Shown in pieces: positions 1-64,000 of a stretch of 64,000 nucleotides of DNA. The stretch is from a virus. Taxonomy: Duplodnaviria; Heunggongvirae; Uroviricota; Caudoviricetes. Position 1 is the first letter of the stretch, and each line of letters starts with the position of its first letter. The notes below the pieces were generated by a model. It had not been told where the DNA came from, searched no databases, and saw only the letters and a list, made by a program, of their open reading frames with translations. The position numbers and the translations under genes were made by a program. The stretch lies in the IMG/VR virus record IMGVR_UViG_3300042349_000626. One strand, 5' to 3'.

Positions 1-1
1 C

Positions 2-175
2 CTGGCACAGACCAACCCCAACGGTCGTCGTGCCCTCCAGGCGTGTGCCAAGGCTGCCAACCGCCACCGTGTCACCCACGACGACGGCACCATCACCCAG
101 ACCGATCGGGTGTTCAGCAAGGCGAGCACCAAGCGCCTCAGCCAGTGGGCACAGGATCGCCCCTCCGCCGTCTGA
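2..175 (+). CDS. 3' end of a hypothetical protein (partial, GC-rich)
   Basis: Open frame LAQTNPNGRRALQACAKAANRHRVTHDDG...RPSAV ending at TGA 173-175. About 67% GC over 1-180 by hand count, with G/C-ending codons. Confidence 0.65.
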   Translation: MAQTNPNGRRALQACAKAANRHRVTHDDGTITQTDRVFSKASTKRLSQWAQDRPSAV

Positions 176-196
176 TGTGGTAGGATAGCGAGCAAC

Positions 197-216
197 GGGG
201 GGCACTCCAGCCCCCC
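197..216 (+). terminator. GC hairpin after the upstream ORF, possible terminator
   Basis: GGGGGGC-ACTCCA-GCCCCCC stem-loop. It has no clean U-tract. Confidence 0.4.
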
Positions 217-241
217 TCCCATTCTCTACACTTTTCTCGAA

Positions 242-523
242 ATGTCTGTTTCTTTCGAAATCACGAACGCCCCCATTTTTCGGACTTTCACGAAAGACGA
301 ATCCTCGGCAATCTACAACATCGAGATTGATGAGAATCTCGTGGAAATCATTTTTCACAGTAACACCGAGCGGGCGTATTCCTTCGAGGGTTCAGTTAGA
401 TTTATTTCCCACCTAACTGCCATGCTTCAGTCACCCGATCTCCTCGGTAATTCACTCGGAGCGACTATAGCGAAAGCTCGGAAGATTGGAGATCTTCAGA
501 TTATCGAATTTCCTGAAGATTGA
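242..523 (+). CDS. hypothetical protein, KTSC-like
   Basis: ESSAIYNIEID..LVEIIFHS....YSF resembles the KTSC pattern SS.I..+.YD...L.+.F.SG..Y.Y. Confidence 0.5.
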   Translation: MSVSFEITNAPIFRTFTKDESSAIYNIEIDENLVEIIFHSNTERAYSFEGSVRFISHLTAMLQSPDLLGNSLGATIAKARKIGDLQIIEFPED

Positions 524-583
524 GGGAGAAAGTATTTCATAAAAAACATCTATTTCTAATAATAATAGAATCACAGATTTATT

Positions 584-612
584 AGAGAGTGATTATTATC
601 ACTCTCTTTTTT
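584..612 (+). terminator. Rho-independent terminator
   Basis: AGAGAGTGAT-TATT-ATCACTCTCT 10-bp stem followed by a T-run. Confidence 0.8.
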
Positions 613-733
613 ATGTTTGAAAATATAATTATAACAATTAAATCATATTTGTTGATTATTAGTATTATTCAGTAATTACGATTAGATGTGTATTATAATA
701 ACTGTGTAATCGTATGTGTGGATATAAAGAATA

Positions 734-804
734 AACAGTTAATCGTAATCGTTCGTTAATTATAATAACAGTTAATCGTAATCGTTCGTTAATTATAATT
801 AACG
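734..804. repeat. 2 x 33-bp perfect tandem repeat ending in an 18-bp palindrome
   Basis: AACAGTTAATCGTAATCGTTCGTTAATTATAAT at 734-766 and 767-799. Palindrome CGTTAATTATAATTAACG at 787-804. Confidence 0.9.
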
Positions 805-939
805 TATAGCGAAAGGGGACCCATCGTTCTAAGCTATAAACGTTTCCCAGAGCCCTCTAAATAATAAAAAGGATTTCGAAATCTCAAGTCCTTCGATTCC
901 AAAAAATTTCCCCCAGAAAAAATCACTCAAAAAGTCGCC

Positions 940-1188
940 ATGGAACATAGAGTTACTTTCAAAACCCCCGATGGCATTCTCCAGGAGAGAATGTTTGATA
1001 ACTTCAATGAGTTTGCCGATAGCATGGACGAAATCGCCAATCAATTTTATTCTGGCATGAAGCCCGAGGTCTCAGTGGAGACCATTTATGATACTATGGT
1101 AAGAAAGGAGAAAGTCACAAATGAACAACCAAGTGAGCCTAGAGGAATGGAATTCCTTAGTGAAGATAGTTCAGAGCCTCAAATCTAA
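940..1188 (+). CDS. hypothetical protein
   Basis: 82-aa ORF downstream of late-type motif CTAAATA (857-863). Confidence 0.6.
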   Translation: MEHRVTFKTPDGILQERMFDNFNEFADSMDEIANQFYSGMKPEVSVETIYDTMVRKEKVTNEQPSEPRGMEFLSEDSSEPQI

Positions 1189-1324
1189 ACTCGACCAACT
1201 TCCAGTACCATTCAAAATGATGTACAGACCTCCCCAACGGGAAGAATATGTAAATATTGTTGAGTTTCTGGATGAACTCGATGAAAGACTTAGAAAGTTA
1301 GAAAATGGCAACACTATTAGTTGA
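1121..1324 (+). CDS. hypothetical protein (coiled-coil like)
   Basis: AAGGAG upstream of the ATG. Overlaps the next gene's start. Confidence 0.7.
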   Translation: MNNQVSLEEWNSLVKIVQSLKSKLDQLPVPFKMMYRPPQREEYVNIVEFLDELDERLRKLENGNTIS

Positions 1325-2168
1325 CGGTATTACAGTTGGTCCAGCACCATTGCCAGGACCACCGACAGCGAATCCTTCGTTGCCCCCAGCAACCTTCGAG
1401 TTCCGCCCACAGGCTGGAACATTACCTTCTGGTGAAAGTGGTCCAAATGCCAATTACATCAGCACCTACCAGCCATTTACATTAACTGTGAGTGCCATAC
1501 CAACAGCACCACTCGAAGTTGTAACAAATGTTACAATACTTGGTCCGAATAGATGTATTTTAGAAGACCCATTACCTGGAAGTGACACAACAAAATCACT
1601 AAACAAAGAACTTAAAATACCTGTGTCGCCATTTTGGGCACCTGGATTGTTCTTAGAACCTCTGGTCGTGTGTACACCTGGACCAGCAGCAACGATCTCT
1701 GGGTATTTCACAGAAAGAAACTGGTATGACCGAGTAATTACTGTGTCATACTTAAATGCTATTGCTAAGTTCACCAGTAATGGATTCTTCTATGCTCCAT
1801 TAGAGAACTTTCCATATAATCTACCATTTGATTTGAATGCTATTAAGATTGCTCTGCCATCGAGCGTAAACATTAACACCTTTTATCCTCTGACAGTAGG
1901 TGCTGCTTATAAGACAGAATCTGAATTACTGGAAGGATATTTGGGGAGTATTGGTCAAGTTATATCATATAAAGGTACAGACATCAAAAAACTTAGATTT
2001 TACTTTGATGTAACGGTTACATCTACTCTTGGTGTGTATCCATTTACTGCTTATATGATTGTACAGTATAATCAAAAGGCAGCAAACGAACGATTGAAGT
2101 TTCTATTAAGACGTAGAAGAAGGAATGCTGTTCTAAATATAGAAGGAGATAACTTCGAAGAAGAGTAA
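1305..2168 (+). CDS. hypothetical, probable virion/baseplate-associated protein
   Basis: 287-aa Pro-rich ORF, TAATG-coupled to the PAAR gene. Confidence 0.7.
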   Translation: MATLLVDGITVGPAPLPGPPTANPSLPPATFEFRPQAGTLPSGESGPNANYISTYQPFTLTVSAIPTAPLEVVTNVTILGPNRCILEDPLPGSDTTKSLNKELKIPVSPFWAPGLFLEPLVVCTPGPAATISGYFTERNWYDRVITVSYLNAIAKFTSNGFFYAPLENFPYNLPFDLNAIKIALPSSVNINTFYPLTVGAAYKTESELLEGYLGSIGQVISYKGTDIKKLRFYFDVTVTSTLGVYPFTAYMIVQYNQKAANERLKFLLRRRRRNAVLNIEGDNFEEE

Positions 2169-2497
2169 TGGATATACCCGCTCTGTACACCCCAGACGAC
2201 ATGACAAGCGGGCATGGTCCTTGGCCACCTGTAGGCTACGCTCCGCCCCCTACAGGGGCTTCTAGCAACGTCTACATCAATAGCAAGCAGGTACACCATG
2301 TAGGAAACGAGACCCTACCCCATTTTCACTTACCACCCGATGTTCACACAGATCGTATCTCTACGGGGTCTCCAACAGTCTTTGTGAACAAGCAGCCAAT
2401 GGCAGTGATTGGTAGCTTACTTACGTCTCAGTACGGTCCTGCTGGGCAGGTAGCGGCTTTTGGAGCCACCTCCGTCTTTGTTGACACAAGGAAGTAA
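2168..2497 (+). CDS. PAAR-like baseplate spike tip protein (gp5.4-like)
   Basis: SGHGPWPP, SSNVYIN, GSPTVFVNKQPMAVIG and GATSVFV motifs with His ligands. Lies just before gp25. Confidence 0.85.
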   Translation: MDIPALYTPDDMTSGHGPWPPVGYAPPPTGASSNVYINSKQVHHVGNETLPHFHLPPDVHTDRISTGSPTVFVNKQPMAVIGSLLTSQYGPAGQVAAFGATSVFVDTRK

Positions 2498-2509
2498 ATA
2501 GGGTATACT
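2481..2509 (+). promoter_or_regulatory. sigma70-type promoter
   Basis: TTGACA (2481-2486), N17, TATACT (2504-2509). Confidence 0.8.
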
Positions 2510-2534
2510 AGGATCGTCGTTCAAATTCAAACTT

Positions 2535-2678
2535 ATGGCTAAGCGTCCGTCTTTCACTGGTGGCGTCAAAATCGAGTCCAAACCCAAGTCCACTCGTCAG
2601 GGTGCTGGGAAGAACACGAAGTATGCTGCCACAAGCAGAAATAATGCTCGTAAAAAGTATCGTGGTCAAGGCAACTAA
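2535..2678 (+). CDS. small basic protein (47 aa), absent from the ORF track
   Basis: MAKRPSFTGGVKIESKPKSTRQGAGKNTKYAATSRNNARKKYRGQGN*, flanked by its own promoter and terminator. Confidence 0.8.
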   Translation: MAKRPSFTGGVKIESKPKSTRQGAGKNTKYAATSRNNARKKYRGQGN

Positions 2679-2684
2679 TAATTC

Positions 2685-2705
2685 AGCGGCGAAAGCCGCT
2701 TTTTT
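2685..2705 (+). terminator. Rho-independent terminator
   Basis: AGCGGC-GAAA-GCCGCT followed by TTTTT. Confidence 0.85.
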
Positions 2706-2778
2706 ATTGATTGTAAATAGTATGGAAGGGATAGCAACCCCTTTAAAAGTTCTGTTTAAACCTCAATGGAGAAAACAG

Positions 2779-2970
2779 ATGGCTATGAGTCCAGTAGATA
2801 AAGGCGAAGATTTTATTCGGTCAGGTATGACTCTGATTTCAGACCTTGCTTCAGAAAAATACATCAGAAAACATAAACTCAGTAAATATAAAGTTCCAGA
2901 AAACCGTTTATCCCGTCAATGTGGTGGGGCTGGCGGTTTTGATGATTTTGTAGAAAGATTTGAAGAGTAA
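2779..2970 (+). CDS. hypothetical protein (63 aa; restart of track ORF 2560..2970)
   Basis: GGAG at 2768-2771 before ATG 2779. The longer upstream start would cross the terminator and the 47-aa gene. Confidence 0.7.
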   Translation: MAMSPVDKGEDFIRSGMTLISDLASEKYIRKHKLSKYKVPENRLSRQCGGAGGFDDFVERFEE

Positions 2971-2971
2971 T

Positions 2972-2979
2972 TATAAATA
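2972..2979 (+). promoter_or_regulatory. T4-type late promoter
   Basis: TATAAATA directly upstream of gp25. Confidence 0.75.
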
Positions 2980-2994
2980 ATAGAAAACAGTTCT

Positions 2995-3387
2995 ATGCCT
3001 ACCTTTCAGACTTTCAAAGATCTGAATATTACTTTTAAGCCTCATCCGGTTACGGGAGATCTAACCGTTGTAAAGGATGAGGCTTCTATTAAGCAGGCGA
3101 TTATTAATTTGTTACTCACTAATCGTGGTGAAAGATTTTTCGATTCTCGAATTGGATCTTCACTGTCGGCATTACTATTTGAACAGTTAGATTTTGCTAC
3201 AGCATCTTTAGTTAATACCGAAATTGAGAACACATTAAGGTCATATGAACCAAGAATTAGAATTCTTTCTTTATCAACAACACCAAATTTTGATGATAAT
3301 GGTTTTGATATAGAATTAGTCTTTGAGGTTGTTGGAAGAGAAGATATTCCAAGAGAAATTACCTTCTTTTTAGAGAGAACACGATAA
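2995..3387 (+). CDS. gp25: baseplate wedge subunit gp25
   Basis: FKDL...HPVTGDL, IKQAIINLLLTNRGERFF and YEPRI motifs. Confidence 0.95.
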   Translation: MPTFQTFKDLNITFKPHPVTGDLTVVKDEASIKQAIINLLLTNRGERFFDSRIGSSLSALLFEQLDFATASLVNTEIENTLRSYEPRIRILSLSTTPNFDDNGFDIELVFEVVGREDIPREITFFLERTR

Positions 3388-5190
3388 ATGGCATACGTTC
3401 AAATCAATAATCTAGATTTTAATGAAATCAGAACCTCGCTTATCGAGTACTTAAGATCACAGTCGGAATTTACCGATTATGATTTTGAGGGTTCAACTCT
3501 AAGCGTTCTTGTTGATTTATTAGCGTATAATACTTATTATACAGCATTTAACACTAATATGGTGGTAAATGAGCTGTTTTTATCTTCTGCTACCTTGAGA
3601 GATAACGTAGTAGCATTAGCAAAGCAGCTAGGATACAAACCAAAATCAATTACTTCGCCAGTAGCGTACATTAATTTTGATGTTCAGTTTACAGGAACTT
3701 CTCCTAGTGTCACCTTTTTGAGAAAAGGAACTGGATTTAATACAATTTTTGATGATAATTTATATCAGTATGTTGTAATTGAAAATCAAGAAGCTGCTGT
3801 TGTAGATGGAACAGCACAGTTTAGAAGTGTCCCTATTTACGAAGGTAGTTTAGTTACTAACACTTATACAGTAAACACATCACTCAAATCACAAAGATTT
3901 GTGATTGAAAATCCAGGGGCAGATATTTCATCAATTAGAGTTAAAATATTCGAATCACAAAGCAGCACATCATTCGAATTCTACGAATATTCTGATAATA
4001 TCTTAAATGTAAACAAAGATTCCAAAGTTTTTTACGTAGAAGAGATTGAAGATGAAAAATATGAACTTTTCTTTGGGGATGGTGTTCTAGGAAGAAAATT
4101 ACAAAATGGAGAATTTGTTGAAGTTAGTTATTTAATTACTAATGGTTCACTAACCAATGGAGCTAGAACATTTACTTTTGCTGGTGTCTTGGAAGATGTG
4201 AACGGCAGCAGTAATTATCCAGTAAATATTAGTGTTTTTAATAACATTACTGTTCCAGCAAACGGCGGCGAAGAAATTGAAAATATTTCTAAAATTAAAT
4301 TTAATGCTCCAAAATATTTCGGAACTCAGGATAGAGCAGTAACTGCCGAAGATTACGCAGCAATCATCCGTAACATTTATCCAGCAGTTGCTGATATTAT
4401 CACCTATGGTGGCGAAGAAGCAAGAAATCCAGAATATGGCAAAGTAAAAATTGTAATCAAGCCAAAAAATACGGCATTACTTTCGAGTGTAACAAAACAA
4501 GATATTATTCGTAAATTAAAACCTTATATGGTTGGTTCTGTGACAGCAGATATTGAAGATCCTTCGATTGTTTATGTAGAACTTACCAGCAAAGTTTTTT
4601 ATTCTAGATCAAAAACTACACAAAAACCCGAAGAAATTCGTAACAAAGTTATTACTGGGCTTCAGGAATATCTAAACCAATCTGATACAGAAAAATTCAA
4701 TGGCAAATTTAGATACAGTAAATTTATTTCTGTAATTGATGATTCAGATAGAGCAATCAATTCAAACCAAACTTCGGTCATGATGAGGAAGGATTTTTAT
4801 CCTTCATTAAACTCAACCTTCTTTTATGAGGTATGTTATCAAAACCAATTTAAGAGAGATTGTGAAGGTCCTTCGATTATGTCAAGTGGGTTCGTAGTTA
4901 GCGAATATCCCAATGATACTGTGTATTTTGAAGATCGAGATGGCAAAATTATCCTATATAGATTAGATTCTATATCTGGTGACAAAATCATTTTAAATGA
5001 TTCACAAGGTATCGTAAATTATGAAAAAGGTGAAGTCCTTTTATACGATTTAACTATCATAAAAGGTAGTTTTGATGATAATCGTATCGAAATTCGAGCA
5101 AATCCATTATCGAATGATATCAATGCTTTACGTAATGTTTACTTAGATGTTGATATTGCTAGAAGTAAATTTACTGCTTATCCCGAGTAA
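3388..5190 (+). CDS. gp6: baseplate wedge subunit gp6
   Basis: FTDYDFEGS, LAYNTYY, FGDGVLG and QDRAVTAEDY motifs. Confidence 0.95.
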   Translation: MAYVQINNLDFNEIRTSLIEYLRSQSEFTDYDFEGSTLSVLVDLLAYNTYYTAFNTNMVVNELFLSSATLRDNVVALAKQLGYKPKSITSPVAYINFDVQFTGTSPSVTFLRKGTGFNTIFDDNLYQYVVIENQEAAVVDGTAQFRSVPIYEGSLVTNTYTVNTSLKSQRFVIENPGADISSIRVKIFESQSSTSFEFYEYSDNILNVNKDSKVFYVEEIEDEKYELFFGDGVLGRKLQNGEFVEVSYLITNGSLTNGARTFTFAGVLEDVNGSSNYPVNISVFNNITVPANGGEEIENISKIKFNAPKYFGTQDRAVTAEDYAAIIRNIYPAVADIITYGGEEARNPEYGKVKIVIKPKNTALLSSVTKQDIIRKLKPYMVGSVTADIEDPSIVYVELTSKVFYSRSKTTQKPEEIRNKVITGLQEYLNQSDTEKFNGKFRYSKFISVIDDSDRAINSNQTSVMMRKDFYPSLNSTFFYEVCYQNQFKRDCEGPSIMSSGFVVSEYPNDTVYFEDRDGKIILYRLDSISGDKIILNDSQGIVNYEKGEVLLYDLTIIKGSFDDNRIEIRANPLSNDINALRNVYLDVDIARSKFTAYPE

Positions 5191-5194
5191 TTAG

Positions 5195-8100
5195 ATGTCA
5201 ACAAGAACCAAAAAAATTTCAACCCTAATTGAAAGCCAATTACCTGGGTTTATATCATCGGAATATGAAAATTTTTCCAAGTTCGTAGAAAAGTATTACG
5301 AACAGCTGGAGATTGTTGGGCAGCCATTAGATATTTTATCGAATCTCACGAAATATCGTGATATCAATTTTTACGAAAAGAATTTACTAAATCAAAAAAC
5401 AACTCTTGTCCAATCAATATTAAATAATTCTACTACAATTACTGTTGAGGATGCTAGTTCTTTTCCTGAAGAGAATGGCTATATTAAAATTGGTGACGAA
5501 ATTTGTTTTTATAAAGAAAGAACTAATACACAATTCTTAGAAGTTTCTAGAGGAGTTAGCGGAAATAACACTCTAGGAGATTTATATACTTCATCTGAAT
5601 TTGTAACCACTCAAGCAGCGCCACATTATGCTGGAGATGATGTTCTTAACATAAGTAATCTGTTTCTATATGCTTTTGTTAAAAATTTTGAAAGCGAGTA
5701 TCTAGGAGCATTTCCAGAAAAATATCTGAAGGGTGATGTAGACAAAAGAACATTAATTAAAAATATTAGTAATTTTTATAGATCAAAAGGAACTGACAGA
5801 TCTATCAAATTTATTTTTAATTCTATTATATCAAAAGATTCAACAGAAGAAGTATCTGTATATAATCCAAAAGATTTTACAATAAAATCATCTACTTCTG
5901 ATTGGATTAACAAGTATGCTTTAAAAGTTAAAGTTATTTCTGGTGATGTTAATAATTTAATTGGAAATGTAATTACTCAATCATTAGATGAGTTTGATAA
6001 AACTATCTCATTTGCTTCTGCTGTAGTTGACAGTATTTCTTATGTTGGACAAGTTGATGGCGAAGATATTTACGAATTAGTTTTAGAGCCATCTACTGTA
6101 AATGGTAATTTTAAAGTTGCTGGTAAATCAACATTAAGAACTAATATTTCGCCATCTAATAGTACCAATTTTAGAGTCGATGTATTTTCAACACAAGGTT
6201 TTCCAAAGCAAGGAAAACTTCAAATTGGTTCAGAAATTTTTAAATACACCGACAAAAATTTAAATCAATTTGTAATTGATGAAAGATCTGCCCAACAATT
6301 ACATTCTGCTGGAAAAAATGTTTATAGTTTTTCCACAACTACAGGATCTGGCGTTTCTTTAATTACATTAGGCATTTTATATAATCTCTTACCAAAAGAA
6401 GGAAAACCTTACTCAGAAACAGGAGATTTTATTCAAGTAGAAAATCTTGGTTTTGAAACTAGAGATCCTGTTGTTTATAATCAATCAACAGATGCCACCA
6501 GATGGTTTATAAACACAGATTTCACGAAAGTAAATTCAGTTGTACCTGGAGTAAATTCTCAAGTAGGTAATTTAAATTCTGATGTATCAGCAATTTATGA
6601 AGATGATCAATATTTCTACGTTTGTTCTTCTTCATTCCCAAATGCTTCTGATTTACTTACTATTGAAGTTACAGAACCACTTGCTGATCAAAAACACCTA
6701 AAATTAATCAGAAAGCAACCAATTACTACTACCGAAGTATATCAAACATCAAATAGAGATGTAGGTATTTTAATTGATGGTACTCCTGTATTTGGTTATA
6801 AAGATTTTGATTTTGTCAAATATGGAAATATTGTATCTACTAAAATAGAAAATAAAGGAAACGGTTATAACGCCCCACCTTTTGTTTTGATTAACGAAGA
6901 ACCAAATAAAGCATTAGCATCTTTGGCTGGTCAAACTGTTGGTAGTGTTGATTTAATTTCTTCCGATGTATATGAAGAAGATCCAGTAATAAGAATTACC
7001 TCAGGTGAAAATGCTAAATTATCTGCTATTGTTACTGATGGTAGAATTACGAGTATTAAAGTTGATAACCCTGGTCGTTATTACTCTTCTCCACCCACTA
7101 TCAGAATTATTGATGAATTGGGCAAAGGAAATTTTGCCGAATATGAGGCTATTTTATCAACTGAAGGAACAATAGAATCATGTAAAAGAATTAGTGGTGG
7201 TAGATTTTATACTCGTGGCTATGTGTCAATTTTTGTTGAGCCTGTAGGTAAAGGGGCACAAGCAACAGCATCTATTAGAAAATGGGTTAAAAATAGATAT
7301 AACAAATTACAAAATTTATTAGACACAAATAATTCTTACGTATTTGAAAATTTTGATACGTCGAAAAAATACGGTTATGGTGTAGTAGCCAATCCAGTTG
7401 TTTTAAGAAAAAGAATTAACGACAACATTAATGCTTTATATCAACAAACCAGCCCATTATCCCACTCACCAATTATTGGATACGCCTACGACGGTAATCC
7501 AATATATGGTCCTTATGGATATTCAAATCCAGTTAACAACACATCTCAAATAGCAAGACTTTCTAGTGGATATGTTTTAAAAAATTCCAGACCAAACGGA
7601 CCATCTGTAGAAGAATATTCGTTGGGCACATTTATTGATGATTACGTTTGGACTCCTAGTGTTCAATCTGGTAAATTAGAATTAGATCAAAATAACGGCA
7701 GATTTTGTGTTACCCCAGATTATCCAAATGGGGTATATGCTTATTTCTTAACGATTGATTCGAACAACACTCCCGTTTTCCCATACGTTTTGGGCAATAA
7801 TTTTTATTCATTGCCAGTAGATTCCAATTACAATTCGGAAATTTCTCAAGATGATATCCCATTAAATGTAAAAAGATTAAAAACTGCAGATTTTGAGCAA
7901 AATGGCGCTGAGTTTTATGGCTTTATTAAAGATGTAAAATCTGGAAACGTATCAAAAGCAACTGTATACGATTCATTAGAAAATTTTTCAGTCAATTCTT
8001 TTGTATCAATTAATAATTTCTTATCTGATGGTGATGGAGCAGAAGCAATCGTTTCTTCTGTAAAAGGCAAAAATGTTGTTTCTTTAGAATCAGAAGAAAC

Positions 8101-11100
8101 AAAAGCAATTCAAATAAAAACTAAAGAGATAGCATATTTGTTTGAAGGCGATATTATAACACAACTTCAAGATGACGGCAATGAAGCTGGTGGTGTATTG
8201 ATTGGAGATGTATTTAATGATAACAATTTTGTCTTAAGAAATGTTTCTGGCAATTTTAATTTAACAGATCCTATTTCTTCATCAACTCAAGTACTTACTT
8301 TAATTTTAGATAAAAATTCTACTTTTACAAAAGGATCGACAATAACATTAACAGATGGTAAAGGAAAAAATAATTCTGATTTAGCAGTAGGAGAAATTTT
8401 AGAAGGAATTATTCGTCAAAATTCAGTAAAAATAAAGGTGATTAGTGGTGAATTTATAATTGATAACAATTATTTTTTAAAGAGCAGCAATTTAGGAGAC
8501 ACTTCAAGATCAAAAATAATTAGTAAATTGTCGTTAAGTGAAAATTTAAATATTTTTGAAATTACTAATAACGTAGCGATTCTAAAAACTAACCAAAATC
8601 ATGGTGTTGCTATAGGTGATAAAATTAACGTTGATATATTACCAGATGATACTTTAACGGAAACAACATATTATGTAAGAAAAAGATTATATCAAAAAGC
8701 AATTTTAAACCCAATATCACATTCATCTCGTATTGTTGATACTGGTATTGGTAGCGCAGATGTATTAAACAGTGGTGCTGATTATGCTTTCGCCACTAAT
8801 TATCAAAATATTGAATTAATTTTCCAAGATTCTTCAAAATCTAGAGATGGTCTTGGTTTACCAGGAAATCCTAATAATGCTAAAGCTACTATACAAGTAT
8901 CAAATATTGATGCTTTAGGTTATGGTCCTGTTAGTAGTGTAACGATTACAGATAAAGGGTCTGGTTATTTACCAGGAGATGTTTTAACTGTTGCTGACGA
9001 AGATTTAGGAAGATTAACAAATTCAGGTAATGAGCAACGTCTGTATATTGTTGTTGATCATGTTGGATTTGCTGCCAACAATTCAGTTATAAAATTATCT
9101 AATGTTAGTAATCTTTCTGTTGATGATTTATTATCATTAGGAGAAGAATTAGTAAAAATTACGTCTGTTGATGTTCAATCAAAAACAGTTACTGTACAAA
9201 GAGGTCAAAAAGGAACTAAAGTAACAAATCACTTTAATGGTTTGTCGGTTTCTTTATTTGAAGGTAATTATAGATTTGATGAAAATTACAGACCTTTTGG
9301 TAGTGAAATAAACAAACCATATATTATTTCATACAACAATGAAAACAAAGAAATTTTTATTTCATATGATTACGGAACAAATACACCAATAAAAATTTCA
9401 AGAAGTTCTAGCTTCTTTGATTCTAGCACTCCAGCAAAATTAGTTACAATAAGATCTAACGAAGAACCACAATTTAAATTAGAGTTTTCAAAAAATAATG
9501 AAACTAATTTAATCACAAATCCAATCGTACAAATACAAAAGTATTACAAATACAAATTTGATGTTAGTCATTTTTCAATGCTTAACACATATTTGGATTT
9601 CTCGGCAAGTTCAAATTATAATATTTTTACAGAGGAAAAATTTGTCAGCACTGTTTCTCCAGGAAATGCCGGATCTTATTTGACTGTAAAATTAGGATTT
9701 GGACCAAATATTGCTAACAATAATTTTACAGAAAGAAAACCAATTAATTTCAATAATTATTTTTACTTCATTAAAGTATCTCCTGATGTAAATACAGAAG
9801 ATTCTTTCTTAAAAATTATTGACGATCCACTATCGGGCGAAAAGAATGTAACTTATGTTACTGATAGACAAATAGTATACAATTTATCAAATACTCCCGA
9901 GTATGACGGTACTGGTCAAATTACATACACAACCAATTCTTCCTTTGCTATTGGAAAAATCGATAGCATAAAAATTTCCAATACCGGCAAAAATTACAAA
10001 AAATTACCTTTCGTTACTGGAGTATTGCCATCTCAGGAATACGAGTGTATTGTTGAACCTATTTACAATACTATTGACAAGACTGTTAATGGGTTTAATA
10101 TTACAAATCCAGGCAAAAATTATTCAAAACCAAAAGCAGTTGTAATTAATTCAGATGATACGTCATACAATTTTGAATGTATCCAAGAAGGTGGTAAAAT
10201 AACATCCATTTTAATTTTAAATGGCGGCAAATTTGATCAAAAACCATCAGTAAAAATTGTAGAATCTGATGTAACAATTCATTTCGAATCAGAAAACATA
10301 GGTGTACCACAAAACGTAAGTATTGTAAATAACGGGTATTATTTTAATAATGATAAAACATCATTAGCAAAATACAAATCACCAACAACATTTGTTTTAA
10401 CTAATGCTGGAGATTATGATTTTTATCCTGGTGAAACTATAACTCAACCATCTACTGGCGCTAAAGCAAAAGTTTCAAAAAATGGATGGAGAATTGGCGG
10501 CAATTTACTAAAAGTAGAAAATATTACTGGTGTTTTCAAAAATAATGCTAGTATTGTTGGTAAAGATGCTTCTAGAACTGGCACTTTAATTGCTCAAATT
10601 TCTACAGAGTTTAATCCTGATGTTCGTTCTTATTATGACAATCAAGGATTTTATTCTTCCGACAAAGGAAAAATTGGATCAAGTTCACAAAAATTACTAG
10701 ATTCATATTTTTACCAAGATTATTCCTATGTAATTAAATCAAAAACTCCAATAGAAATTTGGAAAGATTTAATTAAAGAAACTACTCACCCAGCGGGATT
10801 CCAATTATTTGGTGAAGTATTAATTGAAACGGATGGTAGCATAACAATGCCATCCATACAAAAAACAGTAGAGACATTATCTACAATTAATGTAGCGCCA
10901 ATTGACATAACAATTATTGAAACTAGAAAATATATTACTAATACTATTATTAATTTCGAATCATTACTAGTAGAAAAAGGTCTTGGTGCTGTTTCTGTAG
11001 ATACTTTCGATTCTTCAGAAACATTAGCTTTTGATATAGAATTAGCTACAGAATTTAATGGTGACTATGATCCAAACACAGGAAAAGTTGTTGGCCAAAC

Positions 11101-14100
11101 AACTTTCACATTAATAAACACAAAAAATAATTCTCCTGTTCTTTTAAACAATGCTCAACAGGCAATTATAACTTTAGATGGTGTTTTACAAGAACCAGGA
11201 AAAGCATATACTATTTCTGGCACTACAATAACTTTTTCTCAACCACCTTTAGGTCAACGAATAGTAGAAGGGCAAGAAGTTAGTGCTCAAAAGTTTTATT
11301 GTAGAGCAATAAAATTCAAAGATAATAGTTTAAACACAAAATATTTCAGAAAAATTAAATCAATATCAAATCAATTTGATGGCACTAAAAAAGAATTTAA
11401 TTTGTATTATGAAGACAATAGTATTGTAAAAACTGACATAAACGAAAATTTAATTGTTACATTAAATGGCGTAATTCAAAATTGCAAATCGTCAGCAGAT
11501 ACACAATTTGGAAATTCATATTATATTTTAAGATCAGAAGATGCTGGTACAACAGATAAAATAGTTTTCTCAAATCCACCAATTGATCAAGAAGATTTAT
11601 ATGATACTGAAATACCAACAGAATTAAAAGGATCCGAAAAATGTTTTATTTACAGCATTGGTAGTTATGAAAGATTTACAATAGAAAATAAATTAATTGA
11701 ATATAGGGCAGGAGGTCCATATTTAATTTTAGATGAAATTGAAAAAAGAGTTAGAAAAATTGATGAACCATTATATGCTTTTGTTATAATTGATGGTGTT
11801 TTACAAAGGGAAGGGGATTCCTATACTATTGTAGGACCAAATATAACATTTAACGAGGCACTCAAAAAATATACCTCAGAATCTGGTGAAATTATATATC
11901 AAAATGTATCAATACTACTAGCATATGGTCGAGATTTAGCAAAAACACTAACATTTTATGATTTTGAGCCAGACACATATTATAATACAATTACATTAAC
12001 TGTAAACGGCAACAATATTTACAATAATTTCTTGGATGTATATAATCCAGTTGTAAATGATAAAATTTTATTATACGAAGGCAGTAACATTTTAGGTTAC
12101 ATAAAAAATATCAACAAAATATCTTCTAATCAAATTGAAGTAATTTTAATAAATCATAACTTATCAAGTTCTATTGATTTGTTGGATCCAGAATTAAAGA
12201 TTATCAACTTAGATCAATTTGAAGAAACAATTATTTTAGTTGAGCAACTTGATACTGCTAGCTATGATTATAATATTTCTTGGGCAGAAGATAATAGTGG
12301 ATGGGTTATTACAGATACAGAAACATTAATAGAAAAACCAGTAAATTCCTCTCTAACTTTAAGGCAAGGAAATACAGTTACATTTAATGTAAATTCTCAG
12401 GGAAGACCATTTTATATTTTAGATACATTAGAACCTCAAAATATTGGTATTACCTCGTATACTTTAAATTACGACGGAACTGGATTTATTAATCCCAGCA
12501 GACCAGGGGAAATAAACGCATCATTAACAATAGAATCTTTTTATACTTTAAATTTAAATATAGATTCTTTGGGATATCCTGTAGTTATTGTAAAAGAAGA
12601 TGAATTTGGTACTAGAACTCCAGTAACAGAAAATATTACCAATAATCAAACCGATGATGGTACTATTAGCTGGGTAGTTGGAGATGATGTTAATTCAATA
12701 TATTACTATCAATTAGTAGGATCTCCCTCCGTTTCTGGACGAATTTTTATTCTTCCATATAATGGTACATATTATAATCAAAACAACGAAGTTGAAGCTG
12801 TCCAAAATAATGGCGCTTTCAACAATACATCAACTTGGATATTATCTGGTTCTACCACTACACAAAAATATTATTATGTTGATGTATTTGGACCTTATTA
12901 TGGGGAAATTAATGTTTTATCAAGTGATCCAATATTTGTTCCTCAAGTTACTACAATTAATAAAGAATATTTGATACCTAATGTTGATAATATTTCATAT
13001 GAATACTATACTGATTCAGAAGGAACTAGATTATTACAGAAAAATCTTCCTTCGTGGTTATTTGATACTAAGTTAGGTGATGACGCTTGGTTAGAAAATA
13101 ATTTTATTCTCTCTAATTTACTCGTTGGAGACAAAATTCAGATAGATGGAGAGTTTGATTATAGGGAAATATTATATTTACCGAATTCTGCTAATACACG
13201 AAATTATAATCCAGGAGAATATATCTCCAACGAAATATATTCAAAAGTAAAAGCAACAAATTATGAAGGTTTAACTAGAGGCGAAGGGTTAAGTTTAACT
13301 GCTAATGTAGATTTTGAATCTGGATCAATAAGTTCATTGAATGTTTCTGACATTGAATTCAACAAAAGAGATTTACAACTTTATTTTGATACTGGTATAT
13401 TACTTCAGCCAACAGCATATCAATATTATACCACACCCAAAGTATATTTTATTCCAGTAGATGGTAATGGTGGGGGAGCGAAAGCAGAAGTTGTTGCTTA
13501 TGGTGGCCAAATACTTGACATTGTTTTAGTTGATGGTGGTTCTGGTTATACTCAGCCACCAAAAGTGGTTGTGGCTAGAGGATACAACAGAATAAAGAAA
13601 ACTAATAGAAAAATTGATAGTGTTTCATATTTAACTTTAACACCAGAAGATATTAAAGTTGATCGTTTAATTATTTCTTCTAGTGTTTCTATTACTGGTA
13701 GCCTTGAACCCACACTTCCAACCGAAGTTTCTGTAATTACATTAGGTGGTTTTGGAAATATTGAATTAAACAGAGATATAACTCAAATAATTCTTCCAAT
13801 ACCAAAAATATTATCAACATCACAGAAAAAATTTGATTCTGAAGTTACGTTACAATCCCCTCCAGCAATTATTGAATACGAATTTAATAAATTCTATAAT
13901 CAAATTATTTCTATACTTGATGCTAAAGCAGATATTATTTCTTCTTCGACAATTTCTTCTACTGACAGAGAAATTACTAGAAAAATTGATAAAATTCTCA
14001 ATAATGCTATTATTGAAATACCATCAGAAGCAGTAAATGATATTGGAGCTTTCTTAGACGCTCCAATGACGGAAACTGATACTATTGTATACATTCCAGA

Positions 14101-15631
14101 TACAAGAAGATTCCCTGATGCTAGCAGATTACTTATTGGTAAAGAAATTGTAAGGTATGCTAAAAAACTACCCGACCGTTTTCTTAACGTAGAAAGAGGT
14201 GCTGCTGGAACAACAGCAATAACTCACTCAGCTGGTGATTATTTAAGACATCTACCAGAATTTATTGCTATTATTCCTGTTGGACCAACTACGATATTTA
14301 CTACCGAAGTAACATCGACTATAATTACTCAACCAACATCAATTATTCAATCAATATCTAGTATAATTGATTGTAATAGTGTACAGAATGTATCAGAACA
14401 ATTAGATGGCCAATATCAAATTGAACTTGATAATACAAATATTGATTCATCAAAAGAAATTATTATTATACCACCAACTTCATTCAATATTGTTACAAAC
14501 ATTTATTCCACTCAATCTTATGTTTCTACAGCACAAGAAGCAGCTGGAGTTTCTGGCGTAACTGTAATAGCAGATGCTAGAATGATTGACGAAGCAAATC
14601 GTCAAATAACTACGACAGCATCTATTAATTTAAATCTTGATATTGTATCATCTTCACAAATAGTAACAGAAGTAGATTATTCGTTTAGTTCTGTATCTTC
14701 TGTAGTTACATCTTCAATCATAACATTAGACAAAAATATTATTGCTTTTGTCGATATAAATCTCGACGTTTCAAATATTGTAGAATCTTCTAATATAACA
14801 TTACTTACAGCAAATACGTTATCTGCTGTAAGTTTAATATCCACTTTATATTCAGAAAATACTACTTCTGAAGTAAAATTAGATATACAATTAATTAGAG
14901 ATAATACTAATGTACAAACATCATGTAGTATAGTAAGTCAACTAGATGTTCCCTTAACTGTATATACTTTATCTAATGTATTAACATCTAAGTTAGCAAA
15001 AAATGCTGACGTAACTAGATTCTATAAAACAGGATCTTTAGATTATTTTGAAGAATTTGTAGTACTAGTAAATCCAATATTCACTAGAAATGGCACAGTT
15101 ACTTTAAATTCTCTAATAAACGAAGTATATACTAGAGATAATGAAATAATTTTGGTTTCTAACAAATCAGTTTACAAAGAAGAATTCTACGATTCTTACA
15201 ATTTAGGAAATGCTGGGTTTAATTTAAAAACATTCGAAAATTCTGCTTTTGTAGACACTGGATTATTAGCAACAACAAATACTATTGGAGATTTAACATT
15301 AGCATATCCTTCATTAACAATCAAAGATTTTGAAGATCGCCCATATTCATCGATCACATTGACTGGAGAAATATTTAATTTTGCTCCACCATCTGTTCAA
15401 AATCCCGTGGTATATTCTACTAGTTCCAATTTATCAGCGTCTTCTACATTGACTGTTGTTGGTAATATTTCTAAATTCCCAACATCAGGATATATTTTCC
15501 AAGGATCATCATCACAATATTCTGTAATTAGTTATACTGGTAAAACTTCGAATTCATTCACTGGTTGTGTGTTGATAGCAGGATCTTCAACAATAAATTC
15601 TGGAAATGATATCATTCCATACACCATTTAA
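5195..15631 (+). CDS. gp7: large baseplate wedge initiator (cyanophage gp7-like), 3478 aa
   Basis: N-terminal ISTLIESQLPGFI, FYRSKGT, HSPIIGYAYDGNPIYGPYGY, GRFCVTPDYPNG.YAYF and DSYFYQDYSYVIKS..HPAG motifs. Lies between gp6 and gp8. Confidence 0.85.
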   Translation: MSTRTKKISTLIESQLPGFISSEYENFSKFVEKYYEQLEIVGQPLDILSNLTKYRDINFYEKNLLNQKTTLVQSILNNSTTITVEDASSFPEENGYIKIGDEICFYKERTNTQFLEVSRGVSGNNTLGDLYTSSEFVTTQAAPHYAGDDVLNISNLFLYAFVKNFESEYLGAFPEKYLKGDVDKRTLIKNISNFYRSKGTDRSIKFIFNSIISKDSTEEVSVYNPKDFTIKSSTSDWINKYALKVKVISGDVNNLIGNVITQSLDEFDKTISFASAVVDSISYVGQVDGEDIYELVLEPSTVNGNFKVAGKSTLRTNISPSNSTNFRVDVFSTQGFPKQGKLQIGSEIFKYTDKNLNQFVIDERSAQQLHSAGKNVYSFSTTTGSGVSLITLGILYNLLPKEGKPYSETGDFIQVENLGFETRDPVVYNQSTDATRWFINTDFTKVNSVVPGVNSQVGNLNSDVSAIYEDDQYFYVCSSSFPNASDLLTIEVTEPLADQKHLKLIRKQPITTTEVYQTSNRDVGILIDGTPVFGYKDFDFVKYGNIVSTKIENKGNGYNAPPFVLINEEPNKALASLAGQTVGSVDLISSDVYEEDPVIRITSGENAKLSAIVTDGRITSIKVDNPGRYYSSPPTIRIIDELGKGNFAEYEAILSTEGTIESCKRISGGRFYTRGYVSIFVEPVGKGAQATASIRKWVKNRYNKLQNLLDTNNSYVFENFDTSKKYGYGVVANPVVLRKRINDNINALYQQTSPLSHSPIIGYAYDGNPIYGPYGYSNPVNNTSQIARLSSGYVLKNSRPNGPSVEEYSLGTFIDDYVWTPSVQSGKLELDQNNGRFCVTPDYPNGVYAYFLTIDSNNTPVFPYVLGNNFYSLPVDSNYNSEISQDDIPLNVKRLKTADFEQNGAEFYGFIKDVKSGNVSKATVYDSLENFSVNSFVSINNFLSDGDGAEAIVSSVKGKNVVSLESEETKAIQIKTKEIAYLFEGDIITQLQDDGNEAGGVLIGDVFNDNNFVLRNVSGNFNLTDPISSSTQVLTLILDKNSTFTKGSTITLTDGKGKNNSDLAVGEILEGIIRQNSVKIKVISGEFIIDNNYFLKSSNLGDTSRSKIISKLSLSENLNIFEITNNVAILKTNQNHGVAIGDKINVDILPDDTLTETTYYVRKRLYQKAILNPISHSSRIVDTGIGSADVLNSGADYAFATNYQNIELIFQDSSKSRDGLGLPGNPNNAKATIQVSNIDALGYGPVSSVTITDKGSGYLPGDVLTVADEDLGRLTNSGNEQRLYIVVDHVGFAANNSVIKLSNVSNLSVDDLLSLGEELVKITSVDVQSKTVTVQRGQKGTKVTNHFNGLSVSLFEGNYRFDENYRPFGSEINKPYIISYNNENKEIFISYDYGTNTPIKISRSSSFFDSSTPAKLVTIRSNEEPQFKLEFSKNNETNLITNPIVQIQKYYKYKFDVSHFSMLNTYLDFSASSNYNIFTEEKFVSTVSPGNAGSYLTVKLGFGPNIANNNFTERKPINFNNYFYFIKVSPDVNTEDSFLKIIDDPLSGEKNVTYVTDRQIVYNLSNTPEYDGTGQITYTTNSSFAIGKIDSIKISNTGKNYKKLPFVTGVLPSQEYECIVEPIYNTIDKTVNGFNITNPGKNYSKPKAVVINSDDTSYNFECIQEGGKITSILILNGGKFDQKPSVKIVESDVTIHFESENIGVPQNVSIVNNGYYFNNDKTSLAKYKSPTTFVLTNAGDYDFYPGETITQPSTGAKAKVSKNGWRIGGNLLKVENITGVFKNNASIVGKDASRTGTLIAQISTEFNPDVRSYYDNQGFYSSDKGKIGSSSQKLLDSYFYQDYSYVIKSKTPIEIWKDLIKETTHPAGFQLFGEVLIETDGSITMPSIQKTVETLSTINVAPIDITIIETRKYITNTIINFESLLVEKGLGAVSVDTFDSSETLAFDIELATEFNGDYDPNTGKVVGQTTFTLINTKNNSPVLLNNAQQAIITLDGVLQEPGKAYTISGTTITFSQPPLGQRIVEGQEVSAQKFYCRAIKFKDNSLNTKYFRKIKSISNQFDGTKKEFNLYYEDNSIVKTDINENLIVTLNGVIQNCKSSADTQFGNSYYILRSEDAGTTDKIVFSNPPIDQEDLYDTEIPTELKGSEKCFIYSIGSYERFTIENKLIEYRAGGPYLILDEIEKRVRKIDEPLYAFVIIDGVLQREGDSYTIVGPNITFNEALKKYTSESGEIIYQNVSILLAYGRDLAKTLTFYDFEPDTYYNTITLTVNGNNIYNNFLDVYNPVVNDKILLYEGSNILGYIKNINKISSNQIEVILINHNLSSSIDLLDPELKIINLDQFEETIILVEQLDTASYDYNISWAEDNSGWVITDTETLIEKPVNSSLTLRQGNTVTFNVNSQGRPFYILDTLEPQNIGITSYTLNYDGTGFINPSRPGEINASLTIESFYTLNLNIDSLGYPVVIVKEDEFGTRTPVTENITNNQTDDGTISWVVGDDVNSIYYYQLVGSPSVSGRIFILPYNGTYYNQNNEVEAVQNNGAFNNTSTWILSGSTTTQKYYYVDVFGPYYGEINVLSSDPIFVPQVTTINKEYLIPNVDNISYEYYTDSEGTRLLQKNLPSWLFDTKLGDDAWLENNFILSNLLVGDKIQIDGEFDYREILYLPNSANTRNYNPGEYISNEIYSKVKATNYEGLTRGEGLSLTANVDFESGSISSLNVSDIEFNKRDLQLYFDTGILLQPTAYQYYTTPKVYFIPVDGNGGGAKAEVVAYGGQILDIVLVDGGSGYTQPPKVVVARGYNRIKKTNRKIDSVSYLTLTPEDIKVDRLIISSSVSITGSLEPTLPTEVSVITLGGFGNIELNRDITQIILPIPKILSTSQKKFDSEVTLQSPPAIIEYEFNKFYNQIISILDAKADIISSSTISSTDREITRKIDKILNNAIIEIPSEAVNDIGAFLDAPMTETDTIVYIPDTRRFPDASRLLIGKEIVRYAKKLPDRFLNVERGAAGTTAITHSAGDYLRHLPEFIAIIPVGPTTIFTTEVTSTIITQPTSIIQSISSIIDCNSVQNVSEQLDGQYQIELDNTNIDSSKEIIIIPPTSFNIVTNIYSTQSYVSTAQEAAGVSGVTVIADARMIDEANRQITTTASINLNLDIVSSSQIVTEVDYSFSSVSSVVTSSIITLDKNIIAFVDINLDVSNIVESSNITLLTANTLSAVSLISTLYSENTTSEVKLDIQLIRDNTNVQTSCSIVSQLDVPLTVYTLSNVLTSKLAKNADVTRFYKTGSLDYFEEFVVLVNPIFTRNGTVTLNSLINEVYTRDNEIILVSNKSVYKEEFYDSYNLGNAGFNLKTFENSAFVDTGLLATTNTIGDLTLAYPSLTIKDFEDRPYSSITLTGEIFNFAPPSVQNPVVYSTSSNLSASSTLTVVGNISKFPTSGYIFQGSSSQYSVISYTGKTSNSFTGCVLIAGSSTINSGNDIIPYTI

Positions 15632-15645
15632 TATAAATATAAATA
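15632..15645 (+). promoter_or_regulatory. two overlapping late promoter motifs
   Basis: TATAAATA at 15632-15639 and 15638-15645, upstream of gp8. Confidence 0.7.
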
Positions 15646-15679
15646 CAACAGACAAACATTTTAATAGAGAGATTTTTCA

Positions 15680-17509
15680 ATGGCTGCTATTATTTCAGAT
15701 AAGTTTAGAATTTTTAATGCTAAACAATTTCTAGAATCTCTTTCGGAAGGTAGCACAGATACTAGCGCCGAAAGAACTAGAATGTATTTTTTTGTAGGTC
15801 GTCCTCAGCGTTGGGATGCCTATATTGAAATTTTCAACAAAAACGCCACTGCTTTTGTAGCTGGCGATGAAGTTTATGTTGGTGCTAGTTACGGAGCTGC
15901 TACTTTTAAGGCAGTCGTAAGAGAAGTTTACGAAAATAGTTTACTTCTGTATAGTGTTGGTCCAACAACATCATCTGCTCCTACAGTTGGTTCAACTATT
16001 AAAGGATGGAACGGAACTGCTGATACTGGTGCTCAAGCGTTAACGGGCGTTTATCGTTATGCTACCGAAGATGTTCCCCCAGTTCCTCTAGATAACCAAA
16101 AAGAAAAATTTGATATCTATGATGATATTATTGCTGCTAAAAGAATTACATCTGATTTTGCCAGAACTGTAGTTAGACGTTATAATTGGGATTTAGTAGC
16201 TAATCCTAAATTTGATATGTGGAAGCCCGATTATTCATCTACTCCAGGTAGTGGTGGATTGATCGGCAAGCCTTCAGCTACTGGAGCTACTTCAATTTCT
16301 GATGCTAAATTTTATGTAATTAACTCTAATTACGAAGTATTTAAGTGTCTCTATAACGGCGAAAACCCAGCCAACCCAACTGGCAGAAATGCCACCAACG
16401 AACCAAAAACAACTCCTTCTGCTGGTCAGGGTACATATAGCGGTGGATTGTTTACAGAAGAATCAGGAACTGCTGGTTATGTATGGAAGTACATGTTCAC
16501 AATTCCTACTGATGACGTACTTCGTTTTCTTTCCACAGACTTCATGCCAATTGTTTCGGCAACAGAACCTTCTAGGGTTGCTGTAGAAGCAAGTGCCGTG
16601 AGCGGTGCTGTTCAAGCAGTTCTCGTCGAAAACGTAGGTGCTAACCTACCAAACGGAACTCACTATGCTCCTATCATTGGTGATGGCACAGGCGGTAAAG
16701 TAACTATCGTAGTTAGCGGCGGAGCAATAACTGATGTTAGCGTTAATGCTATTGGTTCTGGTTATACTTATGCTTCAGTTCCTCTAAAAACTGGCACTGG
16801 TTCAGGAGCAACTGCTTATGGCTTATTCAGCAATGTTGGTCTAACAACTCCAGTGACTGTTGGAGGTACTGCTACAGGCGCTCTAGAGCCCATCATTTCT
16901 CCTCAGGGTGGTCACGGTTCCAACATGGAAATGGAATTGAATGGTAAGCGTGTTATGACAAACATTCGCTTAACCTACGCTGAAGGTTCAGGTGATTTCC
17001 CTGTAGATAACGATTTTAGAAGAATCGGTATTATTAAAGATCCTTATGCTTACGGCACAACCACATTTGCTACAACTTCAACCTTGAGTGGTCTTTATGC
17101 TCTAAAAATTACTGGAGCTACAGCAGGTTTCCAAGCAGACGAAGTAATTTCACAAACTGTAACCGGAGGAACTGCTCGTGGTACTGTAGTATCTTGGACA
17201 TTAGATTCTGGTAGCACCACTTCTGGTGTTCTTAAGTACGTTCAATCGCCAGATTTACACACAGACAATGGCAAAGTAAGAGCTTTTGCTTCTAACGGTG
17301 CTAATGCTGTTACAGGAGCTTCTTCACTTGCTGCTGGTAATGTAGATACGGCAAGTAATGCTACTACTAATGGAGTAACATTTGCTGCTGGTTTAGCTAC
17401 ACCTGAAATTGAAAATAATTCTGGAGACCTCATCTATATTGAAAACAGAAGATTGATCACCAGAGCACCTGACCAAATTGAAGATATCAAACTCGTAATT
17501 GAGTTCTGA
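15680..17509 (+). CDS. gp8: baseplate wedge subunit gp8
   Basis: MAAIISDKFRIFNA, YEVFKCLYN, GYVWKYMFTI, DFRRIGII.DP and QIEDIKLVIEF motifs. Confidence 0.92.
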   Translation: MAAIISDKFRIFNAKQFLESLSEGSTDTSAERTRMYFFVGRPQRWDAYIEIFNKNATAFVAGDEVYVGASYGAATFKAVVREVYENSLLLYSVGPTTSSAPTVGSTIKGWNGTADTGAQALTGVYRYATEDVPPVPLDNQKEKFDIYDDIIAAKRITSDFARTVVRRYNWDLVANPKFDMWKPDYSSTPGSGGLIGKPSATGATSISDAKFYVINSNYEVFKCLYNGENPANPTGRNATNEPKTTPSAGQGTYSGGLFTEESGTAGYVWKYMFTIPTDDVLRFLSTDFMPIVSATEPSRVAVEASAVSGAVQAVLVENVGANLPNGTHYAPIIGDGTGGKVTIVVSGGAITDVSVNAIGSGYTYASVPLKTGTGSGATAYGLFSNVGLTTPVTVGGTATGALEPIISPQGGHGSNMEMELNGKRVMTNIRLTYAEGSGDFPVDNDFRRIGIIKDPYAYGTTTFATTSTLSGLYALKITGATAGFQADEVISQTVTGGTARGTVVSWTLDSGSTTSGVLKYVQSPDLHTDNGKVRAFASNGANAVTGASSLAAGNVDTASNATTNGVTFAAGLATPEIENNSGDLIYIENRRLITRAPDQIEDIKLVIEF

Positions 17510-17525
17510 TTTAACTTTTACTCTT

Positions 17526-17552
17526 CTAAATAATACTACGAGATAGTAGTAT
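17526..17552 (+). promoter_or_regulatory. late promoter motif followed by a hairpin
   Basis: CTAAATA at 17526-17532, then ATACTAC-GAGATA-GTAGTAT at 17533-17552. Confidence 0.6.
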
Positions 17553-17566
17553 AATGTCGGGGTAAA

Positions 17567-20500
17567 ATGCCACAGAAGACAAATCTTAATGTAGCTCCAT
17601 ATTATGATGATTTTGATTCTTCAAAGAACTTCTATAAAGTTCTTTTTAGACCTGGATATTCCGTTCAAACGAGGGAGTTAACCTCCCTCCAATCAATTCT
17701 CCAAAATCAAATCGAGAGTTACGGAAAATTCCAATTTAAGCAAGGAGAACTTGTTATACCTGGAGAAGTCGGGTTAAATAACAAGTTAAACTATGTTAAA
17801 TTGTCTTCTGTTTCTGAAGTTGCCGTAAATGTTGACGGCAATATTGTATATCAAAAATATGATATCAAGAAGCTAGTTGGGTCTCAATTAAGAGGCATAA
17901 ATTCTGGAGTTATTGCTTCGGTAATATCTTCAGAATATGGTTCTGAAATAGAATCAGATACAATTTTTGTAAATTATTTGACAAGCGGAGACGCCAACAA
18001 CGAAAATACCTTTAGACAAGGCGAAACATTAGAAGTTGTTGGTGGAGTAAATACACCTTTACTAGTTGTAGGAACCGATGGCAGCGTTCTTCCAACTAGT
18101 ATTTTTGTAACTAATCCTATCACAGAAGAAACTACTAGTCTACAAAGCCCAGCAATGGGTTATGCTTCTGCTGCAGAAGTAAATGAAGGTGTTTATTTTA
18201 TTAATGGTTATTTTGTACAAAATCAAACACAGATTTTAATTATTGATAAGTACTACGATAAGCCATCAGCAAAAGTTGGTTTTGTTATTCAGGAATCGAT
18301 TGTTACTCCAGAAGAAGATGCTTCTTTATATGATAACTCTAGAGGATATTCTAATTTTTCTTCTCCTGGAGCCCATCGATTAAAGATTTCTTTAGAGTTG
18401 AAGAAATTTGATTATTTGGCACAGACAGATAAAAATTTTATACAATTATTACAGATTAATTCTGGCGTAATCGAGAGACAAATAAAGCCAGCCGATTATA
18501 CTTTATTAGAAGAAACTCTCGCCAGAAGAACATACGATGAATCAGGTGATTATGTCGTAGACAATTTTTCATTCGATGTAAGAGAATATTATCAAAACAA
18601 TAATAATGGCATTTACAAATTAGATTCAGCTACTAATAAAGTAAATGGATTATCTCTTTCCGAGGCATCTTCAAAATTAGTTTTGGGTGTTGGGCCAGGA
18701 AAGGCATATGTAAAAGGATTTGAGATAGTAAATAAAGAAACCAAATCTATTACAGTTAATAAAGCTAGAGATACTTTAGTAAAAGATAACGTAACTATCA
18801 AAACTAAAGGATTATCACAATTTAAGATTACTAATCTATATGGTTCAGTTCCACTAAACACAATTGGAGATGAAATTACATCAACACCAAACATTTATTT
18901 GAATAGTGTTTTTAATGATGGCACAATTGGATTAAACAACGAAGAATCTTCAATTTATTTTAAACAAACAAAAAATAGAAGATCTGTTCCATTTACTTTG
19001 AGTGATGGCATTAGAACAATATATGTTCAAGTAACTGGAGAGCTTCCTTCCCTAGAAACAGATTTTCCATCTAAGTTGTGGTTTATTAAAACTAGAAGTG
19101 GTGGATTAGCGTCAACTGTAGATTATGCTGATGTAATCGGTCATTCTGTAGTTAGAAGACCAGAAGTTTCAGAATCTAGTGGACAATTTTACATCGAGTT
19201 CACTGTAGTTGGTAAAAAATCATTACTAGATTCATATCTTTTAGAATATGATGAAGGCAGTCCTTCCAAAAAAAGATTTTTATACTTGTCTGAATCTCTA
19301 GCTCTATCAAATTCTAGTGAATCTATCTATGGCATAGTTGTAGATTATAATGAAACCATAACTCCAATCATTGGTATTGCTAAACCCAAAGATTTTTCTT
19401 TAGTTAAAAGGGCTTCTGGATTTAATGAAGATACTGATATTGTAATTTCAAAAGGAAGAACTGGTAATAATACTAGACCTTATGATGCTACATTCAATTT
19501 CTCTTATTTCAATCCAGTATTTTTTACTAGAATTAAATTGGATAGTTTAGTTGATGCTGGTTTTACTACGGGCAAATATATCATTGGAAGAACTAGTAGA
19601 GCTTATGGTGTAATCGAATCAGATACTACAGGTAATTACACTTTCGGCAATACTTTATTTGTTTCTACATTATCAGGAACTTTCTTATCAGGAGAAACAA
19701 TTCTTGATGAAGATGGCAATTCAGTTAAAATTGCTAAAGATAATACAATCTCTCATTTTATTGTTACCAACGGCGGCAATTCTTATCCATCTACATCAAA
19801 AATTGTTATTAATGGCCAAGAAATAGATCAGTCAAAAGTTTCTGTAAGTCAGTATGGAGGAACAATTTATTCGGCAAAAATTATTAGTCGAGATGGAATT
19901 TCTTCGACATATTCTTCGCCACCAATTGTCACTGTAACGCCAGCTCCTTCACTATCAACTAATGCTGCTACTATTGTTCCTGTATTAAATAAAAATTCTG
20001 TTCTAACTTATACTCCACAAAATATTAAATCATTTTCTTCTACATACAACAATCATAAATTTACTGCTGATGTAGATGTCACTAATACTCAGTATTCTAC
20101 TTACACACAAATAAGTGATTTTTCTTTCTTCGGTTATAAAGGAAGAAAATATATTGAGTGTAATGGATTTGGAGCTAATTTATCAAAAGATTTAGTTCAA
20201 GGAGATTTGATTCAATTTACAGATATTAACAATAATGTTATTCGTAATATTGTTCAATCAGTAACCGATCCAGAAGGAATTACTAAATCAAGAATTTATT
20301 TTGATTATGCTCTCCCTGAAGATATTACTAATGCTACTATTATTAGACTTAGACCAAATATTGAAAATACTAATAGTTCAACTTTAGTATTCCCAACTGG
20401 GTCGAAGCAAGTTGGATCTTTAATCAAGGATACCAGTGACACCAAATTTAAATATTATGTTAGAAAAGATTTCATTACCGATCTTTCATCTAGTGGTGGA

Positions 20501-23500
20501 AATATAACATTCACAGCTCAATTGCCAGTAGGCACACAAAGATTTGTTAATTTTAATGAGAACAGTTATGTAGTTACTGTTTTAGATAAAGGTTCTTCAA
20601 CTGCTGTCAACAATGGAGATATTGTTTACATTTCCCCAGAGAATGTTACTATTATTCAATCAGAAATTACTTCAAATCAAATTTCTGCTGGTGCTTTTGT
20701 AATTAATTTACCAACAAATTATTTTGGATCAATTCCTCTCGGAGGAACTTTCCCCAAGTTAAAACTTACCGCTACTATTGAAATAGATAAAGCAAGACCA
20801 AGATTAAAAACATCAATTAAAAATAAGAGAATTGTAATTATTTCTAGTGGTGATAGAGTTATTCCTCTGAGAGGGCAAGATTATGATGGCGAAACTATCG
20901 AGACGTTCTCATATTCCGACGCCTATAGATTAAGATATATTTACGAAGGAACCACAACTAATCCCCCTAAAGTTGATGCCAATGGCAATCTTGTCAGTGG
21001 AACTGATATCACATATAAATTCACATTTGATGATGGTCAAAGAGATACTTTCTATGATGTATCGAGAATTGTGTTAAAGCCTGGATTTGATCCTCCAAAC
21101 GGACAACTTGTAGTAGCGTTTGATTATTTTGAACATTCTCAAGGAGATTTTTCTACCGTAGATTCTTATTTACATGAAGCTGGTGTTTCTGTAGATGAGA
21201 TTCCTTTATTCAATTCTTCTGTCAATGGAGTAATTTCATTAAAAGATGCTGTAGATTTTAGACCTAAAGTTGATAGCGAAACAACAATTACAGGTTTCCA
21301 AGATATTTCAATTTTATCAAATCCTGCTGGAAGAGATTATATTAATTTTGTTGGTGCTGGCGGAGTTACTTCTCTATCTCCTGCTTCTGATAGTAATTTA
21401 GAATACACAGTTTCTTTCACAGAAACTCAATATCTTGATAGAATTGACGGAGTATTTTTAACTAAAAAAGGAGATTTTGTAGTCAAAGAAGGTAACTCAT
21501 CACAAAATCCATCTAGACCAGACCCAGTAGATGATGCTATAGCTTTATGTTATTTACATATTCCAGCCTATACTAATAATAGTAAAGACGTAAGAATTAT
21601 TTCTGTGAATAATAAGCGTTACACAATGAAAGATATTGGTAAGCTTGAGAAGAGAATAGAGCGTTTAGAATACTATACGACCTTAAGTATTCTTGAGCAA
21701 CAAGCATTAAATATGCAAATTAAAGATGAAATTGGTTTCGATCGATTTAAGAGTGGTTTTATTGTTGATAATTTTGAAGCCCACAAAATTGGCAATCTCA
21801 ATTCTTTAGATTATAAGTGTGCCATAGATTCACAACAATCTGTATTACGTCCACAAACTAAAGAAGATTGTTTCAATTTGGTTGAAGTTAATACTAGAAA
21901 TGACCAAAGAAGTGTTTCTGGTTACGTAAACAACAATGGTGTTATCACTCTCCCATATAAGAGTTTGAAGTTTTTAGGTAATGACAACGCAACAAAAACT
22001 TTAAATCCAAATCCTTTTGTTGTAATTCAATACGTCGGAGATGGATCTTTAACTCCTTCTATAGATCAATGGTATGACACCACAGTAGCTCCTTTGGTTA
22101 ATGATACAAATACAAAACTAAACAGCATATTCTTAGCCAAAGATTCCGTAAAAGAATCCTTTGCTAGTATCCACAATTCATTTATCGTGAATTGGACAGG
22201 CACTAACAAGGCATTTTATAATATAGAATCTCTTGCCAATATTAACAGTGAAGATACTCAATCTTCAGTAACTAGTGCTTCCGTAGCAAGTTCTTCTAAC
22301 GTAAGTCCACAAAACAACGAACTAGCTAAAGGCGTAAATTCAAAAACAGTTAATGATTTAAATGTTTCAACTGAACTACAGTTCTTTGCTCGTTCAATTC
22401 CAGTAAAATTTGTTGTTGGGAGATTAAAGCCCAATACTAGAGTTTATATTTTTATGGAAGGTAGAGATGTAGGTAAATGGACGATTCCTGATACTAGATT
22501 TACTGGAGTTCCTGGTAACTCATTATCTACTTTCAATTCTCCTCTAGTCACTGATCTAAACGGAAATTTAAGTGGTATCATTTTAGTACCAGCAGGAAAG
22601 TCTCCTGTTGAGAATAGCAGATGGACAGGTAATCCAGATACAGTTTCATACGACGAAAATTCTGAAGAAGTTAGATTTACATCTGGATATAAAACTATAA
22701 GATTTACTTCAAGTTCTTTGAATGAAATTAAGGAAAATGTAGAAACATACGCTGAAGTTAAGTTCTATTCTTCTGGCGTAATTCCACAAAATCCACCATC
22801 CATCGTATCCACAGACACCGCCACATTCAAAGCTAATGAAGGAGTTCAATTAGTAAACAGCAATACTGATATTGAAATTAAACCAAATCCATTAGCACAA
22901 ACATTTAAAATTGAAAACTATGCTGGTGGGGTATTTGTCACTGGAGTTGATTTATTCTTTGCTAAGAAGAGTTCTTCTATTCCAGTCAAAGCTTATTTAA
23001 CCAATGTTGATGTAGGAAAACCAGGAAAATATATTGTTCCTGGCACAGAGTGTACATTAAGACCAGAAACTTTATTGAAAATTTACGTTACTGGCGATAC
23101 AGAAACTATAACTATAGATAAATCTGAATTTGTCACTGGCAAAAATTCAAATGCTAGTGGACCTATTTTAAAAGTTTTTGATAAGAACAATATTCAAATT
23201 GGTGACGAAACTTCGGTAAGATTTGATTTAAATAAAGAACAAGTATATACTTTAGTACTGGAAAATCATAACGGCATTTCATTTGTTCAAAATGAACAGT
23301 TGATAATTTCTTCCGTTACTCAGTATAATGCCAGAAATAATACTAATGTCAATATTTTTATTGCCAAAGATTCTGGTAAAGTGGTTGATTTAAAAGTAAC
23401 TAATGTTGGTGAAAATTACACTAGCGCCACTATTATTGTCGAAAGTCCCCAACTTCCGGGCGGCAGCACAGCAACAGGTACAGTAGATGTGTCTGATGGT

Positions 23501-25639
23501 AAAATTTACAACACCACTATATCATTAAGCGGTAGAGGCTACACAGAAGCCCCTTCTGTGGTCATTAGAGGCGTCGGAACTGGGTCTGGTGGGGCAATCA
23601 TTGAATCAGTCATCGAGATCGATTCCCCAGCCGTTTCGATGGGCGTAGCTATTGATAGAGATGGTATAACACCTTCTACTGTCCCGACTAGATTTAATTT
23701 CAATCATCCAGTTTATCTACAAAATAATACTGAATATGCTTTAACTATCGAAACTGATTCCATAGAATATGAGTTATGGGCTTCTAAGTTGGGAGAAACT
23801 GAAATTTCTACTAGCAATATTGTTTCGTCACAACCTCTACTTGGATCAGTTTACAAATCACAAAATACAGATAACTGGACAGAAGATCTATTCGAAGATA
23901 TTAAATTTAGTCTTTACAAAGCAGAATTTGATATTTCAAAAAATGCTGAGCTATTGGCAACGAATGAAAATCTTGGTTATGAATTATTAGATGTTTCGCC
24001 ATTCGAAACTAGTGTTAGATCTGCCACAAATGCTACATCTTCACTATTTAAAAATAACAACTCAATCATTAAAGTTTCTCACAGAGATCATGGTTTTGAA
24101 GACAAAGGTAATTCTTATGTGTTCTTCAAAAATAGTGAAGATGTTGGTGGTATTTCTTCAGTAAGTTTAAACAGCAAGTTGTTTAGAATTACTAACAGTG
24201 GTATTGATACTTACAATATTATTGGACCCAACAGAGCTGGAGCTAGTATTTTAGGAGGAGGCAGTAAAGTGCTTGCTTCTTATAATAGAAAATTTGAAAA
24301 ATTATATGCTCAAGTGGCATTCTTAAAATTAGATGGCACTAATGTAGATTCGTTTGTTAAGACAACAAATGCTGTTCCAGTTGATTCAAATACAACCAAT
24401 TACCTATCATACTCACAATCAGATTTTGAAAAAACTTTCATTAATGAGGAACAATTTTTTACCAATCAAAAAGTTATTTCTTCTCGTATTAATGAAACTT
24501 TGAATCAATTAGATAGATCGTTAACTTACAAATTTGTTCTTTCTTCAACAAATTCTAATCTTTCTCCTGTAATTGATCTGAGAACTTCTTCTGTCAAAAC
24601 ACAGTCATCAAGAGTAGAAAATTCTACTGGATATGAAAATAGATATGGTAAGAGAGATCAAATATTAAGATTCTCGCCTCTATACAATTTAACTCTAACC
24701 GTAGTAGGAACAGCTGGACAAATATCACAAAATCAAACTTTAGTTGGAGCAACATCTAAAGCTGAAGGTACGATTGTTCAAATTACAAATAGTGTTGCTT
24801 TAATTAGATTAAAAACAAAAACTCCGTTTTTACAAAATGAAGCAGCTACATTAATTTCTTCTGATGGCACAGTAATTGATACTATTAGTATTAATATTTC
24901 TTCTATTTCTGAACTATCATTTAATTTCAGTGAAAATTCTAATGTACTTGCTTACTATCCTCAAAATGTAACCATAGAATATGCCAACAAAATTAATGGC
25001 AGAGTAATCGTCTGGGATTCCAAAGATAAAGAAATGATTATTGAAAATTCTTATGCTCCTATTAACAATGATTACACAAGTAAAATTACTAAAGATAGCG
25101 TTTTTGTAAGACAAGAAACACAAGCAAGTCAATCCCCTGATATTTTTAGAGTTGGAGATATTTTAAAATCTTCTGATGGTAGATACGTAGAAGTTGCTTC
25201 TATGGAATTTACTACTGGTGTAGATTACGTGAAAGAAACTGATGCTAAAAATAGTTCTGCTGCTGCCAAATATGTAACAAAAGAAGTTTCAATTAATTCT
25301 GCCGGATCTTCTATTGATGTTAGATTAACTATCAATCTAAAAAATACAGAAAACGTCAAGGTACTATACAAAATTAAAGAAACATCATCACAATCTAATT
25401 TTGATGATATTAATTGGAACTACTTTAATATTGACGGTAATCCAGATAATGATGATCTAGCAACAGCATCAAATTCAATTTCTGGTCAATTTGAAAAACA
25501 ATCATATTATCAAGAATTTAAATATAGTGCTCCTAATTTACCAGAGTTTACATCATTTGCTATCAAAATTGTTATGAAGACAGATGACCCAGCTTATGTT
25601 CCAAAAATTCAAGATCTTCGTGCCGTTGCTTCATACTAA
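17567..25639 (+). CDS. VrlC-like / DUF4815 large virion structural protein
   Basis: PYYDDFD..KNFYKVLFRPG..VQ.RELT.LQSILQNQ, ARRTYDESGDY, RYTMKDIGKLEKRIE.LEYYT.LS, PLAQTF and C-terminal P.I.DLRAVA. Confidence 0.88.
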   Translation: MPQKTNLNVAPYYDDFDSSKNFYKVLFRPGYSVQTRELTSLQSILQNQIESYGKFQFKQGELVIPGEVGLNNKLNYVKLSSVSEVAVNVDGNIVYQKYDIKKLVGSQLRGINSGVIASVISSEYGSEIESDTIFVNYLTSGDANNENTFRQGETLEVVGGVNTPLLVVGTDGSVLPTSIFVTNPITEETTSLQSPAMGYASAAEVNEGVYFINGYFVQNQTQILIIDKYYDKPSAKVGFVIQESIVTPEEDASLYDNSRGYSNFSSPGAHRLKISLELKKFDYLAQTDKNFIQLLQINSGVIERQIKPADYTLLEETLARRTYDESGDYVVDNFSFDVREYYQNNNNGIYKLDSATNKVNGLSLSEASSKLVLGVGPGKAYVKGFEIVNKETKSITVNKARDTLVKDNVTIKTKGLSQFKITNLYGSVPLNTIGDEITSTPNIYLNSVFNDGTIGLNNEESSIYFKQTKNRRSVPFTLSDGIRTIYVQVTGELPSLETDFPSKLWFIKTRSGGLASTVDYADVIGHSVVRRPEVSESSGQFYIEFTVVGKKSLLDSYLLEYDEGSPSKKRFLYLSESLALSNSSESIYGIVVDYNETITPIIGIAKPKDFSLVKRASGFNEDTDIVISKGRTGNNTRPYDATFNFSYFNPVFFTRIKLDSLVDAGFTTGKYIIGRTSRAYGVIESDTTGNYTFGNTLFVSTLSGTFLSGETILDEDGNSVKIAKDNTISHFIVTNGGNSYPSTSKIVINGQEIDQSKVSVSQYGGTIYSAKIISRDGISSTYSSPPIVTVTPAPSLSTNAATIVPVLNKNSVLTYTPQNIKSFSSTYNNHKFTADVDVTNTQYSTYTQISDFSFFGYKGRKYIECNGFGANLSKDLVQGDLIQFTDINNNVIRNIVQSVTDPEGITKSRIYFDYALPEDITNATIIRLRPNIENTNSSTLVFPTGSKQVGSLIKDTSDTKFKYYVRKDFITDLSSSGGNITFTAQLPVGTQRFVNFNENSYVVTVLDKGSSTAVNNGDIVYISPENVTIIQSEITSNQISAGAFVINLPTNYFGSIPLGGTFPKLKLTATIEIDKARPRLKTSIKNKRIVIISSGDRVIPLRGQDYDGETIETFSYSDAYRLRYIYEGTTTNPPKVDANGNLVSGTDITYKFTFDDGQRDTFYDVSRIVLKPGFDPPNGQLVVAFDYFEHSQGDFSTVDSYLHEAGVSVDEIPLFNSSVNGVISLKDAVDFRPKVDSETTITGFQDISILSNPAGRDYINFVGAGGVTSLSPASDSNLEYTVSFTETQYLDRIDGVFLTKKGDFVVKEGNSSQNPSRPDPVDDAIALCYLHIPAYTNNSKDVRIISVNNKRYTMKDIGKLEKRIERLEYYTTLSILEQQALNMQIKDEIGFDRFKSGFIVDNFEAHKIGNLNSLDYKCAIDSQQSVLRPQTKEDCFNLVEVNTRNDQRSVSGYVNNNGVITLPYKSLKFLGNDNATKTLNPNPFVVIQYVGDGSLTPSIDQWYDTTVAPLVNDTNTKLNSIFLAKDSVKESFASIHNSFIVNWTGTNKAFYNIESLANINSEDTQSSVTSASVASSSNVSPQNNELAKGVNSKTVNDLNVSTELQFFARSIPVKFVVGRLKPNTRVYIFMEGRDVGKWTIPDTRFTGVPGNSLSTFNSPLVTDLNGNLSGIILVPAGKSPVENSRWTGNPDTVSYDENSEEVRFTSGYKTIRFTSSSLNEIKENVETYAEVKFYSSGVIPQNPPSIVSTDTATFKANEGVQLVNSNTDIEIKPNPLAQTFKIENYAGGVFVTGVDLFFAKKSSSIPVKAYLTNVDVGKPGKYIVPGTECTLRPETLLKIYVTGDTETITIDKSEFVTGKNSNASGPILKVFDKNNIQIGDETSVRFDLNKEQVYTLVLENHNGISFVQNEQLIISSVTQYNARNNTNVNIFIAKDSGKVVDLKVTNVGENYTSATIIVESPQLPGGSTATGTVDVSDGKIYNTTISLSGRGYTEAPSVVIRGVGTGSGGAIIESVIEIDSPAVSMGVAIDRDGITPSTVPTRFNFNHPVYLQNNTEYALTIETDSIEYELWASKLGETEISTSNIVSSQPLLGSVYKSQNTDNWTEDLFEDIKFSLYKAEFDISKNAELLATNENLGYELLDVSPFETSVRSATNATSSLFKNNNSIIKVSHRDHGFEDKGNSYVFFKNSEDVGGISSVSLNSKLFRITNSGIDTYNIIGPNRAGASILGGGSKVLASYNRKFEKLYAQVAFLKLDGTNVDSFVKTTNAVPVDSNTTNYLSYSQSDFEKTFINEEQFFTNQKVISSRINETLNQLDRSLTYKFVLSSTNSNLSPVIDLRTSSVKTQSSRVENSTGYENRYGKRDQILRFSPLYNLTLTVVGTAGQISQNQTLVGATSKAEGTIVQITNSVALIRLKTKTPFLQNEAATLISSDGTVIDTISINISSISELSFNFSENSNVLAYYPQNVTIEYANKINGRVIVWDSKDKEMIIENSYAPINNDYTSKITKDSVFVRQETQASQSPDIFRVGDILKSSDGRYVEVASMEFTTGVDYVKETDAKNSSAAAKYVTKEVSINSAGSSIDVRLTINLKNTENVKVLYKIKETSSQSNFDDINWNYFNIDGNPDNDDLATASNSISGQFEKQSYYQEFKYSAPNLPEFTSFAIKIVMKTDDPAYVPKIQDLRAVASY

Positions 25640-25845
25640 TGGATAATCGTTATTTGAAAGTTGAAGGTCACGAAAATTTGTTTAGAGATGCTTCGACGGG
25701 AGCTATTGTCAATACAGACAAACCAGCTCCCAAAAATTTCTCTAGGCAATTTAGTAATGCCATTGATGACATAAATACTTTGAAGGAAGAAATATCTGAA
25801 ATCAAACAGCTTCTCAGAGAGATAGTAAGAAATGGCAGTTCTTAG
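25639..25845 (+). CDS. conserved hypothetical protein
   Basis: KVEGHENLFRD..TGAIVN plus a C-terminal coiled coil. TAATG-coupled to the VrlC-like gene. Confidence 0.8.
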   Translation: MDNRYLKVEGHENLFRDASTGAIVNTDKPAPKNFSRQFSNAIDDINTLKEEISEIKQLLREIVRNGSS

Positions 25846-28800
25846 ATCAGTTGCTAAAACCGATACCTTTGAAATTTTTAGGCAGAAGGTAAATCAAATT
25901 GCTTCGGATGTTTTTAGCATCTCAAGTGGGGGCAGTGATTTAGCTACAGGAAATCTCAAATTGGGAGATGGTACTAGAACTGCTCCATCGTTGGCATTTG
26001 ATTCTGATAATAGTTTAGGATTTTATAAAGCAAATTTAAAAACTTTTGGATTTGTTGCTGAGGGCAAAAAATTAATTGATATATCACCAACAGCATTTTA
26101 TTCATTTAGAGATTTAATCCTTCAAAAGAAGGTTTTAACGACCGAAGGAACTACAGTAACATCTTATGGTTCAAATTATGATCCCGGAACTTACAATAAT
26201 GTTCCTTTAATTGGTGGTGGTGGTGATGGAGCTTTAGCAAATATTACAGTAACATCATTTACTGGAGAAATTCTTTCTTCTGGGTCAGGATATAGATCTG
26301 GAACATTTTCAAATATTTCTTTGCTTGGTGGATTTGGAACAGGGGCAACTGCTGGGATTACAGTAAGTCCAGTTGATGGAGATATTACTAACGCAGGAAG
26401 TGGATATACCGGACAACAATACACAAATGTTCCGTTAACTGGTGGATCTGGAACTGGAGCATTAGCAACTATTAGTATTGGAGGAGAACTTAGTGGTGTC
26501 GCAGCAGGAACAGTAGTTCAAGTTCAAATTACAAATAGTGGACAAAATTACACAACAGGCAATGTTTTATCGGCAAATGTCAGTGATTTGGGTGGGCAAG
26601 GTTCTGGATTTCAATTTACCATAACATCAGATCCAGGTAAAGTTACTGATGTTAATTTTACAAACAAGGGTTCTGGATATCAAGCAAACGATATTTTAAC
26701 ACTACCCGTACCAGTAACAGGAGTATCAACTAATTTAAAAGGTTCAGTTGAAGGGGTGTCAACAACATTAAATACTGGATCTTCTGTTATTACTGTTGCC
26801 AGCACAACTGGAATATTGGCGGGGATGGAAGTAACTGCCGCTACAGGTAGTACTGGTTCTTTATCACCTTTAACTACTGTTTTGACAGTAAATAGTTTAA
26901 CTCAAATAACATTATCAACACCACCAACTGGCAATGGAGCAGCGTCGTTAAATTTCAGATCTTCAGGAAATTTATCAGAAATAACTGTATCTTCTGTTGC
27001 TGGTATTACTGCTGGAGCATTAGTATCTAAAACAGCTGGCACTGGAATATTAGCAGCAAATACTACCGTTTTTGCTGTGAATTCAACTACTAAAGTAATT
27101 ACTTTATCATCACAACCAACACAAGCAGGAACAGCTACGTTAACTTTTTCTCCAGCATATGGAGTACCTAGTAGCAATTTTCAATATGAAATTTTGAATG
27201 TTGGTGAGGTTGAACAATTCAGTATTTCTGATGGCGGTAATGGTTATTCTTTGACAGACGTATTATCCGTAAGTCCTTTTGATATTGTTCAACCAATTGT
27301 TTATACAGTAACAAATAAAAGTATTCAAAAAATAACTTTTGTTGGGACAGTAGCATCTTCTGTTTTTAGTGTCGGTGACACAATAGAATTTACTGGCGGT
27401 CTTATGCCAGAAACGGCAGAAATTTATAAAATAAACACAAGCGGATCAAATATTGTTTCAATTTTAATCGATGATATAGGTTTAGAATCATCTGATGTTA
27501 TTACAAAACAAGGTAGTGCCACACAGTATACAGTAAATACTGCTATTTTATCGTATAAATTTTTTATTGATACTGGATCGGGCTCTCAAATCACACCAAA
27601 TTTAGTATTGTATTCTGGAAATACTTATAATTTTAATTTAACAGATAATTCAAATAATGGTCATGTATTTTCGTTCAGTAAATATCGTGATGGTATTTGG
27701 TCTCCTAGTTTTATTGAAAATGTAACCGCCGAATTGACAACTACATCACCGATTATTGTTGTTTCTAGTACAACAGGAATACTTCCTGGAATGGACGTTT
27801 CGATTACTGGAGGAAGTGGTTCATTAGCACTAGATACAAAAGTATTATCGGTTGATATCGCAAATTCTACGGTAACATTAACTAGTACTCCTCAATCAAA
27901 TGGTTCAGTTACATTGTCGTTTAGAGGAAATGCTTTTACTGATGGAGTTACTAGATCTAATTCAATTTTATCAATAAAAGTAACAGAAACTACTCCAAAT
28001 CTTTATTATTACTGTGCCACCCAAAGTTCTTCTCACGTTGATGAGGGTGGCGACAACAATCAAGAGTCTTTAATCACAATTAATGTTAATAATCCTAAAG
28101 TATTTGGTAGTGGATTTTCTGCTACAGTATCTGAATTAAGTTCGACAGATATAATCAGCGGTAGTATAGAAACTGGAGAGTTCACCGCAGCATCTTTTTC
28201 TAGCGACGATGCGACTTTTGTTTCTGCTTCTGTAACAGAAACTTTAACTGCTCCAACAATATCAGGCAGTAGTATTACAGCTAACAGTATAACATCCCCA
28301 GCAAATTTATCATTAACAGCAACAACAGTTAATGTATTGGGAAATTTTAAAGTTGGTACAAATATTGACGTAGTTTCTAACACAGGAAATATTACTACCT
28401 CGGGTGTTTTAAGAACTAATGGAACATTGAATGTTAATAATATTTTAACAATCAATAACAATAATATTGCTACTGCTACTGGTAATGATATTGAGTTAAC
28501 ACCTCCAGTGGGTAGAGTAGCAAAAGTAAATACGACAACTGCTATCATTATTCCATCAGGAGATTCTTCACAAAGACCTTCTGGATCTATTGTTGCCGAT
28601 GGTGCTATTCGCTTCAATACAGATACCAACCAATACGAAGGCTACAGTGCTACAACTACTTCATGGTCATCTTTAGGTGGTGTACGAGATCTTGATGGCA
28701 ATACTTATATTGCTGCCGAAGCATTTACTGGTGCTAATGATAACATACTATATTTCTTTAATGATAATAACAACACTTTAAAATTAACTACATCATACTT

Positions 28801-30079
28801 AGATTTTAATACAGTAAAGAAAATTCGTTCGCTTGATACTACTTTACCCACATATACTAATTGGCAATCAAATACCCCAGTAGAATTGGGAGCTTATGTA
28901 AAGTATAGAAATAATCTTTATGAAGTAACTACTAGAGGAACAACCGGAACTTCTGGTAATGAACCAGTTCACACATCTGGAGTTCAGCCTAACGGAACAG
29001 CACAATTAACTTGGTACATTTCTGCTGTAGCACCATTAGTTTTTGAAGAGATTGAAGAATTACAAGTCGGTCCACTAGGAAATCTCCCTCTTGTTATTAA
29101 TAGTGATTTAAGACTAGCAAATAATGTAATTTCAACGGATATCAATGATGTTGTAATTAGACCAAATTCAGGTAAAAAAGTTACTATTGATGCCGCCACA
29201 TCTCTAGTAATTCCTGCTGGTGATGGTAATAGTAGAGGATCAGCTTCCCAAGGTTCTATTCGTTATAACACAACAATTTTACAATTTGAAGGATATGACG
29301 GAAGTAATTGGACTAGTTTGGGCGGCGTAAAAGATGTAGACGGCAATACTTATATTATTCCAGAAACTGCTCCCGGAACTAATGAAAATATTTTATATTT
29401 CTATAATGATGGCGAAAATACTTTACGTTTATCAAAAACAGCTTTAACTTTCCAAACGATCTCTACAATTTCATCGAATTCGGATACTTTAGCTATCAAT
29501 GCTAATTTAGTAACGTTTGATAATTTAGCATCATCAATTGATAACTCAGGAACATCTACATTTATTTCTTCTACCCAAATTAATTTAGATTTAGGTCTGT
29601 CGGTTGGTCTGACAAATAAACATCTATTGAGATTAAATACCTCTGGAGATATTATTATTAATAGAGGATTTGGTACATCAATAGAAAATAATTTAACTGT
29701 ACTTTCAAATGAATTAAAAGATTTTGAATTAGATGATACTAAATTATCTACAGCTGATATTAATTTGATAAAAGGAACAACAAATACTGGTTCTTCGGTA
29801 GTCTATTCTCCATCAATTGCCTCAGGATCTAAAATTGTAGTTTCTGCTCATAATAATACAACCAATGATGTCGAAATGGTAGAGTTTAATGTTTCAGCCA
29901 AGGGAACAGATATTTACCACACAGAATATGGAAATTTAGTTACTGGTGGTAATTTGATTGATGTTACATTTGATTTTGATGCTTCTAGCAATGTCAGAAT
30001 AAATTTTGCCTTGAACTCTTCGGTTCAAACAGGAAATCAGGTAAATATTACAGTAGTAAAAACCATTATTAAGAAATAA
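25832..30079 (+). CDS. virion structural / fibre-like protein, 1415 aa
   Basis: N-terminal TDTFEIFRQKVN, G.GY beta-module repeats, two G.IR.N...EGY...W.SLGGV.D.DGNTYI repeats and a cupredoxin-like segment. Confidence 0.8.
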   Translation: MAVLRSVAKTDTFEIFRQKVNQIASDVFSISSGGSDLATGNLKLGDGTRTAPSLAFDSDNSLGFYKANLKTFGFVAEGKKLIDISPTAFYSFRDLILQKKVLTTEGTTVTSYGSNYDPGTYNNVPLIGGGGDGALANITVTSFTGEILSSGSGYRSGTFSNISLLGGFGTGATAGITVSPVDGDITNAGSGYTGQQYTNVPLTGGSGTGALATISIGGELSGVAAGTVVQVQITNSGQNYTTGNVLSANVSDLGGQGSGFQFTITSDPGKVTDVNFTNKGSGYQANDILTLPVPVTGVSTNLKGSVEGVSTTLNTGSSVITVASTTGILAGMEVTAATGSTGSLSPLTTVLTVNSLTQITLSTPPTGNGAASLNFRSSGNLSEITVSSVAGITAGALVSKTAGTGILAANTTVFAVNSTTKVITLSSQPTQAGTATLTFSPAYGVPSSNFQYEILNVGEVEQFSISDGGNGYSLTDVLSVSPFDIVQPIVYTVTNKSIQKITFVGTVASSVFSVGDTIEFTGGLMPETAEIYKINTSGSNIVSILIDDIGLESSDVITKQGSATQYTVNTAILSYKFFIDTGSGSQITPNLVLYSGNTYNFNLTDNSNNGHVFSFSKYRDGIWSPSFIENVTAELTTTSPIIVVSSTTGILPGMDVSITGGSGSLALDTKVLSVDIANSTVTLTSTPQSNGSVTLSFRGNAFTDGVTRSNSILSIKVTETTPNLYYYCATQSSSHVDEGGDNNQESLITINVNNPKVFGSGFSATVSELSSTDIISGSIETGEFTAASFSSDDATFVSASVTETLTAPTISGSSITANSITSPANLSLTATTVNVLGNFKVGTNIDVVSNTGNITTSGVLRTNGTLNVNNILTINNNNIATATGNDIELTPPVGRVAKVNTTTAIIIPSGDSSQRPSGSIVADGAIRFNTDTNQYEGYSATTTSWSSLGGVRDLDGNTYIAAEAFTGANDNILYFFNDNNNTLKLTTSYLDFNTVKKIRSLDTTLPTYTNWQSNTPVELGAYVKYRNNLYEVTTRGTTGTSGNEPVHTSGVQPNGTAQLTWYISAVAPLVFEEIEELQVGPLGNLPLVINSDLRLANNVISTDINDVVIRPNSGKKVTIDAATSLVIPAGDGNSRGSASQGSIRYNTTILQFEGYDGSNWTSLGGVKDVDGNTYIIPETAPGTNENILYFYNDGENTLRLSKTALTFQTISTISSNSDTLAINANLVTFDNLASSIDNSGTSTFISSTQINLDLGLSVGLTNKHLLRLNTSGDIIINRGFGTSIENNLTVLSNELKDFELDDTKLSTADINLIKGTTNTGSSVVYSPSIASGSKIVVSAHNNTTNDVEMVEFNVSAKGTDIYHTEYGNLVTGGNLIDVTFDFDASSNVRINFALNSSVQTGNQVNITVVKTIIKK

Positions 30080-30081
30080 AA

Positions 30082-30591
30082 ATGGCAACTAATTTAAAAG
30101 AATTTGATTCTGTTGGTGGTTTTTCGGTAGATAAAACTACAGTAATCAACAACCTTAAAGATGTAAAAAATATAAACACATTAGAATTAAAAAATAGTCA
30201 GTTTGGTGATAGTACAAGAACTCAATATATTTTGAGAGGTACTAATACAGCTATTCTTGGTTTAGATGCTATTGGCACTCAAATTATTTTGCCTAGTAAT
30301 ACAGCCAGTTTCATTACTGCTCATATCATTGGTGTAAATACCAGTGGTGGAGGTCACTATTCAGTTAAGATTGAAAGTACTGTTACTTGTAACGAAGTTG
30401 GCGATGTTCAAGTTCTTTCTAGTTTGACTACTATTATCAAAGATAGTATTCCGTCTGGTCAAGCATGGACAGTAGAAGCTTATGATGGCGGAGCAGCAAA
30501 TCGTTTCAGTTATTCTGCTGTTAGAGCGGGAACAGTTGAAACTATCAAATGGATATCTACAGTAGATGTAGTTAATATTTTGTGGTCTTAA
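30082..30591 (+). CDS. hypothetical structural protein
   Basis: 169-aa ORF starting with EFDSVGGFSV, within the structural operon. Confidence 0.75.
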   Translation: MATNLKEFDSVGGFSVDKTTVINNLKDVKNINTLELKNSQFGDSTRTQYILRGTNTAILGLDAIGTQIILPSNTASFITAHIIGVNTSGGGHYSVKIESTVTCNEVGDVQVLSSLTTIIKDSIPSGQAWTVEAYDGGAANRFSYSAVRAGTVETIKWISTVDVVNILWS

Positions 30592-30595
30592 TAAA

Positions 30596-30602
30596 CTAAA
30601 TA
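30596..30602 (+). promoter_or_regulatory. late promoter motif
   Basis: CTAAATA in the intergenic gap before the 3075-aa gene. Confidence 0.6.
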
Positions 30603-30645
30603 TAACTAAGGAATAAGAAATTCGGAAGCGGAGCAACATAGTAAA

Positions 30646-33600
30646 ATGAGTTTTCAATTTAATTCTGACAAGGAAATCATTAAAGGAGTTAATCCAAAAC
30701 TCGTTGGTAGTAATGAACTTACTATTAGATCTGGTGTTGGTGCCTCAGAAAAAGAAATTTTCCGAGCACAGTTAGATAGTTTAACTGGTCTTCCTCGAAT
30801 TGGTATTAATAGAACTGGACGAAGAGTAGAAAGTATTAAAGTTAATCCTGGTCAGGGAGGCACTGGATACAGTCTCACTCCAAATGTTACATTAAGTCCT
30901 CCAGATTTATCAGATGGAATTCAGGCATTAGCATCTGCTATTATCACAAATGGTTCTGTTGTTGCTATTATTGTAGATGAAGTTGGTGATGGTTATCTCA
31001 CTGCTCCATCAGTAACTATTACTGGAGGTAATGGAGCTGGAGCGTCAGCTACAGCATTTCTGGATACAGTAGATTTTGAATTAGATATTAATGGTGCTAT
31101 CAGAACATCCACATCAATTATTTCTGATACTGCTAGAATTCTTAACTTAGATATTGATAATTTTATAACTCCAGATGCTAGTTTTAGAGCACCAAATCTA
31201 AAAACATGGGCAAATAATACAGGAATTCAATTTGTTCCTAATGTAATTTTACAGAAAGGTGCCTATAGATACGCTGGCGATAATGTTTACGAGGCATTAA
31301 ATGCAGGAACTCTTAGTTCAACAATTCCAACTCACATAGATGGAGTTGTTTTAAATGGCGAAGTTCAGTTAAAACACATTGGTTATAGAGTAGTTGATGT
31401 AAATGCCCCATATTATAATCAAACTGGAAATAGTGGTATTTTCCCTCGTTCAATTACTCCACAATTGGGTGATAGATCTGATAAAATTGCTACCACAGAA
31501 TACGTTTTAAATCTTGCCACTAACGACGTTGGTGGTCGTGTATATGTTTCAGCTCAAATTGGTAATGATGAAAGTGATGGTCGTTCTGCTGTTGCTCCAG
31601 TAAGAACAATTAAAAGAGCCTGCCAGATTGCTTCGGCATCAGTTGGTATCAAAGAAACTGTTATCATTTCTGGCGGCGATTATCTAGAAGATAACCCAAT
31701 TTCAATTCCAGCTGACTGTTCAATTGTTGGTGATAACTTACGTTTAGTTATCGTAAGACCACAAAATCCCCGTAAACATATGTTTAAATTTGGGGATAAA
31801 AATTATCTTACGGGAATAGTTTTTAGAGATCAAATTGATAGCAATGGCGATGTTGTTGCTACTTGGGACTTTGCTATGGTCTTTGATGACAAGCAAAGAA
31901 TTTATTATGATTCTACCACTGGCGGAGATTTTGGTAGAAATTTCCCAATCGGTCATCAAATTTTTGGTCCACCTAGAATTAGAGTAACTTTCCAAAATCA
32001 CACTGGAGGAACGGAATTAATTGCTGGATTAAGTGTTTCTGGTGTCAACACTGGTTCAACTGGTTTAATTGCCGCTGTAACTTTTGAAAGTACAACTGGT
32101 CCCGATGCTTATGTAAATGGAACTATTGACGTTGACATTACCAGTGGTTCATTTAACACTGGAGAAACATTTGAATATACTATTGGTGTGTCTCCGTCCC
32201 AACAAACTTATGAGTTTGTTTCTACCGATATTAGATCAATTAGAGCAGAAGGTGAAGTTGTATCTCAAAATAAAGATTTAGTATCAAGTTTACCTATCGT
32301 AAGAATTGATTTTTCTCAACAAGGAACCCCAGAAACTTCTGAAGGTGGTTTTCAATACGATCCAGCAGAGGATAATTCGGGTGGTATTATTTTCTACACC
32401 AACGCTCTAGTTGGTAGACAAAATGTTCATGATTTCAAAGAAGGTCAGCAAATTGAGATTAGTGGTCTTCCCACATCAGGACCAGATCTTTCTTACTTAA
32501 ATGGTAAGCAAAGAATTTATAAAATTCTTCGTGATGCTGACGGAAGATCTAGAAGATTTATTATTCAAAATAAACAGGACGATAACTTAACTGATTCTAA
32601 TTTTATTCCTAATAATGCTTCCGTCAAATCATATGATTATTCAGTAACTTTATCACTTCTAAACTCACCAAACAAATTTGGTGTTGCTGAATCGGTATCA
32701 AGAAGGTTTCAGGATGCTTGTATTTTAATTCGTAACAATATTCCATTTATTGTTGATGAAGCCTACTTACAAATTCAAGAAGAATTTTCATATCTAAATG
32801 TTCCAAATGAGGCAAAATGCCGTAGGGATATTGGTCATTTTGTAAATGCTCTTATTCGTGATTTAGAATATGGCGGCAACTATAATGTCATAGAAGCTGC
32901 CAAATCGTATATACAAAACGCTCAAGTTGCTTATCTGTCAACTGAAATTACCGAATCAGTAAGAGCATACGAAATTGCCAAAGATCTTGCTATTCTAGCA
33001 ATGAGACGTTGGAGAACTGGTAATGGACAACTTACTGCTCCACTATACACTCCACAGTATTCATCTATTGCTAGATACATTGATCCAACTGTCATTCAGG
33101 ACTCTGTAGGAGCCGCCTGTGAGGACGTAGAAAGTGCTATTACTGCCCTTGGGTATGTTTTCACAGAAGTACTTACAAACAATGCTAGCGGGCGTTTCCT
33201 GGACAGTGCTGAGTTGATTGCTCGTAATACTGAGTTAATCACAGAAGAAGCAATTGGACGTACATTGGCAGAGTACCCAACTTTAAATCTTAATGACGAA
33301 GCTTCAGAAACAAATAGATTTAAGGATGCTGCTAATTTAATTTTTGCTAACAAACAAGAAATTCAAGATAAATCATTAGCAGAAATTTCAGTCGAATACA
33401 GTGAGTCTGCTTGGGGAACTGATTGGATTATTCCTGGCGACACAATCAACCAAGCAAATAAGAGATATCTAGATTCATATAGATTAATTCAAAAAAATAG
33501 AACTCAAATTATTGATGACGCTTGGACAGCATTAGTTGCTCAATATCCTGGTGTAAGTTCGACCCAAACAAAATGTAAAAGAGATCTAGGTTATTTTGTA

Positions 33601-36600
33601 GATGCTGTTTCGCTGGATGTATTCTTGGGCGGCAACAAGTATGCCAGAAAGTTTACTCTACAGTACTTCAATAATGGATCGCCAATTTCTAATGGATTAG
33701 TTGGCGAAGAAACACAATCTGTATACGCCTTCAATCAAGCTAGAGATTTGATGAAGTCAGCAATTACTAATCAGCTGACTTATAAAGATTTAACAATTAC
33801 AGCAGATCCAGTAACTGGTTCTAATACATCTGCTTCTTCTTGTTCCGATGTAAGAACAAACATTGATAACTTAGTTAGTATAATTACCACAGTAATTACT
33901 GCTGGAAACACTACATCATTACCATCAGAAAATGCTGGTACTATTTTCAGTGGTTCTACTAAGTGCAGAAGAGATATTGGTTATTTTGTTACCGCTATTG
34001 CTAACGATTTGATTAGTGGTGGTAACTCAAATATTATTGAAGTTGCTCAATCATATTTTAATAATGGAACTCCCATTAGCAATGGTTTAGTAGGTGAAGT
34101 AGCACAGTCCGTAGTTGCTTTCAACAAAGCAAAAGCTGTAATTAAGCTAGCAATTACCAATCAACTATATTCAAAAGATTTAACAATTACAGCTGACCCT
34201 GCTACAGGTAGCAATACAAATATAAACTCTTGTGCTAATGTTCAATCAGCAGTTGATACTCTTGCTGCTATTGCCATTACTGCTGTTACTAACGGCAATT
34301 TAAATTCATTGCCTACAGTAAATACTGGCACATTCAGTAGATACATTACTTGTAAGAGAGATATTAGATACATTCTTTCTGCTATAAGAAGAGATTTAAC
34401 TCTCGGCGGAAATGCTGGTATGCTTACCGCTGCCGAAGCATACTTTACTGGTGCTCAATTAACTGGTATTCCAGAAGAAGAGTTATCACCAACTCGTTAT
34501 GCTTTCGTACAGGTAAGAGATCTTGCCATTTTGGCAATGAGAAATTGGAAAACTGGTAACGGCACTGGTCCAGTATTTGAACCAACATACACCATCAAGC
34601 AATTATATACCGATTCAACTATTGCTATTGATCCATCAACTCCTATCTGTGCTAACGTTGCTTCTGCTATTACAACATCCTTTGCTTTACTTGATGATGT
34701 ACTTTCCGGAGAAATTGCTCCTGGAGCTACAGAAAAAACATACGGCACTTTATATGACACAGTAAATATTTTATCGTATCCAGATAATACTTTATATGAT
34801 GCCGACAATAAGAGAATTACACCAAGAGCATCATGGGATGATTTGCCTTATATTGAAGCTTCTCCTTACACACAAAATGCTTCAGTTATTTCATTCCTAG
34901 GTGGTGGCGGTGCCCTTATTGATGGTAGTAAAGTTGCTCAACCAAACTGCCCATTCCCTGGTCTAGAACTTGACGGTTCGGCATCATTCCCGAATCAGGG
35001 TAAGTCAATGGTTGCTGCTCAGTTTACCATTGTTTCGTTTAATGGTACTGGATATAAACTTATTAATGATGGATACTGTCAGTTAGTTTCGGTGTTCGTT
35101 CTGTTTGCTTTTGATGGCATTCTTGCTGAATCTGGTGGATATGCTTCAGTAACTAACTCAGCGACAAACTTTGGTATCTACGCTCTTAGAGCAAGAGGTT
35201 ACAATAGTTTTGCTTATAGTTTTGACGTTGGAACGATTGTTAATGTTTCGACAACTCCAACAGGCAGAACAATATTTACTGTAGATGGTCTTGGGAGAGA
35301 ACCATTAGAGCATTATGTTGTTAAAATTGATGGCTATAGTAACGTAAATCCAGAAATTGAATATTTTGTTGATGTTGTTGCTGGCGTCACTGTTGGACCT
35401 CCTTTCTCTGCTCAAATTACTTTAGAAAGTGGTTCTGGAGATCCAGCAGAATTTATTCGTGATTCTGATAACGTAGTTGTCAGCACTGGAATTGGAGAAT
35501 TTTCTGGTAAAACTATTAGATTACATAGACCTTCTATTGTTAACTCTTCATCACATACTTGGGAATTTGCTGGTTCTGGCACGAACTATAACGCTCTACC
35601 AGAAAATGGTGGTGTTAAGGTTGATGCTAATGAGCAAGTATCTCAAGATTATGGTCGTGTTTATTGCTCAGGTACAGACGAACTTGGTGACTTTAAAGTA
35701 GGTACTTTTGCTAAGATTGAAAACAGAACTGGTAATATTACTTTTACAGGTACTGTTACAATTTCGGAAGTTGAATTCCTTAAGTTGAAAGGCGGTGATG
35801 TTGTTGTTACTGGATTTGATAACTCAAATACTCTTGGTGGTGCTAACTCTACTGACGCTAAACTACCAACTCAAAAGGCAGTTAGAGATTATATTACCAA
35901 TAACCTGGGTCCATATATTAACAAACCATATTCAACCAATGCTGTTCCTAGAGCACTTGTTGAACTAACTGATTCTGGTAAGATTTCAATTGACCAGATT
36001 CCTCCACTACGTCCATTTAATGTATACACCATAGAAGATGAAGCAGAAAGACTTTCTATCGAAGGCGCTCTTGCTGGTGATATTGCTATTCAACAGGATA
36101 CAGGAACTTCATATATTTTAAACAATGATAATGATAGTTTGTTTGTTACTTTCCCAGTTGACACTGATTTAGAATTTACTATTGGCGATATTTTCTTAGG
36201 TAGTATTTCCGAGGGTCAGATCCAATCAACTGAGTATCGTAAAGGAGTTGTTTATCAACTCAATCTTTCTGATGCTGGTTCTGGATATGTAACTCCACCA
36301 ACAGTAACAATTTCTGGAGGAAACCCTGAAGTTGGAGCCGTCCAAGCAAGTGCGGTTGCCACCATTGCTAATGGTCAAGTTGTAACTGTTCAACTAGTAG
36401 AATTTAATGGTTACGTTGGTGGTAAAGGGTATACAACTCCACCATCAGTAATATTCAGTGGTCCTGGAGGATCTGGTGTTGCTGCTCAAGGTTCTGCTCT
36501 AATTGAAAGCAGATTATACGGTGATATTGTTAATAATGTTAAAATTTCTGATACTGATACAATTTTATCAAGTAATTCACCACAAGATATTGTAAACATA

Positions 36601-39600
36601 AACAGAGTTGTAAATACCTCAGCTAATAATATAAACAATTGGGTATCACTTTCAACTACCCAAATTTCTGCTAATGATATTACTTCTGGTGTTATTTCCA
36701 CATCAAGACTTGCTAATAACTCAGATGCTGCTAACTCGTTTACATTCCTTAGAGGTGATCAAAGTTACGCCGCTGTTGTTCAGTCAATTAAAGGAGCTGA
36801 AGTAAGATACTTTGCTAGATTAATTCAACAAGCAAATAGCGGTTCATCTCAATTAGTATTCAGTACCAATTCTAATACTTTACTTGGTCACACTGTTGTT
36901 AGCAACGTATCTGGAATTGCTGCTAATACCAATATCACTGGAGTTCTAAGTGCTGCTGGAATAACAACAATATCAATTAACAATCCATTAACTCAAAATA
37001 TTCCTTCAGGAACAGTTATTGAATTTTTAAGAGGAGCTTCTCCACTTACTTTCGAATCTTCACTAACTCAAGGTAATTTTGTTGATAATGTTGTTATTGC
37101 TAATGGTGGTTCTGGATACACCAGCGGTCAGTATTTTGACGTTGGGTTAACTGGTGGTTCTGGTACTGGACTTCGTGGAAACATTATAGTTTCTGGTGGA
37201 GTTGTTACAGAAGTTACTGTGACAAATAGTGGCATAAACTACACGGGAGACTTTAATATCACCTCCGCTCCTGCTGTAATTGGATCTGGAGTTGGACTCG
37301 TTCTTGCTGCCAAAATAAGCACAGTTAATCGCCAGTATGCTAATACTTCAGTTGATATTCAACGAGTTACTGATCTAACTATTTCTGCTGATGCTTTTGG
37401 TACAGTTGGTGTTGCTAGATTCCTCAAATCCCAATTCCTTATTGGACAGGGAGGAAATGGTTCCGTACAGTTAAAAACTGGTCCTGATAGTGGTCTTGAT
37501 GCTGACTTACTTGACGGTGCTCAAGGTGCTTTCTATCTAAACGCTAGCAACTTAAACTCTGGTACTGTATCAACAGATCGTCTTTCTGGAACATATAACA
37601 TCAGTATTTCTGGACAATCTGGTAACACACTTCGTTTGATTTCGTCCACATCAAACCCAACTTCAAACCCATCTCCAAGCAATTTTGCTACTGGTGTTAT
37701 TGCCGATACTAAAAATAACAGTGCTGATGGTTTGAATGATGGTGGAACTAGACACTTAGTAATGTCCATCAGAAACGGTGGTGCTGGTTTCGATGCTACT
37801 TTCGGTGGTGTTAGACAGCTAGCATTTACTGATAATGACAATATGTGGATTCGTGGTTCTGGTAATAATGTTACTGAATTTGGATCTTGGGGTAAGGTTT
37901 GGACTTCGCTGAACGATGGACCAGGAACTGATCTGGATGCCGACCGTCTCGATAATCGCCAAGGTACTTGGTATCAAAATGCTCTAAACATTAACTTTGG
38001 AACTATTAGTGATAATAGATTACCAGAATATCAAACCACAAAGAGTTTCAATAACTCCATTAAAGTTCTCACAACAACAAACAATCCAAGATATAAAATT
38101 TACTTAAGTGGTGTATTGTTATCCACTGCTCCTTTCTTAGCTGGTTTAGAAGTCAATCTATACAATGCTAATGGTCAGGGAACAGGAACAATTTTAATTA
38201 CAAACGTAGAAACAATTGATGATGCTAATGATAACACCAATGATTATACTATCATTACTGGCTCTTTACAAACAGGAACATTTATTGGTGCTCTAACAAT
38301 TGGTACAGCAAGTAATAGAATAGCGTTCCAAGATTTCAGCCTTGATATAACAGGAACATATCAAACTGCTTCACTTGATAGTGATGGCGGTATTGCCAGA
38401 TTGAAGTTGGGTAGAAAGGATGGTTTCTCATCATCTCCCGCCATCTACTTTAACTCCAGCCAATTAGCAGCAACCAATTACAATGCTGCTATCGTATCAT
38501 CTGGTGGTAACGCTACTGACGGCAGTGGATCTCTTAATGTTATTGTTTCTGGTGCTAACGGTTTAACAGTTAATAGCAACACAGTTTGGAACGCTGGTAA
38601 TGTAACATTTAATAGCACCAACGTTGTAAGCACTGCTGTAATTCGTGATGCTTCTGGCAACTTTGCTGCTGGCACAATCACTGCTGCTTTAACTGGTGCT
38701 GCTTCACTTAACGTATTGAAGACAGGCGACACCATGACTGGTTCGCTATCAATTACAGGAGCAAACAGCAACTTGAGTGTTGGCGGAACTCTTGGTGTTA
38801 CTGGAAATACTACTTTAAGTGCTAATTTAACTGTAGATACAAACACACTTCATGTAGATGCTACAAATAATCGTGTTGGTGTTGGATTAACTAACCCATC
38901 TACAGATTTACATTTATACAAAGCTGGCGGCACTCAGTTAAGACTCGAATCCGATTCAAACTCAGCAGCAAACGAAATTAGTTTAAGAACTCCAGCAGGA
39001 AGAACTGCTAGAATTCTTTCTGCCTATACTAACCCAGCAGCGACTGCCGAAACATATATAGCATTCCATACAAATGTAACAGGCTCTAATAATGATACTG
39101 TTGCAGAAGCAATGCGTATCAAAGGTCCAAATGTCGGTATTGGCACAAATGACCCATCTAATTTACTACAAGTTAATGGTTCCACACAAACCAATTCTTT
39201 AGTATCTATCAATAGCATCACCATTAATAATGCTTCCGGAAATTCTGGCGCTCCGTTACTATTCTTAGGTTCTTCTGGATTCAGAAACTTCCGTATCGGC
39301 AATCAATTACTTGCTAACGATATTTTTGAAATCACCCCATCCACCGCCATTGGTGGATCTACCTGGGCGTCTGTTCCATCATTAGCTATTCGTGGTGCTG
39401 ATGGCAATATAGCTATTGGATCCACAACTTTTGCTAATCCAGGCAATACAATTTTATATAAGTTAAATGTTAATGGTAATATTAACTTTAATGGTACTCT
39501 TTATCAGAATGATGTTGCTTTCGTAACTTCGAGATGGACACAATCTACTAATGGATCTGATATTCATAGATTATCAAGAGTTGGTATTGGTGTTGCTGAT

Positions 39601-39873
39601 CCAACATATACATTACAAGTTGGTGGATCTGCTAATACTGGTGTTAATATTCAAGGAACTAACTTCTCAGGTGGTGTTAATAACTCAGTTCTATACGCAA
39701 ATGCTGACAGACAATGGTTAGATACTTATGGAATATTTAAATCAAATAGAAACACTATCGCCGAAAACGTCACTATTCCAACAAATACTAATTCCGTAAG
39801 TACTGGGCCAATCACCATAAATACTGGTGTAACAGTTACTATCACGGCTGGCGGTACTTGGAGGATTGTATAA
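30646..39873 (+). CDS. giant tail-fibre/spike protein with a beta-helix domain and four phycobiliprotein-like repeats
   Basis: Beta-helix start YVS...GND..DG.S...PVRTIKRA...G.Y.EDNPI...SIVGDNLR. Four C-x-R-D..GGN repeats. LDADLLDG knobs and VGIG..P shaft repeats in the C-terminal third. Confidence 0.8.
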   Translation: MSFQFNSDKEIIKGVNPKLVGSNELTIRSGVGASEKEIFRAQLDSLTGLPRIGINRTGRRVESIKVNPGQGGTGYSLTPNVTLSPPDLSDGIQALASAIITNGSVVAIIVDEVGDGYLTAPSVTITGGNGAGASATAFLDTVDFELDINGAIRTSTSIISDTARILNLDIDNFITPDASFRAPNLKTWANNTGIQFVPNVILQKGAYRYAGDNVYEALNAGTLSSTIPTHIDGVVLNGEVQLKHIGYRVVDVNAPYYNQTGNSGIFPRSITPQLGDRSDKIATTEYVLNLATNDVGGRVYVSAQIGNDESDGRSAVAPVRTIKRACQIASASVGIKETVIISGGDYLEDNPISIPADCSIVGDNLRLVIVRPQNPRKHMFKFGDKNYLTGIVFRDQIDSNGDVVATWDFAMVFDDKQRIYYDSTTGGDFGRNFPIGHQIFGPPRIRVTFQNHTGGTELIAGLSVSGVNTGSTGLIAAVTFESTTGPDAYVNGTIDVDITSGSFNTGETFEYTIGVSPSQQTYEFVSTDIRSIRAEGEVVSQNKDLVSSLPIVRIDFSQQGTPETSEGGFQYDPAEDNSGGIIFYTNALVGRQNVHDFKEGQQIEISGLPTSGPDLSYLNGKQRIYKILRDADGRSRRFIIQNKQDDNLTDSNFIPNNASVKSYDYSVTLSLLNSPNKFGVAESVSRRFQDACILIRNNIPFIVDEAYLQIQEEFSYLNVPNEAKCRRDIGHFVNALIRDLEYGGNYNVIEAAKSYIQNAQVAYLSTEITESVRAYEIAKDLAILAMRRWRTGNGQLTAPLYTPQYSSIARYIDPTVIQDSVGAACEDVESAITALGYVFTEVLTNNASGRFLDSAELIARNTELITEEAIGRTLAEYPTLNLNDEASETNRFKDAANLIFANKQEIQDKSLAEISVEYSESAWGTDWIIPGDTINQANKRYLDSYRLIQKNRTQIIDDAWTALVAQYPGVSSTQTKCKRDLGYFVDAVSLDVFLGGNKYARKFTLQYFNNGSPISNGLVGEETQSVYAFNQARDLMKSAITNQLTYKDLTITADPVTGSNTSASSCSDVRTNIDNLVSIITTVITAGNTTSLPSENAGTIFSGSTKCRRDIGYFVTAIANDLISGGNSNIIEVAQSYFNNGTPISNGLVGEVAQSVVAFNKAKAVIKLAITNQLYSKDLTITADPATGSNTNINSCANVQSAVDTLAAIAITAVTNGNLNSLPTVNTGTFSRYITCKRDIRYILSAIRRDLTLGGNAGMLTAAEAYFTGAQLTGIPEEELSPTRYAFVQVRDLAILAMRNWKTGNGTGPVFEPTYTIKQLYTDSTIAIDPSTPICANVASAITTSFALLDDVLSGEIAPGATEKTYGTLYDTVNILSYPDNTLYDADNKRITPRASWDDLPYIEASPYTQNASVISFLGGGGALIDGSKVAQPNCPFPGLELDGSASFPNQGKSMVAAQFTIVSFNGTGYKLINDGYCQLVSVFVLFAFDGILAESGGYASVTNSATNFGIYALRARGYNSFAYSFDVGTIVNVSTTPTGRTIFTVDGLGREPLEHYVVKIDGYSNVNPEIEYFVDVVAGVTVGPPFSAQITLESGSGDPAEFIRDSDNVVVSTGIGEFSGKTIRLHRPSIVNSSSHTWEFAGSGTNYNALPENGGVKVDANEQVSQDYGRVYCSGTDELGDFKVGTFAKIENRTGNITFTGTVTISEVEFLKLKGGDVVVTGFDNSNTLGGANSTDAKLPTQKAVRDYITNNLGPYINKPYSTNAVPRALVELTDSGKISIDQIPPLRPFNVYTIEDEAERLSIEGALAGDIAIQQDTGTSYILNNDNDSLFVTFPVDTDLEFTIGDIFLGSISEGQIQSTEYRKGVVYQLNLSDAGSGYVTPPTVTISGGNPEVGAVQASAVATIANGQVVTVQLVEFNGYVGGKGYTTPPSVIFSGPGGSGVAAQGSALIESRLYGDIVNNVKISDTDTILSSNSPQDIVNINRVVNTSANNINNWVSLSTTQISANDITSGVISTSRLANNSDAANSFTFLRGDQSYAAVVQSIKGAEVRYFARLIQQANSGSSQLVFSTNSNTLLGHTVVSNVSGIAANTNITGVLSAAGITTISINNPLTQNIPSGTVIEFLRGASPLTFESSLTQGNFVDNVVIANGGSGYTSGQYFDVGLTGGSGTGLRGNIIVSGGVVTEVTVTNSGINYTGDFNITSAPAVIGSGVGLVLAAKISTVNRQYANTSVDIQRVTDLTISADAFGTVGVARFLKSQFLIGQGGNGSVQLKTGPDSGLDADLLDGAQGAFYLNASNLNSGTVSTDRLSGTYNISISGQSGNTLRLISSTSNPTSNPSPSNFATGVIADTKNNSADGLNDGGTRHLVMSIRNGGAGFDATFGGVRQLAFTDNDNMWIRGSGNNVTEFGSWGKVWTSLNDGPGTDLDADRLDNRQGTWYQNALNINFGTISDNRLPEYQTTKSFNNSIKVLTTTNNPRYKIYLSGVLLSTAPFLAGLEVNLYNANGQGTGTILITNVETIDDANDNTNDYTIITGSLQTGTFIGALTIGTASNRIAFQDFSLDITGTYQTASLDSDGGIARLKLGRKDGFSSSPAIYFNSSQLAATNYNAAIVSSGGNATDGSGSLNVIVSGANGLTVNSNTVWNAGNVTFNSTNVVSTAVIRDASGNFAAGTITAALTGAASLNVLKTGDTMTGSLSITGANSNLSVGGTLGVTGNTTLSANLTVDTNTLHVDATNNRVGVGLTNPSTDLHLYKAGGTQLRLESDSNSAANEISLRTPAGRTARILSAYTNPAATAETYIAFHTNVTGSNNDTVAEAMRIKGPNVGIGTNDPSNLLQVNGSTQTNSLVSINSITINNASGNSGAPLLFLGSSGFRNFRIGNQLLANDIFEITPSTAIGGSTWASVPSLAIRGADGNIAIGSTTFANPGNTILYKLNVNGNINFNGTLYQNDVAFVTSRWTQSTNGSDIHRLSRVGIGVADPTYTLQVGGSANTGVNIQGTNFSGGVNNSVLYANADRQWLDTYGIFKSNRNTIAENVTIPTNTNSVSTGPITINTGVTVTITAGGTWRIV
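32704..34710 (+). repeat. four intragenic globin/phycobiliprotein-like protein repeats
   Basis: KCRRDIGHF, KCKRDLGYF, KCRRDIGYF and TCKRDIRYI. The 20-mer AAAGATTTAACAATTACAGC is identical at 33784 and 34174. Confidence 0.85.
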
Positions 39874-41004
39874 ATGTCAACACTTAATGTAGCTAGAGTT
39901 ATCTTGTCTTCTGGTTTAAAATTACCAGAATATACTACAAGTAATTTGCCAGCTGGTGAACTTGGTTTAATGGTTTATGATAGTACTGATAAAAAAATAA
40001 AAGTTTTTGATGGCGGGTGGAATTCTTTAGATAGCTCACCAATGGTTGCTACTGGCGGAACTAGTAGCGTGGCAAGTGGATTTAGAACTCATGTATTTAC
40101 TGGAGATTCAGCTTTCAATGTAACTTCAGCTGGAACAGCAGAAGTTTTAGTTGTTGCTGGTGGTGGCGGTGGTGGCGGAAGTCACCAAGGCGGCGGTGGC
40201 GGTGGTGCTGGTGGACTTGTATACCATCCAAGCAAGTATTTTCCCGTGGGTACTTATACTGTTACTGTTGGTGGTGGTGGACAAGGTGGTAGATATTATG
40301 CTGCATCCACAACAGGAAACTATGGAACTACAAACAATTCCCACGGATTTCAAGGAGGAAATAGCCAAATTGCGGATATTTTAGCAATTGGTGGTGGTGG
40401 TGGCAATGAAAGTTTTTATACTTGTAGTGTTTATAAAGATGGTGGTTCTGGTGGTGGAGGAGGGGATTACTATGCTGGAGTAGCTGCCTATGGTTGGACT
40501 GGTGGATTACCACTTCAAATGGATAGTGGTGGTGGTGTAGGTTTTGGTAATCCTGGTGGCAGCAGAGGTTATAACGGACCAACAGAAGTAGAAAACAATA
40601 GTCACGAAATACCACATGAAGGTGCTGGTGGTGGTGGCGCTGGCGGACCAGGCGGAAAGGCAATGGGAACCTTAGTTAATGCTACTGGTACTGCTACGGA
40701 TGGCGGTATTGGAATGTATTTTGAACAATTTGCTACTGTAGCAGGAGATCCTGGTGGATGGTTTGCTGGTGGTGGTGGTGGTGGATTTTATTGGTATGGT
40801 CCATACACCCCAACCAATGCCCCTGGATCTAATACAGGAGCAAAAGGTGGTGGTGGAAGAGGATATGGAGGACAATCTGCTACTGGAAACACGGCAGGTG
40901 TTGCTAATACTGGTGGTGGCGGTGGCGGTGGATCTGGAAATAACACACCACCAAATGCTCTTCCAGGAGGTTCTGGAATTGTAATAGTTCGTTATAAAAT
41001 CTAA
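39874..41004 (+). CDS. glycine-rich adhesin-like protein 1
   Basis: ATGG...HVFT, VLVVAGGGGGG, FAGGGGG and GGSGIVIVRY motifs. Confidence 0.85.
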   Translation: MSTLNVARVILSSGLKLPEYTTSNLPAGELGLMVYDSTDKKIKVFDGGWNSLDSSPMVATGGTSSVASGFRTHVFTGDSAFNVTSAGTAEVLVVAGGGGGGGSHQGGGGGGAGGLVYHPSKYFPVGTYTVTVGGGGQGGRYYAASTTGNYGTTNNSHGFQGGNSQIADILAIGGGGGNESFYTCSVYKDGGSGGGGGDYYAGVAAYGWTGGLPLQMDSGGGVGFGNPGGSRGYNGPTEVENNSHEIPHEGAGGGGAGGPGGKAMGTLVNATGTATDGGIGMYFEQFATVAGDPGGWFAGGGGGGFYWYGPYTPTNAPGSNTGAKGGGGRGYGGQSATGNTAGVANTGGGGGGGSGNNTPPNALPGGSGIVIVRYKI

Positions 41005-41032
41005 TAAATAATTTTTAAGGTATAAGAATGTT

Positions 41033-42142
41033 ATGTCATTATTAAATGTAGGCACTTTATCTACCGATAGCGGTGTTAAATTACCAGCTTTCAGTTCCAC
41101 AAATAGACCAGCAGGACCAAATACGGGAATGTTGATTTACAATACCACCAGCAAATCAGTTGAGTATTGGAGTGGTACATCTTGGTCTAATTTTACTGGC
41201 ATATCTACCGTATCTGCTACTGGAGGAACTGTAACTACAAGTGGAGTGTTTAGAATACACACGTTTACTGGCGACGGAACTTTTACAGTTTCTTCAGCAA
41301 GTGCCGGAGCAACTATAGAAATTTTGATGGTTGCTGGTGGAGCAGGCGGTGGGTCCGACATGGGAGGCGGAGGTGGTGCTGGTGGTTTAATTTACAATCC
41401 AGCATATCCAATAACGGCAGGAACTTATGGAGTGACTATTGGTGGTGGTGGTCCTGGTTATCCTGATTACGGCAGTTCCCCTAGAGCTGGTGGACAGGGT
41501 GGAAATACCGTTTTTGGTTCATTAATTGCTTATGGTGGTGGTGGTGGAAGTAGTGGACATTATTATGATCCAGGAGAATGGCCAGGAATTGCTGGACCAC
41601 AAGCACAAAATGGAGGGTCTGGTGGAGGAGGAAGTGCTGCGTATCGTAGTTTTAGACCAGATTATGGCGGAGGAAGACCTCCAGGAAGAGGATTATTTGG
41701 GCAAGGTACTGGTGGCGGGTTTGGTTCGTGGGTAGATAGTAATTATTATGCTGGTGGGGGCGGTGGTTCTGGTGGTAATGGTCAAGTAAATAAATTTAAT
41801 GGTTTAAGACCAGGAATAGGTGGTCCAGGAACTTTCCTAGGAATTACTGGAACTAATCTTTATTGGGCTGGTGGCGGTGGTGGCGGTGCTTATACTGGTG
41901 CTGGCGCTGGTCGAGGTGGATTAGGTGGTGGTGGCGGTGGCGGTAGATGGGATGGTGGCGGCGGTGGCGCCGCTGCTGGCGGCACTGGAGGATTAAACGT
42001 TGGAGGAAACGGCGGAGCATCTCCAGCTTCTGGAGGCGGAGCAGGAGGAGCTAATACTGGTAGCGGTGGTGGTGGTGGCGCCCACCAAGGTCCAGGCGGT
42101 TCTGGTGGTTCTGGTATCGTTGTAGTTCGTTATCTAGCTTAA
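41033..42142 (+). CDS. glycine-rich adhesin-like protein 2
   Basis: Paralog with IHTFT, MVAGGAGGG, YWAGGGGGG and GGSGIVVVRY. Confidence 0.85.
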   Translation: MSLLNVGTLSTDSGVKLPAFSSTNRPAGPNTGMLIYNTTSKSVEYWSGTSWSNFTGISTVSATGGTVTTSGVFRIHTFTGDGTFTVSSASAGATIEILMVAGGAGGGSDMGGGGGAGGLIYNPAYPITAGTYGVTIGGGGPGYPDYGSSPRAGGQGGNTVFGSLIAYGGGGGSSGHYYDPGEWPGIAGPQAQNGGSGGGGSAAYRSFRPDYGGGRPPGRGLFGQGTGGGFGSWVDSNYYAGGGGGSGGNGQVNKFNGLRPGIGGPGTFLGITGTNLYWAGGGGGGAYTGAGAGRGGLGGGGGGGRWDGGGGGAAAGGTGGLNVGGNGGASPASGGGAGGANTGSGGGGGAHQGPGGSGGSGIVVVRYLA

Positions 42143-42177
42143 ATAATTAAAAAATATCTTCTCAAAAAATTATTACT

Positions 42178-43275
42178 ATGTCTAAATTAAATGTAGGAAA
42201 ACTGGTTCTCTCGGAAGGACTAATACTACCAACCGTAACTACTGGAACTAGACCAGTTTCTCCAGAAGTAAATTCAATTATTTTTAATACAACAATATCC
42301 AATTTTGAAAAGTGGAATGGAACCATATGGGAAGTTTCTGGAAGTACCGCTTTCACTGCTACTGGAGGAGAGATTTCATATTATGGAAATTATAAAATAC
42401 ACAGTTTCAAAACAGTTGGATCATTTACATTCAGTGTAACTTCGGGTATTGGTATCTTTGAGTATTTGATTGTTGCTGGTGGTGGGGGCGGTGGAATGGA
42501 TATGGGTGGCGGTGGCGGTGGCGGTGGTGTATTATTTGGTCGTGTCGCTGGTACTGCTGGAACATATCCTGTCGTTGTTGGACGAGGCGGATATGGTGCC
42601 CCTGCTGGTAGTGGAGGAATTAGAACTGATGGTGTTGGTCCTCAACCAGGAGGACATCAATTTACAGTACCAGCAACTAATGGAACAAATTCTTCAGTTT
42701 TTGGTCTTACTGCTATTGGTGGTGGAGCTGGAGGAAGTTCTTATTTTCAATATTCTCCAGGTGCTGCTGGTAGTGCTGGTGGATCTGGTGGTGGTGCTTC
42801 TGGGTATAGCGATGGAGGTACTAGACAAGGTGGAGCAGGAACTGTTGGACAGGGATACAATGGTGGTCAAGGTGGAGGACAATATTATTCCGGTGGTGGC
42901 GGCGGAGCTGGCGGTAAAGGATATGATTCAACATATCCACCAAATGGAGGAATAGGAAAAGAATGTGATATTTTAGGAACCAGTCTTTACTGGGGAGGAG
43001 GCGGCGGAGGCGCTGCTTATTCCGCATACAATGGCGGTAGTGGCGGTAACGGTGGTGGCGGCGGAGGAGCCGTTGGTTTTACTGTAGGAGGTGATGGATT
43101 AAATCCTGGATCTCCAGGAGGCGGTGGTGGTATCAACACATGGGCGCAAACTCCTGGTGGCAATGGCGGCGCTAATACTGGCGGCGGCGGTGGTGGCGGA
43201 TCTCACTACAATGCCAACAACAAAGGTGGTGAAGGCGGTTCAGGTATTGTTGTGATCAGATATCTCTATAAATAA
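42178..43275 (+). CDS. glycine-rich adhesin-like protein 3
   Basis: Paralog with IHSF, LIVAGGGGGG, YWGGGGGG and GGSGIVVIRY. Confidence 0.85.
   Translation: MSKLNVGKLVLSEGLILPTVTTGTRPVSPEVNSIIFNTTISNFEKWNGTIWEVSGSTAFTATGGEISYYGNYKIHSFKTVGSFTFSVTSGIGIFEYLIVAGGGGGGMDMGGGGGGGGVLFGRVAGTAGTYPVVVGRGGYGAPAGSGGIRTDGVGPQPGGHQFTVPATNGTNSSVFGLTAIGGGAGGSSYFQYSPGAAGSAGGSGGGASGYSDGGTRQGGAGTVGQGYNGGQGGGQYYSGGGGGAGGKGYDSTYPPNGGIGKECDILGTSLYWGGGGGGAAYSAYNGGSGGNGGGGGGAVGFTVGGDGLNPGSPGGGGGINTWAQTPGGNGGANTGGGGGGGSHYNANNKGGEGGSGIVVIRYLYK
43267..43274 (+). promoter_or_regulatory. late promoter
   Basis: TATAAATA overlapping the end of Gly-rich gene 3. Confidence 0.65.
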
Positions 43276-43287
43276 AAATAAAAAATT

Positions 43288-43728
43288 ATGGCACACTTCG
43301 CTAAATTAGATTCTAATAATAAAGTTATTCATATCTCTGTTGTAGATAACGAAAATTTATTGGATGAGAATGGAATTGAATCCGAGCATGTTGGTATTCA
43401 ATATTTGGCAAATATTCACGGATATTCAAATTGGAAGCAAACATCATATAATGGAAATTTTCGTGGAAATTATGCTGGCATTGGTGATTATTACAATCCA
43501 GAATTAGATATTTTTATTCAGGAAAAACCATTTCCATCATGGGTTCTTAATAAGGACTTGGCAAGATGGGAACCACCCATTCCAAAACCAGAAGGAGAAA
43601 CTCCATATATTTGGTCAGAAGAAACTCAATCATGGATTGAAGATAAGTTTGAGCAGATGATTATGGAAGAAATAAAAACCATTGAAGAAAATAAACCAAA
43701 TCCAGAAGATTTAATTCAAAATAATTAA
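43288..43728 (+). CDS. conserved phage protein (MAHFA...WKQTSYN...YAGIG...PFPSW family), possible fibre accessory protein
   Basis: Recognisable motif set. Lies directly after the Gly-rich genes. Confidence 0.75.
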   Translation: MAHFAKLDSNNKVIHISVVDNENLLDENGIESEHVGIQYLANIHGYSNWKQTSYNGNFRGNYAGIGDYYNPELDIFIQEKPFPSWVLNKDLARWEPPIPKPEGETPYIWSEETQSWIEDKFEQMIMEEIKTIEENKPNPEDLIQNN

Positions 43729-44324
43729 AGTTTATTAATATTGAAGGATATAACTATTTTTTGTCCATCATTAATTTGTTTTGGTGTTCCGTGAAGTAGG
43801 TTACTTCTAAACAACATTAATCTACCAGGAATACAAGGATAGTTACATGTGGTCATTGAAAGGTTTGTTATGGTAGTTGGTGGCTCATATGATGATGTCA
43901 TATCATCGTAAAATATAATATTATTTTCTTCAACAGATTCAACATAATATGCTCCAGCCAATATTGATCCTGGATGTGTATGAGGAAATAGGAAATCATT
44001 TTTGTTGCTGATGTTATACCACATATTCACAACAACACATTTTGAAATATATTCGGAATTATATCCCATATATTCTAAAAATAATCTAGCATGATATTCT
44101 ATAGTATTTTTCAAATCACAAAATACTTCTGTTTTATGTAATACATTATTAACTAAATGAGTAGAATCTACATTTAAAGTTTGACTTCGTTTAGTTTGAA
44201 TATCATTATTTTTTATTTTTGTTTTTAAATCATCTAAAAGATTTACACAAACATTATCCACAATGTAGATACATTTTGGGAACCACGTTTCAATCCTAGG
44301 AATTTGTGGTAGATTATCTTTCAT
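43725..44324 (-). CDS. putative 2OG-Fe(II) oxygenase, TIGR02466-like
   Basis: WFP near the N-terminus, W.N, HTHPGS...GAYY, G.L.LF.S.LLH and ISFN. Confidence 0.85.
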   Translation of the reverse strand: MKDNLPQIPRIETWFPKCIYIVDNVCVNLLDDLKTKIKNNDIQTKRSQTLNVDSTHLVNNVLHKTEVFCDLKNTIEYHARLFLEYMGYNSEYISKCVVVNMWYNISNKNDFLFPHTHPGSILAGAYYVESVEENNIIFYDDMTSSYEPPTTITNLSMTTCNYPCIPGRLMLFRSNLLHGTPKQINDGQKIVISFNINKL

Positions 44325-44334
44325 CTGTTTTCTA

Positions 44335-44363
44335 TTGACAATAATTTAATTATAGCATATAAT
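44335..44363 (+). promoter_or_regulatory. consensus sigma70 promoter
   Basis: TTGACA (44335-44340), N17, TATAAT (44358-44363). Confidence 0.85.
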
Positions 44364-44377
44364 CAAAGCAGGAACAA
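44349..44377 (-). promoter_or_regulatory. overlapping divergent sigma70 promoter with extended -10
   Basis: Minus strand reads TTGTTC-N17-TATAAT with TG-n immediately before the -10. Confidence 0.65.
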
Positions 44378-44391
44378 CTACTTTATTTTGA

Positions 44392-45009
44392 ATGAAGCAT
44401 AATATTATTCCACTATTTCCATCTGTAGTTTTCCAGTCTAAATTGGAAAATAACTATGAAACATTATTTGAAAATTTAAAATTAACTACAGAATTTGAAG
44501 AGCACGTTACTAGTAAAAATTGTTATAGTAGTAAAAAATTTAATGTTCTAAATGATCACATAGAATTAAAGTCTGATATTTTAAATGTTTTTAATTTTTT
44601 TAAAAACGAAATATTAAATTATCATTCAACTTCTTTTGAAATAACAACTAGTTGGATAACTAAAGTAGGATCAAATTCCATTTCTCATTTTCATAATCAC
44701 AAAAATTGTTTGTATAGTGGGGTATTATATTTTGATGATCTCGAAAATTGTGCTCCTATAGAATTTTCTGATGATAATTTAAAACCACAATCTTTTATGG
44801 TTAATAAACCATCAAATTTTAATAATTATAATTGTAGCACTTGGAGTATTTACCCAGCAAAAAATAATATTTTATTCTTTCCAAGTTATTTAAATCATAG
44901 AGTTGGATTACATAAATCAAATACCCCAAGATATTCACTAGCATTTAATTTAATTCCTAATGGCATATTCGGTTATTGCGATTCTTCTTTAAATATCCAT
45001 ATCAATTAA
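44392..45009 (+). CDS. putative 2OG-Fe(II) oxygenase, TIGR02466-like
   Basis: LFP, SW, HNH.N..YSGVLY, FFPSYLNH.V and RYSLAFN motifs. Confidence 0.88.
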   Translation: MKHNIIPLFPSVVFQSKLENNYETLFENLKLTTEFEEHVTSKNCYSSKKFNVLNDHIELKSDILNVFNFFKNEILNYHSTSFEITTSWITKVGSNSISHFHNHKNCLYSGVLYFDDLENCAPIEFSDDNLKPQSFMVNKPSNFNNYNCSTWSIYPAKNNILFFPSYLNHRVGLHKSNTPRYSLAFNLIPNGIFGYCDSSLNIHIN

Positions 45010-45048
45010 TTAAATAAATAAAAAAGTCACATCATTTTATATAAACAC

Positions 45049-45231
45049 ATGGACACTGAACAACTCAAAAAGAACTTTGAAGAGCAACTTGCTACTGCCG
45101 AAAAGCAGATTATTGATCTTGAAGCAAATCTCGAAAAAGCAAAAGAGTATCGCCTTAAACTTCAAGGTGGTCTCGAAACCTTAGCTCTTCTCAATCCCCC
45201 AGAAGAAGCAGAAGAAGCTTCAGAAGAATAA
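45049..45231 (+). CDS. small coiled-coil protein
   Basis: 60-aa acidic heptad-pattern ORF after ATAAATA (about 45014-45020). Confidence 0.75.
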   Translation: MDTEQLKKNFEEQLATAEKQIIDLEANLEKAKEYRLKLQGGLETLALLNPPEEAEEASEE

Positions 45232-45235
45232 CCTT

Positions 45236-45271
45236 AAGTCCCTTCTTGATAAATACAAGAAGGGATTTTTT
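45236..45271 (+). terminator. terminator hairpin whose loop is a late promoter motif
   Basis: TCCCTTCTTG-ATAAATA-CAAGAAGGGA followed by TTTTTT. Confidence 0.8.
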
Positions 45272-45283
45272 GTATCTATCTAA

Positions 45284-46114
45284 ATGGCACAGCCATCATC
45301 AAGACAGCAACTTATTGATTATTGTAAAAGACAGCTGGGTGCTCCAGTGTTACAGATCAATATTGCCGATACTCAGGTTGATGATATCATCGATACAGCT
45401 ATACAGTATTATCAAGAATACCATTACGATGGTATTGAGAAGATGTATCTAAAGCATGAATTTACTGCTGAAGATGTAGTAAGATTTAATGAGACCGACG
45501 AAATTACTTCTACAGATGATCCAGATGGATCTGTGTGGGAAAATAGAAAAAACTTTATAGAAGTTCCTGATCACGTAATTGGTATAGAAAGAGTATTTGG
45601 AGTTACTTCTAATCTTTCTTCCAATGAAATGTGGGGATTAAGTAACCAGTATTTCCTACTTGATATCTTTTCTTTCTCATCTGGTTATACTTTTGGTAAC
45701 TTTGACATGTCATACTACTATATGATCAAGCAGTATTTTGAAACTCTTGACATGGTGGTTAACGTTGGTGGATTAGTACAATACCGTTTCAACAAACGCC
45801 AAGATAGATTATATCTTGATATTGATAAACAAAGAATTATAGAAGGTAGATATTTAGTTATTGAATGTTATCGAGCGTTAGACCCTCAAGCATGGAATCA
45901 AATTTGGAATGATAGCTTTGTGAAGCGTTATGCCACTGCTTTGATGAAGCGCCAGTGGGGTCAAAACCTGATTAAGTATAACAACGTCCAATTGCCTGGT
46001 GGCATTACATTAAACGGTCGTCAGATCTGGGAGGATGGCGATGCCGAAGTTAAAGATTTAGAAGCAAGAATGCTCACAGATTACTCCCTACCACCAATGG
46101 ATATGATCGGATAA
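45284..46114 (+). CDS. gp13: neck protein gp13
   Basis: YCKRQLGAPV..IN, YHYDG and KRQWGQNLIKY...LPGG.TLNG motifs. Confidence 0.95.
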   Translation: MAQPSSRQQLIDYCKRQLGAPVLQINIADTQVDDIIDTAIQYYQEYHYDGIEKMYLKHEFTAEDVVRFNETDEITSTDDPDGSVWENRKNFIEVPDHVIGIERVFGVTSNLSSNEMWGLSNQYFLLDIFSFSSGYTFGNFDMSYYYMIKQYFETLDMVVNVGGLVQYRFNKRQDRLYLDIDKQRIIEGRYLVIECYRALDPQAWNQIWNDSFVKRYATALMKRQWGQNLIKYNNVQLPGGITLNGRQIWEDGDAEVKDLEARMLTDYSLPPMDMIG

Positions 46115-46115
46115 G

Positions 46116-46988
46116 ATGCCTACTAGTCCTTATTTTCCAAGCTACTACGATGGTTACCAAGGTGAACAAGACCTAGTTCAGGATCTTGTTGACGAGCAGA
46201 TTAAGCTGTTCGGTTCGGATATCTATTATCTACCAAGAACTCTTCTTAAAGAAAACACTTTAGATGATTTAATTTACTCTAAATTTGAAGAGCAATTTCA
46301 AATTGAAATGCTTTTACAGAATGTAGGTGGTTTTGGTGAGTCTGAATTTATTAGTAAATTTGGTCTTAAAATAACACAAGAAATTAGATTTAATGTTTCT
46401 TCTCGAAGATGGGTACAAGAGGGTACTGCTTTTGGTTTGGACAAAAGACCATTAGAAGGTGATCTTTTATTCTTCCCACTAACCAAAGACTTGTATGAAA
46501 TTAAATTTGTTCAAGTAGAAGAAGTATTTTTCCAATTTGGTCAATTGCCATTCTATTCTATTACTGCCGAAATTTATGAAATGGGCAACGAATCCATTAA
46601 TACTGGAGTTGCCGATATAGATCTGATTGAAAGCATTCTATCTCCAGCTATAGACATTGTTATGCTAGAAGATAGTGGTACGGAAGATTATATCGTTGGT
46701 GAAATTGTAACTGGATCTGTATCAGACGTTACGGCAAAAGTTTCGAAATGGGATCCAGAAACAAGAATACTTACTGTTATCACCAGAACAGGAACATTTG
46801 TCGAAGAAGAAAATATTGTTGGAGAAGATAGTGAAGCTTCGTGGACAGTTGAATCTTTCTCTACATTAGAAGATCCAAATAACAATTACGAAGAAAATAA
46901 ATACATTGAAGACACTGCCGATAATCTTTTAGATTTTTCTGAGGGTAATCCTTTCGGTGAGTATGGTAATTTTATGGATAGCTTCTAA
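46116..46988 (+). CDS. gp14: neck protein gp14
   Basis: EQIKLFG.D.YYLPR, SKFGL, RP.EGDL..FP and DFSE.NPFG motifs. Confidence 0.95.
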   Translation: MPTSPYFPSYYDGYQGEQDLVQDLVDEQIKLFGSDIYYLPRTLLKENTLDDLIYSKFEEQFQIEMLLQNVGGFGESEFISKFGLKITQEIRFNVSSRRWVQEGTAFGLDKRPLEGDLLFFPLTKDLYEIKFVQVEEVFFQFGQLPFYSITAEIYEMGNESINTGVADIDLIESILSPAIDIVMLEDSGTEDYIVGEIVTGSVSDVTAKVSKWDPETRILTVITRTGTFVEEENIVGEDSEASWTVESFSTLEDPNNNYEENKYIEDTADNLLDFSEGNPFGEYGNFMDSF

Positions 46989-47800
46989 TGTTAGGTACAC
47001 ATTTTTATAACGAGGCAATTAAAAAAACAGTTGTCGGATTCGGAACTCTTTTTAATAATTTAGAAGTTCAACGTAAAGATCCCCAGACGGGGGAGATGCT
47101 AGAAGTTCAAAAAGTTCCTATTGGATATGGTCCAAAGGATAAATTTGTTCGTAGAATTGAGGAGAACATTGATCCTACTCCAGGTGCTCCTTACGAGTAC
47201 ATGAGAATCCCTCGTATCTATTTTGAAATGACTGGCATTAATTACGATGGTGGTCGTAAAGTAAGTCCAGTTCAAAAATATCGTAGCATTATTGCTGATA
47301 ATGGTAACGAAGTAAAAGTACAGTATGTTCCAGTACCATACAACATTAGCTTTGAACTCGGTGTTTTGGTTAAGTCACAGGATGATGGACTACAGATTGT
47401 AGAACAAATTTTACCATACTTTCAACCAAATTTTAACGTCACCATCAATTTTATTCCTGAAATGGATGAAAAGAAAGACGTTGCCATTGTATTAAATAGT
47501 GTTGATCTTGATGATTCTTGGGATGATGATTTTAAAGGCAGAAGACAAATTATTTGGACTTTTCAGTTCACTGCTAAGTCATATATCTACGGTCCCTTCA
47601 ATCAAGCCGATATCATTCGTAAGGCAATTATTTACGAAACTGTTGGTGATTTAGATCAAAACAGGCGTAATGCTAGATTTACATACACACCAAAAGCACT
47701 TGAAGATAAAAATGATGACGGTGTTATCAATGCTTTAGATGATGCTTTATTGACAGCAGATGATGACTTTGGATTTAATGGAGAGATTGATCTACTATGA
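46988..47800 (+). CDS. gp15: tail sheath stabiliser/completion protein gp15
   Basis: FYN..I...V.GFGTLFN, VP..YGPK.KF, PVPYN and QIVEQILPYFQP motifs. Confidence 0.95.
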   Translation: MLGTHFYNEAIKKTVVGFGTLFNNLEVQRKDPQTGEMLEVQKVPIGYGPKDKFVRRIEENIDPTPGAPYEYMRIPRIYFEMTGINYDGGRKVSPVQKYRSIIADNGNEVKVQYVPVPYNISFELGVLVKSQDDGLQIVEQILPYFQPNFNVTINFIPEMDEKKDVAIVLNSVDLDDSWDDDFKGRRQIIWTFQFTAKSYIYGPFNQADIIRKAIIYETVGDLDQNRRNARFTYTPKALEDKNDDGVINALDDALLTADDDFGFNGEIDLL

Positions 47801-48216
47801 ATGATTTTGAAAAGAATATGGAACAAATATTTGACATTGAAGTTACATCAGAAGAAACAGAAATTATACAAGAAAAGCCAGCTGCCCCAGTTAAGAAAGA
47901 AGATCCAGAAAAAGATTACGAATATACCAGGGGTCAGCTCTACGACCTCATAGAGAAGGGCCAGGAGGCCGTACAAGGCGCCTTAGAGGTCGCTCAGGAG
48001 TCTGGGCACCCCCGAGCATTTGAAGTCGCTGTGAACGCTATGAAGCAGGTCTCAGACATGACCGATAAATTAATTGATCTTCAGAAGAAGATGAAGGATC
48101 TTGATGCTCCCGTCAAAGGCAAAGGACCTACCACAGTTAACAATACAATGTTTGTCGGCAGCACTGCCGATCTTCAAAAAATGATCAAAGAGATGGGAAA
48201 AATTGGAGAGGAATAA
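47797..48216 (+). CDS. gp16: terminase small subunit gp16
   Basis: DYEYTR..LY.LIEKG, HPRAFEV and FVGSTADLQK motifs. Confidence 0.93.
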   Translation: MNDFEKNMEQIFDIEVTSEETEIIQEKPAAPVKKEDPEKDYEYTRGQLYDLIEKGQEAVQGALEVAQESGHPRAFEVAVNAMKQVSDMTDKLIDLQKKMKDLDAPVKGKGPTTVNNTMFVGSTADLQKMIKEMGKIGEE

Positions 48217-48239
48217 ATATAAAATAAACCACAAATAAA

Positions 48240-48503
48240 ATGCAAGTTCTTAAATTATTAAATCAAGAGACTAGTTTGACTGCTTCAAGTAGTGTTGGTA
48301 GTGCTACTCTGGTTAGAGTATTCAATAATCAGAATGCTATGTCAGCATTGTTAGTAAAAGATTCTACTGATACCGATATTCTTGGTTCTTTTACCATGAA
48401 AGAATATGAGGTTGTATATATTCAAAAAACTGGTGATCAACTGCTAGCCTCATCAGCGGGTGGTTCTAATGTCAAAGTAACTAAAATCGCCTTTGCAAAC
48501 TGA
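48240..48503 (+). CDS. hypothetical protein
   Basis: 87-aa ORF after ATAAATA (48213-48219). Confidence 0.75.
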   Translation: MQVLKLLNQETSLTASSSVGSATLVRVFNNQNAMSALLVKDSTDTDILGSFTMKEYEVVYIQKTGDQLLASSAGGSNVKVTKIAFAN

Positions 48504-49867
48504 TGGCACAGTATAGTAAACATTACGAAGATTTCCTACCACAGGAAAAAACAAACTTTGAAGTAGTTATGATTGCCGATAACTTCGGTAATCTTACTGC
48601 TGGAACTGGTGCGACTGCGGTTGATGCCTTTGGTCGTTTGAGAGTTGCTGAGACATTCACTCTTGGTGACTATAAGCACCTTTATGCTATTGACCCTAAC
48701 TTCAACGATAAAAAATTGAATGGCGGAAACATTCAATATAACGTGAATAAAGCATGTGCTACGATGACAACAACATCTAATGTTGCTTCTAGTGCTTCTC
48801 ACCAAACAAAGTTCTATCATCATTACCAGCCAGGTAAATCTCAAGTTATCTTTAGTTCGGTATGTTTTGGTTACGCCCAACAGAATGTAACCAAAAGAAC
48901 TGGATACTTTGATGATAGAGATGGCATTTACTTTGAGCAAGTTGGTAATGGAACTTCTGACGGCACAACCAACGGCACACTCAATTTTGTAGTTCGTTCA
49001 TATGCTGGTGGTAGTGCTAGCGAAGAGACAGTAGGAGATTACAAGAGAAGAGTTCCTCAATCAGAATGGAGTATTGATCCTTGTGATGGAACTGGTCCTT
49101 CCAAGTTTAATATCAACACATCAAAAACTCAACTGGTTTATATTGACTTTCAGTGGCTTGGTGTTGGTAGAATTCGTTGTGGATTTGTTCACAATGGACA
49201 GATCATTTTAGCACACGAATATTACTGCTCGAATGTGCTATCAGAAGTTTATATGTCTAATCCAAACCTCCCAGTAAGATGTGAGATCCTAAACACAGGC
49301 ACAACTTCTGGTGGTTCCATGGATCAGATTTGTTCCACCGTAATGTCAGAAGGTGGATACACAGAAAGTGGTATTGATTTCATGCAGTTAATGACTACTG
49401 CCAGAACAGTGGGAGCTGGTGCTTCGCTACCAGTATTAGCAATTCGTCTCAAAAATACTTTCAATAATTACCCAAATAGAATTTCGGTAAAACTAAACAA
49501 TATTGCTTTGTATCCACTTGGCGAATCCATGGCATTTAGGATTGTCAAGCTTCCAAGTGAAGCAAGTTTAGCAGGCACACTTTCTTGGACGGATGTAGAT
49601 GCTGATAGTGGTGTTCAGTATTCTGTAGGAGCTACTGGATATACTGTTGCTGATGGAGATACTTTGTTTGGTGGTTATGTGACTGCTGGGGCATCACAGA
49701 ACTCTTTATCTGCTGCATCAACTGGTTCAATTTCTTCTGCCAAGAAAAATATTATCGTTCAAAATTTTGATTCAACATCATCAGAAGTCTATGCAATTAT
49801 AGTCACAAATTTAAATAACAACTCAGCAACAATCCGAGCTGGTCTTCAATGGAGGGAGATTTACTAA
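48503..49867 (+). CDS. conserved hypothetical, probable beta-rich structural protein
   Basis: DAFGRLRV, YQPGKS, QWLGVGR.R.GF and PNLPVR.E motifs. Translationally coupled at both ends. Confidence 0.75.
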   Translation: MAQYSKHYEDFLPQEKTNFEVVMIADNFGNLTAGTGATAVDAFGRLRVAETFTLGDYKHLYAIDPNFNDKKLNGGNIQYNVNKACATMTTTSNVASSASHQTKFYHHYQPGKSQVIFSSVCFGYAQQNVTKRTGYFDDRDGIYFEQVGNGTSDGTTNGTLNFVVRSYAGGSASEETVGDYKRRVPQSEWSIDPCDGTGPSKFNINTSKTQLVYIDFQWLGVGRIRCGFVHNGQIILAHEYYCSNVLSEVYMSNPNLPVRCEILNTGTTSGGSMDQICSTVMSEGGYTESGIDFMQLMTTARTVGAGASLPVLAIRLKNTFNNYPNRISVKLNNIALYPLGESMAFRIVKLPSEASLAGTLSWTDVDADSGVQYSVGATGYTVADGDTLFGGYVTAGASQNSLSAASTGSISSAKKNIIVQNFDSTSSEVYAIIVTNLNNNSATIRAGLQWREIY

Positions 49868-50349
49868 TGAAAAAAAGAGTTCCTTCCGAAAGAGAAATAG
49901 CCAGAAAACATGGCGTCTCTGTTAAATATGTTATACGTCAAGCCGAAGTTGGTTCTACTGTAGAGCGTGAGCATGTTACTGACCACAAAGCTGCTTACGA
50001 AATTGCTCTACAGCATTTAGATGAATTTCCAGATTACTACAAACACTTACTAGCAATGGAAAAGAAAATGAAAGCAGAATACAAAAAGAAAAAATCTTTT
50101 AAACAAATAAAAGAATCTCTTGGTATGGTAGAAAATCATATTGATGTCGCCATGGGCAGAGAACTTGATGATGAAGGAGCAATGATCCTTAACCAACTCG
50201 AAGAAATTAAGCACTGCTGTGATCGTCTAATGTCATCGATCAAATCACCAACAATGCAGGTTCCTGGTTGGGTTCAGTCCAAAGTAACTCTTGCTGCTGA
50301 CTACATTGATTCTGCTGCTAAGTACATGGACAATAAGCACGAAGGGTGA
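49867..50349 (+). CDS. hypothetical two-domain protein (DUF5661-like N-terminal part)
   Basis: G..VE.EH......A.EIAL.HL.E.PDYY motif, then a WVQSKVTLAADY domain. Start placed at the TAATG overlap. Confidence 0.7.
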   Translation: MKKRVPSEREIARKHGVSVKYVIRQAEVGSTVEREHVTDHKAAYEIALQHLDEFPDYYKHLLAMEKKMKAEYKKKKSFKQIKESLGMVENHIDVAMGRELDDEGAMILNQLEEIKHCCDRLMSSIKSPTMQVPGWVQSKVTLAADYIDSAAKYMDNKHEG

Positions 50350-50436
50350 GGATTCCTTAACAAAACTTCGGTAACTATTGTAACACCACAAACATCGTAT
50401 TCTAAATATAATATTAACCTTATACAGGTGAGAACT

Positions 50437-50673
50437 ATGAATACCAAAACATGTCCAAAGTGTGGTGCTCAATGGATTGACAACCAGCATTTTTGGACTG
50501 GCACAAACAAGAAAGGCGATGAATCAGAACTTGCTTCTTTAGTTTGTGACAAATTTGGAGATAATACATGTATCAATCCTTGTAAGGGAACCACCGATGG
50601 CAAGGGGTGGGAGAATAGATTAAATAATATGGATGCTGTTGATAAAGATTTAAAGAGGGCATTAGATGAGTAG
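50437..50673 (+). CDS. small Cys-rich hypothetical protein
   Basis: CPKCGA.W...LVC.....CINPC. CTAAATA at 50402-50408 and AGGTGAG upstream. Confidence 0.75.
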   Translation: MNTKTCPKCGAQWIDNQHFWTGTNKKGDESELASLVCDKFGDNTCINPCKGTTDGKGWENRLNNMDAVDKDLKRALDE

Positions 50674-52312
50674 TGATCAAATTTATTTGGGGAATCCGCT
50701 TTTAAAAAAAGCAAACGTTCCCCACAATTGGACAAAAGCAGAAATTAAAGAATATTTAAAATGTAAAGAAGATCCAGTATATTTCGCCCTAAACTACGTT
50801 AAAATTGTTCAGGTTGATGAGGGTTTAATACCCTTTAGAATGTATGACTTTCAGAAAGAGTTAGTCAAAAAATTTCACGAAAACAGATTTAACATTGCTA
50901 AGCTCCCAAGGCAGACTGGAAAATCAACTGTTGTTGTTTCCTATCTGCTTCACTATGCGTTGTTTAACGATAGCTCTAACATCGGCATTCTAGCAAACAA
51001 AGCATCTACTGCTCGTGACCTACTAGGAAGATTACAGACGGCATACGAAAATCTTCCAAAGTGGTTACAGCAGGGTGTTCTCTCATGGAACAAAGGTTCG
51101 ATGGAACTTGAGAATGGTTCCAAGATTATGGCAGCGTCAACCTCAGCATCTGCCGTTCGAGGAATGTCATTCAACATTATCTTCTTGGACGAATTTGCTT
51201 TCGTACCAAACCATATTGCTGACGACTTCTTCTCGTCTGTATATCCCACTATTTCATCTGGTCAAAGAACTAAAGTTATTATTATTTCTACCCCATATGG
51301 TATGAACCACTTCTATAAGTTGTGGGTAGATGCTCAAAACCAAAGAAACAATTATATTTGGACTGAGGTTCACTGGTCAGAAGTTCCTGGTCGTGATGCT
51401 AAGTGGAAAGAAGAAACGATTAAGAACACTTCTGAACGGCAGTTCACTCAGGAATTTGAGTGTGAATTCTTAGGATCGGTTGATACACTTATTGCCGCTT
51501 CTAAATTGAGATCACTTGTATTTGATACTCCAATTAGTTCAAATAAAGGATTGGATGTGTACGAAACGCCGGATGAAAAGCGTGAATATATTATGACTGC
51601 TGACGTAGCGAGAGGTATTGGTGGAGACTATTCGGCGTTTATTGTGTTTGATATTACTACTGTACCATATAAAGTTGTAGCAAAATACAGAAACAACGAA
51701 ATAAAACCGATGCTTTTTCCAAACGTCATCAATGACGTTGCTAGAGCATACAACAATGCCTATGTTTTATGTGAAGTAAATGATGTTGGCGATCAGGTAG
51801 CATCTATTCTCAACTATGATTTAGAGTACCCTAATGTATTAATGTGTTCTATGAGAGGTAGAGCTGGTCAGATTGTTGGTCAAGGATTCTCTGGCAACAA
51901 GACACAACTAGGAATTAAAATGTCCATCACCGTGAAAAAAGTTGGATGTCAAAATATTAAACAATTAATTGAAGACGACAAATTATTGTTTAGAGATTAC
52001 GAAATTATATCTGAGCTTACGACATTCATACAGAAAAAGCAATCTTTTGAGGCGGACGACGGATTCCACGATGATCTTGTAATGTGCTTAGTAATTTTTG
52101 GATGGTTGGCAGTTCAAGATTATTTTAAAGAAATGACGGACAATGATGTTCGTAAAAGAATTTATGAAGAGCAAAAAAATCAGATAGAACAAGACATGTC
52201 TCCGTTTGGTTTCATCGTAACTGGTCTAGAAGGAGACGAAGGATTTGTTGAAGATGGTATTGTTTGGTATGGAGATACACAAGAAGATGTATCGTATATG
52301 TGGAACAACTGA
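50666..52312 (+). CDS. gp17: terminase large subunit gp17
   Basis: Walker A PRQTGKST, Walker B IIFLDEFAF, ISTP.G and nuclease motifs D.A.G.G.DYS and HDDLVM. Confidence 0.98.
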   Translation: MSSDQIYLGNPLLKKANVPHNWTKAEIKEYLKCKEDPVYFALNYVKIVQVDEGLIPFRMYDFQKELVKKFHENRFNIAKLPRQTGKSTVVVSYLLHYALFNDSSNIGILANKASTARDLLGRLQTAYENLPKWLQQGVLSWNKGSMELENGSKIMAASTSASAVRGMSFNIIFLDEFAFVPNHIADDFFSSVYPTISSGQRTKVIIISTPYGMNHFYKLWVDAQNQRNNYIWTEVHWSEVPGRDAKWKEETIKNTSERQFTQEFECEFLGSVDTLIAASKLRSLVFDTPISSNKGLDVYETPDEKREYIMTADVARGIGGDYSAFIVFDITTVPYKVVAKYRNNEIKPMLFPNVINDVARAYNNAYVLCEVNDVGDQVASILNYDLEYPNVLMCSMRGRAGQIVGQGFSGNKTQLGIKMSITVKKVGCQNIKQLIEDDKLLFRDYEIISELTTFIQKKQSFEADDGFHDDLVMCLVIFGWLAVQDYFKEMTDNDVRKRIYEEQKNQIEQDMSPFGFIVTGLEGDEGFVEDGIVWYGDTQEDVSYMWNN

Positions 52313-52317
52313 TTTTC

Positions 52318-52324
52318 ATAAATA
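52318..52324 (+). promoter_or_regulatory. late promoter motif
   Basis: ATAAATA upstream of gp18, which has a GAGGAG RBS. Confidence 0.65.
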
Positions 52325-52363
52325 ATTTTAGATTTAAATGGATAAAACCGAGAGGAGAATAAA

Positions 52364-54607
52364 ATGGCAAGTCAAGTCTCGCCTGGAATTGTAATTAAGG
52401 AGCGTGATTTATCAAATGCTGTAATCACTGGTGCTCAACAGATTACTGCCGCATTTGCTTCTACATTTCAAAAAGGACCTATTGATGAAATTGTGAATGT
52501 AAGTTCACAGAAACAACTTATCGATGTATTTGGCAAACCTTCAGATGCTAACGCCGAAGATTGGTATGTTGCTTCCGAATTTTTAAACTACGGTGGTAGA
52601 TTAGCTGTAGTTCGTTCGGCTACCAACGTAGAAAATGCTACTACCGATGGTGGTTACTTAGTTAAGAACGATCAGGATTGGATTTCTGGTGGTTCTATTT
52701 CGGAACCTTTTGTTGCTAGAACTGCCGGAACCTGGGGTAATTCACTTCTAGTTGCTGTAATTGATAGAGGTGCCGATCAATACGTAACCTTGAATCAGGA
52801 TCCAGCAGATGTTCAGCAGGGTACTATCCTAACATTTACTGGTGGAAAAACTGCCGAAGTAATTTACTGGAATTCTCAAACAAACGTAGCTACAGTTTTA
52901 TTAACTGGCGGTTCAGAGTTAATTACAACTTCAGATACTTTAGATACTCCAGATACTGGTGTAGTTTCAACCATCAATTCGATAAGTCCTATTTCTGCTA
53001 CCAGAACTCCTGGAACTTATACTGGTGTTGCTACTACTGGGGGAACTGGCGCCGGATTAACTGTCACTGTAACCATTGCCGATGCTGGTGGTGGAGCTGG
53101 CGGAACAGTTAATGTTACTGTAGTCAATGGTGGCGCTGGATATATTGTAGGAAATACAATTACTGTTGCTGCTGCTTTAATTGGCACAACTGGTCCTGAT
53201 GTCACTTTCCAAGTAGCTTCAGTAAATAACACAGCAATTGCTGTAACTGCCGTTTCTGATTGGTACACTAACACAGAAATTACCTACGGCATGGGTCAAA
53301 CTACTGGCATTAAGTTATCTGCTGTTGGTCCTCGCCCAGGAACTTCTGACTATGCTTCTTCTAGAGGAATTGAATGGGACGAAGTACACGTAGCTGTTAT
53401 TGATTTAACTGGTGCTATCTCTGGTTCAGCAAATAATGTCATAGAAAGATTTACTTATCTTTCAAAACTTGCCGATGGAAGAAGCACCGAAAGTGCTAAC
53501 ACTTATTACAGAACTGTAATTAACGAGCAATCATCTTACGTATTTACTGGCGCTCATCCTTCTACTAATTACAACGCTGGTGGAGGTTATTCTTACTATG
53601 CTTGGGGTCTAGAGTCAACCGATCTAGAAGCTGGAGATAAATTTAATCTAGCTTTAGTATCACCAAATACTCTTTATGGTGGCACAGATGATTACGAATA
53701 TAACTCAGCCGAGATTGGCTTAGCTTATGATCTTTTCTTAGATACTGAAGCTACTGTCGTAGATTTTGTACTAATGGGTGGATCTATGGCATTAGAATCA
53801 GACACTAAAGCAAAAGCGGCAAAAGTTCTTTCAATTGCTGCTTCAAGAAAAGATTGTATTGCTTTTGTATCACCACATAAAGGAAACCAAGTAGGTTCTA
53901 GTGGTGCTTTAACTACTTCACAGCAAAAAATTAATACTATTAATTTCTTTAATGGTTTAGCATCAACATCTTATGGAATATTTGATAGTGGTTATAAGTA
54001 TTTCTATGACCGTTTCAATGATAAGTATCGTTATATTCCATGTAACGGAGATATCGCTGGTTTATGTGTAGCTACTTCAGCAACTTTAGATGATTGGTAT
54101 TCGCCTGCTGGGGTAAACAGAGGTTCACTACGTAACGCTGTTAAATTAGCTTACAATCCAAACAAAGCTGATAGAGATGAGCTTTATCAGGCAAGAATCA
54201 ATCCTATTGTTTCTTTCCCTGGCTCAGGTGTAACTCTATTTGGTGATAAAACTGCTCTTGCTTCACCAAGTGCTTTTGACAGAATTAACGTTCGTCGTTT
54301 ATTCCTCAATGTTCAAAAGAGAGCAGAAGGACTTGCCAAGCAAGTTCTATTCGAACAGAATGATGAAACAACTAGAGCATCTTTTGCTAGTGCTCTAAAT
54401 TCCTATATGGGTGAAGTTCAGGCAAGAAGAGGTGTAACCGACTTCCTGGTTGTTTGTGATGATTCAAACAATACTCCAGATGTAATTGATCGTAACGAAT
54501 TTGTTGCTGAAATTTATATTAAACCAACCCGTTCTATCAACTATATCACTGTAACCTTAACGGCTACTAAGACTGGTGTTTCGTTTGCTGAAGTAGTTGG
54601 TCGCTGA
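52364..54607 (+). CDS. gp18: tail sheath protein gp18
   Basis: SPG+..KE.D, W.SPAG..RG, GDKT....SAFDRINVRRLF and KP.RSIN.I motifs. Confidence 0.97.
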   Translation: MASQVSPGIVIKERDLSNAVITGAQQITAAFASTFQKGPIDEIVNVSSQKQLIDVFGKPSDANAEDWYVASEFLNYGGRLAVVRSATNVENATTDGGYLVKNDQDWISGGSISEPFVARTAGTWGNSLLVAVIDRGADQYVTLNQDPADVQQGTILTFTGGKTAEVIYWNSQTNVATVLLTGGSELITTSDTLDTPDTGVVSTINSISPISATRTPGTYTGVATTGGTGAGLTVTVTIADAGGGAGGTVNVTVVNGGAGYIVGNTITVAAALIGTTGPDVTFQVASVNNTAIAVTAVSDWYTNTEITYGMGQTTGIKLSAVGPRPGTSDYASSRGIEWDEVHVAVIDLTGAISGSANNVIERFTYLSKLADGRSTESANTYYRTVINEQSSYVFTGAHPSTNYNAGGGYSYYAWGLESTDLEAGDKFNLALVSPNTLYGGTDDYEYNSAEIGLAYDLFLDTEATVVDFVLMGGSMALESDTKAKAAKVLSIAASRKDCIAFVSPHKGNQVGSSGALTTSQQKINTINFFNGLASTSYGIFDSGYKYFYDRFNDKYRYIPCNGDIAGLCVATSATLDDWYSPAGVNRGSLRNAVKLAYNPNKADRDELYQARINPIVSFPGSGVTLFGDKTALASPSAFDRINVRRLFLNVQKRAEGLAKQVLFEQNDETTRASFASALNSYMGEVQARRGVTDFLVVCDDSNNTPDVIDRNEFVAEIYIKPTRSINYITVTLTATKTGVSFAEVVGR

Positions 54608-54640
54608 TTAATCACAAACAAAACAACGAGGTAAAAAACA

Positions 54641-55282
54641 ATGGCAACAAAAATTAACGATTTTATTTCAAGGATTGGTCAAGGTACTAAGCCTAACATG
54701 TTCGCCATCGATATTGTATGGCCAAGTGATTTGGGAGCAGGCAATCCATCTGCTACTGGAGATGACAAAAATTTAGTAGATCTTCTTTGTAAGTCTGCTG
54801 CTCTTCCTGCTTCCCAAATAGGTGTTATTGAAGTTCCTTTTAGAGGTAGAACAGTCAAAATTGCTGGCGATAGAACTTTTGATACATGGTCCCCAACCTT
54901 CTTCAATGATAAGGACATGAAAATTCGTGCCTATTTTGAGCAATGGCTTGAAGCTATTAATACTCACAATGGCAACAATGCTCCCAAATTCAGACCTTCA
55001 CAAACAGGTGATCAAGGTTATATGGCAGCAGCAGTTAGAGTAAAACAACTCGAAAAAAATAATAGCGAAAGAGGAACTATCCTCAGAGAATATACTTTAC
55101 ATCATGCTTTCCCAACCAATGTATCACAAATTGATCTTGGTTATGATAGCAATGATCAAATTTCTGAGTTCTCTGTAGAATTCCAATATTCATACTGGAC
55201 AGTCGAAACGCCTACAGCTACCGCCATTACCGATGGCGCTGCTACTGGCATCGCTGGTGTAGAGAAAAGAGTCAACAAATAA
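54641..55282 (+). CDS. gp19: tail tube protein gp19
   Basis: CKSAALPAS, VPFRGR.VKIAGDRTFD.W and FPTNVS.IDL.YD motifs. Confidence 0.96.
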   Translation: MATKINDFISRIGQGTKPNMFAIDIVWPSDLGAGNPSATGDDKNLVDLLCKSAALPASQIGVIEVPFRGRTVKIAGDRTFDTWSPTFFNDKDMKIRAYFEQWLEAINTHNGNNAPKFRPSQTGDQGYMAAAVRVKQLEKNNSERGTILREYTLHHAFPTNVSQIDLGYDSNDQISEFSVEFQYSYWTVETPTATAITDGAATGIAGVEKRVNK

Positions 55283-55320
55283 ACTTAAATAAATAGATCA
55301 TCGAATCTATTTAATTTAAT

Positions 55321-57021
55321 ATGAGTCAACTGTTTGGATTTAAAATTAACAAGAAGGAGGGATTGAAGGGTCAATCCCCAATTCCTCCCAATCAAGAAGA
55401 TGCCGTAGCCACCGTAGCAGGTGGCTATTTTGGCACGTATGTTGACGTTGAAGGCATATCAAGAAACGAGTACGAACTCATTCAACGATATCGTAGCATG
55501 GCACTTCACCCTGAGTGTGATACTGCTATTGACGAAATTGTGAATGAGTTTGTTGTTTCTGATGCCGACGATACGCCAGTAGAAATTGAGTTGTCTAATT
55601 TAAATTTAGGCGAAAATATTAAAGCAAAAATTAGACAAGAATTTAATACAATTCTTAGAATGCTTAAATTTGATAAGCACTCTCACCAAATTATTCGTAA
55701 TTGGTATATTGATGGTAGATTACATTATCATAAAGTAGTTGATTTAGATAATCCAAAGAAAGGTATTTTAGAATTAAGATATATTGATGCTTTAAAAATT
55801 AAAAAAGTTAGACAAAAATTTGAAAAAAGAGAAGCGGAAAAGCATATCGAAAGAGGCTCTGCTTTAGAATTTGATTGGGGAGATTATATCGAATACTATC
55901 TGTATAATCCACAAGGATTTGGTGTAGCCAATGTTCCTACTACGACAGGTACATATAACTATGCCAACAGTCAAGGAATTAAAATTGCAGCTGACTCAAT
56001 CGCTTATTGTGATTCTGGTTTGAAAGATACTAATAAGAAGATGACTATTAGTTTTCTTCACAAATCAATCAAGTCACTCAACCAGCTAAGAATGATTGAG
56101 GACTCACTTGTTATCTATAGATTGTCTCGTGCCCCAGAACGTAGAATTTTTTATATTGATGTAGGCAATCTTCCCAAAGTAAAAGCGGAACAATACCTCC
56201 GTGATGTTATGGCAAGATATCGTAACAAGTTAGTATACGATTCTGCCACAGGAGAAATTCGTGATGACAAAAAGCATATGAGTATGCTTGAAGATTTTTG
56301 GCTACCTCGTCGTGAAGGTGGTCGTGGCACAGAAATCACAACACTCCCAGGTGGTCAGAATCTTGGAGAACTTAAGGACGTAGAGTATTTTAAAAAGAAA
56401 CTTTACAATTCTCTTAACCTTCCACCATCAAGATTAACTGACGACAACAAAGCTTTTAATCTTGGTAAAACAACAGAAATTCTCAGAGACGAACTTAAAT
56501 TTGCTAAGTTTATTGGTCGTCTTCGTAAAAGATTTAGTGAACTATTCCACGATATTCTTAAGACACAATTAATTCTTAAGGGTATCATCACTCCGGAAGA
56601 TTGGGAGGATATGGAAGAGCATATTCAATATGACTTCCTATTTGATAATCATTTTAATGAGTTAAAGCAAACAGAATTAATGAAAGAAAGAATTGCTTTA
56701 ACAATTGATATGGATCCTTTTGTCGGAAAATATTTTTCTACTGAATATATTCGTCGCCAAGTATTGATGCAAACTGAAGTTGAATACAAGGAAATGGATC
56801 GCCAGATGAAGAAAGATATCAAATCTGGAGTTGCTATTAGTGCAGCAGATTCTATGTCATTGGATACTATGGCAAGACAAAATGATGCTTTTGCTCCAGA
56901 AATTCAAGATGCTCAAGCACAAGATGATGCCCAAAGACAACTGGATTTAGAAAAAGAAAAGGCAAAGTTAGCACCCAAAACGCCAGCAAAACCAGCCTCA
57001 AATAAAGGTTCTGCTAAATAA
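55321..57021 (+). CDS. gp20: portal protein gp20
   Basis: RAPERRIFYIDVGNLPK.KAEQY, EDFWLPRREGGRGTEI.TLPGGQNLG and ILRDELKF motifs. Confidence 0.98.
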   Translation: MSQLFGFKINKKEGLKGQSPIPPNQEDAVATVAGGYFGTYVDVEGISRNEYELIQRYRSMALHPECDTAIDEIVNEFVVSDADDTPVEIELSNLNLGENIKAKIRQEFNTILRMLKFDKHSHQIIRNWYIDGRLHYHKVVDLDNPKKGILELRYIDALKIKKVRQKFEKREAEKHIERGSALEFDWGDYIEYYLYNPQGFGVANVPTTTGTYNYANSQGIKIAADSIAYCDSGLKDTNKKMTISFLHKSIKSLNQLRMIEDSLVIYRLSRAPERRIFYIDVGNLPKVKAEQYLRDVMARYRNKLVYDSATGEIRDDKKHMSMLEDFWLPRREGGRGTEITTLPGGQNLGELKDVEYFKKKLYNSLNLPPSRLTDDNKAFNLGKTTEILRDELKFAKFIGRLRKRFSELFHDILKTQLILKGIITPEDWEDMEEHIQYDFLFDNHFNELKQTELMKERIALTIDMDPFVGKYFSTEYIRRQVLMQTEVEYKEMDRQMKKDIKSGVAISAADSMSLDTMARQNDAFAPEIQDAQAQDDAQRQLDLEKEKAKLAPKTPAKPASNKGSAK

Positions 57022-57048
57022 TTCTATATTAAATTAAGGTTTATTTAT

Positions 57049-57225
57049 ATGTCTAATATTTTGAACATTGTGAGTTCGATTGCCGATAACAAAAAAGCAG
57101 AAGCTTTAGACTCAATTGAAGATCTGATGCAGTCAAGTGCTGCTGAAGCAATTGGTCTGTATAAAAAAGCTGTCGCTTCTACTTATTTTAATGAGCCAGT
57201 AGAACCACTAGAAACAGAACAATGA
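57049..57225 (+). CDS. small prohead-core protein (gp67/68 position), absent from the ORF track
   Basis: 58-aa ORF MSNILNIVSSIADNKKAEALDSIEDLM...YKKAVASTYF, after CTAAATA (57014-57020). ATGA overlap with gp21. Confidence 0.75.
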   Translation: MSNILNIVSSIADNKKAEALDSIEDLMQSSAAEAIGLYKKAVASTYFNEPVEPLETEQ

Positions 57226-57866
57226 AACTAATCACGGAAAATATCGAAGAGATTAACGTCCTCGTTGAAGAAAATAACGGAAAGAAACATCTTTACATTG
57301 AAGGAATTTTTCTACAATCCGAAATTAAAAACCGCAACGGACGTGTATATCCTTACGAAGTATTAAACAGAGAAGTACAAAGGTATAACGAACAGTATGT
57401 AAAATCTGGTCGTGCTTTAGGAGAACTTGGACATCCTGATGGTCCCACTGTTAATTTAGATAGAGTATCACATAAAATTATTTCGCTCAAATCAGAAGGA
57501 AGTAATTTTATTGGTAAAGCACAAGTTCTCGATACTCCTATGGGCAAAATTGCCAAATCACTTTTAGAAGAAGGTGTACGACTCGGAGTTTCTTCCCGTG
57601 GTATGGGTTCACTTGAAGAGCGTAACGGAGCGAACTATGTTCGTGATGATTTTATGCTTGCCACTGCTGCCGATATCGTAGCAGATCCTTCCGCACCAGA
57701 TGCTTTTGTTAATGGAATCATGGAAGGCAAAGAGTGGATTTGGGAAAATGGTATTCTACGTGAACATCAAGTAGCTAAATATCACAGATATATTTCGGAA
57801 TCTACCAGGCGAAATATTGAAGAAAGGAAGCTCAAATCCTTTGAGCACTTCCTTTCAAATCTATAA
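57222..57866 (+). CDS. gp21: prohead protease gp21
   Basis: NRNGR.YP, ALGELGHP, GVSSRGMGS and D.VADPSAPDAFV motifs. Confidence 0.97.
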   Translation: MKLITENIEEINVLVEENNGKKHLYIEGIFLQSEIKNRNGRVYPYEVLNREVQRYNEQYVKSGRALGELGHPDGPTVNLDRVSHKIISLKSEGSNFIGKAQVLDTPMGKIAKSLLEEGVRLGVSSRGMGSLEERNGANYVRDDFMLATAADIVADPSAPDAFVNGIMEGKEWIWENGILREHQVAKYHRYISESTRRNIEERKLKSFEHFLSNL

Positions 57867-57914
57867 TTTCATAAATAATCTTAGAATAATTGTTAGAAGT
57901 ACGAGGAAACTCAA

Positions 57915-59069
57915 ATGTCAGATATGCTAAACGAAAAATTTGGGGAGCTTGTTCAAGAACAAAAAGTTGTCCTTGAATCTGGCGATCCAATGCCTACAGT
58001 TTCAGCTTCGGTAATTCCTGGCACTGGAAAAGAGCCTTCACAAATTTCCGATGTTCAAACTTCAGGTGCTGGAGGTAAAGATCCCCAACCATCAGTTCCC
58101 CCTTCAGTTGCTATTGGCCAAAAGCCTGCTACTGATTTAGGTGGTACATCAACTACCCCCAACGAACATGATGATGAAGGCGAAGAGAATCCAGGAGCAA
58201 AAGCTGCCGCCCCAATTTCTCAAATTTCGGGTGACGCTCAACAGGCTCATCAAAAGAGTCCTGGTGATATGGCAACCACTCCAACTGTAGGTACTGAAGT
58301 TGCTTATGGTACTTCTACTGGTCCTGCTGTAACTTATCCAATCAAGCCTTCGTTTGAAGAACTTGATCTTTCTTCGGATGTCGCCGCTCTAACCGAAGGA
58401 GAAGAACTCTCAGAAGAGTATAAGGATAAAGCAAAAACAATTTTCGAAGCTGCCGTAAGAGCAAAGCTTACCGAAGAGTACGCTAGACTCGAAGAGCAGT
58501 TTGAAACAAAACTTGCCGAGAAAGTAGAAACTGTAAAGGAAGAACTTTCTGAGGAAGTAAAAGGAATGGTAGCATATGGTATTCAACGCTGGATCGAAGA
58601 AAACCAAGTTGCTATTGATCGTGGCATCCGCAACGAGATTACCGAAGACTTCATTGCTGGTCTAAGAAATCTCTTTGCTGAGCATTATATCAATATCCCC
58701 GACGAAAAAGCAAACGTTGTCGAGGAAATGGCTGACGAGCTTCGTGAGATGGAAGATCGCCTCAATGAACAAATTGAGCGTAACGTGGAATTAAATAATC
58801 GTCTTGCTGAGTCAAGCAAAGTTGTAATCCTAAACCAAGTTTCGGAAGGACTCGCTGACACTCAAAAAGAAAAGCTTGCTTCCCTATCTGAAGGGGTAAC
58901 ATTTGAAACGGCAGATCAATTTACTGAATCAGTAAAAACTCTCCGTAAATCATATTTCCCAGAATCAGTAATCAAATCAGAAGTAGGTGATGATACCCCA
59001 GTAGCGTTAAGCGAAGATGTATCGCCAGTAATGGCATCATATCTTCAAGCTTTACAACGCTGGAAGTGA
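57915..59069 (+). CDS. gp22: prohead core scaffold gp22
   Basis: LSEE+K.KA.TIFEAA, W..EN..AI..G and acidic coiled coil. Preceded by ATAAATA (57871) and GAGG. Confidence 0.93.
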   Translation: MSDMLNEKFGELVQEQKVVLESGDPMPTVSASVIPGTGKEPSQISDVQTSGAGGKDPQPSVPPSVAIGQKPATDLGGTSTTPNEHDDEGEENPGAKAAAPISQISGDAQQAHQKSPGDMATTPTVGTEVAYGTSTGPAVTYPIKPSFEELDLSSDVAALTEGEELSEEYKDKAKTIFEAAVRAKLTEEYARLEEQFETKLAEKVETVKEELSEEVKGMVAYGIQRWIEENQVAIDRGIRNEITEDFIAGLRNLFAEHYINIPDEKANVVEEMADELREMEDRLNEQIERNVELNNRLAESSKVVILNQVSEGLADTQKEKLASLSEGVTFETADQFTESVKTLRKSYFPESVIKSEVGDDTPVALSEDVSPVMASYLQALQRWK

Positions 59070-59120
59070 TCTAAATAATAAATATTATCAAACGATAACA
59101 TACGTTCAAAAGAGGTAAAA

Positions 59121-60542
59121 ATGTTTAACGCTTCCCATCTAACAGAGAAGTGGGCACCAGTTCTCAATGCTTCCGAAGCTCCTGCTATTACGGATAAGCA
59201 TAGACAAGCTGTAACCGCCGTAATTCTCGAAAACCAAGAAAGAGCCCTTCGTGAAGACAGCAATACTGTCGGTGCGATTGGTGGTAACGCTCTATCAGGT
59301 TCAGGTCTTGACACCAAAACTGGTGGACTAGCTGGTTTCGATCCTATCATGATCAGCCTAGTTCGTCGTGCCATGCCTAACCTAATGGCATACGACATCT
59401 GTGGTGTTCAGCCAATGAGCGGTCCTACTGGACTTATCTTCGCCATGAAGGCTCACTATCAGCATAATGGTTCCGCTGGTCTACGTAAGGGTCGTGAAGC
59501 TCTATTCAACGAGCCTGATGTTAACTTCTCCGCTAACACTCAGGGTCCTGCTGCTTACAACGATCCAGTTGTTCCCATCGGTGTTGCTAACGATCCTGCT
59601 TACGCTGCTTCAAATCCAGGTCTTCTTAACGACGCTGGCGCTGGCGCTGGTACTTACGAGCGTGGCGTTCGTCCTATTGCCCGTGAGACTGCCGAAGTTC
59701 TAGGTTCAGGCACAACCCTGTTCAACGAAATGAGCTTCAGCATCGAGAAGACTGCTGTAACCGCCAGAACCAGAGCCCTCCGTTCAGAGTACACTCTAGA
59801 GCTAGCTCAGGATCTTAAGGCTGTTCACGGTCTTGACGCTGAGCAAGAGCTAGCCAACATTCTCTCAAGCGAGATCCTCGCTGAGATCAACCGTGAAGTC
59901 GTTCGTACTGTATACACCATCGCTAAGCCTGGTGCTCAGAACAACGTTGCTCGTGCTGGCGTATTTGACCTTGACGTTGATTCAAACGGTCGTTGGTCAG
60001 TTGAGAAGTTCAAAGGTCTTCTATTCCAAGTTGAGCGTGATGCTAATGCTATCGCTCAGGAAACTCGTAGAGGCAAAGGTAACTTCCTCATCTGCTCAGC
60101 TGACGTAGCTTCAGCTCTAGCTATGGCTGGTGTACTTGATTACACCTCTGGTCTAACTGGCGCTGGTGGTCCTTCCATCGGTCAAGTTGATGACACCGGC
60201 AACCTCATGGTTGGCACCATCAACGGTCGTATCAAGGTCTTCGTTGATCCTTATTCGGCTAACGTATCTAGCGATCATTATTATGTCATGGGTTATAAGG
60301 GTACTAATCCTTATGATGCTGGTCTCTTCTATTGCCCATACGTTCCCCTCCAGATGCTACGTAGCATTGATCCTAACACCTTCCAGCCTAAGATTGGCTT
60401 CAAGACCCGTTACGGTATGGTTGCTAACCCATTCGTATTCAACGGTGTTGATGGTGATGGCGTTCCTGTACCCGATGCTGAAGCTCTCACCGCTTCGAAG
60501 AACATGTACTACAGACGTGTTCGTATTCAAAACCTCATGTGA
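59121..60542 (+). CDS. gp23: major capsid protein gp23
   Basis: GVQPMSGPTGLIFAM, ELAQDLKAVHGLDAE.EL.NIL, GRWSVEKFKGL, YCPYVPL and FQPKIGFKTRYG motifs. Confidence 0.99.
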   Translation: MFNASHLTEKWAPVLNASEAPAITDKHRQAVTAVILENQERALREDSNTVGAIGGNALSGSGLDTKTGGLAGFDPIMISLVRRAMPNLMAYDICGVQPMSGPTGLIFAMKAHYQHNGSAGLRKGREALFNEPDVNFSANTQGPAAYNDPVVPIGVANDPAYAASNPGLLNDAGAGAGTYERGVRPIARETAEVLGSGTTLFNEMSFSIEKTAVTARTRALRSEYTLELAQDLKAVHGLDAEQELANILSSEILAEINREVVRTVYTIAKPGAQNNVARAGVFDLDVDSNGRWSVEKFKGLLFQVERDANAIAQETRRGKGNFLICSADVASALAMAGVLDYTSGLTGAGGPSIGQVDDTGNLMVGTINGRIKVFVDPYSANVSSDHYYVMGYKGTNPYDAGLFYCPYVPLQMLRSIDPNTFQPKIGFKTRYGMVANPFVFNGVDGDGVPVPDAEALTASKNMYYRRVRIQNLM

Positions 60543-60560
60543 GTCTTTCTCACATTTTCC

Positions 60561-60587
60561 AAGAGTCCCTTCGGGGGCTCTTTTTTT
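60561..60587 (+). terminator. Rho-independent terminator with cUUCGg loop
   Basis: AAGAGTCCC-TTCG-GGGGCTCTT followed by a T-run, after gp23. Confidence 0.9.
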
Positions 60588-60622
60588 ATGGAAATAAATA
60601 TATTATAGCTTGGGAAGTTGAC

Positions 60623-61135
60623 ATGACTGCTGAATGGTATAAGGAGCAACCACAAAATAGAAATTTTCTTTCTCCAATTGGTTTTAAAATGAAATTGGAA
60701 TTGTTTGAGGGCGTTGATTTTTTCTGCCAGCAAGCAAATTTGCCTGGTGTTAATATGCCATTCACAGAAGTTTCTACACGGTTTAGAAATTTTCCTATTG
60801 TTCCTGGTGGCGGAGTTTCTTATGACGATTTAAATTTAACTTTTATTGTTGACGAAAATTTAATTAATTACAATTCCGTACTACAATGGATTCGTAAAAA
60901 TGGTGGAGCTGATCAGCATTCGCCAGACGAAGTTGAATATTCAAATGGTCAATTAATGGTAGTAACATCAAATTTTAATCCATCATTTTTTGTTGATTAC
61001 GAGAGATTATTTCCAGTCAGTTTAACGTCAATTGATTTTGATGCTACTGTAGATGATATTGAATATTTTACAGCACAGGTAACATTCAAGTATACTAACT
61101 TTACTCTTCGTGATAAAAATTTTAAAACCTTATGA
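60623..61135 (+). CDS. gp3: tail tube terminator / completion protein gp3
   Basis: NRNFLSPIGF, FFCQ.ANLPG, F.VDE.L.NY and FP.SL....FD motifs. Start moved to the ATG downstream of the terminator and ATAAATA (60594-60600). Confidence 0.88.
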   Translation: MTAEWYKEQPQNRNFLSPIGFKMKLELFEGVDFFCQQANLPGVNMPFTEVSTRFRNFPIVPGGGVSYDDLNLTFIVDENLINYNSVLQWIRKNGGADQHSPDEVEYSNGQLMVVTSNFNPSFFVDYERLFPVSLTSIDFDATVDDIEYFTAQVTFKYTNFTLRDKNFKTL

Positions 61136-61608
61136 AATTTGAAAACATCGTTAAATTATTTGAAACAATTAAAGAAGAATGGTCAATTGACAGTCATATT
61201 GATTTCCAATTTAAAAACAAACAGTATACAGAAGATCTCGGTAAGTTAGCATTAGAGATCCCTTTTCAACACAATAAATACTTAAACTACTACACAGATC
61301 TTAGCCAAGTTAAAACTTCACTGGAGTTTGAATACAGGCGTGTAGTAAAAGAAAAAAGAGAATATTATTCTGGCGAAGCAGACGCCAAAGTGTATGCCGA
61401 AAAACCTTTCGGCACAAGTATTAAAACAGCAGAAAAAATGAGAACCTATCTGGAATCAGATGAGGACATCATTAACATCGAAGCAAAAATTAAATACGTT
61501 GAACAGGCACTTTATTTCCTGGACAGTGTAATGAAAATGATTTCCAATCGTGGATTTCAAATCAAATCGGCTATTGACTGGGAAAAATTTATTAATGGTA
61601 CTACTTAA
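61132..61608 (+). CDS. uvsY: recombination mediator UvsY
   Basis: H.KYL, EYYSG.A...Y..KPF and R.FQIK.AI.W.KF motifs. Confidence 0.93.
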   Translation: MKFENIVKLFETIKEEWSIDSHIDFQFKNKQYTEDLGKLALEIPFQHNKYLNYYTDLSQVKTSLEFEYRRVVKEKREYYSGEADAKVYAEKPFGTSIKTAEKMRTYLESDEDIINIEAKIKYVEQALYFLDSVMKMISNRGFQIKSAIDWEKFINGTT

Positions 61609-63071
61609 TGTCTAGATTAATTATTAGAAAAAAGAACGAAGTATTTTTACAGATCCAAGCAGAACCATACGTACATCAAGAATTATCTGATTATTTCACG
61701 TTCGAAGTACCGGAAGCAAAATTTTTAAAAAGAAACCCCAAGTTTAAATATTGGGACGGAACCATTCGTTTGTATTCACCTGGCACAGGAGAACTGTATG
61801 CTGGATTGTATAACCATCTTATGGCGTGGTCAAAAGAAAGAGGTTATTCTGTAGAGTCAGTCAAGAATGATTGGTATGGCGATATTACAGATACGAATCA
61901 TTTTGTATCTCCTGGTGGTGTAAAAGATTTGGTTGATAAAATTTCTAATATTAAAGCCAGAGATTATCAATACTACACGGTTTACCTCGCTCTCAAATAT
62001 CACAGGGGATTATTTCTTTCCCCAACAGGCTCTGGTAAATCTTTAATGATTTATTCTCTTGTTAGATATTATCATGCTACCGATAAAAAAATTCTTATCA
62101 TTGTTCCTACCACATCATTGGTAGAACAGATGGTAAAAGATTTTACTGATTATGGATGGAATGCTGACGAACATATACACAAAATTTATTCAGGTAAAGA
62201 AAAAAATTCTGATAAGCCTATTATTGTTACAACATGGCAATCCATTTATAAATTCCCTAAAAGATATTTTGATGACATTGATTGTGTAATCGGTGACGAA
62301 GCACACTTGTTTAAATCCAAATCACTTACTGGTATTATGGAAAAGCTTCATAATGCCAAGTATCGTTTTGGTTTTACTGGAACACTTGACGGAACTAAAA
62401 CACACAAGTGGGTTCTTGAAGGTCTCTTTGGTGCTTGTGAAAAAGTAACTAAGACTGATGATCTTATCAAGAAAGGTCATCTATCCAATCTTCGTATTAA
62501 GATTCTTCTGTGTAAGCACGAGTATCAATACTTTGAAGATTATCATCAAGAGATGGAATTTATTGTCACAAACAATAAAAGAAATAATCTTATTAAAAAT
62601 TTAGTAGCTGATCTTGAAGGTAATACATTAGTTTTGTTTAATTATGTTGAAAAGCATGGTGAGCCATTATACGAATTAATAAATAACAGTACAGAAAATA
62701 CACGTAAGGTATTTTTTGTTCATGGTTCAGTGGACACTGATGAACGAGAAGAAGTAAGGAAAATTACTGAACAAGAAAATAATGCTGTTATTATTGCTTC
62801 CTACGGAACGTTTAGCACTGGTATTAACATTAAACGTCTTCACAACATTATATTTGCTTCACCATCTAAATCTCGTATCAGGAATCTCCAAAGTATTGGT
62901 AGAGTACTTAGAAAAGGAGAGGGCAAAGAGATAGCTACTCTGTATGATATTGCTGATGATATCTCTAGTGACAATAGACAAAATTATACTTTAAGACATC
63001 TTCAAGAAAGAATTAAAATTTATCAAGAAGAGAATTTTAAATACGAAATAATAAAGGTAAATCTAAAATGA
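61608..63071 (+). CDS. uvsW: SF2 helicase UvsW
   Basis: WDG.IRL, SPTGSGKS, DEAH, GFTGT and LQSIGR.LR motifs. Confidence 0.97.
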   Translation: MSRLIIRKKNEVFLQIQAEPYVHQELSDYFTFEVPEAKFLKRNPKFKYWDGTIRLYSPGTGELYAGLYNHLMAWSKERGYSVESVKNDWYGDITDTNHFVSPGGVKDLVDKISNIKARDYQYYTVYLALKYHRGLFLSPTGSGKSLMIYSLVRYYHATDKKILIIVPTTSLVEQMVKDFTDYGWNADEHIHKIYSGKEKNSDKPIIVTTWQSIYKFPKRYFDDIDCVIGDEAHLFKSKSLTGIMEKLHNAKYRFGFTGTLDGTKTHKWVLEGLFGACEKVTKTDDLIKKGHLSNLRIKILLCKHEYQYFEDYHQEMEFIVTNNKRNNLIKNLVADLEGNTLVLFNYVEKHGEPLYELINNSTENTRKVFFVHGSVDTDEREEVRKITEQENNAVIIASYGTFSTGINIKRLHNIIFASPSKSRIRNLQSIGRVLRKGEGKEIATLYDIADDISSDNRQNYTLRHLQERIKIYQEENFKYEIIKVNLK

Positions 63072-63487
63072 TGGAAGAAGAATTCTTCTCTACAATAAAG
63101 TTATCATCAGGTGAAGAAATCGTAGCTAAGGTATGTTATTTACCTGATGAAGATTCTTTATTGGTAGAGAATCCTATGTTAGTAGAAAAATTATCACAAA
63201 AAAGAAATGGCAAACCTTTTGATGGGTTTGTATTAAAAAATTGGATACATGCCACTTATGATTCTTTATTTGTAATAAAAATGGAACAAGTAATTACTAT
63301 GACTGAATTAGATAAAAAAATTGAAAAGTTCTATCTAGATAATATTGATGATAATGTAGAAGAATCTTACGGCTCTAATGAAGATTCTAATAAAGTAAAA
63401 CCAAATAACTTTAGTAAACAGATGGGTTACTTAGGTTCAGTTAAGGAAACTAAGAAGTTTCTTGAAGACATCTATAAAAAATCTTGA
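63068..63487 (+). CDS. conserved hypothetical (Sm-like fold family)
   Basis: IKLSSGEEIVA...L..P...L..W. Conserved position between uvsW and gp55. Confidence 0.75.
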   Translation: MMEEEFFSTIKLSSGEEIVAKVCYLPDEDSLLVENPMLVEKLSQKRNGKPFDGFVLKNWIHATYDSLFVIKMEQVITMTELDKKIEKFYLDNIDDNVEESYGSNEDSNKVKPNNFSKQMGYLGSVKETKKFLEDIYKKS

Positions 63488-63544
63488 TGTATTTAAAGTA
63501 TCTAAAGAACTTAAAGACAGTAATCATGAACCCCTGACAGAGTT

Positions 63545-63573
63545 ATTGTACTGGGTTTCTGAGGTTTTGTCAA
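63545..63573 (-). promoter_or_regulatory. antisense-directed sigma70 promoter
   Basis: Minus strand TTGACA (63573-63568), N17, TACAAT (63550-63545). Confidence 0.7.
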
Positions 63574-63579
63574 CCCCCC

Positions 63580-63608
63580 TTGACAAACCTATTAAAATGG
63601 TCTATACT
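63580..63608 (+). promoter_or_regulatory. sigma70 promoter of gp55
   Basis: TTGACA (63580-63585), N17, TATACT (63603-63608). Confidence 0.85.
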
Positions 63609-63639
63609 GATACCAACATACTGGATAGAGACATGACTC

Positions 63640-64000
63640 ATGGCAAAAAAGAAGACAGAAAATTACGTCAATAATAAAGATTTCTTGGAGGCAATTACTG
63701 TTCACCGAAATAAAGTTGAAGCAAGTTTTTTTAAACATCACGGTAGAACCATAACTCAACCCGAAAGATCTAAGAATTGGGAAGGAAAACCTCGTATCCC
63801 AAATTATCTTGGCGACTGTTTTCTTAAGATTGCCACACACTTATCATACAAACCAAACTTTGTAAATTATATGTTCAGAGAAGAAATGATCTCTGACGGC
63901 ATAGAAAACTGTTTACAGTATATTCACAACTTTGATCCAGAAAAATCAAAGAATCCATTTGCTTATTTTACTCAGGTAATTTACTTTGCGTTCTTAAGGC
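63640..64000 (+). CDS. gp55: late sigma factor gp55 (5' part, truncated by the window)
   Basis: Translated by hand: MAKKKTENYVNNKDFLEA...CFLKIATHLSYKPNFVNYMFREEMISDGIENCLQYIHNFDPEKSKNPFAYFTQVIYFAFLR. Confidence 0.96.
   Translation, partial: MAKKKTENYVNNKDFLEAITVHRNKVEASFFKHHGRTITQPERSKNWEGKPRIPNYLGDCFLKIATHLSYKPNFVNYMFREEMISDGIENCLQYIHNFDPEKSKNPFAYFTQVIYFAFLR

What the first reader, a model, noticed from the sequence alone, without database searches (positions are those of the whole stretch)
33193..34710. Three of the globin-like domains are nested: A(N)-B(N)-C-B(C)-A(C)
Seen: three N-halves run consecutively (RFLD 33193, RFKD 33316, RYLD 33463), followed by three C-halves (Cys at 33574, 33964 and 34351). 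The last C-half shares DLAILAMR.W.TGNG with intact unit 1. The two inner C-halves share YFNNG.PISNGLVGE...KDLTITADP.TGSNT and a 20-nt identical stretch. The insertion point is the loop just before the CxRD helix, and the whole block interrupts a beta-helix that resumes at SPYTQNASV. Inference: recursive self-insertion makes a linear rod of potential chromophore domains, and the splitting would hide them from ordinary HMM annotation.
Basis: partly seen in the sequence, partly recalled or inferred. Interest (0 to 1): 0.75.

Follow-up and report, generated by a model that had tools for sequence, protein, structure and literature searches.

The report
Nested phycobiliprotein-like domains in cyanophage fibre
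A 3,075-residue tail-fibre-type protein of a T4-like cyanophage holds four copies of the host's light-harvesting (phycobiliprotein) fold, three of them inserted one inside another like Russian dolls; relatives reach ten layers, deeper than the six-level record I found in the literature.

Summary
In ORF 30646-39873 (+), three N-halves (aa 850, 891, 940) are followed by three C-halves (Cys 977, 1107, 1236).

They pair as A(B(C)):
- A relative that is 80% identical has N-half A joined directly to C-half A, without the inner block.
- S-PM2 has one extra unit. Its two halves sit at mirror positions.
- 83 of 121 homologs obey a nested grammar, to depth 10. Random token orders almost never parse.
- Column pairs that covary between the halves of contiguous units covary equally in split units under nested pairing (z = 18). 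They do not under parallel or shifted pairing.

The unit has a phycobiliprotein fold: VIA-align Z 17, rmsd 2 Å to beta subunits, and Pfam PF00502 above its cut-off. The Cys-x-Arg-Asp bilin motif and a second Cys are nearly invariant.

The AF2 model is confident (pLDDT 81.5, pTM 0.79).

The block interrupts a conserved domain that resumes at SPYTQNASV, but its beta-helix fold was not shown by structure. Bilin binding is untested.

This scan has already found the same architecture in at least eight other genomes. I found no paper describing it. The closest precedent is the nested Si3 insertion of cyanobacterial RpoC2.

The parts
30646..39873 (+). ORF of 3075 aa: giant tail-fibre or baseplate-type structural protein of a T4-like cyanomyovirus
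   Evidence: phrog_5342 'tail fiber protein' E = 0. Homologs include S-PM2d088 and the S-RSM4 'putative short tail fibre'.
31498..31860 (+). N-terminal flank of the interrupted host domain (aa 285-405), probably the start of a right-handed beta-helix
   Evidence: Pfam DUF1565 E = 1.4e-4, above its cut-off. Aligns to phrog_29288 positions 310-411 and to L009 aa 54-160. AF2 confidence here is low.
31861..32697 (+). Beta-rich segment (aa 406-684), first part of the roughly 1000-aa insertion
   Evidence: Matches only phrog_5342. DSSP shows strands at pLDDT 60-77. Absent at this position in L009.
32698..33189 (+). Unit 1: contiguous phycobiliprotein-like domain (aa 685-848; Cys 725)
   Evidence: HMM hits N 687-715, M 724-816, H 823-846. 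VIA-align Z 16.8, rmsd 2.3 Å, 150 residues aligned to phycoerythrin beta.
33193..33315 (+). N-half of unit A (aa 850-890; kinked helix equivalent to the PBP helix before Cys84)
   Evidence: Orthologous N-half in P0111 is joined directly to C-half A. Helices at model residues 171-198, pLDDT 87-92.
33316..33462 (+). N-half of unit B (aa 891-939), with a WGTDWIIPGDT loop
   Evidence: Orthologous to the second N of the S-PM2 nest (62% identity).
33463..33921 (+). Unit C: contiguous innermost phycobiliprotein-like domain (aa 940-1092; Cys 977 and Cys 1066)
   Evidence: Pfam PF00502 E = 1.8e-7, 31.7 bits against a cut-off of 22.2. VIA-align Z 17.4, rmsd 1.9 Å, 134 residues aligned to PBP beta chains.
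33958..34311 (+). C-half of unit B (aa 1105-1222; Cys 1107)
   Evidence: 56% identical to C-half C. Orthologous to the third of four C-halves in S-PM2 (64%).
34345..34731 (+). C-half of unit A (aa 1234-1362; Cys 1236), same subtype as unit 1 (RNWKTGNG insert)
   Evidence: 86% identical to the C-half of the contiguous unit in P0111.
34861..35796 (+). Host domain resumes at SPYTQNASV (aa 1406) and runs to about aa 1717
   Evidence: Aligns to phrog_29288 positions 494-775 and to L009 aa 150-293, which there directly follow the N-flank homolog.

Best explanation
Residues 850-1362 of this cyanophage fibre protein are three homologous phycobiliprotein-fold domains nested by domain insertion.

Shown: each domain has an N-half and a C-half. 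The N-half is a kinked helix equivalent to the PBP helix that precedes Cys84. The C-half comprises the Cys-x-Arg-Asp helix, two further helices and a last helix that starts with a second Cys. Unit C is contiguous. It sits in the loop between the two halves of unit B, which sits in the same loop of unit A.

Inferred: the chain runs outward through three N-halves and returns through three C-halves, so both ends of the stack emerge at the same place. That lets the stack, together with a beta-rich segment and the contiguous unit 1, sit as a roughly 1000-residue excursion inside a loop of the conserved host domain without disturbing it.

Shown in relatives: the stack grows and shrinks by whole units or whole nested blocks, so the length of this projection can vary.

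Inferred: the stack is a rigid there-and-back stalk on the virion. Because the Cys, Arg and Asp of the bilin pocket and a second Cys are almost invariant, each unit probably keeps a bilin-type ligand site. The confidence given is for the nested architecture, not for pigment binding.
For: 1. Natural indel. P0111 is 80% identical overall and has N-half A followed directly by C-half A. It lacks exactly N3-N4-C2-C3.
2. Mirror indel. S-PM2 P0041 has one extra unit, whose N-half is the 3rd of 4 N and whose C-half is the 2nd of 4 C.
3. Grammar. The rule unit = N, units, M, units, H parses 83 of 121 homologs, to depth 10. Failures are single missed H or split M hits. Random token orders parse 0 to 31 times in 20,000. 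20 further proteins from the independent representative-library search also parse.
4. Covariation. The top N-C column pairs of contiguous units are equally coupled in split units under nested pairing. The summed MI is 6.92, against 3.07 +/- 0.21 for within-protein shuffles (0 of 500 reach it) and 3.29 for parallel pairing.
5. Co-descent test. It recovers the nested partner in 136 of 405 split units against 50.7 expected by chance, and picks the nested partner in all four rows for the window.
6. Structure. AF2 gives pLDDT 81.5 and pTM 0.79. Units 1 and C match PBP beta subunits at Z 16-17. An independent BFVD model of the S-CAM1 tail protein superimposes over 543 columns at 3.5 Å.
7. Motif. A profile of contiguous units aligns N-half plus CxRD to phycocyanin alpha residues 39-104, including Cys84 (E = 2.5e-5). 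Among 627 units, Cys is kept in 625, Asp in 625, Arg in 581 and the second Cys in 627.
8. Host-domain interruption.
Against: - The tools did not give model coordinates or predicted aligned error, so contacts N2-C4 and N3-C3 were never seen directly.
- Structure searches listed only the contiguous units.
- Covariation cannot tell packing within one chain from packing between chains of a trimer.
- N3 is only weakly assigned by the co-descent test (0.43 against 0.32-0.40).
- 38 of 121 homologs fail the strict grammar, although each fails by one token.
- The MSA for AF2 had only 18 sequences.
- No data bear on pigment binding, and the window itself has no cpeT.
Confidence: 0.88

Rival explanations
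1. Inter-chain swap. Fibre proteins are usually trimers. The run of N-halves of one chain might complete the C-halves of a neighbouring chain, so that the nest in sequence is a domain-swapped bundle in space, not three intramolecular domains.
For: Covariation and indel evidence are blind to which chain supplies the partner. Phage fibres are commonly trimeric (general knowledge).
Against: The monomer AF2 model is confident and rigid without partners (pTM 0.79). Linkers between successive N-halves (11-21 aa) and between successive C-halves (about 14-16 aa) are short and matched, as an intramolecular stack requires. P0111 shows that the same halves form an ordinary contiguous domain.
Confidence: 0.07
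2. Tandem parse. Each C-half takes the last helix of the preceding C-half as its N-terminal helix. The units would then be simple tandem repeats, and the three R[FY]xD helices would be an unrelated helical linker.
For: phmmer of the whole segment against PDB aligned the last helix of C-half C plus the CxRD helix of C-half B with phycocyanin alpha residues 40-109 (E = 2e-4). More distant relatives do carry simple tandem arrays of contiguous units.
Against: The last helix is also present in contiguous units that have their own N-half (unit 1, unit C). A profile of contiguous units aligns the N-half, not the last helix, with the PBP helix before Cys84. Counts of N, M and H tokens are equal in 83 of 121 proteins. 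N-halves covary with their nested C-halves. P0111 joins N-half A directly to C-half A.
Confidence: 0.03
3. Independent modules. N-type and C-type helical modules duplicate separately and do not form common domains, so the equal counts in this window are coincidence.
For: In the window, adjacent C-halves are 56% identical but the matching N-halves only 28%, as if the C-halves had duplicated or converted on their own.
Against: Equal counts and legal nesting recur across many different architectures. Identity between N-halves correlates with identity between their nested C-halves (r = 0.76 over same-protein pairs). Nested-specific covariation has z = 18.
Confidence: 0.02

Closest known systems
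Si3 insertion of cyanobacterial RNA polymerase beta' (RpoC2), described as recursive A1-B1-C-B2-A2 nesting six levels deep (PMC13114784, read)
   Same: Domains act both as host and as insert, with bifurcating nodes. Nesting is recursive, giving a large excursion from a loop of a host protein.
   Different: The fold is different: here a helical, globin-like phycobiliprotein fold. Here the protein is a virion structural protein, not a polymerase. There are two insertion sites per unit (before the Cys helix and before the last helix). Depth varies widely between close relatives (1 to 10 in my sample), beyond the six levels reported there.
Phycobiliprotein beta subunits (phycoerythrin and phycocyanin beta; Pfam PF00502)
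   Same: Same globin-like fold (Z 17, rmsd about 2 Å). Cys-x-Arg-Asp at the Cys82/84 position. A second conserved Cys just before the last helix, near the beta-153/158 position. That last placement is estimated from the aligned ranges, not from a residue-level alignment.
   Different: Identity is only 14-19%. The N-terminal X-Y helices that build the alpha-beta monomer are missing: most chain ranges start at residues 26-35. The units are covalently chained and nested inside a 3075-aa virion protein instead of forming free 160-180-aa subunits in rings. No pigment has been shown.
Giant structural proteins of T4-like cyanophages (S-PM2d088, S-RSM4 'putative short tail fibre', S-CAM1 'tail protein'; phrog_5342 and phrog_4527)
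   Same: Direct homologs along the whole length, carrying the same units.
   Different: They are annotated only as hypothetical, tail or structural proteins. I found no paper that describes the phycobiliprotein-like units or their nesting.

Membership tests
Phycobiliprotein family (Pfam PF00502, globin-like fold) | Sequence match above Pfam's curated cut-off | tested here: met
   aa 936-1009 score 31.7 bits against a cut-off of 22.2, E = 1.8e-7. Only the contiguous inner unit is detected.
Phycobiliprotein family (Pfam PF00502, globin-like fold) | Globin-like helical fold superimposable on solved phycobiliproteins | tested here: met
   Unit C: Z 17.4, rmsd 1.9 Å, 134 aligned. Unit 1: Z 16.8, rmsd 2.3 Å, 150 aligned. 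Not shown for the split units A and B, because no rows covered them.
Phycobiliprotein family (Pfam PF00502, globin-like fold) | Bilin-attachment Cys with Arg and Asp two and three residues on (Cys84-Arg86-Asp87) | tested here: met
   The profile alignment puts CxRD on Cys84 of phycocyanin alpha. Cys 625/627, Arg 581/627, Asp 625/627 units.
Phycobiliprotein family (Pfam PF00502, globin-like fold) | N-terminal X-Y helix hairpin that forms the alpha-beta monomer | tested here: not met
   Aligned chain ranges mostly start at residues 26-35. Each unit begins at the R[FY]xD helix. Rows that reach chain residues 3-8 use a helix of the parent unit's N-half.
Phycobiliprotein family (Pfam PF00502, globin-like fold) | Covalently bound bilin chromophore | not testable with these tools
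   Needs spectroscopy or mass spectrometry of the protein or virion.
Recursively nested domain insertion (as in RpoC2 Si3) | A1-B1-C-B2-A2 topology: an inserted domain is itself a host | tested here: met
   Indels, grammar and covariation. Direct 3D contacts were not seen.
Recursively nested domain insertion (as in RpoC2 Si3) | The same domain family as the Si3 domains of RpoC2 | tested here: not met
   The units here are all-helical and match phycobiliproteins. This is an analogous architecture, not a homolog of Si3.
T4-like cyanophage tail-fibre or structural protein (phrog_5342) | Full-length profile match | tested here: met
   E = 0, 4338 bits. Neighbouring genes form a T4-type structural module.
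Pectin-lyase-like right-handed beta-helix (host domain) | Parallel beta-helix fold spanning both flanks | tested here: inconclusive
   DUF1565 match on aa 305-364 (E = 1.4e-4). That DUF1565 belongs to the pectin-lyase fold is from memory. AF2 of aa 285-1484 gave pLDDT below 50 on both flanks.

The most novel reading that the evidence does not exclude
The nested phycobiliprotein-like stack may be a bilin-carrying photoreceptor or antenna on the virion. Phage or host lyases, with phage bilin-synthesis genes, would attach bilins to the two invariant cysteines of every unit. The stack would then be the long-sought light sensor behind the light-dependent adsorption of cyanomyoviruses such as S-PM2 and P-HM2. 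[quoted passage not shown] This reading would also give a role to the phage cpeT, pebS, pcyA and ho1 genes, whose function is called a mystery (PMC3037559). In three related phage contigs a cpeT gene lies 0.5-2 kb upstream of a fibre gene that carries these units.
Probability: 0.3. Interest if true: 0.95.

Novelty: new variant of a known kind. Interest (0 to 1): 0.78.

Why it matters
**Protein architecture.** This is a repeat protein whose repeats are nested rather than tandem. Depth varies from 1 to 10 among relatives, beyond the six-level record reported for RpoC2 Si3. It is a natural system for studying how deeply interrupted domains fold, and how a projection can change length without moving its attachment points.

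**Annotation.** Standard HMM annotation sees one domain where there are four.

**Phage biology.** A host light-harvesting fold, with its pigment-binding residues almost invariant, sits in a virion fibre. This makes a specific, testable proposal for light-dependent adsorption and for the unexplained bilin genes of cyanophages.

Tried and rejected
- **Reading contacts from the AF2 model.** The tools give no coordinates or predicted aligned error. Foldseek and VIA-align listed only the contiguous units, so the split units could not be checked by structure.
- **AF2 of aa 285-1484** to see both flanks of the host domain stack together. The flanks came out at pLDDT below 50, so this was inconclusive.
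- **The look-up of encoding contigs** for P0111, to fold the shorter natural variant with complete flanks.
- **No whole genome** is held for the window, so cpeT, pebS and ho1 could not be sought in this phage. tblastn of three phage CpeT proteins found nothing in the 64-kb window. The 169-aa ORF just upstream (30082-30591) has no Pfam match.
- **phmmer of the C-flank against PDB** gave nothing useful.
- **Token-level alignment of distant homologs.** It is noisy because of paralog confusion: 10 of 48 indel sets form whole nested units, against 0.2 expected. Only the close pairs are clean.
- **Microhomology at the edges of the inserted block** (33316 and 34347). None was convincing.
- **Literature searches** for phycobiliprotein-like domains in phage fibres, PF00502 in phages, and nested domain insertion found no description of this family. 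The library is limited to open-access papers and bioRxiv.
Full report
**Where it lies.** The finding sits in one ORF, window 30646-39873 (+), 3075 aa. It matches phrog_5342 'tail fiber protein' at E = 0. Its homologs include S-PM2d088 and the S-RSM4 'putative short tail fibre'. The nearest isolates by DNA are Synechococcus phages S-PM2 and ACG-2014j. The surrounding ORFs form a T4-type structural module. No whole genome is held for this window.

**Observation.**
- N-halves beginning R[FY]xD lie at aa 850, 891 and 940 (nt 33193, 33316, 33463).
- CxRD cysteines lie at aa 977, 1107 and 1236 (nt 33574, 33964, 34351).
- An intact unit 1 has its N-half at aa 687 and its Cys at aa 725.
- The four C-halves align over about 120 residues. 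C-halves 2 and 3 are 56-57% identical. Unit 1 and the last C-half share the RxWxTGNG insert.
- The two inner C-halves are 390 nt apart without gaps and share a 20-nt identical run, 33784-33803 and 34174-34193.

**What the unit is.**
- Pfam PF00502 (Phycobilisome protein) hits aa 936-1009 above its curated cut-off.
- A profile of 12 contiguous units from the window and related loci (A2) aligns the N-half plus the CxRD helix with phycocyanin alpha residues 39-104. This puts CxRD on Cys84-Arg86-Asp87 (E = 2.5e-5).
- AF2 on aa 679-1401 with an 18-sequence alignment gave pLDDT 81.5 and pTM 0.79, all-helical.
- VIA-align matched the contiguous inner unit (model 258-407) and unit 1 (model 1-166) to phycobiliprotein beta subunits at Z 16-17, rmsd about 2 Å, 129-153 residues aligned.
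- So 'globin-like' is correct, more precisely phycobiliprotein-like. The N-terminal X-Y hairpin of true phycobiliproteins is absent.
- In 627 parsed units from 121 homologs, the Cys is kept in 625, the Asp in 625, the Arg in 581, and a second Cys at the start of the last helix in all 627. The HMM hits were selected partly on these columns, so this is a mild overestimate.

**Is it nested?** I split the unit into three tokens and built HMMs for each from the window and its homologs. N is the N-half. M runs from the CxRD helix to the third helix. H is the last helix. Five independent lines agree.

1. Natural indel. P0111 is a 2722-aa relative, 80% identical overall. It has N-half A followed directly by C-half A and lacks exactly the block N3-N4-C2-C3. 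Its N-half is 63% identical and its C-half 86% identical to the window's. The halves that are 344 residues apart in the window therefore form one ordinary contiguous domain in a sibling. The break lies a few residues before the Cys.
2. Mirror indel. S-PM2 p088 has a four-deep nest. By identity, its extra N-half is the third of four, and its extra C-half is the second of four. These are mirror positions, as nesting predicts. Parallel pairing predicts the same ordinal position.
3. Grammar. The rule unit = N, units, M, units, H parses 83 of 121 homologs. The failures are one missed H or one split M. Depths reach 10, for example in P0005. Random orders of the same tokens parse 0 to 31 times in 20,000. 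Related viral loci and 20 further proteins from the independent representative-library search also parse. Homologs reveal a second insertion site, between M and H.
4. Covariation. I took the 15 N-to-C column pairs with the highest corrected mutual information in contiguous units. In split units under nested pairing, 9 of these 15 keep a value of 0.1 or more. Under child-shifted pairing none do, and under random pairing one does. Their summed raw MI is 6.92 for nested pairing. Within-protein shuffles give 3.07 +/- 0.21, and 0 of 500 reach the observed value (z = 18). Parallel pairing gives 3.29. The coupled columns lie one helical turn apart: N columns 6, 7 and 10 against M columns 14, 24 and 28. 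That spacing is what a helix-helix contact would give.
5. Co-descent. A mirror-tree test against contiguous reference units recovers the nested partner in 136 of 405 split units, against 50.7 expected. It picks the nested partner in all four rows for the window, though weakly for N3. Identity between N-halves tracks identity between their nested C-halves (r = 0.76).

**What could not be done.** There is indirect structural support. The pTM is high for a 723-residue chain. An independently predicted BFVD model of the S-CAM1 tail protein superimposes on mine over 543 columns at 3.5 Å. Loosely tethered domains would not be expected to superimpose so well.

**Rivals.**
- The first PDB search suggested a tandem reading, in which the last helix of one C-half serves as the N-helix of the next. 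Lines 1-4 and the profile alignment contradict it.
- An inter-chain swap within a trimer is not excluded by sequence evidence. I give it about 7%.

**Context.**
- The flanks aa 298-394 and aa 1439-1717 align to positions 310-411 and 494-775 of phrog_29288.
- In the 964-aa protein of locus L009, the homologs of the two flanks are adjacent: aa 54-160 and 150-293.
- About 1000 residues are therefore an excursion inside a conserved domain that resumes at SPYTQNASV (aa 1406). The excursion comprises the beta-rich aa 406-684, unit 1 and the nest.
- The N-flank matches Pfam DUF1565. From memory, DUF1565 is a pectin-lyase-fold family.
- AF2 of aa 285-1484 gave low confidence on both flanks, so the beta-helix fold is not shown.

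**Mechanism of growth.** Across homologs, parent and child units are usually similar in both halves, which fits copying of whole units into their own loop. In this window the picture is mosaic. Units B and C share C-halves but not N-halves. Host unit A belongs to the unit-1 subtype. The P0111 difference is a single contiguous block.

**Function.** I commit to a rigid there-and-back stalk of variable length projecting from the host domain, with a retained bilin-type site in each unit.
- Pigment attachment is inferred only. I give it about 30%.
- The role of the phage bilin-synthesis genes pcyA and pebS is called a mystery, and that of phage cpeT is described as unresolved (PMC3037559).
- In three related phage contigs, a cpeT gene lies 0.5-2 kb upstream of a fibre gene carrying these units.
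- The window itself holds no cpeT.

**Novelty.** Recursive nesting of domains is on record for the Si3 insertion of cyanobacterial RpoC2, six levels deep (PMC13114784). That lead came from earlier notes of this scan. Those notes also show that the scan has already found this phage architecture in at least eight other genomes. I found no paper describing phycobiliprotein-like units or their nesting in phage fibres. The family is large: 1262 clusters at 50% identity match the unit profile at E of 0.001 or better. More distant members carry plain tandem arrays.

Noticed in passing
L019:1627-2202, L008:134-679, L005:997-1542 (related phage contigs): A CpeT-family bilin-lyase gene (PF06206, E about 1e-37 to 1e-40) lies 0.5-2 kb upstream, on the same strand, of a 2106-2120-aa ORF that carries nested phycobiliprotein-like units. 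The window has no cpeT.
   Followed up: partly
L022, ORF residues 1091-2170: The unit orthologous to window unit A carries about 970 aa of beta-rich repeats of roughly 100 aa (YNPxTG...SLTFTC...YPRA) between its third helix and its last helix. The same unit thus hosts foreign inserts at a second site, the loop before the last helix.
   Followed up: partly
homologs P0054, P0072 and others: A second insertion site, between the M part and the last helix, also holds whole units. Architectures such as NNMNNNNMHMHMHMNMHHHMH result, and the nests fork.
   Followed up: yes
P0135, P0127 and about 90 other proteins: More distant giant proteins carry up to about 35 CxRD units in plain tandem arrays (period about 155 aa or about 108 aa) with no nesting. 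Nesting is therefore a feature of one subfamily. Their source organisms are unknown.
   Followed up: partly
L009 (964-aa ORF, locus nt 1909-4800): A small relative has the two host-domain flanks adjacent and a minimal two-unit nest (NNMHMH, aa 365-690) at a different place. It would be a good minimal construct for experiments.
   Followed up: partly
window 39874-43275: Three paralogous ORFs of about 370 aa lie directly after the fibre gene. The first matches Pfam Gly_rich_2 (PF21722, E = 6.5e-11).
   Followed up: no
window 5195-15631, 17567-25639, 25832-30079: The three other giant ORFs of the window (3478, 2690 and 1415 aa) contain no phycobiliprotein-like units by my N, M and H HMMs.
   Followed up: yes
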